Shown here: positions 1 through 64,000 of the stretch, in pieces
Layout: each line of letters begins with the position of its first letter
Numbering within the stretch: the stretch's first letter is position 1
Source: an uncultured Planctomycetota bacterium
Lineage (GTDB): Bacteria; Planctomycetota; Planctomycetia; Isosphaerales; Isosphaeraceae
DNA: 64,000 bases
NCBI GenBank assembly: GCA_963845755.1
Contig: CAWJTV010000005.1
Coordinates: 416,001-480,000, forward strand
Direction: 5' to 3'
Notes under the pieces: generated by a model
Told to the model about the DNA's origin: nothing
The model's database searches: none
What the model saw: the letters and a program-made list of their open reading frames with translations, nothing else
Made by a program: the position numbers and the translations under genes

Positions 1-18
1 GGTGATGGCGACGCGCAT
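1..18 (-). CDS. 5' end of a gene running off the window, probably a Rossmann-fold (NAD-binding) protein
   Basis: Reverse strand reads ATG CGC GTC GCC ATC ACC (MRVAIT) after a GGAGG ribosome-binding site; only 6 codons are visible. Confidence 0.4.
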
Positions 19-260
19 GCTGGCCTCCGCAATACAGACGGGAATCCAAAGACTCCCCGACTCATTATAAAATGATTGAAGGGGAAGCGGCTCGATAGCG
101 GTCTCCAAAGACCATCCTGTCCGATTCAGTCGTCTCCTGTGATCAGTGCGGTCGGAAGACACCGCACGGTTCGCGGTCCGTCCTCGATGTATTCGAGTCC
201 GCGTATCATCGCATAAGGATCGATGTGGCGACCGTCCTCCCGCTAGATTCTGTCCCCTCT

Positions 261-268
261 TAACGTTA
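261..268. promoter_or_regulatory. TAACGTTA palindrome, copy 1
   Basis: Lies in the divergent intergenic region about 80 bp upstream of the binding-protein gene; the same core recurs three more times. Confidence 0.35.
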
Positions 269-347
269 GGATATTCTGGCATTCGCCGTCCGGCAATCCC
301 ATGAAGGACACGGTCTCATCTCGGGCTCGATTTCAGGAGAGTTCACC

Positions 348-1283
348 ATGCGGAATCTGCTTTTGGGTGTGGCTGGGTTAATCGCCTTGCTCATCACCAC
401 TCGAACCGGGAGCGGTGGAGATTGCCCCGCCGGTTCCTGCGGCACCAAGGAGAACCCAGCCAGGGTCATCCGCATCGGTGCCGTCGCCTACGCTCCAGGT
501 GCCGTGACGGTCTTCGAAGGCATGCGCCGCTACTTCGATCGCAATGGTCTGCCCGTCGATTATGTCCTTTATTCCAACTACGACGTACTGGTCACGGCCC
601 TGGACAAGGGGCAGGTGGACATCGCCTGGAACACACCGCTGGCTCATGCTCGCTACCATCTTAAGGCCGGCAATGCCAGTCAGACTCTCGTGATGCGGGA
701 CGTGGACTGCAATTTCCGCTCCTTGCTGGTCGTACGGGCCGATGCGAAGATCGGATCTCTCGACGACTTGAAGGGAAAAACGCTGATCCTGGGAAGCTGG
801 CAGGCTGCCGAGGCGACGGTCCTGCCGATCCATTTCTTGAAGGAAAAGGGACTGAAACTGAGCCAGCTCAAGTTTCTTAACCTCGACGCTCAGGTGGACC
901 TGCGGGGGAATCCCTGTTCGAGCGAGATCCACGTTCTCAGCGCGCTCCAGGAAGGACGCGGGCAGTCGGGCATCATCGGCGAGAGGCTCTGGAACCGGCT
1001 GTCGAAGGAACAGCCCGACCAGGTCAGCCAATTGAAAGTCCTCTGGGTCTCCCCCTCGTTCAGCCATTGCGTGTTCACGGCGAACAAAGGATTCGATAAG
1101 GGGCTGGCGAGCCGATTCACCAGTCTGATGCTGCAGATGGACCCGAGTGATCCCCTGACTTCCGAAGTGATGCGGCTGGAAGGGACCAGGAAGTGGGTCG
1201 CAGGCAGCCCGGAGGGGTTTCAGGAATTGGTCAAGGCGCTGCGTGAGGAGCCAGGATGCTGTTCGTCAGAGTCTTGTCCATGA
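348..1283 (+). CDS. PhnD/SsuA-type (phosphonate-binding family) substrate-binding protein
   Basis: AGGAG ribosome-binding site, N-terminal signal-like segment, motifs GAVAY, DYVLYSNY, VDIAWNTPLA, LDDLKGKTL, SPSFSHCVF. Confidence 0.8.
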   Translation: MRNLLLGVAGLIALLITTRTGSGGDCPAGSCGTKENPARVIRIGAVAYAPGAVTVFEGMRRYFDRNGLPVDYVLYSNYDVLVTALDKGQVDIAWNTPLAHARYHLKAGNASQTLVMRDVDCNFRSLLVVRADAKIGSLDDLKGKTLILGSWQAAEATVLPIHFLKEKGLKLSQLKFLNLDAQVDLRGNPCSSEIHVLSALQEGRGQSGIIGERLWNRLSKEQPDQVSQLKVLWVSPSFSHCVFTANKGFDKGLASRFTSLMLQMDPSDPLTSEVMRLEGTRKWVAGSPEGFQELVKALREEPGCCSSESCP

Positions 1284-1419
1284 GAGCGATCCTCATCGAC
1301 GGTTATGGCGGGGTGAGCGGCTCCGGCTCGACGCGCGGCCGGATTGCGGCGCAGGCCTCGTCCATGACCGCGCGGCAGGATTCAACCCCGTGGAGTGGAA
1401 GATCCGCGGTTTCGTCCTC

Positions 1420-2722
1420 CTACTGCATTGTGTCGAACGTTCGCCTTTCCATCTCTCGGGTCCGCGCCTCATCGAAGCGGTGCTTTTTCAGGAACTCGTC
1501 GGTGATCCGGACTCCGAGTCCCGGGCCGCCAGGTGGAGCGACCGCCGCCTTGTCCCGACGCAGTCCCCCGTCGATAATTTCGCGGAAGACGGGCTCGTCC
1601 GGCTCGAAGAACTCGAGGACGAGGAAGTTCGGGATTGAGAGACACGCGTGGATCGAGGCGATGGTGCAGATCGGTCCGTTCGGGTTGTGCGGGGCGACCG
1701 AGACGTAGTACGTGTCGGCCATGGCCGCGATCTTCTTGAACTCGGTGATTCCGCCGGTGCGGGCGATGTCCGGCTGGATGATGCGCACAGCCTGGCGCTC
1801 CAGGAGTTCCCGGAAGCCATGCCGTCCGAAGAGGCGTTCCCCCGTGGCCAGGGGGACGCTTGCCGATCGCTGCACTTCCGCCATGGCCGCGATGTTCTCG
1901 GGCGGCACCGCCTCTTCGAGAAAGAACAGGCGGTAGGGCTCCGAGCGCTCGAATGATCTTGAGCGCGGAGTTGGTATTCCACCGGCCATGGACGTCGATG
2001 GCAATCTCATAATCCGCCCCGCCAGCCGCCCGCACCGCCTCGACTTGAGCCACGGCGCCTCGTAGTTCCTGGGGCGTGACCTCCCGATTGAAGGGCGAAG
2101 TGATGAACGGGTCGAACTTGCAACCGGTGAATCCCTTGGCTACCAGCTCCTTGGTCCGTCTGGCCAGAGCCTCGGGCGTGTGGGGGATCCCCTCGGTCCA
2201 ACCATTGGCGTAGATCCGCAGCGTCTCGCGGACCCTACCCCCGAGGAGGTTGTAGACCGGCACACCGAGCTTCTTGCCCACGATGTCGTACAGGGCCGTG
2301 TCGATGGCACTGATCGCGGCCATGACCACGCCGCCCATCCCGTTGTAGTAGAGGAAGCGATACATCCGGTTCCACAACTGTTCGATGTCCCAGGCCCTGG
2401 CGCCGACAACAACGTCGCTGAGTCTCTGGATGGCAGCCGCGATCGGCTGGACACCGGGGAAGTTCGTGCCTTCGCCCCAGCCGACGAAGCCGTCGGCCGT
2501 CTCGACCCGCACGAGGAGCCACGGCCCGTAACCCCTCACCCCGGTGAGCAGGTGGGGCTCGACCTTGACGACCCGGAGCGAGTCACCTGACTCCTCGGCA
2601 CCACGAGCCCAGAGGCGTCGCGAGGGGATACCGGACGCCAGAAGTCCACCGGTGATCCCCCGGGAGGCCTGCCGCAGGAACGATCGCCGTGAACCGAAGC
2701 CGACACCAGTACCCATCTTCAT
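1420..2722 (-). CDS. Mandelate racemase/muconate lactonizing (galactonate dehydratase-like) enzyme with Tat-like signal; one frameshift near 1942
   Basis: SRRSFL Tat motif; AIDTALYDIVGKKLGVPVYNLLGG, GCKFDP and IDVHG in one frame, then FLEE, ATGE, IIQPD, GGITE, APHN, PGLG in the next; one extra G joins them (KIIRAL-EPYRLFFLEE). Confidence 0.88.
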
Positions 2723-3162
2723 CGGATGCCCTCTCTGCCTCGCCGGTGATTCGATGATGTCCCGCCCACAAAGGTAAGCCAGAGCGATTTGGCGGTAGAC
2801 GGACGCTCGTCGCCGCATGATTGCGTATCTTGAGCCGCTCGAACAGGGGTCTCCCACCAGGAACTTCCGATCCCCGACGCTCCGGGCATGAACCCGTCGC
2901 TATTCCGCTCCTAACAGCGCGAGACGGTGGTGTCGGAGAAGCTGGAGGCGCTGTTGAAGCTGGTAATCGGGTTCGCCAAGTCTTCACCGACCACGAGATG
3001 CGGTTGAATGGCGGTCAGTTTGCTGATCGGCGTGTTGGGGCGCGATCGATCTGCATGCCTCAATGCAGAGTCCTTCACCGCGACGAATCCGGTACAGGAT
3101 ATCGCCCAGGTTCGCGCAGTGATTATGCTCTCAGTGGCGCTAACAAGAAGGGGGACAGGCAC

Positions 3163-4660
3163 GAATGCCACGAAGTTAGTGCACAAATCCTGCCTTCTAA
3201 ACAAGTTGTAGCATCTTGAGCAAAGGAGGGGCTCCGGGCAATCTGGTGGTAGGTCCCAGCCACCCTGACCCCGAAGGAGCCCTCCCGTGCCGGTACGGAT
3301 TGTCACCATCTTGGGCCGTCTCAAGCAAGACCTCGCCGACGGGCTTTCTCGCGAGGCCATCGAGCAGGCATGCAAGCAGGAGAAATACTCGTGGCGCGCA
3401 GCGGATGCTCGATCCGGTCACGACCGTCTATCTGTTTATCCTCCAGATCCTTCACGGCAACACCGCCTGTTCGCACGTGGTCCACTTCGGCCGATGGAAC
3501 TTCACCGATGCCGCCTACTGTGCCGCGCGGAAGCGGCTCCCCCTGGCGGTCCTCCGCCGCCTTGCTGCGCGGATCGCCGCGAGTGTCCGGACGGCGACGA
3601 CGGCCCAATCGACCTGGCACGGCCACCGGGTCTGGCTCCTCGACGGGTCGAGCTTCTCGATGCCCGACACCCGCGAGCTGCAGGAGGCATTCGGCCAGCC
3701 CAGCGGCCAGCGGCGGGGATGCGGCTTCCCGGTCGCCAAGTTTCTGGCACTCTTCGACCTGGCCACCGGCATGCTCCTGCGGGTCGAGCCGGCGCCGCTC
3801 CGCTCGCACGAGATGGCGCAATGCGCCGTGGCCACCTCCGCTCTGAACCCCGGCGACATCGCGCTGGGTGACCGCGCCTTTTGCTCATACGCTCACCTGG
3901 CCATCCTCCTGAACCGCAAGCAGCACGGGGTCTTCCGCGCATCAGCGCCAGATCATCGACTTCACTCCGGGTCGGCCGCAGGCGGTGCGGGGCAAGGGGA
4001 AGAAGCCGCACGAGGCAAAGATCCGTCCGCATTCGCGGTGGGTGCTCTCGCAGGGCGAATCCGATCAAGTAGTCATCTGGTCCAAGCCCAAGTCTCATCC
4101 GAGATGGATCACCAAGGATGAGTATGCGTCACTGCAAGAAGAGATCGCGGTGCGTGAGCTGCGATATAAGGTCTCGACGCCGGGATACCGTGTCGGCGAG
4201 GTGACGCTGGTGACGACGCTCCTGGACGCGTCGGTGTACCCGGCGGAGGCGCTGGCGGATCTGTACTTCCGGCGATGGCAGGTGAAAGTTTATCTGAGAG
4301 ACTTGAAGATCACGTTGAAGATGGATGTGCTGAAGTGCAAGACAGTGGATGGCGTGTTGAAGGAGCTGGCGGTCTTCGCCCTGGTGTACAACCTGGTGCG
4401 ATCGGTGGCGTGCCAGGCGGCGCAGGCTCAGGGCGTGGCTGCGGGCCGGGTGAGCGTGACCGACGCAGTGCGATGGCTGGTGGGCGCCGAAGGGGACGAG
4501 GATCTGTCGGTGATCTTGACCGTCCCCAAGCGGAAGGGTCGATTCGAGCCGCGCGTCAAGAAGCACCGCCCGAAACAGTACGATCTGATGACCAAACCCC
4601 GCAGAGAACTACGTAAAGAGCTTCTGGACAACAAGGTTGCAGCTTAAATTCGCGGCATTC
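3163..4660 (+). mobile_element. IS4-family insertion sequence, 1498 bp
   Basis: Imperfect terminal inverted repeats GAATGCCACGAAGTTAG and (reverse complement) GAATGCCGCGAATTTAAG; 11-bp target duplication GGGACAGGCAC at 3152-3162 and 4661-4671; single transposase gene. Confidence 0.92.
3287..4647 (+). pseudogene. IS4-family DDE transposase; two frameshifts and Lys at the expected catalytic Glu
   Basis: AYCAARKRLP, LLDGSSFSMPDT, GFPVA, LGDRAFCSY, LVTTLLD and LYFRRWQVKVYLRDLK spread over three frames (shifts near 3400 and 3945). Confidence 0.85.
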
Positions 4661-5524
4661 GGGACAGGCACCTCAAGAGACTGGGAGCCGTTCCCCTTTC
4701 TGTTAGCACCCGTGATGGTTTCGCGGGCAGCTTGGCTCGGCTGTGAACAGGTACCGGTCTTCCCGACCTAGCCCCTTGATTGCGATCCATCGGGCCGAGG
4801 GGGATAAGTGCCGGTGACCGGAAGGAGACTCATACCATGAACGCCGCGTTCTCTCGAAGGAAGCTCATCCAGGCCGCGGGCGCGGTGGCCTTGCCGTTTC
4901 CCGCCACGGCGGCGGCAAAGTCGTCCGGATCCCGGCATGAAGTCACAGACACACCCAAGATCTGCCTCGAACTCGGTGCAGGCGGCCTTGCAGGAGCCGC
5001 GCCGAACCATGCCGGGGCGCGGCGGGTGAAGCAGCTCGGGGTGGATCATGTGATTGCCAGGTACCCGGGCGCATCCCGTGGCAGGAGGCCCCGCTCCGGG
5101 AGCTGATCGACCGCCTGAAAAGCGAGGGTCTGACGGTGGGGAACATCATGATCAGCGGATTCCCCAAGACCCTCTATGGACGGCCCGGACGTGACGAGGA
5201 GATCGACAAGGTCATCCAGTCGATCCGCGCGGCCGGCAAGGTCGGTCTACCGGTCATCGAACGCCGATTTCCGCGGAGGGGAAACCGACTGACATTCTGA
5301 TCGGTCTGCACCGAGATCTGTAGGGGATCGCCCCGGTCGTTGTCAGTTCCTTCCTCGCCCTCGGTTCCGTCGCCCGTCAGGTACAGAGCCGGCGATGTCG
5401 TGATGGCAGGGGCCGATTCTTCCGCGATTTCACCGCGATTGCCTTCGAATGACCGCCGGCCGCGAGTAACCTGGCCCTCGGCTCGTCTCTGAAAACCGAC
5501 TGACAACCCGAGGGAGCACCGGTT

Positions 5525-5788
5525 ATGGATGACACCCAGTACCGGGAGTTCTTCGCCCGGCCCACGCAGCCGTATCACCGCCGTTACGAGGCCCTCCGTG
5601 CCGTGTTCCTCGACGGCCGTTCGCAGAAGGAGGTCGCCGAGCAGTTCGGCTACCGCTACAGCGCGCTGCGGCAGTTGGTCTATGAGTTCCGACGGCACGG
5701 CCGAGACCCTGGTGATGCCTCCCCCTTTTTCGAGAGCGGAAGTGCGGGCGCCCAGCCGCGTCGAGCACCGTGGCGCCGTCGCGAGTGA
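5525..5788 (+). CDS. IS orfA, helix-turn-helix protein
   Basis: RRYEALRAVFLDGRSQKEVAEQFGYRYSALRQLV HTH pattern; GGGAG ribosome-binding site; lies inside the IS. Confidence 0.75.
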   Translation: MDDTQYREFFARPTQPYHRRYEALRAVFLDGRSQKEVAEQFGYRYSALRQLVYEFRRHGRDPGDASPFFESGSAGAQPRRAPWRRRE

Positions 5789-7128
5789 ACGAGGATACCG
5801 AGCCCGAGACGGCCGAGGTGGCGGACCGCCAGCAACTGGTCTTATCCGGCACCGATCCCTTGCGGCTGAAGACACGCGTCGCGGGCTTGTTCCTCTTCCT
5901 CCCGCTGTTGGCACGCCTGAGGTTCGACGAGTTGGTCCATCAGGCTGGCTACGCGGGGTCGCGCATGGTCCCCGCCGACGCCGCCCTGCTGAGTCTCCTG
6001 ACGCTGAAGCTCCTGGACAAGGAGCGGCGCAGCCACATCGACGACTTCAACTTCGAGGGGGCGCTGGGCCTATTCGCCGGGCTGAACATCCTGCCCAAGA
6101 AGAGCTTCGCCACCGATTACTCTTATCGCGCGGGGCCCGAGCAGCAGCGGCGGCTCTTGGCGGGCTGGGTGAAGTGTCTGGCGCCGGTGCTGCTGCCCGG
6201 GGCGAACGCCTTCGCGCTGGATTTCCATCCCATCCCCTACCGCGGCGACGAGGCCGTGTTGGAGAACCATTACATCCCCGGCCGGGGCACGGCCCACGCC
6301 AGCGTCCAGTCATTCTTCGCCCAGGAGCACGAGAGCCGGGTGCTCTGCTATGCCAACGCCAACCTGACGCGCGACGAGCAGTCGGCCGAGGTCCTGCGGT
6401 TCGTCGAGTTCTGGCACGAGTTGACGGGGCACGACCCGGAATGGTTGTACTTCGACTCGAAGCTGACGACCTATGCGGAGCTGTCGAGCCTGAACCGGCG
6501 GGGCGTCCACTTCGTCACCATCCGCCGTCGCGGGGCACGGCTGGTCCAGAAGATCCTCCAGCGGCCGGCGGGCGATTGGACGGGCGCCGTCATCGACATC
6601 CCCAAGCGCCGTCAGAAGCGCGTTCGGTACCTGGAACAGCCGGTCCGGCTACGTGACTACGAAGGCGCGGTGCGACAGATCGCCGTGACCGGCCTGGGAC
6701 GGGAGGAACCCACCCTGTTCCTGACGAATCACTTCGAGGCGCGGCCGCGCGACCTGATCATCAACTACGCGCGGCGGAACCGGATCGAGGACGGCCTGGG
6801 CACGAGTGTGGACTTCTTCCATCTCGACTGCCTGTCCAGCGAGGTACGCTTGAATGTCGATTTGGATGTGGCGTTGACGGTGATCGCCCACGGCTGTTAC
6901 CGCTGGTTGGCCAGCGGACTGAAGGGCTTCGAGAAGGCGAAGCCGAAGCAACTATATCGCAAGTTCGTAGAGACGGGCGGAGCGATCGAGGTGGCAGCGG
7001 ACCGCACGCTACGGGTCCACTTCGACCGCCGCAGCCATAACCCCATCCTGCGCGAAGCCGCCCTCGACCGCGACTGCCCGCCGGTCTCCTGGTTGAGTGG
7101 CTACCGCATCGAGTTCCACTACCGGTGA
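5770..7128 (+). CDS. IS orfB, DDE transposase
   Basis: Candidate catalytic residues in ALDFH, LYFDS and YARRNRIE (Y-x2-R-x3-E); fills the IS; true start uncertain. Confidence 0.85.
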   Translation: MAPSRVNEDTEPETAEVADRQQLVLSGTDPLRLKTRVAGLFLFLPLLARLRFDELVHQAGYAGSRMVPADAALLSLLTLKLLDKERRSHIDDFNFEGALGLFAGLNILPKKSFATDYSYRAGPEQQRRLLAGWVKCLAPVLLPGANAFALDFHPIPYRGDEAVLENHYIPGRGTAHASVQSFFAQEHESRVLCYANANLTRDEQSAEVLRFVEFWHELTGHDPEWLYFDSKLTTYAELSSLNRRGVHFVTIRRRGARLVQKILQRPAGDWTGAVIDIPKRRQKRVRYLEQPVRLRDYEGAVRQIAVTGLGREEPTLFLTNHFEARPRDLIINYARRNRIEDGLGTSVDFFHLDCLSSEVRLNVDLDVALTVIAHGCYRWLASGLKGFEKAKPKQLYRKFVETGGAIEVAADRTLRVHFDRRSHNPILREAALDRDCPPVSWLSGYRIEFHYR

Positions 7129-7985
7129 TCCCTTCGGTGTCGCCCGGAGACTCGAGAAATGTCAGTCGGTTTCCCTCCGCGGAAATCGGCGTCGAATACA
7201 ACTTCTATGCGCACCGGCTGACGGAAGGCTACTACGAAGAGACCGGCCGGGCCGGCGCGGGCATGACGGCCTTCGACTACGACAAGGTCAAAGACCTGCC
7301 TCCGTTGGAGCGGGAAGGCGCCCACTCGCTCGATGAGATGTGGGCCAACGTCACGTACTTCCTCAAGGCGGTGGTTCCCGTGGCCGAGCAGTCGGGAGTG
7401 CGCCTGGCCCTGCATCCCAACGATCCACCGGCTCCCATCAGCCGGGGATCGGGCCAGATCATGAGCACCCTGGCGGGTTGGAAGCGGCTGATCGACATCG
7501 TCAAGAGCCCCTCGAACGGCCTCACCTTCGATTGCGGCGTGACCCGCGAACTGGGGGAGGATCCGGTCGAGGTTTGCCGCTTTCTCGGAGCGCGCGACTG
7601 CATCAACCATGTCCATTACCGCAACGTGACCGTACGAAAGCCCTACGAGAAGTACACCGAGGTGTTCCTCGACGAGGGCGACAACAATATGTTCCTGGTG
7701 ATGAAGGAGCTGGTCAGGCAGAAATACCCGCGCCTGATCTACCCCGAGCATCCTCGCGCCCTCGATTACGACCGCGAACGGCCGAACTTCCGATCGGGGT
7801 ACCCGGGCGGCGGGGGCTATGCGGCATACGCGTTCAACGTGGGTTACACACGGGCCATGTTGCAGGCCGCCCTGTCGTCATCATGAGCCGGCTTGCCCTG
7901 TCCGCCTCGGGCTGCCTTCGGACACGGAAGGGTTTCCTGCCATTCCACGAGTGCAGAGTTACCACGCGCCTTCAGCCCTCGGGGT

Positions 7986-9389
7986 TCAGCTCCAGAGACG
8001 GTCGTTGGAGCGATCCCGATTCCACTCGTCCGTGGGTGCGAAGTACGGCTGGCCGGGCGCCAGATGGGCTCGGATCACCTCTTCGTTCAGCTCGATGCCG
8101 AGACCGGGTCGATCAGGGACGTGGACGAAGCCGGCCTTGACCAACGGTTTCTCGGGGCCGATCACGAGGTCTTCCCACCAGGGCACATCAATGCTATGGT
8201 GCTCGAGAACGATGACGTTTTGGGTCGCGGCCGCGCAATGGACGTTGGCCATGAACGAGATCGGCGAGCCGGCGAAGTGCATGGCCATACCGACGCCGCG
8301 TTCCTCGGCGTAATCGCCGATCTTCTTGGTCTCGAGGATCCCGCCGGCGCTGGCCAGATCGGGATGGATGAGGTTGACGGCATGCGCGTCGATGAGTTTG
8401 ATAAAATCTTCTTTCAGATAGATATCTTCACCCGTGAGGGTGGGCACCTCGATGGCGTTCGTGATCTGCTTCCAGAGCTCGGGGTACTGCCAGGGGACCA
8501 GGTCCTCGAGCCAGGCGAGCTGGTAGGGCATGAGCGCCCTACCGAGGCGAATCGCGTCGTTGACGGAAAAGTGGCCGAGGTGGTCGGCGGCGAGCGGGAC
8601 CGAGTAGCCGATGGTCTCGCGGACGGTCGCCACGTACTCGACGAGTCGCGCGATCGCCCGGTCGGTCAGCTGGATCGCGGTGAAAGGATGGGGGGTCATC
8701 CGGTCGGCCGACCAGTTGAAACCCAGCGGGGCGGTGATCAGGCCCGGCTGCCCCGCGAGGAGGTTGATGCCCAGGTCCATCTTGAGGAACGTGAAGCCCA
8801 GGTCGAGGCGGGCTTTGAGTCGGCGCGCGTAGGTGGCACGGTCGCGCGAGATGACCGTATCGGCATAGAGGCGGACCCGCTCGCGGTAGCGACCGCCGAG
8901 CATCTGGTACACGGGGACCTCGTAGGCCTTGCCGGCAAGATCCCAGAGGGCCATCTCCACGCCGCTGACGCCGCCTCCCTGCCGGCCGTGGGAACCGAAC
9001 TGCTTGAGTCGCTTGAACAGGCGTTCGACGTTGCAGGGATTCTGACCCAGGAGACGGCTCTTGAGCATGAGTGCGTAACGGGGACTGCCCCCGTCCCGAA
9101 CCTCGCCGTAGCCCGTCAGGCCCTGGTTCGTATCGATCCGGATGATCGGCACCTGAAATGGAGCGCCTCGGATCTGGGCGATCCGGAGATCGGTGATTCG
9201 GAGGTCGGAGGGTTTGGAGCTTCGATTGACGTCTTGTGAGGCGTAGGCAATCTGCTCTTCGACGGAGGCACTCATCATCGCGGCCAGGGAAAGGCCTCCC
9301 AGGCCTGCTGATTTGAGCAAGCCGCGGCGGGTGAGCGAGGCGCCCTCGGGAGAGCATTGAGGGGTGTTACGCGTCGTCATGGTGGTCAT
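7986..9389 (-). CDS. Mandelate racemase/muconate lactonizing family enzyme with Tat-like signal
   Basis: LTRRGLLKS Tat motif; GVEMALWDLAGKAYEVPVYQMLGG, FLKMD, WLED, TGED, IHPD, GGILETKKI, PGLG. Confidence 0.9.
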   Translation of the reverse strand: MTTMTTRNTPQCSPEGASLTRRGLLKSAGLGGLSLAAMMSASVEEQIAYASQDVNRSSKPSDLRITDLRIAQIRGAPFQVPIIRIDTNQGLTGYGEVRDGGSPRYALMLKSRLLGQNPCNVERLFKRLKQFGSHGRQGGGVSGVEMALWDLAGKAYEVPVYQMLGGRYRERVRLYADTVISRDRATYARRLKARLDLGFTFLKMDLGINLLAGQPGLITAPLGFNWSADRMTPHPFTAIQLTDRAIARLVEYVATVRETIGYSVPLAADHLGHFSVNDAIRLGRALMPYQLAWLEDLVPWQYPELWKQITNAIEVPTLTGEDIYLKEDFIKLIDAHAVNLIHPDLASAGGILETKKIGDYAEERGVGMAMHFAGSPISFMANVHCAAATQNVIVLEHHSIDVPWWEDLVIGPEKPLVKAGFVHVPDRPGLGIELNEEVIRAHLAPGQPYFAPTDEWNRDRSNDRLWS

Positions 9390-9474
9390 CGCCGATAGAC
9401 TCCCAGGCTCCAGAGACGGCTCGACCGTGAGCGGGGCAGGTTCCGTCCGCGATAGCGGATGAGGCTCGGTTTTG

Positions 9475-10461
9475 TCACTTACCGCGGGGCGACCGTTCGC
9501 GAATCAGGGCCTCGATCGTGGTGCGCGGCACGTCCAATCGGTCCTTGTTCTGCATGAGCCAGCCGGTGAAATCCTCCTCGATCTCCCTGGTCCACCTGGT
9601 GTCGATCTGGCCCGGCGTGTAGGTCCCCTCGCGGAGGCGCTGATGGCCGAACCGGTCGCGAAGCATGATCCGCTCTGCCTGCTCGACGACCGCCTCGGCG
9701 AGTTGGGCGGGGATGAAGATGACCCCCTCGCGCTTGGCCAGGATGACATCGCCGGGGAGTACGGTCACATGTCCGATACGAACCGGGGTGTTCAGCCCCA
9801 TGAGCATCATGTCGCGGATGGCCGTCGGATCCCATCCCCGGACGAACGCGTTGAAGCCCTTGATCTCAGACAGTCCTTGGAGGTCGCGGACCGAGCCGTC
9901 GAATACGACACCGTTGCCGGACTTGGCGAAGATGGAGTTTCCCAGATTGTCCCCGATGAGGGTCCCGTCGTGGATCTTCCCGAAGCCGTCGGCAACGTAG
10001 ACGTCACCCGGCTGGAGGGCGTCGATGGGCCAGGAGTTCATGGCACCGACACGGCCTTCCTGATGGCCGCGGTCGAGCATGCGCCTGGCCAGCTCGGGGC
10101 GCGCGGGCATGTATTGAGCCGTGAGGGCGCGGCCCACCACGGGCACGTCATTGTGAATCATTTTCCAGTCGCCCTCGAATTGGGATGGGTAGCCGTGCGA
10201 GCGTAAATAACCCCATGCCTCTTCGATCGAGACCCTCCGCATCCGGGCCAAGACCCCATCGGGGACCTTGGGACGGCCGTCGGAGAAACGTTCGCCTTTC
10301 CATTCCGCCGTGAGGAAAACCAACTGCTCGCGGGAGATGGTCTGAGCCGGAACGACGTCGCCGAAACTCACGACGAAGCAGGCCATGAGCGACGTCGTCA
10401 GCAACATGACGCGCTGCTCTCGCCGGTTGTGGGACGATGCGATCTGGGTTGTCTTGAGCAT
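9475..10461 (-). CDS. RraA/HMG-CHA aldolase family protein with signal-like N terminus
   Basis: AGGAGG ribosome-binding site; GRALTAQY, LQPGDVYVAD, IGDNL, GVVFDGSVRD, VRIGHVTVLPGDVIL, EGVIFIP. Confidence 0.82.
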   Translation of the reverse strand: MLKTTQIASSHNRREQRVMLLTTSLMACFVVSFGDVVPAQTISREQLVFLTAEWKGERFSDGRPKVPDGVLARMRRVSIEEAWGYLRSHGYPSQFEGDWKMIHNDVPVVGRALTAQYMPARPELARRMLDRGHQEGRVGAMNSWPIDALQPGDVYVADGFGKIHDGTLIGDNLGNSIFAKSGNGVVFDGSVRDLQGLSEIKGFNAFVRGWDPTAIRDMMLMGLNTPVRIGHVTVLPGDVILAKREGVIFIPAQLAEAVVEQAERIMLRDRFGHQRLREGTYTPGQIDTRWTREIEEDFTGWLMQNKDRLDVPRTTIEALIRERSPRGK

Positions 10462-10908
10462 GTCTGGCACCTCCTGAGGACGGTTACCGCGGGACGACCT
10501 TTTCGGGGCGTGATTCGGAGACCCCGCGCAGAACGCCACTGCGTCCCCCCTCACCCTATACATCGCCCCGCTGGCAGTGCTTTTTCCGGGGCCATTGATT
10601 CTCACCGGTCCCGGTGCCGTCGTCCAGGGTATGGTGAAGCCGGACGGCGCCGGCCTTCTCAATACGCGTTATGGACAGATGACGATGGCCTCGATCGCGC
10701 AGGCAGCGATCGATCGGCTTCGCCAGCGGCTGGCCCCACCGGTTGGCTGCCCGGGTGTTCGAACTCCGATGAAATGACCGACGGCGCTGTCGGGCCGTCG
10801 ATGATGTGATACACTCGGCGGATGGTCGACCCGCGTCCGGGAAGACAGGGGCGCGGGTCCAGGCAACGGTCGTCCTTCATCTCGCGAAGTCGCTACCGGA
10901 GACAACCT

Positions 10909-11946
10909 ATGCGAACGACCTGCCTCAGCATGCTGGTGGTCGTCCTGTCGGATCTCGGCGCGCCGGCCTATGCGTCCGACTACGCGGTCGGGGCCGACTT
11001 GTCGTTCCTGAAGCAGGCCGAGGACCGCGGCACCGTCTTCAAGGACGAGGGGAAGGCCCGGCCTGCCCTCCAGATCTTCAAGGATCACGGATACAACTGG
11101 GTGCGCCTGCGGCTGTTCCACTCGCCGAAGTCGCTTCCCAACAACCGCGACTACACGATCGCGCTGGCCAGGGCCGCCCGGGAGCAGGGGTTCCGGTTCT
11201 TGCTCGACTTCCATTACTCCGACACCTGGGCCGACCCGGGGAAGCAGTTCACACCCGCGGCCTGGAAGGGCAAGTCGCACGAGGAGCTGGTGCGAGCGGT
11301 CTTCGAGTACACACGCGACACCATCGCCGCGTTCCGCGCGGCGGGCGTGCCGCCCGACATGGTGCAGGTCGGCAACGAGGTCATCAATGGCATGCTCTGG
11401 CCCGACGGCGGACTTCCCGCGCGCTGGGACAATTTCGCCGACCTGGTGAAGGCCGGGATCCGGGGAGTCGAGGCGGGCCGTGGTGACGGCCCGCGCCCGA
11501 GGATCATGATCCACATCGACCGCGGCGCCGATCGGCGCGGCACCAAGGCGTTCTTCGACCGGCTGAATTCGTACCACGTCGACTACGACGTGATCGGCCA
11601 GTCGTACTACCCCTGGTGGCACGGCAGCCTGCTTGACCTGCGCGAGAACCTCGCCTTCATGTCCAGCGCGTACCAGAAGGAGATCCTCCTCGTGGAAGTG
11701 GCCTACTGCTGGCGTCCCACCGAGTATCGCAAGCGGCCCGGCCCGTTCCCCGAAACCCCCGAAGGCCAGCGTGCGTTCCTCGACGAGGTGAACCGGCTGG
11801 TGCTCGCTACGCCTGGAGGCCGCGGCATCGGCGTCTTCTGGTGGGAACCGGCCGTCGTCGGCCCGTTGCGGAGCCGCGGCTACTTCGACGACGACGGCGA
11901 CGCCCTGCCGGTTCACCAGGTATTCGATCGCTTCACCCGGAGGTGA
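10909..11946 (+). CDS. GH53 arabinogalactan endo-beta-1,4-galactanase
   Basis: GADLS, NWVRLRL, LLDFHYSDTWADPGKQ, MVQVGNE, SYYPWWHG, VEVAY, FWWEP; signal peptide. Confidence 0.93.
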   Translation: MRTTCLSMLVVVLSDLGAPAYASDYAVGADLSFLKQAEDRGTVFKDEGKARPALQIFKDHGYNWVRLRLFHSPKSLPNNRDYTIALARAAREQGFRFLLDFHYSDTWADPGKQFTPAAWKGKSHEELVRAVFEYTRDTIAAFRAAGVPPDMVQVGNEVINGMLWPDGGLPARWDNFADLVKAGIRGVEAGRGDGPRPRIMIHIDRGADRRGTKAFFDRLNSYHVDYDVIGQSYYPWWHGSLLDLRENLAFMSSAYQKEILLVEVAYCWRPTEYRKRPGPFPETPEGQRAFLDEVNRLVLATPGGRGIGVFWWEPAVVGPLRSRGYFDDDGDALPVHQVFDRFTRR

Positions 11947-12311
11947 GCGGCAGATGCCGGATCGTCGGGAGGAGCCGCCATTGCAGGCAGTGTGGTAAGC
12001 GCGGCTCGCCTGCACGTTCCCCATGGGGTCGCGCCGACGGCTGTCGGGTCGAACATAATCGGCGTTATCAATCGGTTGTGGCATTGGACTGGTAGCCGCA
12101 TACTCTCACAGTTGCATCGCGCTTCATGACATCCCAAGCTCCTTTCGGGACGTCGCGAGGAATCAAGACTTCTGAGTTTTCGCTACCGGGCGGGCTAGCG
12201 CGAATCCTCCGTGGCTCCATTCCCCGGGTTTTCCCTGGTTCTCGACGGCTCGCAGGAGAGGCGTGCTCCCGGAACCGAACGATCGGGCCGGTCGATACGG
12301 AGACTGTCGTG

Positions 12312-13454
12312 ATGATTCAAGAGTGGCACGAGCATGTCAAGGAGGCGTATTCGTCCAGCCTCGGGCGGCCCCGAGGCGAGCTGGCCACGCCGGCCCTGAT
12401 CCTGGATCTCGATCTGGCCCGGCGCAACCTCCAGTTCATGGCCGAGAGGATGAAGACGTTCCCTGCGGGGCTCCGCCCTCATATCAAGGTTCATAAATGC
12501 GCCGAGCTCTCCCGGATGCAGGTCCAGGCCGGGGCCATCGGCGTCTGCACGGCCACGGTCTGGGAGGCGATCGTCATGAGCCGTGCCGGCATCGAGGACG
12601 TCTTGATTGCCAACCAGGTCGTCGGCGGCGACAAGATTCGGGCCCTGGCCAGCCGGCAGGGCCGCCTGACCGTGGCCGTGGATGATCCGCGCAACTGCGA
12701 CGAGCTCGACCGCGCGGTCCAGGCGGCCGGGAGCCGGCTCGAGGTCCTGATCGAGGTGGACGTGGGCATGAAGAGAGGCGGCGTGCGCTCGGCAGGCGAG
12801 GCTGTGGCGCTGGCGCATCACCTGACCCGGCTCCCGGGCCTCCGTTTCCGCGGCGTCCAGGGATATGAAGGGCATTGCATGCTGGAACCGGACCGGGACG
12901 TGCGGATCGCCAAGACCCGGCAGGCTATCGACGACCTGGACGCCGTCGTGGAGACCTTGCGCCGGGCGGGCTTCCCGAGTGAGGTCGTCTCCATGGGCGG
13001 CACCGGGACCTACGACATCACGGGCGCCGATCCTCGCGTCACCGAGATTCAAGCCGGTTCCTATATCTTCATGGATATGTTCCACGGGAACCTCGTACCC
13101 GGGTTCTCCCGCGCACTGACCGTGCTCGGCACGGTGGTCGCCCAGCACGACCGCACGATCGTGCTCGACGCCGGACGCAAGTCCATCGGCATCGACCTCG
13201 CCCTCCCGACCATGGTCCCCTATCCCTTCTACCAGGCCCGCTACTTCGCCGAAGAGCACGCGCTGTTTGATGTGGATGAACGCTGCCGGCTCGAGCTCGG
13301 CGGGACCGTCGAGCTGGTGCCGGGATATGCCCCGAGCACGGTCAACCTGTACGACGCGTATCATGTCGTGGAGGGCGGCGTGGTGACGGAGATCTGGCCC
13401 GTGATCCCGCGAGGACCCGGGCACGTGGGAATTCTTGCCGGAGCATCCCGATGA
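12312..13454 (+). CDS. DSD1/D-threonine aldolase-like PLP enzyme (alanine racemase fold)
   Basis: LATPALILD, LRPHIKVHK (PLP lysine), EVDVGMKRGG, QGYEGH, GGTGT, EIQAGSYIFMD, DAGRKS, EEH. Confidence 0.88.
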   Translation: MIQEWHEHVKEAYSSSLGRPRGELATPALILDLDLARRNLQFMAERMKTFPAGLRPHIKVHKCAELSRMQVQAGAIGVCTATVWEAIVMSRAGIEDVLIANQVVGGDKIRALASRQGRLTVAVDDPRNCDELDRAVQAAGSRLEVLIEVDVGMKRGGVRSAGEAVALAHHLTRLPGLRFRGVQGYEGHCMLEPDRDVRIAKTRQAIDDLDAVVETLRRAGFPSEVVSMGGTGTYDITGADPRVTEIQAGSYIFMDMFHGNLVPGFSRALTVLGTVVAQHDRTIVLDAGRKSIGIDLALPTMVPYPFYQARYFAEEHALFDVDERCRLELGGTVELVPGYAPSTVNLYDAYHVVEGGVVTEIWPVIPRGPGHVGILAGASR

Positions 13455-14401
13455 AGACGTTGACATTGCCGAAGCCGGTTTCCGCCCGGGAGTTCGAGCA
13501 GCTCTTCCGGGAACTCTCCAACTGGGGCCGCTGGGGCGAGGACGACGAGCGCGGCACGCTCAATTACATCAGGCCGGAGCACGTCAAGACTGCGGCCGGG
13601 CTCGTCCGCACCGGACGCAGCGTCTCCCTCTCGCTGCCGATCAACACGGTTGCAGGCCCCGACAACCCCCGCCCGGCGCTCCATTACATGATCCACCGTC
13701 ATGAGTCGGACCTGTCCGACGGTCCCCCGCGGTTCGCCACCGACTTCCTCGCCAGCGAGTTCCACGGCGACAGCTTCACGCACATCGATGCGCTCTGCCA
13801 CGTCAGCTATCAGGGGACCCTCTACAATGGCAAGCCAATCTCGAGCGTGACCGGGCGGGGGGCGCAGTTGCAGGATATCACTGCCTTCGCACACGGGATC
13901 GCGGGCCGCGGCGTGCTCCTGGACTTCCCTCGCCTGCGCGGGGTCCCCTGGCTGGAACCGGGCGAGGCCGTGACGCCACAAGAACTCGAAGCCGCCGAGA
14001 AGGCCCAGGGCGTCACGCTGGGCGAGGGGGATATCCTCCTCTTCCGCACCGGCCATCACCGGCGGCGCCTGGAATTGGGCCCCTGGAACAACGGTTATGG
14101 CGGCGAAGGAAAAGCGGGCCTTCACGTCTCGGCGCTGCGAACGCTCCACGAACGCGAGGTGGCGGTGTTCCTCCCCGATGGCGATGGGGAGACCGTCCCG
14201 TCCCGGGTCGAGGGGATCGCGTATCCCATCCACATCCTCCAGATCGTGGCCATGGGGATGGTCTGTGCGGATAGCCTCCAGTTCGAGGAGCTGGTCACGG
14301 TCTGCGAGCAGGAGCAGCGCTGGGAGTTCATGGTCGTGGCCTGTCCGCTCCGCTTGCCCGGGGGCACGGGGTCGCTCTTCAACCCCATCGCGATCTTCTG
14401 A
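13451..14401 (+). CDS. Cyclase (kynurenine formamidase-like) family metallohydrolase
   Basis: NWGRWGEDDERGTLN, HGDSFTHIDALCH, GIAGRGVLLD, GDILLFRTG, GGTGSLFNPIAIF; ATGA overlap with the upstream gene. Confidence 0.9.
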   Translation: MKTLTLPKPVSAREFEQLFRELSNWGRWGEDDERGTLNYIRPEHVKTAAGLVRTGRSVSLSLPINTVAGPDNPRPALHYMIHRHESDLSDGPPRFATDFLASEFHGDSFTHIDALCHVSYQGTLYNGKPISSVTGRGAQLQDITAFAHGIAGRGVLLDFPRLRGVPWLEPGEAVTPQELEAAEKAQGVTLGEGDILLFRTGHHRRRLELGPWNNGYGGEGKAGLHVSALRTLHEREVAVFLPDGDGETVPSRVEGIAYPIHILQIVAMGMVCADSLQFEELVTVCEQEQRWEFMVVACPLRLPGGTGSLFNPIAIF

Positions 14402-14466
14402 GCCGCTCGGCCCGAGGGATCGCCTGAGAGAGGATCGATCGGCGATATCCGACTCCGGGCCGCCGG

Positions 14467-15237
14467 TCATTGGCTCATGATGTCGCCGCCGGTGACGAGC
14501 AAGTGCTCGCCGGTGAGGAAATCCGACAAATGGGAGGCCAGGAACAGGGCGACTCGGGCCACATCCTCGGGCTCCCCGACCCTCTTCAAAGCGGCCATCT
14601 CGGCCCAGGCCTCCAGGCTGTTCTCCTTCTGCCGGGTCGCCTTGAGGAAGCGTTCGGTCATGGGCGTCTTGATGGCGCCGGGGCAGATCGCGTTGCAATA
14701 GACCCCATGTCGCCCCAGCTCCTTGGCGATGACCCGGGTTAACCCAATGATCGCCGACTTGGACGCGCAATAGGCGGCCGCGCCCTCGGGTGTCGGCGCC
14801 ACGCCGGAGTCCGAGGCGATGTTGATGATCTTCCCGCCGCCTTGCCGCACCATGATCCGGGCCACGGCCTGTGAGAGCAGGAACGTCCCTTTGACGTTGA
14901 CGGTCTGGTGCCGGTCCCACATCTCCTCGCTGGTCTCGAGGAACGGCACCCATTCCTGCACCCCGGCATTATTCACCAGGACGTCGATCCGGTCGAACTC
15001 CTCCTCGATAACCGCGACGACGGCCCGGATCTCCGCTCCGTCCGCCACATCCAACCGGTAGGACCGCGTCGTCCCACCCGTCTTCTGGTGGATCTCCGCG
15101 GCGGTTTCGCCCACCTTCTGCTCCTGGATGTCCGTGAGGACGACGACGGCCCCTTCCACGGCAAGAGTCGTGGCGATTCCCTCGCCGATCCCTTGGGCCG
15201 CGCCCGTGACGAGCGCGACCTTTCCTTCGAGCAACAT
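14467..15237 (-). CDS. SDR family NAD(P)-dependent oxidoreductase
   Basis: TGAAQGIG, NNAG, YCASK catalytic motif, NAICPG; AGGAGG ribosome-binding site. Confidence 0.93.
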   Translation of the reverse strand: MLLEGKVALVTGAAQGIGEGIATTLAVEGAVVVLTDIQEQKVGETAAEIHQKTGGTTRSYRLDVADGAEIRAVVAVIEEEFDRIDVLVNNAGVQEWVPFLETSEEMWDRHQTVNVKGTFLLSQAVARIMVRQGGGKIINIASDSGVAPTPEGAAAYCASKSAIIGLTRVIAKELGRHGVYCNAICPGAIKTPMTERFLKATRQKENSLEAWAEMAALKRVGEPEDVARVALFLASHLSDFLTGEHLLVTGGDIMSQ

Positions 15238-15619
15238 GAGTCACCTCCTGAGTCTCGGGACCCCTCTCGCGCCGCGGTGTGTCCCCCACATCTCGGCCGC
15301 TGACTCCGAGTTTAGGGCCTGCAACCGCAAGAGACAAATCGGATCGTTCCATTCGTCCTTGAATGCCAGTGCTCTGGGATCTCCCCGTGACGGACATCCA
15401 CCCCAGCGGCTGCGAGCTGGGATGGGGCCTCACCGGAGGAAGAAACCGTCTTGTCGTCGGCTCGGACACTTGACATCGGATCGAAATCGCCTCTAAGATC
15501 ACGTCCCGACTCTCGCGGCGGAGCCTCTCAGCAGGGATCATGCGGGAGCCTTCTGTAGACTCCTCTCGCATCGTTCAGCCGCGAGCATCCGTGGCGAATC
15601 AGCCGGCCCATCCGGGCCC

Positions 15620-17135
15620 ATGGTCGCACAGGCATCCCGCACCGAAATCCTTGTCCTGGCAGCCATCCCATGGACCCCCCGACCGCCCGATGCCAAACCC
15701 GAAGCGACCGGTCCAGAGACGCTAACGATAGCCTCTCAGGTTGGACTCCACCTCGGCGCCCTCAGGCTCCCCGAGATCGTGATGCAAGGCATCGCCCATA
15801 CGGCGCCTGCGACGGCCGTCCTGCTCACCCTGCCGTTCATCGCGTCCCACGCCGGCCTGGCCGCTCCCCTGGCCTACCTCATCGCCCTCCTGATCGTGCT
15901 GATGCTCGGCTTCGGGCTCTCGCAACTGGCCGGAGAAATGCCCTCCGCTGGGGGCTACTACACCTACGTGAGCCGGACCGTGGGCCCCCGCGCCGGTTTC
16001 CTGACCGCCTGGCTGTTCTTCCTCTATGCACCGACAACCCCGGCGTTCAGCCTGGCGATGATGGGCTGGGTGCTCGAGTCGGCCCTGAAGGCCGAGTATG
16101 GAATGTCGTTCCCGTGGTGGCTGTTCCTCATCCTCGGGGCGTCATTTACAACCTGGGCGACCTACCGCCGGATCGAGGTCTCGGCCGCGGCGCTGATGGC
16201 CCTTGGCTTTCTGGAAACGGGCATCGTCGTCCTGCTGGCCGGTTGGGGCCTGATCGCTCCCGGCCTGGGAGGCATCAGCCTCGCCTCGTTCAGCCCGGCG
16301 AGCGCGCCGAGCGGCAACGGACTCTACCTGGGCGTCATCTTCTCGCTCTTCGCCCTGACCGGCTGGGAGGGGGTCGTCCCGCTGGCCGAGGAGAGTGAGA
16401 ACCCCCGCCTCCTGCTGCCGCGAGCGATCGTGAGCACGATCGTAATCATGGGGGCTTACCTGGTCTTCACCTCGTGGGGAATCCTGATCGGCTGGGGTAC
16501 GGACGACCTCGGGGCTCTGGTCGCGTCCAAGGAGCTGCCCCCCTTCGTTCTGGCGCGGCGATTCTGGGGAGCCGGTTGGGTCGTCTTGTTGTTCGCTCTG
16601 CTCAACTCGATGATTGCGGTCTCCATCGCCAGCAGCCTCGTCTCGACCCGGATGTGGTACGCGATGGCGAGGTCCGGGGCGCGTACCGAAGTCGCTGGCG
16701 GCAATTCATCCCTGGCACAAGACGCCGGTCAACGCCGTGTCGTTCCAGGCGCTCGTGACCCTCATAGGCGGACTGGGGCTCGGCTACTGGGTCGGCCCGG
16801 ACCAAGTCTTCTACCTGATGGGAACAGTCTTGACCCTCGCACTGGCTCTCATCTACAGCGTCGGAAACCTCGGCGTGTTCCTCCATTATCGGAGGCATCG
16901 GGCCAGTTTTCGCGGGATCCCGCATGCGCTCTTCCCACTGATCTCAACACTCGCGGTCCTCTGGGTCGCCTACAAGTCGATCGTCCCACTCCCGCCTGGA
17001 CCACTGGCATATGCCCCCGCAATCGTCACCGTCTGGCTGCTCGCCGGTGTCACCGTCCTGATCGTCTCCAAGGGACTCGGTCGAGAGGATTGGCTGCTCG
17101 CAGCCGGGGCAGCCGCCCGTCAGACGGCGGAGTAG
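15620..17135 (+). CDS. APC family amino acid permease; frameshift near 16678; start uncertain
   Basis: Many hydrophobic helices; PSAGGYYTYV, TGWE, LAEE, TRMWYAMARSG, then PKSLAAIHPWHKTP in the next frame. Confidence 0.87.
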
Positions 17136-17723
17136 TCGCACGGCTGATCCTGTTCAGCTCGGCCCCTACAGGTGTTGACGATGGGCTAGGGCGGAGGCCG
17201 TCCATCCGACGTGGTAATCCAGAACTCCGGAGGAGAAATCCAGGAAGTGGCTCGCCCTTGTCCGGCTCATCGAAAGCGGGCGGACGAGATTTCACTGCCC
17301 CGCCATCCAGGACAGTCCGAGGAAACGTCTTTCACACAGGTCCTGACCCAACATTCGTGTACCGAGCGGCAAAGCAGCGAGCCCAAAGCTGTGCAGGTCA
17401 GACACCGTCACGGGCGGCACAGCCGCTGCGTTTGAACGCGGTTGAAACATAATCAAACGCATTATCGGACTCGCCGATGTCTGCCCAATACCCAACGCCA
17501 TGAGTGATCCGGCAGTCTCCTCCTCAGCCTGGCGTTCCACCGGACTTGCCCAAGGGCGATGGGATGACCGCTATCCCGATCCTGGCTGGTGTCTGCGCAA
17601 GCGACACTCCGCCGAGTCCTCCTGCTTAATTCCTCCGAAATTCAAGTTATAAATCAATGTGGATGGCATTAACCCTGCCAGGCCACACATCGCGATCCTT
17701 TTCTCACCATCGGAGGAATCATT

Positions 17724-18092
17724 TTGTCTCACATCGTGACCGTCAAGACCGAGGTCCGCGACCATGCCGCGGTCGCGGCGGCCTGCCGCCGGCTCGCACT
17801 GCCCGGGCCGGTCCAGGGCACCGCCCATCTTTACAGCGTCCATGTCGGCGGGCTGCTCGTCCACCTGCCCGACTGGCTCTACCCGGTCGTGATCGACACG
17901 GCCACGGGCAGCATCCGCTATGACAACTATGAAGGCTGCTGGGGCGACAAGAAGCATCTCCATCACTTTCTGCAAGCCTACGTCGTCGAGAGGTCTCTCA
18001 TCGAGGCCCGCAAGAAGAGCTACGTGACCACCGAGCAGTCCCTGGCCGACGGTTCCATCATGGTCGAGATCAAGGTGGGAGGCTCGGCATGA
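17724..18092 (+). CDS. DUF1257 (Ycf35-like) protein
   Basis: MSHIVTVKTEVRD, LPDWLYPVV, YDNYEGCWG, FLQAY, EQSLADGSI; GGAGG plus TTG start. Confidence 0.78.
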   Translation: MSHIVTVKTEVRDHAAVAAACRRLALPGPVQGTAHLYSVHVGGLLVHLPDWLYPVVIDTATGSIRYDNYEGCWGDKKHLHHFLQAYVVERSLIEARKKSYVTTEQSLADGSIMVEIKVGGSA

Positions 18093-18283
18093 AGAAGATC
18101 ATCCGCGTGATCGTCGGCCCCAAGGGCGAGACGAGAGTTGAGACGAAGGGCTTCACGGGTGGTGAGTGCCGCGAGGCCAGCCGGTTCATCGAACAGGCCC
18201 TGGGTCAGCCGGTCAATGAGCAGCTCACGGCCGAGTTCTACCAGTCACAGGCCACCGACCAGCAGATCCAGCAGTCGCAGTGA
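18089..18283 (+). CDS. DUF2997 protein
   Basis: IVGPKGETRVETKGFTGGEC...IEQALG...LTAEFY; ATGA overlap with the DUF1257 gene. Confidence 0.82.
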   Translation: MKKIIRVIVGPKGETRVETKGFTGGECREASRFIEQALGQPVNEQLTAEFYQSQATDQQIQQSQ

Positions 18284-18322
18284 TCTCGGCATCCCCCATG
18301 GTCTCGTTCGAGGAGATGCGCG

Positions 18323-18715
18323 ATGTTCGACACCTGCGAACAGACCCCCGAGTTTGCGCTGATCGAGGCCATTGCCGCGGCCCTGCGTGAGGAGTTGGGC
18401 ATTGAGATCGAGGACCAGCCCGGCTTCCACGATCCCTCCGAGGCCGGCGAGGTCAACAGGGCATTCCGGGTCATGGTCAAGACCATCCTCCGGAAATGCC
18501 TCCCACCGGGCGAGGATCTGCCGGTGTTCCCGAGCCGGGTCCTCGGGCGCCTCGCACGGCGACGGCTTGAAGCAGGTCTGCTCGACGCCCGCGAGGTCGA
18601 GCACCTGATCGGCCTGGAACTGGATGGCCGCGATGACTGGCTCGCCTCTCTGATCCTGACCGACTGGACTGAAATCGAGCATCTCCTGCAAACCCGCGGG
18701 CCCGACCATGATTGA
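18323..18715 (+). CDS. Hypothetical protein, 130 aa
   Basis: GAGGAG ribosome-binding site, protein-like composition, fills the gap in the operon. Confidence 0.6.
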   Translation: MFDTCEQTPEFALIEAIAAALREELGIEIEDQPGFHDPSEAGEVNRAFRVMVKTILRKCLPPGEDLPVFPSRVLGRLARRRLEAGLLDAREVEHLIGLELDGRDDWLASLILTDWTEIEHLLQTRGPDHD

Positions 18716-18775
18716 TCCGGCCCCCTGACTGACCTCTTCCCCAACCCGATCCGACACCATCACGAGGAGGACCTC

Positions 18776-20268
18776 ATGACGCTTGCCGAGCGTTTGGCTG
18801 AGTTCGTGCGCACCGCCTTCACCGGCCTGTGGATCCAGTCGTTCGAGCACGACGACGCGATCGCCGAGATCGCCCGGCTCTGCCGCCAGCAACGCTGGGC
18901 GTTGGCGACCTGGGACATCGATCGCGGCCTTTCCATGGCCGGTCGGTCCGAGGATTCCGCCAGCGTCATCAATGCCACCGATCCGCTGGCCGCCATCCGC
19001 TCGCTGGGGGCGATGGCCAATCCCGACGGCACGTCGTTGCTCGTCCTTCGGAACTTCAACCGGTTCCTCAACAACATCGAGGTCGTCCAGGCCCTCGACT
19101 CGGCGATCTCCGCCGGCAAGACCGGGCGGACGTTCGTCGTCGTCCTCTCGCCCGTGGTCAACATCCCCGTCGAGCTAGAGCGGCAGTTCGTCGTGATCGA
19201 GCACGACCTGCCCGGCTGCGACCAGCTCGAGCGGATTGCCAGTGGCATCGCCACCGATCCCGGCGAGCTGCCCGAGGGCGATGCACTCACGGCCGTGCTG
19301 GATGCAGCGGCGGGCCTGACCCGCGTCGAGGCCGAGAATGCGCTCAGTCTGTCCCTGGTTCGGCATAACCGGATCACGCCGGATGTGCTCTGGGAGCTCA
19401 AGGGCCAGACGCTCAAGAAGAGCGGACTGCTGGCCTTGCATCGGGGCGGCGAAACCTTCGCCGACCTGAGCGGGCTGCAGGCCCTCAAGTCGTTCTGCAC
19501 TCGCCGCCCTGCGGCCGGGCCGACGCGCCGACGTCCAGGCTCGGGGCGTGCTCCTCCTGGGCCCTCCAGGGTCCGGCAAATCGGCCTGTGCCAAGGCTCT
19601 TGGCAACGAAACCGGCCGTCCCACCCTCTTGATGGACGTCGGCACGCTCATGGGTTCCTTGATCGGCCAGACCGAGGAACGGACGCGACAGGCCCTGAAG
19701 ATTGCCGACGCGATGGCGCCGTGCGTCATCATGATCGACGAGCTGGACAAGGCGCTCTCCGGCGTCGGCAGCACCGGCGACAGCGGCGTGTCCACCCGGA
19801 TGTTCGGGACGCTCCTGACCTACCTGAGCGACCACGACTCCGACGTCTTCATCGTCGCCTCGGCCAATGATATCTCGAAGCTGCCGCCCGAGTTCGCGCG
19901 CCGAGCGGTTCGACGGCGTCTTCTTCCTGGACCTGCCGGGCCAGAGCGAGCGGCAGACGATCTGGCAGATGTACATTCGCAAGTTCGGGCTCGATCCCGG
20001 CCAGCGCCTTCCCCAGGATCGCGAGTGGACCGGCGCGGAGATCCGATCGTGCTGTCGCCTGGCGGCCCAGCTGGACGTCCCATTGACCGAGGCCGCCTCG
20101 AACATCGTCCCGGTTGCGGTGACGGCCGGCGAGGCCGTGGAGAAGCTCCGGCAGTGGGCCAGCGGGCGGTGCCTGTCGGCCGAGCGGCCGGGGATCTACG
20201 CGCGCGAGGGCAACGGGATTCCCCAATCGGGGCGCAGCGTTCATCGCGGCGATCCCCGCGATAACTGA
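18776..20268 (+). CDS. Ycf46-like AAA+ ATPase; frameshifts near 19505 and 19900
   Basis: N-terminal IPVELE region, Walker A GPPGSGKS, Walker B IMIDELDK, ANDISKLPPEF, ERFDGVFFLDLP, WTGAEI, LRQWASGRCLSA. Confidence 0.87.
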
Positions 20269-20407
20269 AGGGGAACGCCGGACGGGCGGATCGGTTCTGG
20301 GCACTGCCATGTGTCGTGCCTGGGATCGGTCGCTACGCGGCCACTCTGGAAGATGAAGCACTCGATCACCATCCCCTACCCACCACCGAACCACCGGAGA
20401 ACCTCGC

Positions 20408-20674
20408 TTGAGTATCCCCTACCGGATCGCCCTGGAGATCCCGGGTGAACCCCGGGAGGCCCCGACCACCGTCACGAGCTTCGAACAGGGCGTGGCGGCC
20501 TGCGTTGCTTATGCCCGTCAGCATCCGGGCGTCCCGGTGCGCATGTTCGTGCAGGTCGATGAGACGACCCTGTTCGATCATCATTACGCCGTGTTCGAGG
20601 TCAAGGTGCCGACGCTGGAGCCGTTCACGCGGGCCGGGATCCGGCGCCGGTTCGGCGAGGAGCCGCCGGTCTGA
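20408..20674 (+). CDS. Hypothetical protein, 88 aa
   Basis: GGAGA ribosome-binding site with TTG start; protein-like composition. Confidence 0.55.
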   Translation: MSIPYRIALEIPGEPREAPTTVTSFEQGVAACVAYARQHPGVPVRMFVQVDETTLFDHHYAVFEVKVPTLEPFTRAGIRRRFGEEPPV

Positions 20675-20752
20675 GCCGGGATGCCGGTCCCCGTGGTCCG
20701 GCGGGAGAATTCCACTCCCGACCCGGACCGGCTCGACTTTCAGGAAACCCTC

Positions 20753-21229
20753 ATGAGAAACCCATCCGAGCTGTCGCGTGCGGAGCTCGAATCGATCGCC
20801 GAGCAGATCCGGGACATCCTCTGGCGCGACCACCGCACCAACGAGCTTGATCCGGACAAGGAATGGAACATCGAGACGATCGAGTACGTCTCGGGCGTGC
20901 TCGAGGATGCCGGGCTCAAGCCTGGGGCCCCGGCGGTACTCCAGGCCGATTCCGGACCTGTTGCGGCCGATGCTTCCGCCGAATCGACCAGTCATGAGCC
21001 GGCCCGTGATGATCACGAGACATCGCCGGTGGCCGCGATGCGGTCTGCCCTGGACGCCATCATCGACACGATCGAGGCCAGTGGTGGCGGCATCCGCGGC
21101 GAGGACGGACTGCTGTCGCCGGAGGGTGATCCCGACTGGATCGACCTGGGCGAAGCCTACGTCCTGGCCTGCACCGCGATCGGCCGAACTCCCCTGATCA
21201 TCGAGACAGGGGAGAGCGAACAAGCCTGA
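20753..21229 (+). CDS. Acidic hypothetical protein
   Basis: AGGA site before MRNPSELSRAELE; two compact segments joined by a low-complexity linker. Confidence 0.6.
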   Translation: MRNPSELSRAELESIAEQIRDILWRDHRTNELDPDKEWNIETIEYVSGVLEDAGLKPGAPAVLQADSGPVAADASAESTSHEPARDDHETSPVAAMRSALDAIIDTIEASGGGIRGEDGLLSPEGDPDWIDLGEAYVLACTAIGRTPLIIETGESEQA

Positions 21230-21294
21230 TGTCTTGCGGCGTGCGGAAGGAAGCGTTTCGGCATTCGAATCACCGACTCTCTTGAAGGAGAACC

Positions 21295-21735
21295 ATGCTC
21301 GTCATCCATCCCGAGAGCCACGTCAACCACGTCTCGGCGTGCCTCATCGAGGCCGCGACGTTGAGGTTCGCTGAGGTGACCAACCCCGACCGGCGGATCA
21401 TCATCGAGACCTTCGAACTGCCGGAAGAGGCAGGGACGGTCGCGTGTGCCTTGTACGGCCCGGCCCTGGGCGATCCGTCGCTGTGCGAGGACGAGGTCCA
21501 GTACCGGGTCCGCCCCGGACGCTCCTGGCCCAGCCGGACGGTGGCTCGCCCGGTCCGCCAGACCCGGACCCTGACCGTAATCGCCGGACCGAACAGCGGC
21601 GAGGACCTGGTCCTGTTCACCTGCCATGGCGGGCCGGCGGCCCCGCCGGAAGTCAATGATCCCAACCTCGAGCCGGCCGATCGGGCGGCGTCGCTCGCGT
21701 TCTGGAACGACCACGCCCTGGCCCTGGAGGCATGA
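21295..21735 (+). CDS. Hypothetical protein, 146 aa
   Basis: AAGGAG ribosome-binding site; ATGA overlap with the next gene. Confidence 0.68.
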   Translation: MLVIHPESHVNHVSACLIEAATLRFAEVTNPDRRIIIETFELPEEAGTVACALYGPALGDPSLCEDEVQYRVRPGRSWPSRTVARPVRQTRTLTVIAGPNSGEDLVLFTCHGGPAAPPEVNDPNLEPADRAASLAFWNDHALALEA

Positions 21736-22314
21736 TCGCGATGAAGACCGCGGCGGAACTCTGCGAGGGCTTGCTCTCCTGCGCCGGGCAACACGGCGAC
21801 GCCGAGGGCAGCGAGGTGCAGCTCGGCGATATCGAGGACTTCTTCCGCGCCGCGTTCGATCGGCTCACACCGGAGCAACTCGGCCGGTTCTGGGACGATC
21901 CTCGAGTCGCCGGGACCGTCCGGGAGATCCCGGAATACGAGGAACTGGCAGGAGAGGTCTATTACCGTGACCGGCCATCGGAGCCGACGGTCCGGGAGGC
22001 CAGCGATTTCCTGCCCCACACCAGGCCCGAGGCCGATCGGTCCACCGATCCAGTCGCGGATGATCAGAGGATCCCCGTGACCTTCACTCACGTCGAACAG
22101 GATGGCGACAAGACCTACCGGGCCGGCGGCCTCTATCTGAGCCTGGGAGGCGGCCCGGGCATCGGCCACGTGGCCATGCGCAGTCGATCCCGGCGGCCGG
22201 AAATGGGCGACCACTTACTATGCAGCCGCGGGCTGGCTCGTCGCCCAGGGCCTGCCGCACGACCGCGCCGCCTACCTGGTCGCCTGCGCGATCCAGACGC
22301 GCGACCAAACCTGA
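21732..22314 (+). CDS. Hypothetical protein; probable frameshift near 22158
   Basis: GGAGG site; protein-like sequence continues in another frame (ASATWPCAVDPGGRKWATTYY...RDQT stop). Confidence 0.5.
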
Positions 22315-22338
22315 CCCTCGCCACGAAAGGGAAACCTG

Positions 22339-22583
22339 ATGGCCAGACGCCCGCAACTCCGCTGCTCGCGCTGCGGGGAGCGGGAGGACTTCTTCGTCCG
22401 GATCAGCTCGCTGGTCACGCTGATCCGCGACGCCAATTCGGCCGATGGCCTCTCGATCGACATCTCCGAGAAGACGCCGCCGATTTCGACTGGATCGCGC
22501 TCCATTGCGGGCGATGCGGCCACGAAGGGCCGCAGGAGGAGTTCGAGATCAGGCCAGTCGCGAGAGTGGCCACAGGGTCTTGA
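22339..22583 (+). CDS. Small Zn-ribbon protein; frameshift near 22470; 3' end uncertain (may extend to 22723)
   Basis: CSRCG in the first frame and CGRCG in a second frame together give a four-Cys ribbon. Confidence 0.5.
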
Positions 22584-22718
22584 GACGATCGCGACGCGGG
22601 TCCAGGAAATCATCGGCCCTGAGTCGTCCTGGCCACGGCGGGGCGCGCGATCTCGTGCGGGGATTCACCGGTGTTTCCCACGGCACCGAGGCGCCGGCCC
22701 CGGCCCTGGCCGAAGTTG

Positions 22719-22730
22719 ATTAACGTTAAT
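22719..22730. promoter_or_regulatory. Perfect 12-bp palindrome ATTAACGTTAAT (TAACGTTA copy 2)
   Basis: AT-rich palindrome overlapping the ATG of a possible ORF at 22729. Confidence 0.4.
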
Positions 22731-23014
22731 GGATCTCGAGGACCGGAGACACCTCGCCGCGAGGATCGCCTCGATGCTGCCCGAGCAATGGCGTGCACGG
22801 GTCCACCCGGTGTCGTCAGACTCACTCTTCCGGGGCCGTTCCCGCGACCAGAGAAAGTTCCAGGACGATCGCATCGCTGTGGCCATCCGACCCGACGCAC
22901 CGGCCTGGACCGAGGACAACCGCGGCGACGTCCTTGGGACGTCGTGCGCTCGGCGCATCCGAGACGGTCGCCCTTCGCTCCGTTCTGAAATGCATTCGAG
23001 AGAGGAGGTGAGAC

Positions 23015-23227
23015 TTGGCCGCTGTCTGGCTCAAGGTGCGGATCGACGTCGTCTTGGTCGGGCCGGAACGCGAAGTATCGGGGCCGGAAGCGACGGCGGC
23101 GGCCCGGGAGGCGGTCTGCAATGCCCTCCAGGCCGCCCAGGAAGCGGGCTTCGATCACGATCGGGCCGATGATCTTTCCCTGACGGTCAACTACGTCGAG
23201 GTAGCCGACTTCGATGCGACGGTCTGA
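23015..23227 (+). CDS. Hypothetical protein, 70 aa
   Basis: Strong GAGGAGG site with TTG start. Confidence 0.6.
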   Translation: MAAVWLKVRIDVVLVGPEREVSGPEATAAAREAVCNALQAAQEAGFDHDRADDLSLTVNYVEVADFDATV

Positions 23228-23270
23228 TTGCCCGATCCCGATTTACCCCGAGTCGAACAGGAGGCCGAAG

Positions 23271-23693
23271 TTGACCGATTGGTATTCGCTGTCCGGCCGC
23301 GTCCTGCTCCGCCAGTGTCCCGAGGCCGGCGCGATCGTCGCGCAGCTCCGGGACCTCTGCCAGGACGGGCTCGGCATCATCACGAAGGAGTTGAGCAGCA
23401 ATCAGATGGAATTGACCGTCCAGGGCCACGCCGAGCTGGCCGAGGCCACCGTGCGGGAGATCGAGCGGCTGCTCGAATCGCTCGGCCCCTTCGCGCTGGA
23501 CGCGGAGGTCTTCGAGAAGCAGTTCAATCACCTCCCGCGCGCGGTGGTCGTGGTCCGGCCGGGCGATGACGGGCGGGTCCTGCTGAGCGGTTATCGGATG
23601 GGGCAGATCCAGGATCTGATCGCGGACCTGGTCCCGGATCACCGCGCCTGGCTCATCGACCTGCTCCGGGAGCCGAAAGACCAGAGGGCCTGA
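23271..23693 (+). CDS. Hypothetical protein, paralog A (similar to 24282-24782)
   Basis: AGGAGG plus TTG start; aligns without gaps to the 24282 protein. Confidence 0.7.
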   Translation: MTDWYSLSGRVLLRQCPEAGAIVAQLRDLCQDGLGIITKELSSNQMELTVQGHAELAEATVREIERLLESLGPFALDAEVFEKQFNHLPRAVVVVRPGDDGRVLLSGYRMGQIQDLIADLVPDHRAWLIDLLREPKDQRA

Positions 23694-23796
23694 GCACCCG
23701 CCGTGGGCCGGCCGGCACCGCACGCCTCGCCTGCCGATGGCGTGCTGGCTTGCCGGCCGCTCCTGGCAGGACCGGCTCACGAGTCGGAGAACCCCC

Positions 23797-24285
23797 ATGA
23801 TCGACGTGCCTTACGTGCTGGTGGGAAAGCAGATCCCCCGTCACGCGGTCCCCGAGGGTCGTGAAGTCCATCCGGCTCCGTGCATCTTCTGCGGCGCGCC
23901 GATCGAGCACGTGGATGACGGCGGGATCGGCCGGCTGCTCGGTGCACGGGTCGACGGCGAATCGTGGGTTTACCTGTACTGCAATTCGGGTCCGTGCGCC
24001 CAGAGATCGGCGCCGTGGATCTGGCGGTGCGGGTGCGTCCCGGATTACGCCGAGAACGTCCGCGGTCATTGCTACCAGTGCCGGAAACCCCGGCATGAGG
24101 CGGAGCCGTACGATCGGGTCGAGTGCCCCGTCTGCGGCGAGGCGCACCGCCTCGACGACCGCCTGGGGATCGGCAACGGGAGGTGCCGGTCGTGCACCGC
24201 CGGGCCGGCCTACCTGCCGGTCCTTCACGAGACTCCCGAGTGGACGCCGTTGCGGGCGCTGCGGGGCGGTGTCCATGGCGAATGA
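23797..24285 (+). CDS. Cys-rich, multi-Zn-finger hypothetical protein
   Basis: CIFCG, CNSGPC, CGC, CYQC, CPVCG and CRSC motifs; GGAGA site. Confidence 0.62.
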   Translation: MIDVPYVLVGKQIPRHAVPEGREVHPAPCIFCGAPIEHVDDGGIGRLLGARVDGESWVYLYCNSGPCAQRSAPWIWRCGCVPDYAENVRGHCYQCRKPRHEAEPYDRVECPVCGEAHRLDDRLGIGNGRCRSCTAGPAYLPVLHETPEWTPLRALRGGVHGE

Positions 24286-24782
24286 GATCGAGCGAGCGTG
24301 GTCCGGTCCTGGAGGACCAGGCCGGGCTGTCGGAGGAATCCCGCCAATTCCGCGAAGGTGAGAAATCGAGCGCATTCTACGAGGTCTACGGCACGATCCG
24401 CGTTCGAACCGGCGCGAAAGCGAAAGCGATCGTCGCCCGGCTCAGGGACTTTCCCCAGTACGGCATCGAGATCGACAGCGACGAGTGCGAGCCGGGTGTC
24501 GTGTCCATCTCGCTCGAGGGCGGGAGTTCCTTTGCGGCCGGTGAAGTCCTCGACTTCGACAAGCTGCTCCAGTCGCTCGGCTCCCATGTCGTGGAGCCGG
24601 CGGTCCTGGACACCGAGTACGAAGGCGAAGACGGGGAGCTGGTCGTCGCCCGCTCCGACGCCGAGTCGGCAGAGACGCTCAGCCGGCATCGATTGGAGCA
24701 GATCGACATCCTGCTGCGCGATGTCACGCCGGAGGATCGGACGAAGCTGGCCGATAAGCTCCGATCTCTCCCGGCTCAGTAA
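24282..24782 (+). CDS. Hypothetical protein, paralog B (similar to 23271-23693)
   Basis: ATGA overlap with the upstream gene; shares AIVAxLRD, LLxSLG and LSxxRxxQI with paralog A. Confidence 0.7.
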   Translation: MRSSERGPVLEDQAGLSEESRQFREGEKSSAFYEVYGTIRVRTGAKAKAIVARLRDFPQYGIEIDSDECEPGVVSISLEGGSSFAAGEVLDFDKLLQSLGSHVVEPAVLDTEYEGEDGELVVARSDAESAETLSRHRLEQIDILLRDVTPEDRTKLADKLRSLPAQ

Positions 24783-25000
24783 ACCATCCCTGTTGACCAT
24801 GATCCCTCGGGCTTGAGTAACGATTGCTCATGGTTCCGGGGCGGATTCCTGCGGTCCGTTCCACGTAGTCCATCCGACCAGACCCCTGATCGGCCCATCC
24901 ATTCGGCAGGGCCGGTCGAGGTCCGCATTCATCCCGCTTACGAACGGTTCTATCACGGACCGTTCCCGGCGGGGGCGGTCCCAGCATCAAGGAGACCGCC

Positions 25001-25615
25001 ATGTCCATCGCATCATTGAACGACGCCCGGCGCGAGTTCACGGCCCACCTCCCGGCCGTCGAGAACGCCACCCGCTTCGCCTTCCGGCGCCGGCGGCTGA
25101 GGCGCCAGGATTACGAGGACGTCCTGGCCGAGGCCGTCGCCGCCTGCTGGAGCGCCTGGGTCGGACTGATCTCCCGCGGCCGGGACCCGCTGTAGGTCGG
25201 CGTCTCCGGCATCGCCAACTACGCCATCCGCTACGTCCGGAACGGCCGCCGGATCGCCAACCGGTCAGGCGGCCGGGGGGCCATGGACGTCTATCACAAG
25301 AAGGCCCAGAAGGTTCTTGGTTTCCGGGTCATCAACTCCGGCGGCGACGAGACTGTCAACGAGGAGGACGCGGGGATTTGGACCAACTGCTGCACCCCGG
25401 CAGACGAGGCGTGCTTTCGCGTCAACTACGCGGCGTGGCTCGAGGCCCTGGCCCCGCGACGACGGACGACGGCCGAGCTGCTGGCGGCGGGGCACGGGAC
25501 GCTCGAGGTGGCGCAGCAAGTGGGCGTGACCCCGGCCGCGATCAGCCAGGCGCGGTCCTGGTTACACCAGAACTGGCGACGGTTCCAGGGCGACGGGCCG
25601 GCGGCGTGCGGGTGA
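25001..25615 (+). pseudogene. Divergent sigma-70/ECF-like protein with an in-frame TAG at 25193-25195
   Basis: AAGGAG site; region-2-like DYEDVLAEAVAACW; the frame continues past the TAG to a region-4-like HTH (GHGTLEVAQQVGVTPAAISQAR). Confidence 0.62.
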
Positions 25616-25744
25616 AGAGTTGCTGGGTTCTCGCAGCAGTCCGCATCCCTGTTCGTACCCTTGTCTCAGCACTCGCGAGCGGCCGGACCCTGGTCGCCCG
25701 GAAAGCGTGATTCGTTGTCTTGATCCCGTTCCCTCGGAGGTGAA

Positions 25745-26734
25745 ATGCCCACCTTGCTTGACCACCTTGATACCGATCCCGTTTCGAGCCACGGCGTCGC
25801 CGTCACGACCAGTGCGGCCCAGCGGCTGCGCACGACCATGGCCGCCTGCCGCGTCTCGTTTACCTGGTGGGGCGTCCAACGCACGCTGACGTCCGAGCAG
25901 AAGGCCCAGGCCGCGCAGGCGTTCGACGCCGAGGGCGAGTTCCTCTCCGCCGGCAAGAAGTTGCTCGACACGAAACACACGGCGTTCCGAGCCGTGACGG
26001 CCATCCGCATCAGGATCGGCGATTACTGGAAGGGCCTCTCGCTCCCATTCCCGGAGTCCGGAGTCCGACTCATCAAACTGGAAAGCGTGGAGGAGTTCGA
26101 CCGCCAGATGGCCGACTATCGCGCCGAACTGGACGACGCGGTCGCCAATCTCGATCGCCATTTCGAGGAGCTGAAGCAGGCGGCGGCCCGCCGGTTGGGC
26201 TCGCTCTACAATCCGTCGGATTACCCGGAGACGCTGATCGGCCTCTTCGGCGTCTCCTACGACTTCCCCTCGATCGAGCCGCCGGATTACCTGGTCCAGC
26301 TCTCGCCCGGGCTCTACGAACGCGAGCAGGAGCGGGTCCGGGCCCGGTTCGAAGAGGCGGTTCGGCTGGCCGAGCAGGCGTTCGTCAACGAGTTCGCCCG
26401 CCTGGTCAACCATCTCACGGAGCGAATCTCGGGCACCAACGAAGACGGGACGCCGAAGGTGTTTCGCGACACCGTCGTGGGCAATCTCGACGACTTCTTC
26501 GAGCGTTTTCGCTCGTTGAACGTCCGGTCCAATCAGCAGCTCGACGACCTGGTGGCCCAGGCCCAGCGGGCCGTACGAAATGTCGGCGCGCAGGACCTGC
26601 GCGACAGCGAGGCAATCCGGAGCCAGGTGGCCACCCAGCTCTCTCGGGTTCAGTCGTCGCTCGACGCCATGCTGGTTGACCGGCCGCGGCGGCGGATCCT
26701 CCGCAACACGCCGAACTCGGAGTCTGAATCGTGA
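25745..26734 (+). CDS. Helical hypothetical protein, tentatively DUF3150-like
   Basis: GGAGG site; LSAGKKLLD, SLPFPESGVRL, LGSLYNPSDYP, KVFRD; family call from recalled motif pattern only. Confidence 0.65.
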   Translation: MPTLLDHLDTDPVSSHGVAVTTSAAQRLRTTMAACRVSFTWWGVQRTLTSEQKAQAAQAFDAEGEFLSAGKKLLDTKHTAFRAVTAIRIRIGDYWKGLSLPFPESGVRLIKLESVEEFDRQMADYRAELDDAVANLDRHFEELKQAAARRLGSLYNPSDYPETLIGLFGVSYDFPSIEPPDYLVQLSPGLYEREQERVRARFEEAVRLAEQAFVNEFARLVNHLTERISGTNEDGTPKVFRDTVVGNLDDFFERFRSLNVRSNQQLDDLVAQAQRAVRNVGAQDLRDSEAIRSQVATQLSRVQSSLDAMLVDRPRRRILRNTPNSESES

Positions 26735-26976
26735 AACTGCTCGTCAAACCCGACGGGACGGTCCTGGCGATCTACGACGAGATGATCGATCTCAGCGTGC
26801 TGGGCCGTCCTACGATCACCCGGGCCAGCCAGGTCGAGCCCGACGAGCAGGGGCGCTGGCGGGCCGACCTGACGCCGGTGGGTGGACCCGTGCTCGGTCC
26901 ATTCGATCGCCGCAGCCAGGCCCTGGACGCCGAGCACGACTGGCTGGAACGCAACTGGCTGAACGGCTCCGTCTGA
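26731..26976 (+). CDS. Small hypothetical protein, 81 aa
   Basis: GTGA overlap; IYDEMIDL, RASQVEPD, GPVLGPF, ALDAE pattern recalled from planctomycete island proteins. Confidence 0.72.
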   Translation: MKLLVKPDGTVLAIYDEMIDLSVLGRPTITRASQVEPDEQGRWRADLTPVGGPVLGPFDRRSQALDAEHDWLERNWLNGSV

Positions 26977-27006
26977 AACCCTGCTCTTCTTCGTTCGACC
27001 TTCCCG

Positions 27007-27031
27007 CGGCCGGCATCCGGCCGTCTTTTCC
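27007..27031 (+). terminator. Possible intrinsic terminator
   Basis: CGGCCGG-CAT-CCGGCCG stem followed by TCTTTTCC, 30 bp after a stop codon. Confidence 0.4.
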
Positions 27032-27156
27032 TTCACTACCCTCGACATCACCCCGCGCCCGGACCCGCAGTGCTCCTCATCCCGGCGCACCCTGGCCGCG
27101 AGGTGGGTGCGCCGCCGAGATGCGGGGCACCAGGCCGGCTCGGGAGGAGTAACACC

Positions 27157-27471
27157 ATGACCCGGACCCAGCTTAATTGTTCGATCGCCGCGCGTACCGG
27201 CGAACCGCTTTCCGTCATCCGCCGCCTCGGATTTCGCCTCCTGGTCGAGCCGAGTGAGGAGCCCGTCGCCGAGGAGATCCGCCTGGTCGTCCACTGCCCG
27301 TTCTGCAGCGGCCAGGTGCCGTATCCCGGCCAATCCCGCGACGGCTCGAACGCCCTGGCCGAGTGCCACGGCTGCGATGTCTATTTCGAGTTCGAGGACC
27401 GCGACGTCTTCCCGGCCAGCTCGCGGGCGGCCGTGACCTCGCTGTCTCGTCGCCGTTACATCCCCGCCTGA
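27157..27471 (+). CDS. Small Zn-ribbon hypothetical protein
   Basis: GGAGGAG site; N-terminal ARTGEPLSVIRRLGF; CPFC and CHGC. Confidence 0.68.
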   Translation: MTRTQLNCSIAARTGEPLSVIRRLGFRLLVEPSEEPVAEEIRLVVHCPFCSGQVPYPGQSRDGSNALAECHGCDVYFEFEDRDVFPASSRAAVTSLSRRRYIPA

Positions 27472-27547
27472 CCGCCAACGCATCCGCTCCTTGGCCGTAG
27501 CCCGAATCGTTCACTGGCCCGATTCACCGAAACAGGAGTCTTCCTGA

Positions 27548-29026
27548 ATGATCACCTTGACCCGAAACCAGGTCCGGCGGCTCCGTGTCGCCTTCCGCCG
27601 GGCGGCCCTGGGCATCACCCATCGGGGGACCGTCTCCGAGCTTGTGCTCCGCGCCGAAGGGAGTCAACTACGGGCGCAATATCGGTACTGCGACCTGGCA
27701 ATCGAGCACGTCGAGCCGGGTAGCTACCGGCCGGCCATGAGCCTCGCCATCCCGCTCGATGCCCTGGCCGACTTCGAGGGCTCAGCCGACTCGCCCGTCG
27801 TCCTCGAGTCGGTCGGCCCCGATCGGACCGTCGTCCGCTGGGAAGATCGGGGCATTCCCCAGAGCCGCGAGTACAACCTCGTGACGCCCGTCGATCGCGT
27901 GGAGCCGATGCCGGCGTCACCCGCGACCTGGGCATCGAATCCGGCCGACTTGCTGGACGCCCTGGCGGTGGCGACCGAGATCGGCCTCCCCGACTCGCCG
28001 CGCTACTCCTTGGAGTGTATCCAGCTTCAGGGGAACCACGGCAAGCTCCTGGCCACGGACGGCCGGCAGGGCCTGGTTCGCTCGGGCTATACGTTCCCCT
28101 GGTCTGACAACCTCCTGATCAAGGGTCGCCCAATCTTCGGCTGCCGGGCGATCCCTCACGATCAGCCGGTCGAGGTCGGAAAGACCGACACCCATGTCGT
28201 GATCCGCGCCGGGGCCTGGACGATCTACTCCGAGATCCAGAAGGAAGCGCGGTTCCCCGACCTGCAGCGGGTGATTCCCACCGACGGTGAGGTCTCGACC
28301 CGGCTGCGGCTGGACCCGGCGGACGCGCGGTTCCTCGAATCCGCCCTGGACCGCCTGCCCGGCGGCGACGAACTGAACAGCCCGGTAACCCTGGAATTGA
28401 ACGGCCGGATTGCCGTCCGGGCCAGCGCTGCCGACCAGACCGAGCAGGTGATGGAGCTGATCCTCAGCCGGTCGAGTTATTCCGGCTCGCCGCTCTGTAT
28501 CGCGACGAATCGCGTCTTGCTCGATCGGGCTCTCCGGTTGGGCTTCACGGAAGTCGGCTTCGCGGGAGTCGATTCGCCGTTCGTCTGCCGCGCTGAAGGG
28601 AAGATGTTCACGGTCCAACCCCTGAGCGGCGGGTCGCCGCTCGACGGGAACGCGCACGTGACGCGGATCGAGTCGAGCGCGGCGACCGGCGCCGCGAGTC
28701 GTGTCCCAACCCGCAACGAGAGCACGAGGAGACCGATGTCGGAATCCGCCGGGAGAAATGGCCACGCGACACGGGCCGCCGAAACCCATGGCCACATGGC
28801 GGCGACACGGGCCGAGACGACGAGTCCCTCCGGCGCCGAGCCGCCCGGCACCAACCTGGCCGCCCTGATCCAGGAGGCCGAGTCCCTGCACGCTGCACTG
28901 GCCGACGCGAAATCCCGAACGAGCCACCTGATCGCCGGCCTGCGGCGCCAGCGCAACCAGTCTCGGCTGGTCAGCGAAACCCTCAGATCGCTCCGCGAGC
29001 TGAAGCTCCAGGATGTCGTCGCCTGA
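27548..29026 (+). CDS. Divergent DNA sliding-clamp (DnaN-like) protein with a C-terminal coiled coil
   Basis: [18 protein letters not shown] and [12 protein letters not shown] follow the order of beta-clamp motifs; low-complexity linker and heptad-like tail; AGGAG site. Confidence 0.65.
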
Positions 29027-29069
29027 CCAGACATCTCGAGACACCAGGCCGGCGTGCCACGGGCTCGAT

Positions 29070-29077
29070 TAACGTTA
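29070..29077. promoter_or_regulatory. TAACGTTA palindrome, copy 3
   Basis: GATTAACGTTAGG, intergenic, about 50 bp upstream of the 29128 start. Confidence 0.4.
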
Positions 29078-29127
29078 GGCCGAATCGCCGGCCCGGTCCC
29101 ATCCCTGTCATGAAGGAGGCCCACACC

Positions 29128-29610
29128 GTGTCCTTGAAGTTGAACGTCGGGGTCTCGCGCAAGGTCGGCCAGCCGGATTACGGCTCGGTCGGCGCCTCGT
29201 GCCACCTCGAGCTGGAGATCGACACCGGCCTGCTGGATCGCGACCTGGATGCCTTCCATGCCCGGGTCCGTTGCGCATACGTCGCCGCCCATCAGGCCGT
29301 CCACGACGAACTGGCCCGCTTGAACTCGCCGGTTGCGGCGCCGCAAAACGCGCCGGCTTCACCGCCCCGCCAGACGACCCATGGCCACGCCAACGGCAAC
29401 GGTCGCACCGACCCTCCGCCGGCCGGGCGATCCCGAACTCGCAAGCCGGCGACCGAGAACCAAATCCGGGCGATTCGCTCCATCGCGACCCGGCAGCATG
29501 CCGACCTTGAGGGCTTGCTGCAGGAGTTCGGAGTCGATCGGCCGGAGGATCTGAGCCTGCCCCAGGCCAGCCGGCTGATCGACACCCTCAAGGCGGCAAG
29601 CCAGATCTGA
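29128..29610 (+). CDS. Hypothetical protein with two small domains
   Basis: AAGGAGG plus GTG start; [24 protein letters not shown]-terminal domain; ATENQIRAI...[15 protein letters not shown]-terminal domain. Confidence 0.72.
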
Positions 29611-29672
29611 GCAGCCGTCGGTAAGCGTCGAGGACAACCCGGAATGACCATCCATCGAATGGAGGACCTGAC

Positions 29673-30267
29673 ATGGGCTTGACGGTCGCCGAGAAGACCC
29701 ACTGGCGAGACCGGATCGAGGCCAAGATCAACCGTCGGATCGAGGGGATCCTGACTGGCGATCCCGGCCTGCTGGACCGGATCAAGCTCTCGGCTCGAGG
29801 GCGCACCCTGGCCTCGCTGGGACTGGCCGAGTTCCAATCGGAACTGGACCAGATCGCCGCCCAGAAGGAGGTGCTCGCCCGGCGCGAGCGGCGTGCCCAG
29901 CGCGCCATGCTCGCTCGGGTGCGCGGCGTCGAGATCGACCAGATCGAAGAAGTCTATTACGGCCGACACGAGACCGAGGTCACCAGGGCGGTTTCCCAGC
30001 GGCAGGCGGTTCACGAGGACGAGTTGCTGGCCGAACACGAGGTCGGCCGCCGGATTCTCCAGCTCCGCGCCGAGAAGGATCGTTTGCTCGACACGGTCTG
30101 GCTGGCCTGTTCTCCGGCCCAGATCCGCCAGCTCTGGAGCAAGGTCGGCGAGTTGCTCGGCGACGAGCCGACCCAGCTCGAGCGCGAGGCGCTGGGTCGG
30201 CGACGAGCCGACCCAGCTCGAGCGCGAGGCGCTGGCGATCCCGCCGGCCGGCGAGGAGGGCGGATGA
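29673..30267 (+). CDS. Helical hypothetical protein; 3' end frameshifted by a 40-bp tandem duplication
   Basis: GGAGG site; removing one repeat unit gives GDEPTQLEREALAIPPAGEEGG stop, overlapping the next ATG. Confidence 0.7.
30157..30235 (+). repeat. Tandem duplication with a 40-bp period
   Basis: TCGGCGACGAGCCGACCCAGCTCGAGCGCGAGGCGCTGG occurs at 30157-30195 and again at 30197-30235. Confidence 0.95.
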
Positions 30268-30593
30268 GCCGACCCTATCCGAATCGTCGTCGGAAGCGTC
30301 CGGGCCGGCGTCCGCCGCATCGCTATCGTGGTGGCAAGCCGCCGGTCCGGCCGAACAGCTTCATGGACTTCGGCCTGAGACAAGTCTACGACCTGATATT
30401 CCCGACCATTCGCGGACGAGATCGGAAGACGTTTTTCAATCAGGCCAGTACGGGGTCTGTCGTGGCCATGGGATTCATAGCCGCGTTCATGGGGTACGAG
30501 GGAGCCGGTCTCCCCGGTGCGATCCTCGGCGGCGTCGCGGCGATGGCGCTGTCGGACCACGCGCTCCGCAAGCATCGTTTCTACCGTCCCTGA
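30264..30593 (+). CDS. Small membrane protein with a very basic N terminus
   Basis: GAGGAGG site and ATGA overlap; Arg/Pro-rich N terminus; Gly/Ala-rich hydrophobic hairpin. Confidence 0.6.
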   Translation: MSRPYPNRRRKRPGRRPPHRYRGGKPPVRPNSFMDFGLRQVYDLIFPTIRGRDRKTFFNQASTGSVVAMGFIAAFMGYEGAGLPGAILGGVAAMALSDHALRKHRFYRP

Positions 30594-30615
30594 GGCGACT
30601 CCCATCAACCAGACT

Positions 30616-30658
30616 GGCTGGCCACGGCTACGGCCGTGGCCAGCCTGCTCTCTTTCTT
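30616..30658 (+). terminator. Strong hairpin, probable terminator of the island transcript
   Basis: Perfect 13-bp stem GGCTGGCCACGGC/GCCGTGGCCAGCC with a TACG loop and a pyrimidine-rich tail, just after the last island gene. Confidence 0.7.
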
Positions 30659-30975
30659 AGCCCTCGAGGAAAACTTCGAACCGGACGAGCGATCGGAGCC
30701 CTGTCCATGTTGGCCAACCGGCCTGTCCCGTGCCTCGCGTCAGCCTGCGTAGACGTCCCGGTGCCCGTGAGGACTCCAAAGCTGCCGGGTTCATAACTCA
30801 TCGTCGATTGCTGGGGGTCATCTGGACCGAGAGAATCCGTGCCACTGGCCTGCAGGCGGTAGCTCCCGAGCACCGAGTCATCCTCGAACGACGAAGGGAA
30901 GAACGGCGACATGCTAGTCGGCCCATGAATTGCGAGGATTGCTTTCGAAAGACCTCGAAGAGAAAGGGTTGATCG

Positions 30976-32149
30976 ATGAGAGCACTCTGCTGGCACGGCA
31001 AGTCGGACGTCCGCGTCGATACCGTCCCCGATCCCAAGATCGAGGACCCGCGCGACGTCATCGTGAAGATCACCTCCACCGCGATTTGCGGCTCCGATCT
31101 CCATCTATATGACGGCTACATGCCGACGATGGAGCCCGGGGATGTCCTCGGGCATGAACCGATGGGAGAGGTGGTCGAGGTCGGCTCCGCGATCACAGAA
31201 TTCCGGAACGGCGATCGGATCGTCGTCCCGTTCACGATCTCCTGCGGGGCCTGCTGGTTCTACGAGAATCAACTTTTCTCGTTGTGCGATAACTCGAACC
31301 CCAACGACGAGATGGCCCGCAAGGTGATGGGCCAGTCCCCCGCCGGCCTGCTCGGCTATTCGCACTTGCTCGGCGGATTCGCCGGAGGCCAGGCGGAGTA
31401 CCTCCGCGTCCCGTACGCCGACGTGGGTCCGATCAAGATCCCCGACGGCATTCCCGACGAGAAGGTCCTGTTCCTTTCCGATATCTTCCCGACCGGATAC
31501 ATGGGGGCCGAGAACGCCGGCATCGAAAAAGGTGATACCGTGGCCGTCTGGGGCTGCGGGCCGGTAGGCCAGTTCGCCATCCTCGAGCGCCTGGATGCTC
31601 GGGGCCGGGCGGGTCGTTGCCATCGACCGCGTCACGGAACGACTGGCGATGGCCGAGAAATATGGCAAGGTCGAGACGATCCACTTCGACAAGGAGAAGG
31701 TCTACGACCGACTGATGGAAATGACCAAGGGCCGCGGCCCCGATCGCTGCATCGACGCCGTCGGTGCCGAGGCCCACGGCACCGGTTCATGGGATGCCAT
31801 GCTCGACAAGGCGAAGACCTCGGTCGGGCTGGCCACCGACCGCGCGCACGTGCTCCGCGAAGCGATCCTGTGCTGCCGGAAGGGTGGGACCATCTCCATC
31901 CCCGGCGTTTACATCGGCTTTCCCGACAAGCTCCCGATGGGGGCCGCGATGAACAAGGGGCTGGCTTTCAAGATGGGCCAGACCCACGTTCCCAAGTATC
32001 ACCAGTTGCTGCTCAAGAAGATCGAGGCCGGTGAAATCGACCCGTCCTTCGTCATCACGCATCGCATCCCGCTCAAGGATGGACCGGCGGCCTACCGCAC
32101 ATTCCGCGACAAGAAGGACGATTGTATCAAGGTTGTTCTCAAGCCTTGA
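30976..32149 (+). CDS. Zn-dependent alcohol/formaldehyde dehydrogenase family protein; frameshift near 31583
   Basis: [35 protein letters not shown], then [19 protein letters not shown] in the next frame. Confidence 0.9.
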
Positions 32150-32306
32150 TTCATCCGGGACCTGGCACGCGAGTTGCTAAAGAATCGGGCGTTGTGAACG
32201 CACCGACAGATGCCGTGTTGAATTTCGACGAATTTATCTCGGCGATGCGTGCATCGCCGGCCAGCGAGCCAAGACCCCGTCCCCTCTTTCCGACGAGGTA
32301 TGAGTG

Positions 32307-32909
32307 ATGGCGCCAATCCGTTCGATCGACGAGTTAACGCGCTGCAATGTGGCAATTATCGCGGAAATGGAGAGAGCGGCTGCCCACGTTCGGTCCCGAG
32401 GCGATCGCATCGCCGATCTCATCGCGGCGTGGGTCGGTAGTTGGGCCTTCATCATCACCCAGACAGTGATCCTGATTATATGGATCGCCTTGAATCTTAT
32501 CGCGTTAGTCAATCATTGGGACCCCTATCCATTCATCCTCTTGAATCTTGCTCTCTCGTTTCAGTCGGCCTATGCCGCGCCGATCCTCATGATCAGCCAG
32601 AACCGTCAGGCGAAGCTCAGTGAGCGTCGCAATCATCTCGACTTGCAGATCAACATGCTGGCGGAGCAGGAGACTACGGAAATCCTTCGTCTCCTGCGGC
32701 TCCTCTGCGAGCACACCGGTGTCCGCCTCGACAAGGACCACAACGGTCGGGCCTTCGAGGAAGAGACGAAGCCTGCCGAGATCGTGCGGCAGATCCAGGG
32801 GGAGCTGGAAGCACGAGCCATCGATGTCCTGGAGGAAGTCGTCGAGGCTGGCGTCGAAACGTCCCCGCTCGTTCCTCACAAGTTCGACCGCCGTATCCAT
32901 CCAAATTAG
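32307..32909 (+). CDS. DUF1003 membrane protein
   Basis: RIADLIAAWVGSW, DPYPFILLNL, AAPILMISQNRQ, DLQIN. Confidence 0.88.
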   Translation: MAPIRSIDELTRCNVAIIAEMERAAAHVRSRGDRIADLIAAWVGSWAFIITQTVILIIWIALNLIALVNHWDPYPFILLNLALSFQSAYAAPILMISQNRQAKLSERRNHLDLQINMLAEQETTEILRLLRLLCEHTGVRLDKDHNGRAFEEETKPAEIVRQIQGELEARAIDVLEEVVEAGVETSPLVPHKFDRRIHPN

Positions 32910-32982
32910 AGGAAAGGCTCATCCCTCGGTGCCGGGGCCGAGGAAGGCGACCGTCGAAGATGGGGCGGGGGAGGGAACCTTG

Positions 32983-33622
32983 GTGGCTTCTCATAATGAA
33001 AATCTGCATGGCAACGCTCCGGACAAGGCCAATGCCGCCTTGCTCCTGATCGATGTGATCAACGACCTGGAATTCCCCGAGGGTGAGCAGTTGCTGCGGC
33101 ACGCCCTGCCGATGGCCGAACGCCTCGTGGCGCTGAAACGCCGGGCGAAGGCGGCGGCCATCCCGGTGGTCTACGTCAATGACAACTTCGGACGATGGCG
33201 GTCGAACTTCACCAGCCAGGTCGAGCACTGCTTGAACGATGGTGTGCGAGGCCGGCCGCTGGTGGAGTTGCTCCTCCCCGATCCCGTCGATTACTTCGTG
33301 CTGAAGCCCAAACATTCCGGCTTCTTCTCCACGACCCTCGATCTCTGGCTCGAATACCTGGGCATCAAGACGGTGATCCTCAACGGGGATCGCGGGGAAT
33401 CACTGCGTGCCCTTCACGGCGAACGACGCCTACATGCGCGACTTCTCCCTGATCGTACCGCGCGACTGCGTGGCGTCCAACACCGAGGAGGACAACGGCA
33501 ACGCCCTGGAGCAGATGCGGAAAGTCCTCAAGGCGGACATTCGCCCGTCGACCGAATTGGTTCTCACTCCGGCCGACGGGGGACCGGGGAGGCCCAACCC
33601 CATGCGGAAGCGATCGAAGTGA
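32983..33622 (+). CDS. Isochorismatase-family cysteine hydrolase; frameshift near 33383
   Basis: LLLIDVIND, VYVNDNFG, LKPKHSGF, then GIAGNHCV and TANDAYMRD; Asp-Lys-Cys triad present. Confidence 0.87.
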
Positions 33623-34123
33623 AGTGCCATCCCGCATGGCTCGGTCCGCTCGACCCGCCTTGCTTCTTTTCCTGCCTCTCCCGGAGTTCCGGGGCCAGGA
33701 GCTTCGGTTCGATGCCGGAAGCGCCGTGATAGACGACGTCACCGCCTTCGTAGCTGGCAAACACGAGCACCCCGGCGGCGATCAGGCCCGTGATGCGCGC
33801 CCAGGCCGGCGGCGGTGAGGGCTGAAGGCGCCGGCGCACCACGGCGATGACTGTAAAAAGGAGGAACTCGACCACCGCCGCGCCGATGGCCACCAGATGA
33901 CCTGGCCGGCCTCCTCGGTGTGCGAGGCCGGCCCGATGTAGAAGGCGAGGACCCCGGCGGCGGCCAGCACCCCGGTCGCAGCGCCAGCCAGGAGCAGCCC
34001 TGTCGCACCCCGCGCCGGGGCCGGGTCGTTGCGACGCCAGGCGGAGAGTTCGAGCAGCACGGCGCCCGCAAGGGAGGCGATCGGGAAATGAGTCAGTGCC
34101 GGATGGAATTCCCCAGGTTCCAT
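33564..34123 (-). CDS. DUF2231-type membrane protein; frameshift near 33893; 3' end uncertain
   Basis: HPALTHFPIA N-terminal motif, four hydrophobic segments, YEGGDVVYHG. Confidence 0.72.
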
Positions 34124-34137
34124 GGTCGCATCTCTTC

Positions 34138-34756
34138 TCAGATCACCGCTGTCGGGGGCAAGATCTCGTAGTCGATCGGTTTAAACTTGTAATTATTGGA
34201 CATCTCGGCCGAGCACGCCGTCAGACCCACGATCAGGTCCATCTCCGCTCGGAGCTCGATCGCATCGCCGGGCTTCGATCGGGGCGGGCCGATTCTCAGC
34301 TCGCCCGTGGGTAGGATGGCGACATTCATGAAGATGTTGAAAGTTGTGGGAATCTCATTCGGCCCGATGCCAAAGGAGGCGAGGCTCCCGCAAAGGTTGC
34401 CGAAGCAGCTCGGATGATCCCCCTCGTCTCGATAGATGATCGCGAACGTCTCGAGGCTGCACGGCGTCAAGAGGAAGTCGTGCCGGCCGACGTCGTCGGC
34501 AAGGATTGTGAACATCGGCCGACTGCGGTTGGAGTAGAGAACATGGCCGGTGCTCAGGTAGATCGTGTTGGCATAGTCGATGCTGCGCCCGGAGGAGAGC
34601 CACTCGCCTTTGTCCTCGCGCGAATGCGACGAGGTCGGAGACCTGCTCGCCGAGCGGATCGACGACACGGAGCCGCTGACCCCGATCCAGCAGGAAAGCC
34701 GTGCCGGTCTGTGGTTCCAGGCGACAACGCGCGCTCGAAGCAGATGGCTTGCTCAT
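34138..34756 (-). CDS. DUF1989 (urea carboxylase-associated/YcgI-like) protein; frameshift near 34612
   Basis: GQRLRVVDPLGEQVSDL, LSSGRSIDY, GRHDFLLTPCS, HPSCFGNL, FNIFMNV, LTACSA. Confidence 0.87.
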
Positions 34757-35030
34757 CGGTTGATCCTCGTCGTCCGCGGGGACTTGTTGAAGATGAGAGA
34801 TCTCGGAGGCTTGTGTGCGGCCTGCGGCGCCAGAGCACAGGCGGACGCCGCCTCGATCGGCTCGCCAGTTTGCGGGAAGAACGCCGGGGGTAAGTCGGGC
34901 TCGACAGTCTGCCCGGCGTACTGCTTGACCTCGGCCTCCGCGCCGAAGTCGGCCGAGACCGGGTTAACGCTTCTCTCCCGTTCTTCCTCAAATTGCTGGA
35001 CCAATTCGTTTTCTTCTCGAACCTGTCCTT
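34753..35030 (-). CDS. Short ORF or remnant resembling the C terminus of YqcI/YcgG-family proteins; 5' end undefined
   Basis: QFEEER...NPVSADFGAEAEVKQYAGQTVE; stop codon overlaps the DUF1989 start (ATGA). Confidence 0.4.
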
Positions 35031-35790
35031 CCCCTGATTGTTTCCCTCGGGGCAAAACGCCCGTGTCGGTCAACCCCGAGCGACCTACGAATCGCTGGAG
35101 CCGCGCGGCCAAACGGTCAGGTTCCACGACCGACTCGCCGGTGTCGTCGAGTGGATCCCTCGCGGCTCCGACCTGGTGAGGAATACCGGGATTGGCCAAG
35201 CGGGATGGCCACCCCGGCCGGGTGGTTGGATGGTGTTCTGGCGCGGTTCGAAGTTGCAAGATGCGCGCGCAGCAAGCCGGCCCGGCCGACACTCTCGCCT
35301 TGCCGTCGCCGGACGCGTCCAGTTTGCCACGTCCGACAAATGGTTGCTACGGCCCGCTCCGTTCAGCCGACCAACCGGTCATGGCAGACCCGCTCGACCT
35401 CCTTCCCCTACGGATCCTTGGCGTACGGCGAGCGTCGGTGAGCCCAGGCGTGCTCGGCGATCGTGACCCGCCGCGCGAGCCCTTCCAGCCGTCCCCACTC
35501 GGCCTCATACTCGGCCAGGTCGATCTCGAAATGGATAGCTGACCCTGGCGGGATCACCCGGAACGAAGCGAGAATCGGAACCAGGCCGACTCCGAGATCC
35601 TGGAGGTTCTGTACCATCAACGTGGATCCTCCCCGCGGCGTCGGCTGGCCTCGAGCTCCCCGATGAGGTTGATCATGTTCCTCCGGCCATATCGGATTTC
35701 TGTCGTCGTTGCTGTCTGCGGCATCCTGACCCTTGCGCCCGGCGGCTGACGGCCACCTCGCCAAATAACCTTCGTCGCGAGAACAACGCG

Positions 35791-36526
35791 ATGCCCCCGG
35801 ACGGCTCGCAGGAGAATGCCCAACCTGGGCCAGTGCCCTCGGATCAGGAACCGCAGATCGCGGAGCTGCGGCGCATCGGCGGCACGATCTTCGAGCGCGA
35901 GGGCTCGGTCGTGGAAGTGAACCTCAATCGGACCAAGGTCCAGGACGATGATCTCGGTCGAACTCTCCGGCTTCACCGCGATGTCCGACCTCTCGCTCGA
36001 AGAGACGGCGATCGGCGACAACGGCCTCCGGCGGCTATCCGGGCTGAAGAAACTCGTCTGGCTGAATCTCTACCGGACTCGTGTCGGCGACGACGGCCTG
36101 GCCCATCTCAAAGTGCTGACCACCTTCGAGCGCCTGCCCCTCGGTGAAACGAGGGTCACCGATGCCGGACTCGGTCATCTCGCTGTGCTGAGCCGGCTCA
36201 CGTATCTCGGACTGAGGGGCGACCGGATTACCGACGCGGGCCTCCGGCAGATCGAGAAACTGACGAGCCTGACCGAACTGAATCTCGGGCAGACCGCGGT
36301 CAGCGACCGGGGCCTGGCACATCTGAGGCCCCTGGTCCGACTCAGGCGGCTCTGGCTGAACGACACGCACATCACGGACGCGGCCGTCGAGACACTGGCC
36401 AAGCTCGATACACTGGAAGACCTGTATGTCTACCGAACGGACATGTCGATCGAGGAGGTCAAGAAGCTCAAACGGCTCCGGCCGGGATGCCGGATTTACT
36501 TTCGCTCGGACAGGGATCCCGAATGA
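35791..36526 (+). CDS. Leucine-rich repeat protein; frameshift near 35955; start uncertain
   Basis: About seven 24-residue repeats of the form LxxLxLxxTxVxDxGLxxL. Confidence 0.85.
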
Positions 36527-36750
36527 GTGTCGCAGCTCTCGCTCTCGATGAGCACGCGTCTGCCGAAAACTCCAGTCGGACCGAATCTGTACCTGGCCCC
36601 GGGGCAACGTCAGCGGCTAGAACCCGCCGCCGCTGGTCGCCGGGATAATAACCGGGGCGCCCTTCCTCGTCGGCCGGGGACCAATCGCCACTTCACCGTC
36701 GAGATCGATTGCCTCGAAGCTCGGACCGATCGCGTCGGAGCGATCCCGAT

Positions 36751-36768
36751 TGATCTAACGTTAGATCA
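36751..36768. promoter_or_regulatory. Perfect 18-bp palindrome TGATCTAACGTTAGATCA (TAACGTTA copy 4)
   Basis: Exact dyad with no spacer, lying between convergent genes. Confidence 0.5.
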
Positions 36769-37405
36769 GATGGAATGTCTGCACCCGTATTTGCCGAGAT
36801 CGAAATCGACGTCAACAGGACCCTTGCGGTTGTTCACGATGATTCCGCCGACTTCGTGTTACCGCGATGTATGCCGGCAGCGGGATGGCGCAGCTCCTTG
36901 ACGACCGCATTGCTACGCCCGGCAGCCATGGCATCCGGCAAATCCTCCCCGATGCTGATCGCCAGGGCGCTACCCGTCGGGTTGTATCGATGACGAAGAC
37001 GAACCTCGGTCACGATCGCCCGACCTGTCGCCGAAACACCGTAGAACACCGGGTCGAAACGGGACCACTTCGCGATCCACAGATGCGCCCGCACGCAACC
37101 CAGCCGCCCTCATGGCGGGTCTCTATCTCATCCCCGAGACGGCCTGATTGCGGTTGGGAATCACCATCTCAATGTCGTGCGCCACCAGATTCCATCTGCC
37201 AGGCCACGTGTGGGCCGCCGCGTGGAAAGCCACGAAGAAGATCTTCAGGCCGCGGCCGAAATGGGTGCAACCTCATTTCTGGCCGTTCCCCCTGGCGCGG
37301 CCAACCCTACCCCAGGTCAATTCCATACGGTGGGAACGCAAGTCGCCCCGGCGGTCCTGCCCGGTGCGCAATCTCTGTCAGGATGGACCGAGGGGCGATT
37401 TCTCC

Positions 37406-40400
37406 TCAGCGATTCTCATCAGCGGAGGGTATGGCCGCAGACTCCTGGCCGTTGGGGGCATCTAGCTGGAGGCAAGGAGAATCCTGGGGGTATCGTGACC
37501 CCAACCGTATCCATCCTTGTCGGAAGGCGGATTCCTCCACGGGTAGCCCCTTGTCGGGATCGCGCAGATCACGTCCGGAGAGTGTCTGCGCGATGAGGGT
37601 CAGGTCGCCCAGCGGCCGCTCGTCCGCCGAGACATCCCAGGTGCGGGCCGTGGCATCGCCGCTGGCGGTGAGCACGCGTCGGCCGTCGGGGCTGAACTCG
37701 GCGTGCCAGACCGGCCCGTCGTGCCGGAGCGGCGGAGTGACCGGGCAGCCGGTGGCGGCCTCCCAGACCCTCGCCGTGCCGTCGAGGCTGGCCGTCAGGA
37801 TCAGGATCCCGTCGGGGCTGAACTCGGCCCGCTCCAGGCGTCCCTCGTGTCTCATAGGTGGCGTGAGGAGCCGGCCGGTGGCAGCCTCCCAGACCAGCGC
37901 CCGATCGTCCGTGCCGGCCGTGATGACCCGCCGGGCATCGGGGCTGAATCCCACGCAGGTGATGGCCCCTTGATGTTTCATCGCCGCGCCGCAGGGAGCC
38001 CCGCTCGCGGTGTCCCAGACCTGCACGAACCATCCACGCGGGTGACGAGCGACCGCCCATCTGGGCTGAACGAGGCCTGGAAGGGGATGGCCGGGTGATC
38101 CAGGACCAGGAGCGGCCGGCCCGTCTCGGCGTCCCAGACGAGGGTCCGGAGATCTTCGGCCGCGGTCGCGATGCGACGGCCGTCGGGGCTGAACTCGGCA
38201 TGCTTCAGGGTGGCCCCGTGCACCAGCTCGCGAAGGGGCGTCCCGGTGTCCGCATCCCAGATGCGGGCGACGGGACCGTTGGCGGATGTCAGTAACCGGC
38301 GGCCGTCGGGGCTGAAGGAGACCTCCGATAGGGAGCCGGCGTGAGTCATCCAGTCGGGTGTCAGCGGAGTCCCCGTGTCGGCGTCCCAGACCCGGGCCAG
38401 CCCATCCTCGGTGATGGTGGCGACCCGACGGCCGTCGGGGCTATAGCGGGCCCGGCGCACGAACCGGCCCCCCGGCTGGGAGGCCGTCCACCGGAGGCGG
38501 CCGGTGGACGCGTCCCAGGCCCGCGCGGTGCCGTCGAAGCTCGCGGTGACGAAGCCCGTGCCGTCGGGGCTGAACGCGGCGTGGTAGATCCGGTCCCGGT
38601 GCCGGACGAGGGTCAGGTACGGCTGCGGAGGGGCCCAGAGTCGCGCCGTGCCGTCCTCGCTGGCCGTCAGCAGGGTGCCGCCGGCGCCCGAGGACGCCAT
38701 CAACACGCGCCCGTTGTGCTTGCAGGCCGGGAATACCTGCCGGCCGCTGGCCGGGTCCCAGACGCGGGCGGTGCCGTCCCAACTGGCCGTCAGGACGTGC
38801 TGCCCGCCCGTTGTGAACGAGGCGTGGGTGACGAAGTCGTCGTGCCGGAGCCGGGCGATCGACCGTCCGGTGTCGGCCTCCCAGACCGCCGCGGTGTTAT
38901 CGATGCTGGCGGTGACGATCCGGCCCCCATCCGAGCTGAACGCCGCGTCCGTGACCGTGGTCACGTGCTCGAGCCGGGCACATAAGCGGGCCGTCTCGAG
39001 GTCCCAGACTCGCGCGTCCGGGTAGGCGCCGGTGACCAACCGACCATTGCCGCCAAAGGCGGCGCGGTAGACCGGTCCGTCGTGGCGCAACTCGCCGAGC
39101 AATTCCGCGGTCGACGTCCGGAAGATCCGCGCAAGCCGTCCCGGGACGTCGTCACGATGCGTCGACCGTCCGGGCTGAAGGAGGTGGAGTTGAATCCGAT
39201 TTCGGGGCCGACGGCGCGGGCGGCGATCGGCTCAGCGGTGCGGATGTCCCGGACCCGCACCGTGCCGTCGCGCCCCGCGGTCGCGACCAGGCGGCCGTCG
39301 GGGCTGATCGCCGCGCCGAGGGCCCCCTCCTCTTGCCAGAGGCGATCCACCCGGCCGTCCTCCAGCCGCCAGAGGTTCGCGCGGTAAGCCCCGATGGTGA
39401 GGACGTGACGGCCGTCGGGCCCGATCGCGGCGCGCGAGAGCGGGGCTGGGTGGCGGAACGGCGGGTACGCGGGCCGGCCGGTGTTGAACGGCGCAGACCC
39501 AGACTGTGCCCGCCCGGTCGGCGAGCAGCACGAGGCGGCCGTCGTCGCAGAACGCGGCGCAGACGACCGGCGCATCGCACAGCCAGACGCGCGCCAGGCG
39601 GGGCGAATGGAGCCGCGCGGCGGCGAAGCGACGGCGATGGACCTCCTCGCGCGCCGGGGCGTCGCGTGCTAGCTTGATCGCCTCGAGGATCCAGGGGAAT
39701 GCGTCGTGCAGGTCGGCTCCGTCCGAGGAATGGGCGGCCCGCCGGACGTACTCCCGCTCGAGGAGGTCCTCGGCGCGCCGTCGCTGCTCCCGCTCGCAGT
39801 TACGTGCGGCCTCCTCCCGCTCGCGGGCCCGGTCGGCGGTGCGGGCCAGCTCGCGCTGGCGGAAGGAGCTGAGCGTGGAGCCGAGGGAGACGATGACGAG
39901 CAAGACCGCAACCGCGGCGATCAGGCCGGCCTGCGCGGGGCGTCGCCGGCACCAGCGCCATCCCCTCGCGAACGGGCCCACGGGCCGGGCCCGGATCGGA
40001 CGGCGATCGAGGTAGCGTCGCAGGTCCAGGGCCAGGTCGCCGGAGCTGGGGTAGCGCCTCCCGGGCTCCTTCTCGAGGCAGCGGAGACAGATGGTCTCCA
40101 GGTCGCGCGGCAGCCTCGGCCGGAGGCGTGTCGGCGCCATCGGCTCGTCGGATTGGACGTGGAGCAAGACCTCCAGGTCCGACTCGCCTTGGAAGGGAGG
40201 GCGACCGGTCAGGACCTCGTAGAGGATCGCCCCGAGGGCGTAGAGGTCGGCGAGCGGGCCGACATCCTTGCTCTTCCCCGCGGCCTGCTCAGGCGCCATG
40301 TAGCTGGCGGTCCCCATCACGGCGCCGGTGATGGTCCGCCCCGGGCCTGGCTCCTCGAACAGGAGCTTGGCCAGGCCGAAGTCGGTCACCCTCGGGATGA

Positions 40401-41085
40401 AGCCCAGGCCAGCCGCGAGGGAGGATTTCGGCTCGAGCAGGATGTTGGTAGGCTTGAGGTCGCGGTGGATGACGCCGCGGTCGTGGGCGTGCTGGACGGC
40501 CTCGGCCAGCGTGGCCAGCGTCGCCGCCGCGGTCTCGAAGGGCACCGGCTCGTCGCGACGCCTCAGCCAGGAGGCGAGCGTCTCACCGGGACAGTAGGCG
40601 GAGACGAGGAAGCGGATCGCCCCGTCCGAGCCGACCTCGTAGACCGGCACGAGGTTGGGATGGTCCAGGCCCGCCGCCGCGCGGGCCTCGCGCGCGAACC
40701 GCGCGGCGAATTCCGGGGCGACGGCGACCTCCGGCCGGGGGACTTTCAGCGCCACCTCGCGGCCCAGCAGGGGGTCGAAGGCGCGGAAGACGACGCCCCA
40801 GCCGCCGCGGCCCAGCTCCTGGAGGACCTCGAACCGCCCGAGGCGGCCCCCGGGCGGTCCCGGGCCCGGTCCGCCATCCCCGACCGGCCAGGGAAGCGTG
40901 GCCGGGTCGCGGCGGGCGCGGAGGCGTCGCAGGCAGTTCACGCCCCGCTCGAGGCGCTGCCGCAACTCCGGAGGGACAGCGGCCGGCGGGGGGCCATCCC
41001 CGCCGCCGGCCGCTAGGCTCTCGTCGCAACCCGCCAGCAGGGCGGCGAACAGGTCCTCGGGACCCGATCCCTCATCGGCGATCAT
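37406..41085 (-). CDS. Ser/Thr protein kinase with a transmembrane helix and many WD40 repeats; frameshifts near 39485, 39110 and 38025
   Basis: LGRGGWGVV, VALK, HRDLKPTN, DFG, YMAPE; hydrophobic AGLIAAVAVLLVIVSL; repeated FSPDGRRxxTAxxDGTARVWD. Confidence 0.92.
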
Positions 41086-41690
41086 GTCGAGATGTCCAGT
41101 TCATGCTTGAGCCGTTCGACGGCGCGAGCCCAGAGCTTCCGCGCCGCGTTCGCCGACCGGCCGGTCGCCCGGCCGATCTCCTCGAAGGTATGGCCCTCGA
41201 CGTGACGCAACGTCAGGACGTGCCGGTAATCCTCGGGGAGTTGCCCGAGGGCGCGCTGCAGTGCCTCGTCGCGCTCGTGGCCCATGGCCTGCTCGCTGGG
41301 CGAGGGTGTATCCGCGCTCAACTCCCGAGCGGGCCAGGCCGAATCTCCGCCTTCCAGCGCCTCCTCTCGCCCCGCGCGCCGCTTCTCCGCCACGAAGAGC
41401 CGCCTGAAACTGGCGAGGTTATTGAGCAAGAGCCGGCGGAGCCAGGCCAGCAATTCCTCCTCGGTCTCGCCGCGGAAGCGGCCGAAGTGGCGATGAGCCT
41501 TCAGGAAGGTCTCCTGCACCATGTCGGAGGCCCCCCCTTTGGCCTTCAGGTCCTCGCCGAACTCCTCGCGGGCCACCAGAAGCAGGTACCTCCGGCATGA
41601 TTGCAACGCCTGACCGAAGGCATCCGCCGAGCCGGCCCGAGCGGCCGAGAGGCGTTCCGCGACGTCATCGGCGTGACGGGCCATTTCCAC
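41082..41690 (-). CDS. ECF sigma-70 factor of the planctomycete kinase-associated type
   Basis: GGASDMVQETF, AWLRRLL, TPSPSE, LPEDYRHVLTLR, AARKLWARA; AGGAG plus GTG start; ATGA overlap with the kinase gene. Confidence 0.92.
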   Translation of the reverse strand: MEMARHADDVAERLSAARAGSADAFGQALQSCRRYLLLVAREEFGEDLKAKGGASDMVQETFLKAHRHFGRFRGETEEELLAWLRRLLLNNLASFRRLFVAEKRRAGREEALEGGDSAWPARELSADTPSPSEQAMGHERDEALQRALGQLPEDYRHVLTLRHVEGHTFEEIGRATGRSANAARKLWARAVERLKHELDIST

Positions 41691-42066
41691 TCTCCTGACA
41701 TCGGACAGGCCGATAATGTCGATCAGAGACGATCGATGTGACGGAGCAGCGGGCCGTCATTCCATCGGACGACGTTCGTTCGACCGCAGCGATCCGACGA
41801 GGTCTCGCGCCTCGGCGGTCGAAGGACCCCGGAGCTGAATGGACGCACAGCCTCGCGATCGAGGCTTTGGCTATCGAGCCTCGGAGCGGCCATATATCCC
41901 GATCCGTTAGATCTGAATTCTACCGTCCTGGCTCGACCCTGGTCAACCCACGCCGGCCGTCGATTGGGGGATTCTGACCGGATCTCGCGGCCGATTCCAG
42001 CATCCTTCGCGTTTGGGGGCTCAGAAGGTCGCCGCGTTTCCCAACCACTCATGAGGGGAAACCTCG

Positions 42067-45000
42067 ATGAGCCGCACCGGATCGGATCGTCCTCACATCT
42101 TGCGAAGACGTTTGCGACGGCGCTGCCGGGCGCGGTTGGAGTGGCTGGAGGAGCGGTTGTTGCTCTCTACGGTCGACTGGACCAACCCGGCGGGCGGCGA
42201 TTGGGACGTCCCGGCGAACTGGAGTACGGGCAAGGTCCCCGGCGCCTCCGACGATGTCGTCATCGATATCCCCAGGATCACGATCACGCATTCGAGTTCC
42301 GCGTCCGACGCCATCGATAGCCTGACGAGCCAGGATGCTCTCGCGATCACCGCGGGGTCACTGTCCCTCGCGAGCACATCGGTGATCCAGAATGATCTGC
42401 ACCTCCAGGGAGGCACCCTGACCGGCAGCGGTTCGATCACCGTCACGGGCCTGCTGACCTGGGCCGGCGGGACGCTCGGTGGTACGGGCACGGCCACGGC
42501 GCAGGGGGGCCTGACCCTCGGCGGGGGGGCTCACGTCCTCGACGGCCGCACGCTGATCAACCCGGGCGCCGCCACCTGGACGGCCGGGACGCTGTACCTC
42601 TCCGACGGCGCCGTGCTGGAGAATACCGGGACGCTCGACGACCAGGCCGGGGCCTCCCTCACCTCCTACCTCGGCGAATCGCCGTCGTTCCAGAACGCCG
42701 GCACCTTCCGGGTCGAGGCTACTGGTACGACATCGCTGATCCTGCCCGTCACCAATACGGGCACGATCGACGTTGGGGGCGGCGTGCTGGCCCTCTCCGG
42801 CGGCGGGGAGCTGGGCGGGACCGTCGCGGGCGCCGCCGGTACCGAGTTCCGGTTCGACTCCGGCTACTTCCTCGTGCCGGCCGGCGCCGTCCTGTCGGTC
42901 CCCACCGTGAACTTCGCCGGCGCCAGCGTCAGTGTGCAGGGGACGGATGCCGCCGCGTCCACGGTTGTCGGCAACGGGACGGTCAGCTTCGGCTCCGCCG
43001 CGACCCTCGACAGCCTGAAGGTCGCGGGCGGAACCCTGCAGACCGGCGACCTGACGGTGACCGGGATGCTGACCTGGACGGGCGGGACGATGGTGGGAGC
43101 GGGGACAACGACGGCGCAGGGGGGCCTGGCACTGGGCGGGGGCAGCCATGTCCTCGACGGCCGCACGCTGATCAACCCGGGCGCCGCCACCTGGACGGCC
43201 GGGACGCTGTACCTCTCCGACGGCGCCGTGCTGGAGAATACCGGGACGCTCGACGACCAGGCCGGGGCCGACATGGTCGCGTACCTCGGCGCGGCGCCCT
43301 CGTTGGTCAACTCCGGCCTCTTCCAGGTGGAGGCCGGCAGCGGCACCTACCTCAGCCTGCCCGTGACCAACACCGGCACGATCGACCTCGTCACGGGGCG
43401 CTCGCGGCTCGAGGACGGGCTGTCGAACCTCGCCGCGGACACATTGACGGGCGGCACCTACCAGATCGCCGGGAGGCTGCTCCTCCCTGAGGCCGACATC
43501 CGCACCAACGCGGCCGACATCATCCTCGACGGATCGGACGCGGGGATTCTCGATACATCGACAAACGGCAATGCCCTGACCTTGCTGGCCGTCAATGCCT
43601 CCGGGGCCGACCTGACGCTCCAGGACGGTCAGCACCTGGCCACGAGCAGCGCGCTCGCCAATGCCGGCGCGCTGGCGATCGATCCCGTCAGCAGCCTGAC
43701 GGTCGGCGGCGCCTACACCCAATCGGCCGGGGCGTCACTCAGCCTGGGCCTCGGCGGCACGACGCCCGGCCAGGGCTTCGGCCAGCTCACGGCGACGGGC
43801 CTGGTCACCCTCGACGGCACGCTCGACATCAACCCGGTTGCCGGCTACTTCCCCGGCGACGGCGATGAATTCGCGGTCGTGACGGGCCAGGCGCTGGCGG
43901 GCACATTCGCCACGATCGACGGCTTGCAATTGTCGACGACTCTCCAGCTGGTCCCGACCTATGGCTCGTCCAGCCTCGTGCTGGTCGCGCAGGGCGTGGC
44001 AGTCAACCATTCGCCGGTGGCCGTCGATGTCACGTCCACGACCCTGGCCAACGAGCCGGTGACCATCGCCGTCCTGGCCAACGACTCGGACCCGGACGGC
44101 GACCCTCTCTCCGTCCAGAGCGTGTCAACTTCGGGGACGGCCGGCATCGTGGCGATCAACGCCGCCCGGCAGACGGTCACCTACACGCCGGCCTCCGGCT
44201 TCGCGGGCACCGATACGTTCCGCTACACCGTCACCGACGGCCGCGGCGGCAGCGCCTCGGCCACTGTCACCGTCACCGTCCAGGCAGCCCAGCTCCAGGT
44301 GACGACATTCACCGTGCCGGCGGCCCTGCTCGTCGCCGATCCGGCCCAGGTCCCGATCACCTGGACGGTCACCAACTCGGGGGCCGCTGCCACCATCGCC
44401 GCGACGTGGACCGACCAGCTCATCCTCAGCACGAATGCCACGCTGGGAGACGCCGACGACATGGTCGTCGGCCAGTTCACCCACAGCGGGGCCCTGGGTC
44501 CGGCCGGCAGCTCGACCGACAGTTATACGGCCACGCAGACCGTCACGCTCCCGGCCCACCTGAGCGGCTCGTTCAACCTGTTCGTCGTGGTCGACGCGAC
44601 GCACGCCGTGACCGACGAGGCCGGCACGAGCACGATCGGCGCGGGGCCGGCGCCCATCACGGTCACGGCGCCGTATGCCGGCCTGACGGTCGAGGCCGTA
44701 GGCGCGCCGGCCACCGCGGGCAGCGGCGATCCCATCATCGTGAGCTGGCGGGTGCGCAACGACGGGGTGGCCGCCACGGTCGCCGGGAGCTGGACCGACC
44801 GCGTGCTGCTCTCGGCCAGCACGAACCTCGACGCCACGGCGGTCGAGCTGGCTGACGTCCTTCATCAGGGGGACTTGACCAGCGGCGGCGCGGGCGATAG
44901 CTACACGGCCCAGGCGACCGTGACCCTCCCCAGCGGGATCGCCGGGACCTATTACCTCTTCGTGGTCGCCGACGCGAACGACCAGGTCTACGAGTACAAC

Positions 45001-48000
45001 CTGCGGGCCAGCAGCACCGGGCGCACCCTGACGCCCTTGACCATCCAGGTCAAGCCGGCGCCCGACCTGACGGTCACGAGCGTATCCGGTCCATCGGCCG
45101 GCCAGACGGGCCAGGCGATCGCGGTCCAGTGGACCGAGTCCAACCCCGCCTCGGTCGCCGCGCCGGGGCCCTGGAATGATGGAGTCTACCTCTCCACCAC
45201 TGGCACGCTCAACGGCGCGACGCTGCTGGAGACCGTGCCGCATGCCGGCAGCCTCGCGGTGGGGGCCATCGAGACCGATTCGGCCACGGTGACGCTCCCG
45301 ACCCTCCCCGACGGCGCCTATCGCCTGGTGGTCGCCGCCGATGCCGGCGACGTGGTCTACCAGGTCCACCCGGCCGACAAGGTCGGCGTCGCCGCCGGGA
45401 CCTTGCAGCTCGGCCATCCGGCGCTGAGCGCCAGCGTCGTGACGTCGCCGTCAACGGCCACGTCCGGGGACGTCGTACCGATTGCCTGGTCGGTGACGGA
45501 CTCCGGCACCGCCGCCGCCCTGGGGACCTGGACCGACCGCGTCTACCTCTCGACCAGGAACACGCTCGACGCCGGCGCCCGCTTGGTGGCCACGGTCCCG
45601 GAGAGCGGGCCCCTGGCCGCCGGCTCGTCATACATGGCCCAGGCCTCGCTGACGCTGCCGATCGACTCCTCGGGATCGCTCTACTTGCTGGTCCGCGCCG
45701 ACGCCGCCGACCTTGTCGGCCCGGCCGCCCCTGGCAAGCTCGCCGCGGCACCCGTTCAGGTCCAGATCGCCCCCTACGCCGTCCTGGTCACTTCGGCCGT
45801 CACGGCGGGCCCGTCGCCGGCCATCGGCGACCCGGCGAGCCTCACGGTCGGCTGGACCGTGACCAACCACGGGACCGGCGCGGGCACGGCCACCCAGTGG
45901 ACCGACGAAATCATCGCGTCGAAGGACGACACCCTTGGCGACGCCGACGACGTGGTGCTGGCCAGTTACCCGCACATCGGTGCGCTGCCCATCGGCGGGA
46001 GTTACTCGCAGAGCCGGACCATCCTTCTGCCGCCGGCCTTCGAGGGCCGTTACCACATCTTCGTCGAGGCCGACGGCGGCAACCAGGTCTTCGAGAACGG
46101 GCAGCGGGCGAACAAAGCCGCCGAGGCCCCGAACCCCGTCGACGTCATGCCGATCCCCTACGCCGACCTGGTCGTCTCCCAGCTCGCCGTGCCCTCGGCC
46201 GACCTGACCGGCCAGTCGCTGCACGTCGCCTGGCAGGTGACCAACCAGGGGATCGGCCCGACCAATGTGAACTCCTGGTCGGACGCGGTCTCCTTGGCCA
46301 GCGACGCCGCCGGGCAAGACATCGTCGCCCCGCTCGGCGAGTTCGAATACACCGGTGGGCTGGACAAAGGGGGAACTTACGGGGCCTCTCTCGATGCGTC
46401 GCTGCCCAACCTCGCCGCCGGCACGTATTACGTCGTCGTCCAGACCAACGCGGTTGGCGGGGGCCCGTTCGAATTCCTCTATGGCACGAACAACACGCGC
46501 GTCTCCGGCCCGGTCGTGGTGACGGTCGCCCCGGCCCCCGAGCTGGTGCCGGGCCCCGTCACTCTGCCGACCCTCCCGGTCCTCTCGGGCAGCCGGGTCA
46601 ATCTCTCCTGGACCGTCCGCAACGGCGGATCGGCGGCCGCGCCCGGCGGGTGGGACGACGTGGTCGCCCTGACCCAGGATGGCGGCAGCAAGGTCATCCC
46701 GGTCGGCACGTTCCATGACACCGACCCCCTGCCGGCCAATCAGGCGTACACGCGCACCGTGTCCTTCGCCCTTCCGCACGACATCCAGGGCATCTATCAA
46801 CTGACCGTGACGACCGGGCTGCACGCCTCGTTCGTGGAGCAAGGCCCGTCCGGCCACGACACGTACGTCAGCCCGAACACGATGGAGATCGACCTCGAGC
46901 CCCATTCCAACCTGGAGGTCACGAAGGTGATCGCTCCCACCACGGTCGCGGCCGGCGGCACCGTGGCGGTCGATTTCACCGTCGTCAACTTCGGCTCGGT
47001 GGCGACGGCCGCGTCCCACTGGACGGACGCCGTCTACCTATCTCTGACCGACACGGTCAGCGCCACCTCGGTCAAGCTGGGCGAGTACGCCAACCAGTCG
47101 GCGCTCGGTCCGGCCGGCTCGCCGGACGACAGCTATCACACCACGACCGGCCCGCTGACCATCCCCCTCACCTTCGGCGGGCCGGCTTACCTGATCGTCC
47201 AGGCCAACGCGGACCGGGCCGAGGACACGTTCCCCAACGACAGCGACAACATGTATGCCCTGCCGATCACCGTGACGCCGATCGCGCCGGCCGACCTGGT
47301 GACCGGCCAGGTCGCCGCCGCCGACCAGGCCTTCGCCGGCACGACCATCTCCGTGCAGTACACCGTCACCAACCTGGGCCTGGGCCCGACGGATATCTCC
47401 ATCTGGACCGATACGATCTGGCTGGCCCACGGCAAGGACCGGCCCGACCCGCGCAACCCGCGCGACGACATCCTGCTGGGCACGTTCATCCACCAAGGTG
47501 GGCTCGCCATCGGCGACAGCTACACCGAGAAGGTGCAGGTCACCCTGCCGTCGGGGGTCCCCTCGGGCCAGTACGACATCACGGCCTGGACCGACACCGA
47601 CCAGAACGTGGTGAAGCAGACCCGCAACGAGAACATCAACCCGGACGCCCCGACCGACATCGACGGCGACAACTTCAAGGCTCGGCCGATCACCGTGCTG
47701 GGGGGCGCCGGCTCGCCCGACCTCGCCGTGACCTCGGTCCAGCCCGACGCGCAGGCTGCGGCCGGCAACCCGATCCACGTGTCATGGACGGTGCAAAACA
47801 TCGGCTTCGGCGCGACGACCGCGCCGTGGACGGACCAGGTCTACCTCTCGAGTGCCCCCGTGCTCGGCACGCCCGGCGATCGGGAGATCCTCCTCGGCAA
47901 TGTCACCCAATCCGGTCCACTCGACTCGGGCGACAGCTATACGGAGTCCCAGACCTTCGCCACCAGCCCCGACGCGGCCGGGTTGTACGTGATCGTGAAG

Positions 48001-51000
48001 GCCAACGCGCCCAACCAGACCGACCCGATCCACGACTCCCTGGCCGCGCCGACCGACGTGACCAATGCCCCGTCGAACCTGCGGGTCAACTCGGTGCAGA
48101 CGCAGCCGACCAGCTTTTCCGGCGAGGCGATCACAGTGACCTGGAACGTGACCAACGCCGGGGCCGCGATCTGGTCCGGCACCGGCTACTGGAGGGATTA
48201 CGTCTTCCTCTCGAACGACCCGACCTTCCTGCCCGCGCGGGCGACCTTGCTCGGCACGGTGCTCCACAACAACGCGACGCCGCTCGGAGCCGGCCAGAGC
48301 TGCACCGAGAGCATGACGGCCGACCTCCCCGCCGGTATCGACGGGACCAAGTACATCTACGTCGTCCTCAACCGCAACCTCGCCGACCCTTACGACCCCC
48401 TCAGCCTCGACTACACCACCCACGTCTTCCAGGGCCCGAACGATGACCCGATGCAGCACGTCGGCTCGACGACGATCGGCGTCATCTACCGCGAGGCCGA
48501 CCTGGTGCCGTCGGGCCTGACCGCCAGCACCGCGGACCCCCACGCCGGAGACACGATTGCAGTCAACTGGTCGGTGACCAACCAGGGTACGCGCGACACC
48601 CGCACGAACTCCTGGGCCGACGGCATCTACCTCTCGAGCTCCCCATCCCTGAGCCTGAACAGCCCCCTGCTCGGCAAGGTGGCGCACACGGGCGTCCTGG
48701 CCGTGGGCGCCTCCTATCCGGGCAGCCTGAGCGTGCAGCTCCCCCAGGGAATCCAGGGCGATTTCTACCTGGTCCTCTTCACCGACAACCCGGGGACCCT
48801 GTCCTTGCCGGGCTCGGACCGTGTCAAGGAATACCGCGGCGAGGACAACAACCTCATCGCCATCCCGCTGCACGTGCAGCCGGCGCCCTGGCCGACCTGG
48901 AGGTCACCTCGGTCACCCCGCAGGTGCCGCACGTCACCGCGGGCCAGCCGTTTAAAGTGACCTGGACCGTGACCAACCAGGGCGGCGCCGATGCCACGGG
49001 GAGCTGGTATGAAGACATCTACCTGGCGAGCGACCGGCTCCTCGACCCGCAGCACGATCTCTACATGGACCGGGTGACCTATACCGGCGGCCTCAAGGCC
49101 GGGGCCAGCTACGCGGAGACGGCGACGATCACGGCACCGAGCAACGTCAACGGGCCTTACTACATCCTCGTCCAGACGGGTCCCAGCCTGGTGCCCAACC
49201 CGCCCCAGATCCTCGCGACGCTGGCGACGGTCCGCCACAGCGGGGCGAGCGTTCAGCCGGTGCTCATCGACCAGCCGCCGCCCAGCGACTTGCAAGTGGC
49301 TTCGGTCGAGATCCTGCAATCCTCCGGCCGGGCGAACGGGACGGTCACCATCCAGTGGACGGTCACCAACGACAGCGCCAACCCCGCGCAGGGAATCTGG
49401 AGCGACGCCGTCTACCTCTCGCAGAACACCTCCTGGGACTTGACCGCCATCCCGCTGGGCCACCCGCAGCACCCCGGCTCCGACCCGGCTTACGTTCTTG
49501 CGGGCGGCCAGTCGTATACCACCTCGCTGACCACGACCATCCCGCCGCTGGCGCCGGGGGACTACCGGGCCATCGTCCGCACTGACGTCTACGACGAGGT
49601 TCCCGAGGCGACCGACGAGAACAAATCCGTCGCCTCGCTCGGCACCTTCCAGATCAACGTGGACCAGCTCAGCCTGGGCGTGCCCCAGCCGGTCGACCTC
49701 GGCACGGATCAAGACCAGCTCTTCCAGGTGACCGTGGCGGCTGGCCAGACGATGAGCGTCAGCCTGAGCGGCCTGGACGACAGCGGCACGCAGGAGGTGC
49801 TGATCCGGAGCGGGGGCGTCCCCAGCGACCTGGGCTACGACGCGATCTCCCAGCCGGGCACGCAGGGGAGCGTCGCCGCGCTCGTCCCCACAACGGTCGC
49901 CGGCACCTACTACATCCTCGTCCGCGGCACGACCACCAACGTCAGCGCGCAGCCCGAGCTCCTGGCCCGGGTGCTCCCCTTCGAGATTACCAACGTGACC
50001 AGCGACGCCGGCGGCGACGGCAAGTACGTCACGACTACCATCAGCGGCGCCCAGTTCCAGCCGGGCGCCCTCGTGAAGCTGATCCGGCCGGGCTTCGCCG
50101 AATACCAGCCGGTGAATTATCAGGTCGTCAACGGCACGGAGATCATCGCCGCGTTCGACCTGACCGGCGCCCCGCACGGGCTCTACGACGTCGCGGTGAT
50201 CAACCCCGACGGCGCCGAGGCGATCGTCCCCTACCGCTACCTGGTCGAGCAAGCCATCGCGCCCGATGTGACCGTCGCCCTGGGCGGGCCTCGGGTCATC
50301 ACGGCCGGCTCGACCGTCCAGTACGGCGTCACGGTCAGCAGCGTCACCAACCTCGACACGCCCTATGTCTACTTCCAGTTCGGCATCCCGGCGCTGGGCA
50401 CCAACTCGGACGCCTTCAACTTCAGCTATGCCGATTTCGCGTCGAATCTCGGGGGCCAGCCGCCGGCGGCCGGCACCCCCGGCTCGACGCTGGCGGACGT
50501 CCCCTGGGCCAGCCTCGATTCGACTCTCGACACCAGCGGCGACGATCTGGCCCCCGGCTATGTCTTCGACCTGGAGACCGGCGGCACCGCCTCGCAGACC
50601 TTCAGCGCCGCGGTCTACCCCGGTCTGCTGGCCCTGGAGGCCGCCGGCTCCGTCGCCGCCCAGTCCGGCCCCCAGGCCGCGTTCGACCAGCTCGCCGAGG
50701 AGCTCAATAATGCCTATCCGAATGTCAATATCACCAAGGAGAGCGACCTCGACACGTACTTCCCTGGCCTCGACGCCGCCTTCCAGACGGCCCTCCAGCC
50801 GGACGGCAACCCGCTGGATGGCCTCGATCCCGATCAGGTGGCCTTCAAGTTCCAGGTCGTCGTCTCGGCGACGGTCCTGACCCGCGACGAGTTTATCCAG
50901 ATGCAGACCGCCGACGCGCTGCAACTGCGCACGGCGGTGCTGGCCGACCCGACGGCGTCGCCGGCCCTGGTGCAGCTCGCGGCCGACAGCGACACCTGGG

Positions 51001-54000
51001 TCCAGGGCTACCTGGCGGCCCTGGAGCAAGCGGGGCTGCTGCCGCCCGACGGCCAGGCGCCGCCGATCAACGAGGATCCCAAGGTCGTCAGCCTGGCGGC
51101 CGTCCTGGCCACCGGCGTGCTCGCCGGCCCGGCGGGCGACACGATCATCACCGACGGCAACCTCGTCGATTTCTTCAACCAGGTGCGCCAGTGGTATGGC
51201 GACAATCCGAACGATCTCGGTAGTCCCGAGTTCGACCCCAGCCAGTTCAACCTGGGCCTCTCGCACTCGACCCACACCGAGACCTTCGACGCCTTCGTGC
51301 CGTTCGCCAACGACCAGGGCGCGGCCAACCCCGACATCCCGCCCGGCGTGCAGTTGCCGCCCGATTTCAGCCGCTTCTTCCAGCCGTCGGGCACGGTCAG
51401 CCAACTGGCGACCCTCAACGGCCCGACCGGCTACGGCGCGCAGCAGTTCCTACCCGCCGGCCAGCCGTTGCCCTACACGATCTCGTTCGCGAACGACCCG
51501 CATGCGACGACGACGGTCGGCCAGGTGCAGGTCGTCACCCAGGTCGATCCCAACCTCGACCTGCGCACCTTCCAACTGGGCGACATCCAGCTCGGCGACA
51601 TTCAGATCCACATCCCGGCCGGCCGCACCAGCTTCCAGGGCGACTTCGATTTCACCCAGAGCCGGGGCTTCATCCTCCGCGTCAGCGCCGGCCTGGATGA
51701 GACCACCAGGACGGTGAGCTGGCTGTTCCAGGCGATCGACCCCAACACGGGCGAGGTCATCCAGGAATCGACCAGGGGGCTGCTGTCCCCGGATAATGCC
51801 CAGGGTGCCGGCAGTGGGTTCGTCAGCTTCGAGGTCGAGCCGCAAAGCGGCCTGGCCACCGGCACGACGATCTCGGCCCAGGGTCACGTGCAGTTCAACA
51901 CATCGGCCCCGATGGACACGGCCCTGCTCACCCAGGTCCTCGACGCCACGCCTCCGACGACCACCCTCACGGCGACCCCGCTCGCGCCGGGGAGCCCGAA
52001 TTACCAGGTCCAGTGGACGGCCGAGGACGATCCAGACGGCTCCGGGGTCCAGGACGTGACGGTTTACGTCGCGGAGGACGGCGGCGATTACCAGGCCTGG
52101 CTGGACCAGACGACCGAGACCTCGGCGGTCTACCAGGGTCAGCCCGGCCACACCTACCAGTTCCTGGCCCTGGCGCGCGACAACGCCGGCAACCAGGAGC
52201 AGCCGCCGCCCGATGTGCTGGGCGCGTTGATCCAGTCGAGTGCCAACCTCGGGTCGCTGCCCACCGTGCCCCAAAGCACGGCCCCCGACCTGCCCCCGCC
52301 CCCGCCGCCGTCGACCCAGCCGTCGAGCAACCCGCTGTTCCTCGAGGCCGGCAAGGACGTGCCCAGCACGCCCTCGCCGTCGCGGCCGTCCGAGTTCACC
52401 ACGGTCCTCCAGCCCTTCGAGGCCGAGTCGTTCGCCACCGGCATCACGCCCAGCGAGGCTGGCATCGGGCCGATGGCCCTGGTGGCCCTGCCGGATGGCT
52501 CCATCCTGGCCAGCGGCGGCCCGACCCGCGGTAAGCTCTGGCATTTCGACATCGAGGGCGGGGCCGCCGGCATGCCGCTGGCCGAGCTGTCCAAGCCCAT
52601 CTTCGACATGGCGCTCGACCCGGCCGGCAACCTCTGGGCGACCACCGGCGGCGGCCCGCTCGTCCAGCTCGACCCGGCGACCGGCCAGGTCATCAATGCC
52701 TTCAGCGACGGCCTGACCCAGTCCCTGGCCATCCAGCCCGGCACCGGGTTGATCTACGTCTCCTCCGGCAAGGGCATCGAGTTCTTCGACCCCAAGGCCG
52801 ATGCTTTCCAGCACTTCAGTGACGTGCGCGTCAACAGCCTGGCCTTCGCCCCGGACGGCTCCCTCTGGGCGACCACCTGGCCCGATCGCGGCGACGTGAT
52901 CCGGTTCGACCTGACGAAGTATCAACCCGGCAAGAACCCGCAGGTCATGCTCCAGTTCGACGACGACGTCGATTCGATCGCGTTCGGGCAGGACGGGACC
53001 AGCCTCGCCGGTCTGCTCTTCATCACCCACAACGAGGATGCCGCCAGCCGGGCGGCCGGCGGCCAGCCGCCGCTGGACAGCGAGCTGACCCTGGTCGACC
53101 TGGCCACGATGCAATCGGTCGCCGTGGCGACCGGCGGCACGCGAGGCGGGAGCATCCTCACCACGGCCGACGGCCGCGTCTTGATCTGCCAGTCGAGCCA
53201 GGTCAACGTGCTCAGCCCGATCGTGCCCCCGCGCGTCGCGGCGACGAACCCGCCCTCGACCGCCGTGGCAGCCCTGCCCCTCCAGGGGATCAGCATCACG
53301 TTTAACCGCGACATGCTCGACACCGACGCCAGCGACCCGCACTCGGTGCTCAACCCGGCCAACTACCAGTTGACCGGCGATGACACCGGGCCGGTACCGA
53401 TCCTCGGCGTCACCTACGACGCCGACAGCCGCACCGCCGTGTTGACCGTCAACGCGATGGCGCCGGACCACTACACGCTCCAGGTCCTCACCGGCGTGCA
53501 GAGCAGCGACGGCCTCGACCTCGCCGCGACGTATTCCACCCAGTTCACCGCCGTCGGCGACATCTCGGCCTTGACTACCTATCAGTTCAGCGACTCGCGG
53601 TCGGACCTCGGCAATCAGACGGTGTCCTACGACGTCGCCGTGACCAACATCACAGCCCGGCCGCTACTGCTGCCCCTGGTCCTCGAGCTCGACCCGGTGC
53701 AGCACTATGCCGGCGTGCCCCAGGGCAACCTGGGCGTTTCAGACACCGGCGCCTGGCTGATCGACCTGAGCCAGAGCCTGCCCGGCGGCGTGCTGGCCCC
53801 GGGGCAATCGACGGCCGGGCAGACGATCACCATCCAGGACTACGACGCGCCTCGCGTGAGCTACGGATACCGCGTGTCGGCCGTGCCGCAGCCCCTGGCC
53901 GCGCCGATCCTCGACAGTTCCTCGCCGCAAGTCGCCGTCGCCGGCCAGCCGTACCGGTACGCCGTCGCCGCCGAGGACCCGGCCGGGCAGGCGCTCAGCT

Positions 54001-57000
54001 ATCTGCTCGCGATGGCCCCGCCGGGGATGACGATCAACCCTTCAACCGGTCTCATCTCCTGGCTGCCCGGCGCGGGCAGCCCGGCCCGGGCGCAGGTGGT
54101 ACTCCAGGTCTACAACGCCCCGGGCCGCCCACGTCACGCAGGCGTTCACCATCCAGGTCGCCGGCGTGGACCTGCCGCCGGCCTTCGACGTCCTGCCCCA
54201 GCAGGTCGAGGGCCAGGAAGGCCAGCCCTTGACGGTGGCCGTCCACGCCAACGACCCCGAGGGCGACCGGCTCGTCTACTGGGCCGACGGTCTCCCCGGC
54301 GGGGCGATCTTCGACCCCGACCGGCAGACCCTGACCTGGACGCCCGACTTCCACGCGGCCGGCACGTATACGATCACCTTCACGGTCAGCGACGGCCTGC
54401 ACCAGGTGAGTGGCCGGACCACCTTGCTGATCGCCCGCGGGAACGCGCCGCCGACGCTGGTCCGGCCCGCCGACGTCACGGTCGGCCAGGGCGACCCGGT
54501 GCGGATCCCGCTCCAGGCCAGCACGCACCGACGGCGACACACTCACTTTCTCCAGCCCGAACCTGCCCGAGGGTGCGTTCTTGAACCCGGCGACCGGCCT
54601 GTTCACCTGGACGCCGGGCTTCGCCCAGCAGGGGACGTTCGCCGTGCCGATCGCCGTCAACGACGGCACGACCACGGTGTCGCAGACGATGGACATCACC
54701 GTGCTCCACGTCGACGCGCCCCCGGAGTTCGCCCAGCTCGGCACGGTCCAGGTCGAGGAGGGCCAGGCGGTGCGCTTCAGCACGTTTGCCTTCGACCCGC
54801 ACAACCCCGGCTTCATCCCCCAGGAGCGCGAGAGCGACGGCTCGCTGACCCCGCTCGAGGGGGGCGCCCCACCGTCAGCTACAGCGCCACCGGCGTGCCC
54901 TCGTGGGCGACGTTCGACACGACCACCGCGGAGCTGAGTGGCACGCCCCCGCTCGGCTCCGCCGGCACGTATCACCTGACGGTCACGGCCTCGATCGCGG
55001 ACGGCTCGCATTCGTCGGCGACGCTCACGGTGCCGATCATTGTCCGCCACCACGATGCTACGCCGCAGCTGACGGGCATCGCCAACCAGACGCTCGAACC
55101 GGGTCAGGTCGTGGACGTGCCGGTCCAGGCCTCGGTCAACAGCACCGATCGGCTGGTCCTCACCGCGGCCGGCCTCAACGGCTACCTGCTGCCGGCTTTC
55201 GCCAGCCTCACCGACAACCACGATGGGACCGGTCGGATCCACCTGGCGCCGGGTGCCGGCGACGGCGGCGACTACATCATCACCGTCACGGCAACGGCCC
55301 AGGCCGGCCCGGGCGTGGCCGAAGCGGCCCTGACGGCCACCACCGAGTTCGTGGTGACCGTCAACATGAACGGCCCGTCGCCGCCGCCGTCCGCCAATCC
55401 GAACCAGACGCCCCCGGTACTCCTGCCCGTGGGCGACCAGACCGTGGCCGTCGGGCAGCCGTTCACGCTCCGGCTCTCGGCGGTGGCCCCGGACGGCGAC
55501 GCGATCGCCTATCGCGCGACCAACCTGCCGCCGAACGCCACGCTCGACCCTGGGACGGGCCTGTTGCGGTTCACGCCCGACCTGACGATGAGCGGGACCA
55601 CGTTCACGGGCATCGTGCTGACGGCCAGCGACGGGAGCCTGACCAGCTCGGAGACGATCCAGATCACGGTCCCGGCCGCCGAGCTGCCGCCGGTCTTCGT
55701 CCACGTGGCGCCGCAGACCGAGAGCGAGGGAACCCCACTCCAGTTCACGCTCACGGCCGCCGACCCCCAGGGAAACTCGCTCGCGTTCAGCCCGGCCGCT
55801 CCCCTGCCGGCGGGCGCCGACGTCGATCCATTCTCCGGCCTGGTCCAGTGGACGCCCGCCTATGGCCAGGCGGGCGACTACGTCCTGCACTTCAAGGTGC
55901 AGGACCCCAACGGACTCAGCGACACCACCGACGTCACGGTCCACATCGACAAGGTCAACCGGCCGCCGAGCTTGCAAGTGACCAACCACTCGGCCGCCAT
56001 CGGCAAGTTGCTGGCCTTCACGCTCCAGGGCGTCAACCCCGACGCCGGCACGACCTTGACCTATTCCGGCCAGGACCTGCCTGCTGGCATGACGCTCGCC
56101 CCCAGCACCGGCGCGGTCGGCGCTGGACACCCGGCCCCGGCCAGCAGGGCGATTACCTCATCCCTTTCTCGGTCAGCGACGGCGAGCTGGTCACGAGCGA
56201 GACCGTCCTGATCCGTGAGGCCCTGTCGCCGGCACCCCCCACCGTGGTCATCACGCTGACGCCCAGCTTCCCGGCCGTACCCGGCCAGCGCGTGCAGATC
56301 CACGCGGCCGCGCAGAGCCTGGCCGACATCACGATGCTCCAGCTCACCGTCGGCGGTCAGACGATCACCCTGGACGCCCAGGGCCAGGCCAGCCTCGTCG
56401 CGGGCGCACCGGGCCGGACCGAGCTCGACGCCACGGCCACCGACGCCGACGGCCTGGTCGGCCATGCCAGCATCATTCTGAAGGTGCGCGACCCCAACGA
56501 CACAACGCCCCCGGCCGTCTCGTTCGACCCGCTGCTCGACGGCACCACGATGACCGCGGCCACGGCGATCGTTGGCACGGTCCAGGACAGCAACCTCGAT
56601 TCCTGGGTACTCGCGGAGGCCCCGATCGGCTCCAGCTCGTTCGTGCCGATCGCCAGCGGCAACAGCCCGGTCAGCTCATCCGCAATGGTCGTCCTCGACG
56701 CGGCCACGATGGTCAACGGCTTCTACCGCCTGCGTCTCTCGGCGACCGACATCGCCGGCCGGACCAGCACGGCTGAGGTCGTGGTCGAGGCCGACACATC
56801 CACCAAGTCCGACGAGTACCAGCGGGCGGAGACCGACCTGGTCGTGCAGCTCGGCGGCGCAGACCATCGACCTGGTCCGCGCCTACGACTCGCTCGACAG
56901 CGGCCAGTCCGGTTCCTTCGGCTATGGCTGGCGGCTGGCCAACCGCGACATGCAGCTCCAGACCGACGTGCCGCCGACCGGCAGCGAGGCCCTGGGGATC

Positions 57001-60000
57001 TACAACGCCTTCGCCGACGGCACGCGGCTGTACCTGAGCTTGCCGGACGGCCGGCGCATCGGCTTCACCTTCGCCCCGCAGGCGCACGCCCAGACGGGCC
57101 TCACCTGGTACACCCCGGCCTACGTGGCCGACCCGGGCGTGTCTTACACCTTGACCTCGGCGGCCGGCGTACTCACGCGCGGCGGCAGCTCGTATTACGA
57201 CGTGACGACCGGCCGCGCCTACAACCCGGCGAGCTCCGTGTTCAGCGGCCCGGCCTACACCCTGACGGCTCCCGACGGCACGACCTACGACCTGGACGCC
57301 ACCGGCAAGGTCGTGGAGCAGATCACGCCGGCGGGCGAGCACCTGGATTACAGCGACAGCGGCATCACCGACGCCAGCGGGGACGCGGTCCACTTCCAGG
57401 AGGATGACCTGGGCCGGCTGTCGCGCATCACAGGGCCTGACGGCAGGCAGGTCGTCTACGGTTACGACGCGCTTGGCAACCTGATCTCGGTCCAGAACCT
57501 CGCGGCCGGCACGCAAGAGCGCTATGGTTACACCTCCGGTGGTGCCCACTTGCTGACCCTGGCCCTGAACGCGGCGGGCCAGCCGGGGTCGCTGATCCAG
57601 TACGGGGCCAGCCCGTCCGTCGCGCCGGTGACGGCCGATCTCGGCGGCGCCAGCCGCTTCCTCGAGCAGGACCAGGTCGGCACGGTCGCCGCCGGCGCGA
57701 CCGACCGTTATACGTTCGCCCTCCGCCCGGACGAGCTCGGGTCAACGGCTTCCGGCACGGTGCTCCTGGAGGTGAACGTGTCGTCCGCCGCGGGGAGCGA
57801 GCTCAACCCGGCAGTGCCGGTCATCGACGGCCTGACGCCGCTGGTCGAGCGGACGGCGCCCGGCGGCGCATTCGCCCTCTTCGCGATCGACGCCCCCGGG
57901 CTCCAGCTTCTGGAAATCGCCGGCGCCGGCGCGAACACCTCCGGCCCCTACACGCTGCACATGGCCGTGGCCGGAGACGTGGACGGCAACGGCTCCGTGG
58001 ACGGCCTGGATTCGGCCGTCATGACGGCCGCGCTGGGGACGCGTGCCGGCCAGCCCGGTTACATGGCCGACGCCGACGCCAACGACGACGGCGTCATCGA
58101 CGCTTCGGACCTCCAGATCCTGGCCGGCAACTTCGGCTTCCATGCCAACCAGCCGCCGGCCGCCATCTCGGGCTCGGCGACGACGCACGAGGATCTCCCG
58201 GTCAGCGTCCCGCTCGCCAGCCTGGCCACCGACCCCGAGGACGATCCGCTCACCTTCCGGATCACGGGCGTCATCCACGGCACGGCTGTGCTGAGCGGCG
58301 ACGGCCAGTCGGTCATCTTCACGCCATCGCCGAGCTTCAGCGGCACCGGCGGCTTCACGGTCGTCGCGGACGACGGACTGAACGTCTCCGGCCCGGCGAC
58401 GGTCACCGTCGCGGTCAGCTCGGCCCCGCTGGAGCAGATCGATGTCGCCACCCGCAACCCGCGCCTCCAGCCGGGCGATCACCTGGTGCTGGGGTTCACC
58501 GGCGACTTCGCCGACGCGCAGGGCGTGCCGTTGCCTGCCTCGTACCTGACGTTCGTCAATGGCAGCCCGGGCATCGCCGACCTGTCGGCCGCCGGATCGG
58601 TAACCGCCCTGGCCGTCGGGACAACGATCGTCCAGGTGTCGAGCCACGGCATCCTCGCCGCGACGGCCGTCAACGTCGGCACTCCGCTCCAGCGCGAATT
58701 CCAGCTCCTCCAGGCCTCCGGCCTGACCGTCGGGCCGGCGAACCAGTTCTTGCTCCCCGGCCCCGGGGCTAACCGCCAGTTGAGCGTCCAGTCACCGGAC
58801 GGCCTCGACCTCACGGCCGGCTCGTCGGGCACGCGGTATTTCGTCAGCAATCCGGCGGTGCTCCAGGTCAGCCCCGATGGCCTGATCACGGCGATGGGCA
58901 TCGGCAGCGCAACGGTCACGGTCATCGACGGGCCCGGGGAGACGGTCGTCCCGGTCCAGGTGGAGGCCCCGCAGCCCGGCCCGTTGTCGGTGGGACCGGC
59001 GGGATCCGTGGTCCAGGGCAGCGACAGCTCGCTGGTCGTCGTGCCACCGGGCGCCGTCGCGACCAGCACGCCGATCACCATCACGCCGCTGCAGCGGAGC
59101 GACCTGACGCTCCCCCTGGCCCAGCCGTTCCTCTTCGCCGCCGCCTTCCACCTGGACGTGGGCACCCAACCGCTGGCCAGTGCCGCCGAGCTCGTCATTC
59201 CCGTCCTCCCGGGCCTGTCGGCGGGGACCTCCGTCGTGTTCTTCCGCGCCGGCACCAGCCCGGACGCAACCGGCGCCGAGCGACCCGCCTGGTTCGAGGA
59301 CGAGACCGGCGTCATCGGCTCCGACGGCTTCGCCCGAACCGATGACGCCGCCTACATGACCGGAATCCGCGTCTCGGGTGATTACCTCGTCGCCTACGCG
59401 CCCGCCGGGTCAACGGGCCAGGTCGTCGCCCACTTCTCGCTCGACAATCCGGTGGCCGTCACCACGACCGGCTTTACCCTGGGCACCGCACTGCCGATCC
59501 AGGCAGATTCCGGCGCCGCGCTGCTGGCCGCCGGTCCGGTCGTGTCACAGGCGAGCCCGCCCAATGAGACCATCGCCATCCTGCAAGAACTGGACGCGGG
59601 ATTGCAGCCGTTCGGATTCGGCGGGATCTTGTTCATCCCGACCTTCAGCATGGTCGTGCCCGTTGGGAACCAGATCCTCACGATGCAAGAATTGTCCGTC
59701 AACAATCTGCCTCGGACGACCCCGACGAACGTCCGGATCACCGCCGCCGGCCCGGCCACGATCAGCGCCTCTTTCAATAACGCCGTCGTGGCCCCCGGCA
59801 GCCCGAGCGATCCTCCCCTGATCCAGTCGGTCAGCTTTCAGCTCGCGACCATCGCCGGCGTCCCCAATCAGCCGGTCGTCCAGCTCACGGGCCAGCGGTT
59901 CCAGTTCATCAACGAGGTGCCCGACGCGGTCATCTTCACCGAGGACAGCCCCAACGGCCAACCGCGCACCGTCGTCCAGACCCAGATCGAGTTCGACCCG

Positions 60001-63000
60001 GTCAATGGGGTGATCCTGGCCGTGGTGCCGAATCAGGTCGCCTTGGGCCTCTGCGACATCCAGGTACGTCGGCCGCGACTCCATCGCCGTGGGCAGCGGC
60101 GACGATCTGAGCAGCCCCGTACGGCTGCCCGCGACCGACCAGTACGTCTTCGGGGCATCGACGGACGATAACACGGTCCTCGTCATCAATCAGCAGACCC
60201 AGGCCTTGACGGCCAAGATCCCCGTGCCAGGCCAGCCGATGAGCACCGCGACGACCCCGGACGGGACGCGGGTCTACGTCACTCTCGTCACCAAGACTGG
60301 CCCCGCGGTCGCCGAGATCGATGCCCTGGCGCTGCAGCTCGTCGCCTTCATCCCGCTCGCCTTCTCAGGGGACGGTAGCAGCACACTCCCCTACCAGATC
60401 GCCGCGGATCACGGGGGGAATGACGCGTATATCTCGGACTCGCAGAGTGACACGATCTGGCAAGTCGATATCAATCCGAAGTCGCCGACCTACAACCACA
60501 ATGTGGCGGCCTTCTCGGTCGGCCCGGCCAATCAGGGCCTGCGCGGTCTGGCCGTCAACTTAGCCGACACGCGCCTCTTCGTGGCCGCACCGGAACGCAA
60601 CCTGAACGGGGATCTCCACATCGACAGCCCGGAAGGCGTCCTGGTTCTCAACATCGATCCCAAGAGTCCGCAGTATGGCCAGCAGTTGCCGGGGATGATC
60701 GCCGACCCGGTGAGCAGCTCGGGTGACCTCGAACCGTTCGGTATGACGGCCGCCATCGACCCGAACAGCCCGACCCCCGACCATGACGTGATCGTCGTCA
60801 CCGACCGGCAAGCGAACGCCTTCGGGCTGGCCGTCATCCACAATGCCGGTGAGAACAGCATCGACCAGATGACCGTCACCTACGTCCCCCTGGGCCTGGT
60901 CGATCCCGAGACCCAGCAGCCCGCGGGCCTGATCGATCCCACGACCAGGCAAGCCCTCCCGAATGCCGTCAACACGCTGGGTTTCAACAACGCCCAGGCC
61001 GTCGCGATCCTGCCGGCCAACGCACTGGCCGATCATCCCGGCAGCCCGGCCTATGCCTTCGTGACGGGAGAAAACTTCCTGGGAACGAGCCCGTCCACGA
61101 CCCCCGACAACGGGCTGGCCCAGGGGGTTCCCACGGGTCCCGACATCGCCATAGTGCGCAACCCCTTCGGCGACCCGAACGATCCCGACCTCACCAAGCG
61201 CGCCATGGTGGTGGCGGTCACGCGACCGATCCCCAACGACTCCCCCGATAACCTGGTCCTTTCCGCCGACGGTCAGTACCTCTACGTCGCCTACCAGAAT
61301 ACGGGGGCTGTCTTCGTCTACGATGTGGACGCCATGCTGGACGAGATCGAGAATCCGCTGAATTCCCCCTTCCTCACCGAGATGTCCGGCTCGCCGAGCT
61401 ACAACCCGACCAACCTGCTGAACACGCCCATCGATAACCTGCACGATGGTCAGCTCACCGACAATTCCGCCATCGACGTGAAAGCCGACTACCGGCTGGA
61501 CATCCCGTTCTATGGCCCACCTCTCTACCCCGAGGGCACGAAGGACCAGCCGGGCTACGTGGCAGCCTCTTCCACCGTATTCCGGAACATCAACGCCGGC
61601 GAGGCGCCCATCGCCACCGGCATCGCCGTCCCCGACCCGAAGAATCCCGGCGAGTACCTCAACCAGAGCACGGACAACCGCGGCCTGTCGATCCAGGTCG
61701 TGAAGGTCCAGCCGGCGCTCACCAGCAACAACGTCCGCATCACCAGCACAGTCAACCGCGTCACGAACAAGGTCAGCGTCCAGCCCGGCCTGTTCACCTT
61801 CGACATCAATGTCCCCGCGCTGCTCACGCTGAAGATCTTCGATCAGGGCGTGGACGAAGGACCGGCCCGCAACATCCTCGACCCGCTGGACCAGACCATG
61901 ACGCTCCCGCAGTTCGCGGACCTCGCGGTCGCCCGGGGGCAGTACCAGACCTACCTCTTCCCTGCCGACCTGTTCGCTCTGCCCGGCGTCTACACCTACG
62001 TCCTCACGGCCAAGGACAACGACGGCAATGTCCTCGCGACCAGCAGCGGCGAGATCGACCACGAGCTGAACGTAGTCGGCTCCTATCCGATCGGACACAC
62101 GATCGTCAACGGCGTGGACATCTGGGACGGCCACCTGACCATGTCCACCCAGGACGTCTTGATCCCCGGCCGCGGGCTCGACCTCGATTTCACCCGCAGC
62201 TACAGCAGTGCCGGCGATTCCAGCCAGGGACCCCTCGGCGCCGGCTGGACCGACAGCTACAACGTCCAGCTCATCCACGACGTCGCCGGCGGTACTCTCA
62301 CCGTCGTGGGCGGCGAGGGGAGCGGCAACGAATTCGACACCGAGACAATCCACCCGGCGCAAACCGCCCAGGAACTCGCCGTGGAGCAAGAATTGGCGCT
62401 GGAGTCGGGTGGATTCAGTGCGGGTTCCACCCCCGTTTTCTTCGACCCCCAGGTGGGGTACCATTCCCTGCTGGCCCAGTCCACGACCCCGCAGGGTCTG
62501 GCCTACGACTTCTTCACCAAGGCCGACATCCAGTACCACTTCGAGCTGGATCCCACCAACCCGAAGGGCAATACCTACCGGCTGCTCTGGATCCGCGACC
62601 CCAACGGCAACGAGATCAACCTGATCTACGACCCGAACGATCCCCGGATCGCCGGCCTGCCGGGCCTCGCGCTGAGGATCGAGGCCCAGGGTAACGAGGG
62701 CCCGGGGCTGCTGGACGCCGTCGTGGACTCGTCCGGCCGCGCCCTGGTGTTCCAGTACCGGCCCGCGGTGGCGGTCCAGCCCCAGTCCATCGCCAGCACC
62801 TACCGCATCGTCAGGCTGACGGGCTACGACAACGACCCCACTTCGGGCTCCAACGACCTCCTGGGCCTCGAGGTCGATTATGGCTACGACCAATACGGCA
62901 ACCTGACAAGCGTCACCAAGCTCCAGGTCCAGCCCGGCGGGGGAATCCTGCACAGCGACGTGGAGCACCAGGAGTACACCTACACCGATGGCAACGGCCC

Positions 63001-64000
63001 GCTCGGCCACAACATGACATCCTACACAGACCCCGACGGCTTCCAGGTCATCGCCGCCCTAGTCCCCGGCCAGATCAGCGACAACGATTTCCAGAAGGAC
63101 CCCTCTCACACCACGACCTACGTCTACTACCCCGGCCCAGGCCAACCTGGCGGCGGCTACGACCTGCCCATCCCGGGGATCAACCCCAGCACCGGCCTCC
63201 AGTACGATCCGCGCTTCGGCGTCGCGTCCAACGAGTTCGTCAAGGAGGTCATCCAGGGGACGGGAGCCACCGGTTCCAACCAGCCGGCAATCACCGATTT
63301 CTCCTACTACTTCAGCTCCGGTCTGAATCTCGACACCAGCAGTACCACGCCGACGACGCCCAACACCCGCGTGGTCACCGACCCGCGTCCCGGCGTCGCG
63401 CCGACCACCTACACCCTGGACATCTACGGGGCGACGACCAAGATCGACGAGCCGAACCTTTCCGACCCGACGCATCCCAAGGTCACAACAATGGTGTGGG
63501 CCATGGATCAGCCTGATGCCCAGGCCGTGCCCTCGCATGGGGGGCGCGATGTCGAGATGCTCTCCCAGACCGACGCCCTGGGTCGCACCACTTCGTACCG
63601 CTACGACGCGCTGGGCAACGTCATCCAGGAAACGATCGATACCAGCACCATCACGGACCCGACCATCCAGCCAGTGCGGGCCGTCAACGAAACGGACGCG
63701 CCCGTCACCGGCGGGTCGAGCGCATCGCAGATCATCACCCGCTACACCTACGACCCGCTCTTCAGCAAGATGACGAGCCAGACGGACGCCGATGGGAACA
63801 CGACCTTCTACATCCTCGACTCCCCCATCCCGCTCTCGGACGACACGGGCCTGATTCCCCAGTTCCCCAGGGGGGCTCAGCCGCCGAGCCCTACGGGCCG
63901 CATTACCGGCAACCTGCTGGCCACTATCGACGCCCGCGGTGAGATGGCTTCGTACACGTACGACAGCCTCGGCGACCTGCTGACCGTGACCGACCCGCGC
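42067..64000 (+). CDS. Giant exported CARDB/Ig/dockerin/RHS protein, 3' partial; seven frameshifts (near 48885, 54120, 54525, 54870, 56120, 56860, 60075)
   Basis: RLEWLEERLLLS export motif; each ORF break falls mid-repeat and resumes at once in another frame; the last frame (from about 60074) appears open to the window edge and is missing from the ORF track. Confidence 0.85.
42535..43269 (+). repeat. Identical 120-bp direct repeat inside the giant gene
   Basis: 42535-42654 equals 43150-43269; offset 615 bp, in frame; encodes VLDGRTLINPGAATWTAGTLYLSDGAVLENTGTLDDQAGA. Confidence 0.93.

Follow-up and report, generated by a model that had tools for sequence, protein, structure and literature searches.

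A DUF1257/DUF2997/AAA+/DUF3150 operon as the probable backbone of an island family in Planctomycetota

Gene content and condition of the operon

The stretch of DNA analyzed here (the window, 64,000 nucleotides) contains 21 ORFs at 17724–30593 that were called by a codon-based caller, every one on the + strand, which amount to about 20 genes after joining the two halves of the split ATPase and sigma-like genes and dividing one fused ORF (Table 1). This agrees with the original prediction of about 20 genes on one strand, as do the coupled translation seen in four ATGA/GTGA overlaps and a closing 13-bp hairpin in which 11 of the 13 pairs are G–C and which precedes a T-rich tail; terminator-like matches across the whole region show no excess (5 seen, 6.4 expected). 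Similarity among backbone copies stops at 30665–30913. Inside the shared left edge, at 17625–17651, is a bipartite motif, CT(T/A)AA-N16-GT(C/T)ATA, that we predict from its sequence to be a promoter: it has 5 matches in the genome against 0.34 expected, 4 of them at module copies, and spacers of 14, 15, 17, and 18 give 1, 0, 0, and 0 matches. Allowing at most one mismatch, it lies upstream of DUF1257 in 14/86 loci. Pfam searches of 33 ORFs (15.7–36.5 kb of the window) recover DUF2997 and AAA and, in line with the earlier description, no integrase, relaxase, type IV secretion, terminase, or capsid gene.

Table 1. Features of the operon and its surroundings in the window.
Feature	Position	Strand	Remarks
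Operon left edge, sharp and shared	17623..17672	+	Similarity among all 4 front copies begins here
DUF1257 (Ycf35-like) protein, 122 aa, core gene 1	17724..18092	+	N-terminal MSH motif
DUF2997 protein, 64 aa, core gene 2	18089..18283	+	Pfam E 1e-16; Cys27 invariant in alignment
Helical accessory protein, 130 aa	18323..18715	+	Close relatives only
Classical-clade AAA+ ATPase, about 497 aa if intact, core gene 3	18776..20268	+	R-x-V tail
Variable insert, small genes of no assigned function	20408..24782	+	88, 182, 146, frame-broken 283, 70, 140, Zn-ribbon 162, and 166 aa
Sigma-70/ECF-like protein, 204 aa in intact copies	25001..25615	+	Optional gene
DUF3150-fold protein, 329 aa, core gene 4	25745..26734	+	Alpha/beta domain and helical bundle, conserved RPRRxIL tail
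81-aa protein, core gene 5	26731..26976	+	RAS(H/Q)VEP motif; overlaps DUF3150 stop
Small protein, 104 aa, C-terminal Zn ribbon	27157..27471	+	Planctomycete form of operon
Divergent three-domain beta sliding-clamp protein	27548..29026	+	Disordered linker, long C-terminal helix
Two-domain protein, 166 aa	29110..29610	+	DUF3072 E 9e-5, below cut-off
184-aa helical protein and 109-aa protein (from 30264), read as 306-aa ORF	29673..30593	+	5-copy alignment
Terminator-like hairpin, 13 bp	30616..30645	+	Near right edge of shared backbone; matched at 4 loci of genome
Likely cargo between backbone and integrase	30976..64000	.	Dehydrogenase, DUF1003, isochorismatase, then repeat proteins and giant ORFs

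The window copy is damaged. A three-frame translation places two frameshifts in the ATPase gene, near 19510–19545 and 19895; an in-frame TAG interrupts the sigma-like gene at 25193–25195; and 21732–23000 is frame-broken. The breaks in the ATPase and sigma-like genes are possibly assembly errors, and the ATPase is intact in copies C6 and C47. A 40-bp tandem duplication near 30157–30235, present in 1/5 copies, fuses two genes into the 306-aa ORF; the 184-aa and 109-aa genes are separate ORFs in C6, C7, C8, and C25, and the C-terminal half of the 109-aa protein is hydrophobic.

The AAA+ assignment holds on the intact copies, which have Walker A/B, the second region of homology, and arginine fingers of the classical clade and are nearest to the Cdc48/VAT class (best PDB sequence matches NVL, VAT, and Cdc48, E 1e-43 to 1e-40). 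Walker A/B and the R..RFD motif of the arginine-finger region are kept across 61 sequences; in contrast to the Cdc48/p97/VAT unfoldases, this alignment contains a single recognizable P-loop domain and an N-terminal half without an intact Walker A, the pore-loop region reads GSL(I/V)G, and the partners are unrelated in the searches run. The ATPase tail is present in 55/61 sequences (background 0.11). The ATPase also aligns to AAA proteins of cyanobacterial plasmids (94–97% of length, 33–34%); these are unnamed, and Ycf46 is a putative label taken over from the original prediction. Where that prediction gave the ATPase two small partners, four dedicated ones are likely.

For several neighbors the evidence of identity comes from relatives. 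PF06868 (DUF1257) is matched by 39/52 aligned relatives and not by the protein of the window itself, which supports the DUF1257 assignment, and the MSH motif is reported for Ycf35 in the accessible text of PMC13060386. In two viral loci (L095, L097) DUF2997 and DUF1257 are naturally fused, a single ORF matching both profiles. The 130-aa accessory protein has 7 profile matches among 214 loci and a dN/dS of about 0.2. For the 329-aa protein the DUF3150-like call is supported: its structure model (pLDDT 92) matches a viral DUF3150-named protein (Foldseek E 6e-16, TM 0.79), and 6/116 relatives match PF11348, though the window protein has no Pfam match and no clear PDB match. The 81-aa protein has invariant R31, E36, W43, R61, and E68 in 96 sequences. 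The sigma-like gene fared less well: similarity to TIGR02937 is weak (E 3e-5 to 0.02, most of the model spanned in 4/5 copies), the scores of 14–24 bits fall below the cut-off of 42.9 in 5/5 copies, and the gene is optional, with 11 matches among 214 loci; its C-terminal helix–turn–helix matches FixJ (E 0.006). The variable insert is missing from copies C2 and C47 and partial in C6; its 140- and 166-aa proteins are paralogs, the product of the gene at 21295 matches phrog_23674 (E 8e-6), and none of its genes has a Pfam match above cut-off.

Further downstream, the 492-aa clamp-like protein has a full three-domain beta-clamp fold, as anticipated, in a structure model (pLDDT 85) that matches DnaN (Foldseek E 3.5e-22, TM 0.78, 18% identity), and a profile search against PDB agrees (E 1e-7, positions 29–339); the link to replication made in the original prediction is putative. 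The 104-aa Zn-ribbon protein occurs in 11/12 long metagenome loci and 1/47 viral loci. The two-domain protein encoded after the clamp has no PDB match under E 0.01 and is followed in many relatives (6/12 long metagenome loci) by a PD-(D/E)XK nuclease gene that is absent here; the nuclease of one relative matches DruK/Cas4 models of PADLOC.

Copies, distribution, and mobility

The backbone occurs at seven loci of this genome, in differing contexts and at 76–94% DNA identity, which likely represent five elements. A DUF3150 gene is present in 106/301 genomes of the class (97/287 of the high-quality ones), in up to seven copies per genome and patchily within genera; a search of G001, a genome of the same genus that is 87% complete, did not find the module. 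Flanks differ at every copy, and the five core genes, like the clamp gene, have pairwise dN/dS values of 0.00–0.43. Multiple copies, patchy distribution, varied flanks, and purifying selection support the proposed mobile-element backbone, and we conclude with high confidence that a planctomycete island family has this operon as its conserved backbone. Its marker gene is found in about a third of the sampled genomes of the class, often in several copies. In cyanobacteria and plastids, as here, a DUF1257 protein with an MSH start adjoins DUF2997; the genes for Ycf46, Ycf35, and DUF2997 are described there as chromosomal or plastid and stress-regulated, with no mention of DUF3150, the 81-aa protein, or a clamp in the text consulted. 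A host stress or housekeeping operon, duplicated in this large genome, might be suspected from cyanobacteria, where ycf46 belongs to a stress- and ppGpp-regulated chromosomal operon (available text of PMC13683863) and duf2997 and ycf35 adjoin fed7 (available text of PMC4284462). However, 195/301 genomes have no match, the copies of one genome do not cluster in a tree (G125, G026, G032), and flanks are unlike at every copy. Given this patchy, non-syntenic distribution, we consider a housekeeping operon highly improbable.

The islands likely move by site-specific integration, using tyrosine or serine recombinases. The original prediction of an element without an integrase does not hold, given that the 13 kb are the backbone only and that integrases lie tens of kilobases away or just upstream. 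A tyrosine integrase (PF00589, E 4e-21) adjoins a cut tRNA-Leu at C5:509378–510893, beyond the window and 63 kb downstream of the operon; integrase and tRNA have 84% DNA identity to their counterpart on C25, and the layout is the same in C7 and C25. We infer that this integrase belongs to the window copy across the 63 kb, which would make 30976..64000 cargo of the element. A left att site of the window copy was looked for and not found. A 44-bp tRNA-Arg repeat, with exactly two occurrences in the genome, encloses the front half of a copy on C47 and the back half of one on C7, and these two contigs presumably join as one sibling element; in G125, a 19-bp tRNA-Ser repeat flanks about 50 kb containing a copy. 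No convincing att repeat was found at 4/6 tRNA-bearing relative loci (21–59 kb fetched). Integrases face the operon on C5, C7, C25, G026, and G009, G284 has large serine recombinases immediately upstream, and serine recombinases also occur in G184. In five complete genomes, a tyrosine integrase lies within 100 kb of 13/20 copies (5.2 expected), or 12/20 after two IS-type genes are dropped, and 7/20 have no Pfam integrase at this distance, a test that indicates co-location in accessory regions and no more. As to excision or an empty site, the flanks are not collinear in G001, and the only run found contains fragments of relatives.

The islands resemble tycheposons and tRNA-targeting cargo islands (10.1101/2020.12.28.424599) in likely integration at tRNA genes, partial-tRNA att repeats at some loci, a tyrosine integrase at one end, and exchangeable defense or adaptive cargo without detected conjugation genes; unlike tycheposons, whose hallmark is a primase–helicase module, they have the AAA+/DUF3150/clamp operon and also use serine recombinases. 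A VirB4-type ATPase (PF19044) was found in 0/5 genomes, with control searches giving signal in 7/14; the coupling protein PF10412 is represented in the five genomes by two fragments of 43–48 aa, far from every copy, and no relaxase was found among the ORFs searched with Pfam. If the element reading is true, the islands would be a major route of gene flow in this group.

Copies often lie beside defense, SOS-polymerase, or adhesin-like cargo, and the defense cargo upstream in relatives includes type I RM, PglW, DrmD, and HmaA. That relatives have the operon next to genes of RM, BREX, DISARM, and Hma systems, together with a weak match of the ATPase core to IetA models (E 5e-18), could mean that the operon is itself an anti-phage defense or abortive-infection system within defense islands. 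We regard this as distinctly unlikely, given that the IetA match covers the P-loop core only and is far under the NCBIfam cut-off, that the ATPase core alone is matched when 16 backbone proteins of this genome are searched against PADLOC 2023 (1e-5), that the core is found on large and cultured phages, and that the defense genes exchange, as cargo would, while the operon remains.

The core on phages and plasmids

The original prediction of a planctomycete core has to be widened, as the five-gene AAA+ set is also carried by phages and plasmids. In 47 viral loci with flanks of at least 5 kb, the ATPase is found in 38, DUF2997 in 36, the 81-aa protein in 35, and DUF1257 in 34; the clamp was found only in the planctomycete form of the operon (0/47 viral loci). 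Within gp50–54, the cultured Rhizobium phage L338C encodes four core proteins, a related ATPase and beside it DUF1257, DUF2997, and the 81-aa protein, and the early region of cluster O mycobacteriophages encodes a related ATPase and likewise a beta clamp. Both are virion-forming phages, and Corndog, of cluster O, lacks an integrase according to the accessible part of PMC4351075. No sequence match to DUF3150 was found in L338C or cluster O; the DUF3150 protein has a weak fold match to a protein of phage Dylan (E 3e-3).

These relationships raise the alternative of islands that are prophages in decay, with the operon as a leftover phage early region, now passive. A relative is encoded on 421 viral stretches; a quick tree places the DUF3150 proteins of planctomycetes in a single clade (98) within the viral ones; and both G032 and G184 have a copy that faces head–tail genes 19–32 kb off. 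On the other hand, G000 and G125, with seven copies, have no match to PF25209 capsid or PF05876 terminase, the two families searched; the clamp and 166-aa genes are found in 0/47 viral loci; and low dN/dS, att repeats, and the conserved promoter-like motif argue for maintained elements. We therefore consider decay unlikely.

The full clamp fold suggests another alternative, a replication module with the ATPase as the loader of the element's own clamp and with replication of the island in circular form. Weak PHROG matches between the ATPase core and clamp loaders (E 3e-5) and the placement of ATPase and beta clamp in one leftward region of cluster O phages (accessible part of PMC4351075) are consistent with such a module. 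It is nonetheless quite unlikely, given that the ATPase is nearest to NVL, VAT, and Cdc48 rather than to loaders, that no clamp is detectable beside the core in 47/47 viral loci, and that primase, helicase, and polymerase are not fixed parts, primase- or helicase-like genes being found in some elements only.

A candidate function

A close described parallel is the host-defense-evasion (hde) operon of IncC/SXT elements (vcrx089–093 with DUF3150 and VWA downstream; accessible text of PMC7498323), likewise a mobile-element operon of AAA+ ATPase, DUF3150, and DNA-processing genes. Its motor is of CbbQ/MoxR type with VWA, in contrast to the Cdc48-class motor here with DUF1257, DUF2997, and the 81-aa protein; it has ssb, bet, and exo where the operon here has a clamp; and IncC and SXT conjugate, whereas no conjugation ATPase was found in the five genomes above. 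None of the hde components CbbQ/MoxR AAA, Vcrx090, ssb, bet, and exo is matched by a module profile. For this establishment operon of IncC plasmids, roles against restriction and CRISPR have been measured (available text of PMC7498323, PMC11602122); in the same part of PMC7498323, the five genes vcrx089–093 bear the phenotype and vcrx094 is co-transcribed but outside that set. The gene order on pVCR94 (AAA, hypothetical, ssb, bet, exo, DUF3150, VWA) makes vcrx094 the DUF3150 gene. We are cautious about this link, which is transitive via a Pfam name because our DUF3150 profile does not significantly match the IncC protein (E 5; hhalign 0.4%).

Among 44 distinct viral loci, DUF3150 occurs with the motor described here in 36, with MoxR/VWA in 8, and with both in 0. 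The DUF3150 tail is present in 35/36 loci with this motor and 0/8 with MoxR/VWA, a split that overstates independence because the tail pattern was written post hoc and the loci are related.

Cdc48 and VAT are hexamers that thread proteins. By analogy, the ATPase here would form such a hexamer, and DUF1257, DUF2997, and the 81-aa protein would be adaptors through which it grips and remodels tail-tagged DUF3150, a common adaptor serving as the dock for the short R-x-(V/I) tail that ATPase and DUF3150 each bear. DUF3150 may be client or effector; we incline slightly toward a client of the motor. Alongside the clamp and the 166-aa protein, joined in many relatives by the PD-(D/E)XK nuclease, DUF3150 might protect or process element DNA after excision or entry, a step modeled on the hde operon. 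We hold it an even chance that the operon is an establishment module of integrating islands whose ATPase remodels tail-tagged DUF3150; a role in establishment or counter-defense, drawn by analogy, is plausible but somewhat short of even.

More tentatively, and with some doubt about the combination, we speculate that phages, plasmids, and planctomycete islands share one machine with a fixed DUF3150 client and a swappable motor, either MoxR with VWA or a Cdc48-class ATPase with a DUF1257/DUF2997/81-aa adaptor that would read the R-x-V tail of both motor and client; that planctomycetes built a very common clamp-bearing island family on it; and that the orphan plastid genes ycf46/ycf35 may be a domesticated motor–adaptor pair. 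No paper describing the module was found in open-access full text. The motor swap and the tail provide a testable handle on the long-orphaned families DUF1257/Ycf35, DUF2997, and DUF3150.

A multicopy operon and its island family

The operon belongs to a real and abundant family of islands carrying an AAA+ module, which apparently has so far gone undescribed; as a general kind, cargo islands that integrate and bring an establishment-type operon are already known. Neither module nor island family is described anywhere in the open-access text searched, including the accessible portions of PMC7498323, PMC11602122, PMC4284462, PMC13060386, PMC13683863, PMC4351075, PMC7824862, 10.1101/2020.12.28.424599, and 10.64898/2026.01.13.699239. 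The original prediction of a new class of planctomycete mobile element stands with regard to mobility and folds and requires amendment in two respects: the 13 kb represents no more than the backbone, and phages and plasmids also carry the core. This core is composed of five genes, encoding DUF1257 and DUF2997 proteins, a Cdc48/VAT-class AAA+ ATPase, a 329-aa protein of the DUF3150 fold, and an 81-aa protein; the planctomycete form adds a 492-aa clamp-like protein and, optionally, a sigma-like gene.

All 21 ORFs called in the window's operon lie on the + strand, bearing out the roughly 20 co-oriented genes first noticed, and the proposed translational coupling and 13-bp closing hairpin are supported by four ATGA/GTGA overlaps and 13 pairs, respectively. 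Six further loci in the genome (contigs C2, C6, C7, C8, C25, and C47) match the block at 76–94% DNA identity. The C6 copy is nearly complete, C2 and C47 carry the operon front, and C7 and C8 carry the back. Because contig ends overlap (C2 and C8 over 8 kb at 98.7%, C2 and C7 at 97.8%), these front and back pieces likely represent two sibling elements in which cargo has been inserted after the sigma-like gene and before the DUF3150 gene, and counting them as such gives approximately five elements in the genome. A sharp left edge is common to all four fronts, and the hairpin recurs at the backs. The edge bears a motif, CT(T/A)AA-N16-GT(C/T)ATA, with five matches in the genome (0.34 expected), four of them at operon copies; allowing at most one mismatch, it occurs at 14 of 86 DUF1257 loci. 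We read this motif as a probable promoter; a sigma-70 promoter scan found none on the + strand. Among the copies, dN/dS is 0.00–0.43 for core and clamp genes and 0.58 and 0.66 for two near-identical pairs of accessory genes.

As assembled, the window copy has two frameshifts in the ATPase gene, a TAG within the reading frame of the sigma-like gene, and a 40-bp duplication that fuses the last two operon genes. Given that near-identical IS copies in this assembly differ at a rate of 0.73 indels (49 events across 66.7 kb) plus 2.1 substitutions per kb, two indels in 1.5 kb are compatible with assembly error, and we reject the ATPase frameshifts as proof of decay. Among sequencing runs, no RNA run is listed as containing the sequence, and one DNA run shares 0.11 of its words, from relatives only.

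Integration sites and cargo

The claim that the block lacks mobility genes stands for the operon itself, as Pfam searches of 33 ORFs gave matches to DUF2997 and AAA and none to a mobility gene, but not for its surroundings: the operon faces a tyrosine integrase 63 kb downstream that adjoins the IS-cut 3′ part of a tRNA-Leu gene. The C25 remnant faces an integrase and a whole tRNA-Leu gene that match this region at 84% identity. The C7 operon faces an integrase beside a tRNA-Arg gene. The 44 bases at the 3′ end of this gene have exactly one other occurrence, which lies 14 kb upstream of the C47 front and has host-like genes on its far side, and we infer that the C7 and C47 contigs join into one element bracketed by tRNA-Arg. 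The order operon, integrase, tRNA is repeated in two relatives (G026 and G009). In another, G125, a 19-bp tRNA-Ser repeat brackets approximately 50 kb, with the integrase upstream, and in G284 large serine recombinases lie directly upstream of the operon. Across five complete genomes, a PF00589 match is no more than 100 kb away from 13 of the 20 copies listed (5.2 by chance), a count that includes matches below cut-off and falls to 12 of 20 after two IS-type genes are dropped; this test shows only co-location.

For the window copy, no repeat of at least 13 bases links the integrase end to upstream C5 as a left att site, the left end of the element was not located on C5, and the whole tRNA could not be recovered across the interrupting IS. 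The flanks are not collinear in the same-genus genome and six other relatives searched for an empty site. No VirB4-type ATPase was found in five genomes and no coupling protein near any copy, and two phage families searched are missing from the genome under study and G125. One copy in G032 and one in G184 face head-tail genes. In relatives, type I RM, PglW, DrmD, and HmaA are among the cargo found upstream.

Coordinates of the operon, its surroundings, and related loci (G000, genome under study; G001, same-genus genome; other G-numbers, relatives; C-numbers, contigs; L-numbers, individual loci)
Feature	Location	Observation
Operon	window 17724–30645, + strand	
Left edge	window 17623	
Off-operon copy of the promoter-like motif	G000:C40:91965	sole such copy; upstream of an unrelated ORF
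Permease-like gene	window 15670–17135	directly left of operon; hydrophobic, apparently frame-split; two pieces without Pfam match
Dehydrogenase, DUF1003, isochorismatase genes	window 30976–33729	block on C9 77–83% identical
Two-gene IS	window 5525–7128	99.7% identical to IS at G000:C7:63220–65163, which disrupts the DUF3150 gene of the C7 copy
IS	window 3146–4668	several near-identical copies in G000; 83–84% in G001
IS cutting tRNA-Leu	C5:510.9 kb	
Island accretion site	G000:C5 510.8–539.0 kb	three tandem tRNA-Leu-like ends, two with adjoining integrases
Thymidylate-synthase-like, aGPT-Pplase3/ADDT, MazG-like genes	L003:9697–13146 (G000:C47 259–263 kb)	in tRNA-Arg element; likely a DNA-modification cluster
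DUF72, ImpB/MucB (Y-family polymerase)	L007:10056–12870, L009:7202–8047	cargo common to C7 and C8 elements
Complete operon facing prophage head-tail region	L041; G184:C1:4.80–4.84 Mb	in G184, large serine recombinase between the two
ThiS-like small protein and ThiF enzyme	L234:1763–4329; L038:15560–18477	replace clamp block in several G125 copies and one G032 copy; G032 adds a JAB-like gene
tRNA array	G000:C41 590–597 kb	>30 tRNA genes on one strand
Rhizobium phage L338C gp50–54	L257:6539–10379	

Predicted folds and distribution

The proposed clamp-like gene encodes a protein whose predicted model (pLDDT 85) is a full beta clamp (Foldseek E 3.5e-22, TM 0.78; profile E 1e-7) with an extra C-terminal helix. 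Likewise, the model of the 329-aa protein (pLDDT 92) matches a viral DUF3150 model (E 6e-16, TM 0.79), in agreement with the DUF3150-like assignment; against the PDB it gave nothing clear, with no Foldseek match under E 0.001 and a generic helical bundle as the top VIA match (Z 9.4). A tblastn search of DUF3150 against 50,697 annotated phage records returned zero matches. The DUF1257 identity is supported via relatives (39 of 52 matching), and the sigma-like gene does show the resemblance claimed, but with a score that stays below cut-off. The intact C6 ATPase is closest to NVL, VAT, and Cdc48, and its motifs are conserved across 61 sequences; the labels Ycf46, MoxR, and IS91-type are ones that we presume to apply. 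We rejected mutual homology of the three small proteins (hhalign 0.6–16%) and a ubiquitin-like GG end of DUF1257, since viral members do not conserve the GG.

The DUF3150 gene is present in 11 of 40 relatives; at the level of the class it is in 106 of 301 genomes, or 97 of 287 when only high-quality genomes are counted, with at most seven matches each. The closest named records are MAGs assigned to Isosphaeraceae and Planctomycetota. A quick tree of 53 rows, which carries long-branch warnings and a root placed for drawing only, puts the planctomycete DUF3150 proteins in a single clade (98) amid viral ones; the three rows from the genome under study cluster, and copies within G125, G026, and G032 do not.

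The core on phages and plasmids

A viral scan confirmed 421 stretches, of which 80 were kept, 47 with at least 5 kb on each side. These 47 loci encode the ATPase in 38 cases, DUF2997 in 36, the 81-aa protein in 35, DUF1257 in 34, and the clamp in none; DUF1257 and DUF2997 are fused in two viral loci. A metagenome scan confirmed 433 loci, and among the 12 sufficiently long ones of the 80 kept, 10 have the clamp and six a PD-(D/E)XK nuclease gene. A Manganitrophus plasmid carries all five core genes together, and on Paraburkholderia and Rhodovastum plasmids a DUF3150 relative adjoins a VWA gene. Forty-four viral loci have distinct DUF3150 tails, short C-terminal R-x-(V/I) motifs being the form of interest; 36 of these loci encode a Cdc48-class motor, eight MoxR/VWA, and none both. 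The motif tracks the motor (35/36 Cdc48-class versus 0/8 MoxR/VWA), in a pattern fixed after the tails were viewed and among loci that are kin. A similar tail is found on the ATPases (55/61 versus a background of 0.11).

Cdc48-class hexamers thread proteins delivered by adaptors, and VWA proteins are adaptors for MoxR. Given that DUF3150 pairs with either motor, the simplest reading is that DUF3150 would be a client of the ATPase, for which the three small proteins together may form the adaptor. On the IncC plasmid pVCR94, genes for AAA, ssb, bet, exo, DUF3150, and VWA are consecutive. The accessible part of PMC7498323 assigns anti-restriction and anti-CRISPR roles to vcrx089-093, co-transcribed with vcrx094, and that of PMC11602122 extends the anti-restriction result. 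By analogy with this IncC operon, we favor an establishment role for the planctomycete operon; however, the IncC DUF3150 has no phenotype reported in the accessible part of PMC7498323 and no significant match to our DUF3150 profile. The cultured Rhizobium phage L338C encodes four of the five core proteins (ATPase, DUF1257, DUF2997, and the 81-aa protein) in gp50–54, where the annotation reads AAA+ ATPase or hypothetical protein, and a neighboring non-DUF3150 protein terminates in a similar tail; this phage is a ready test system for the core.
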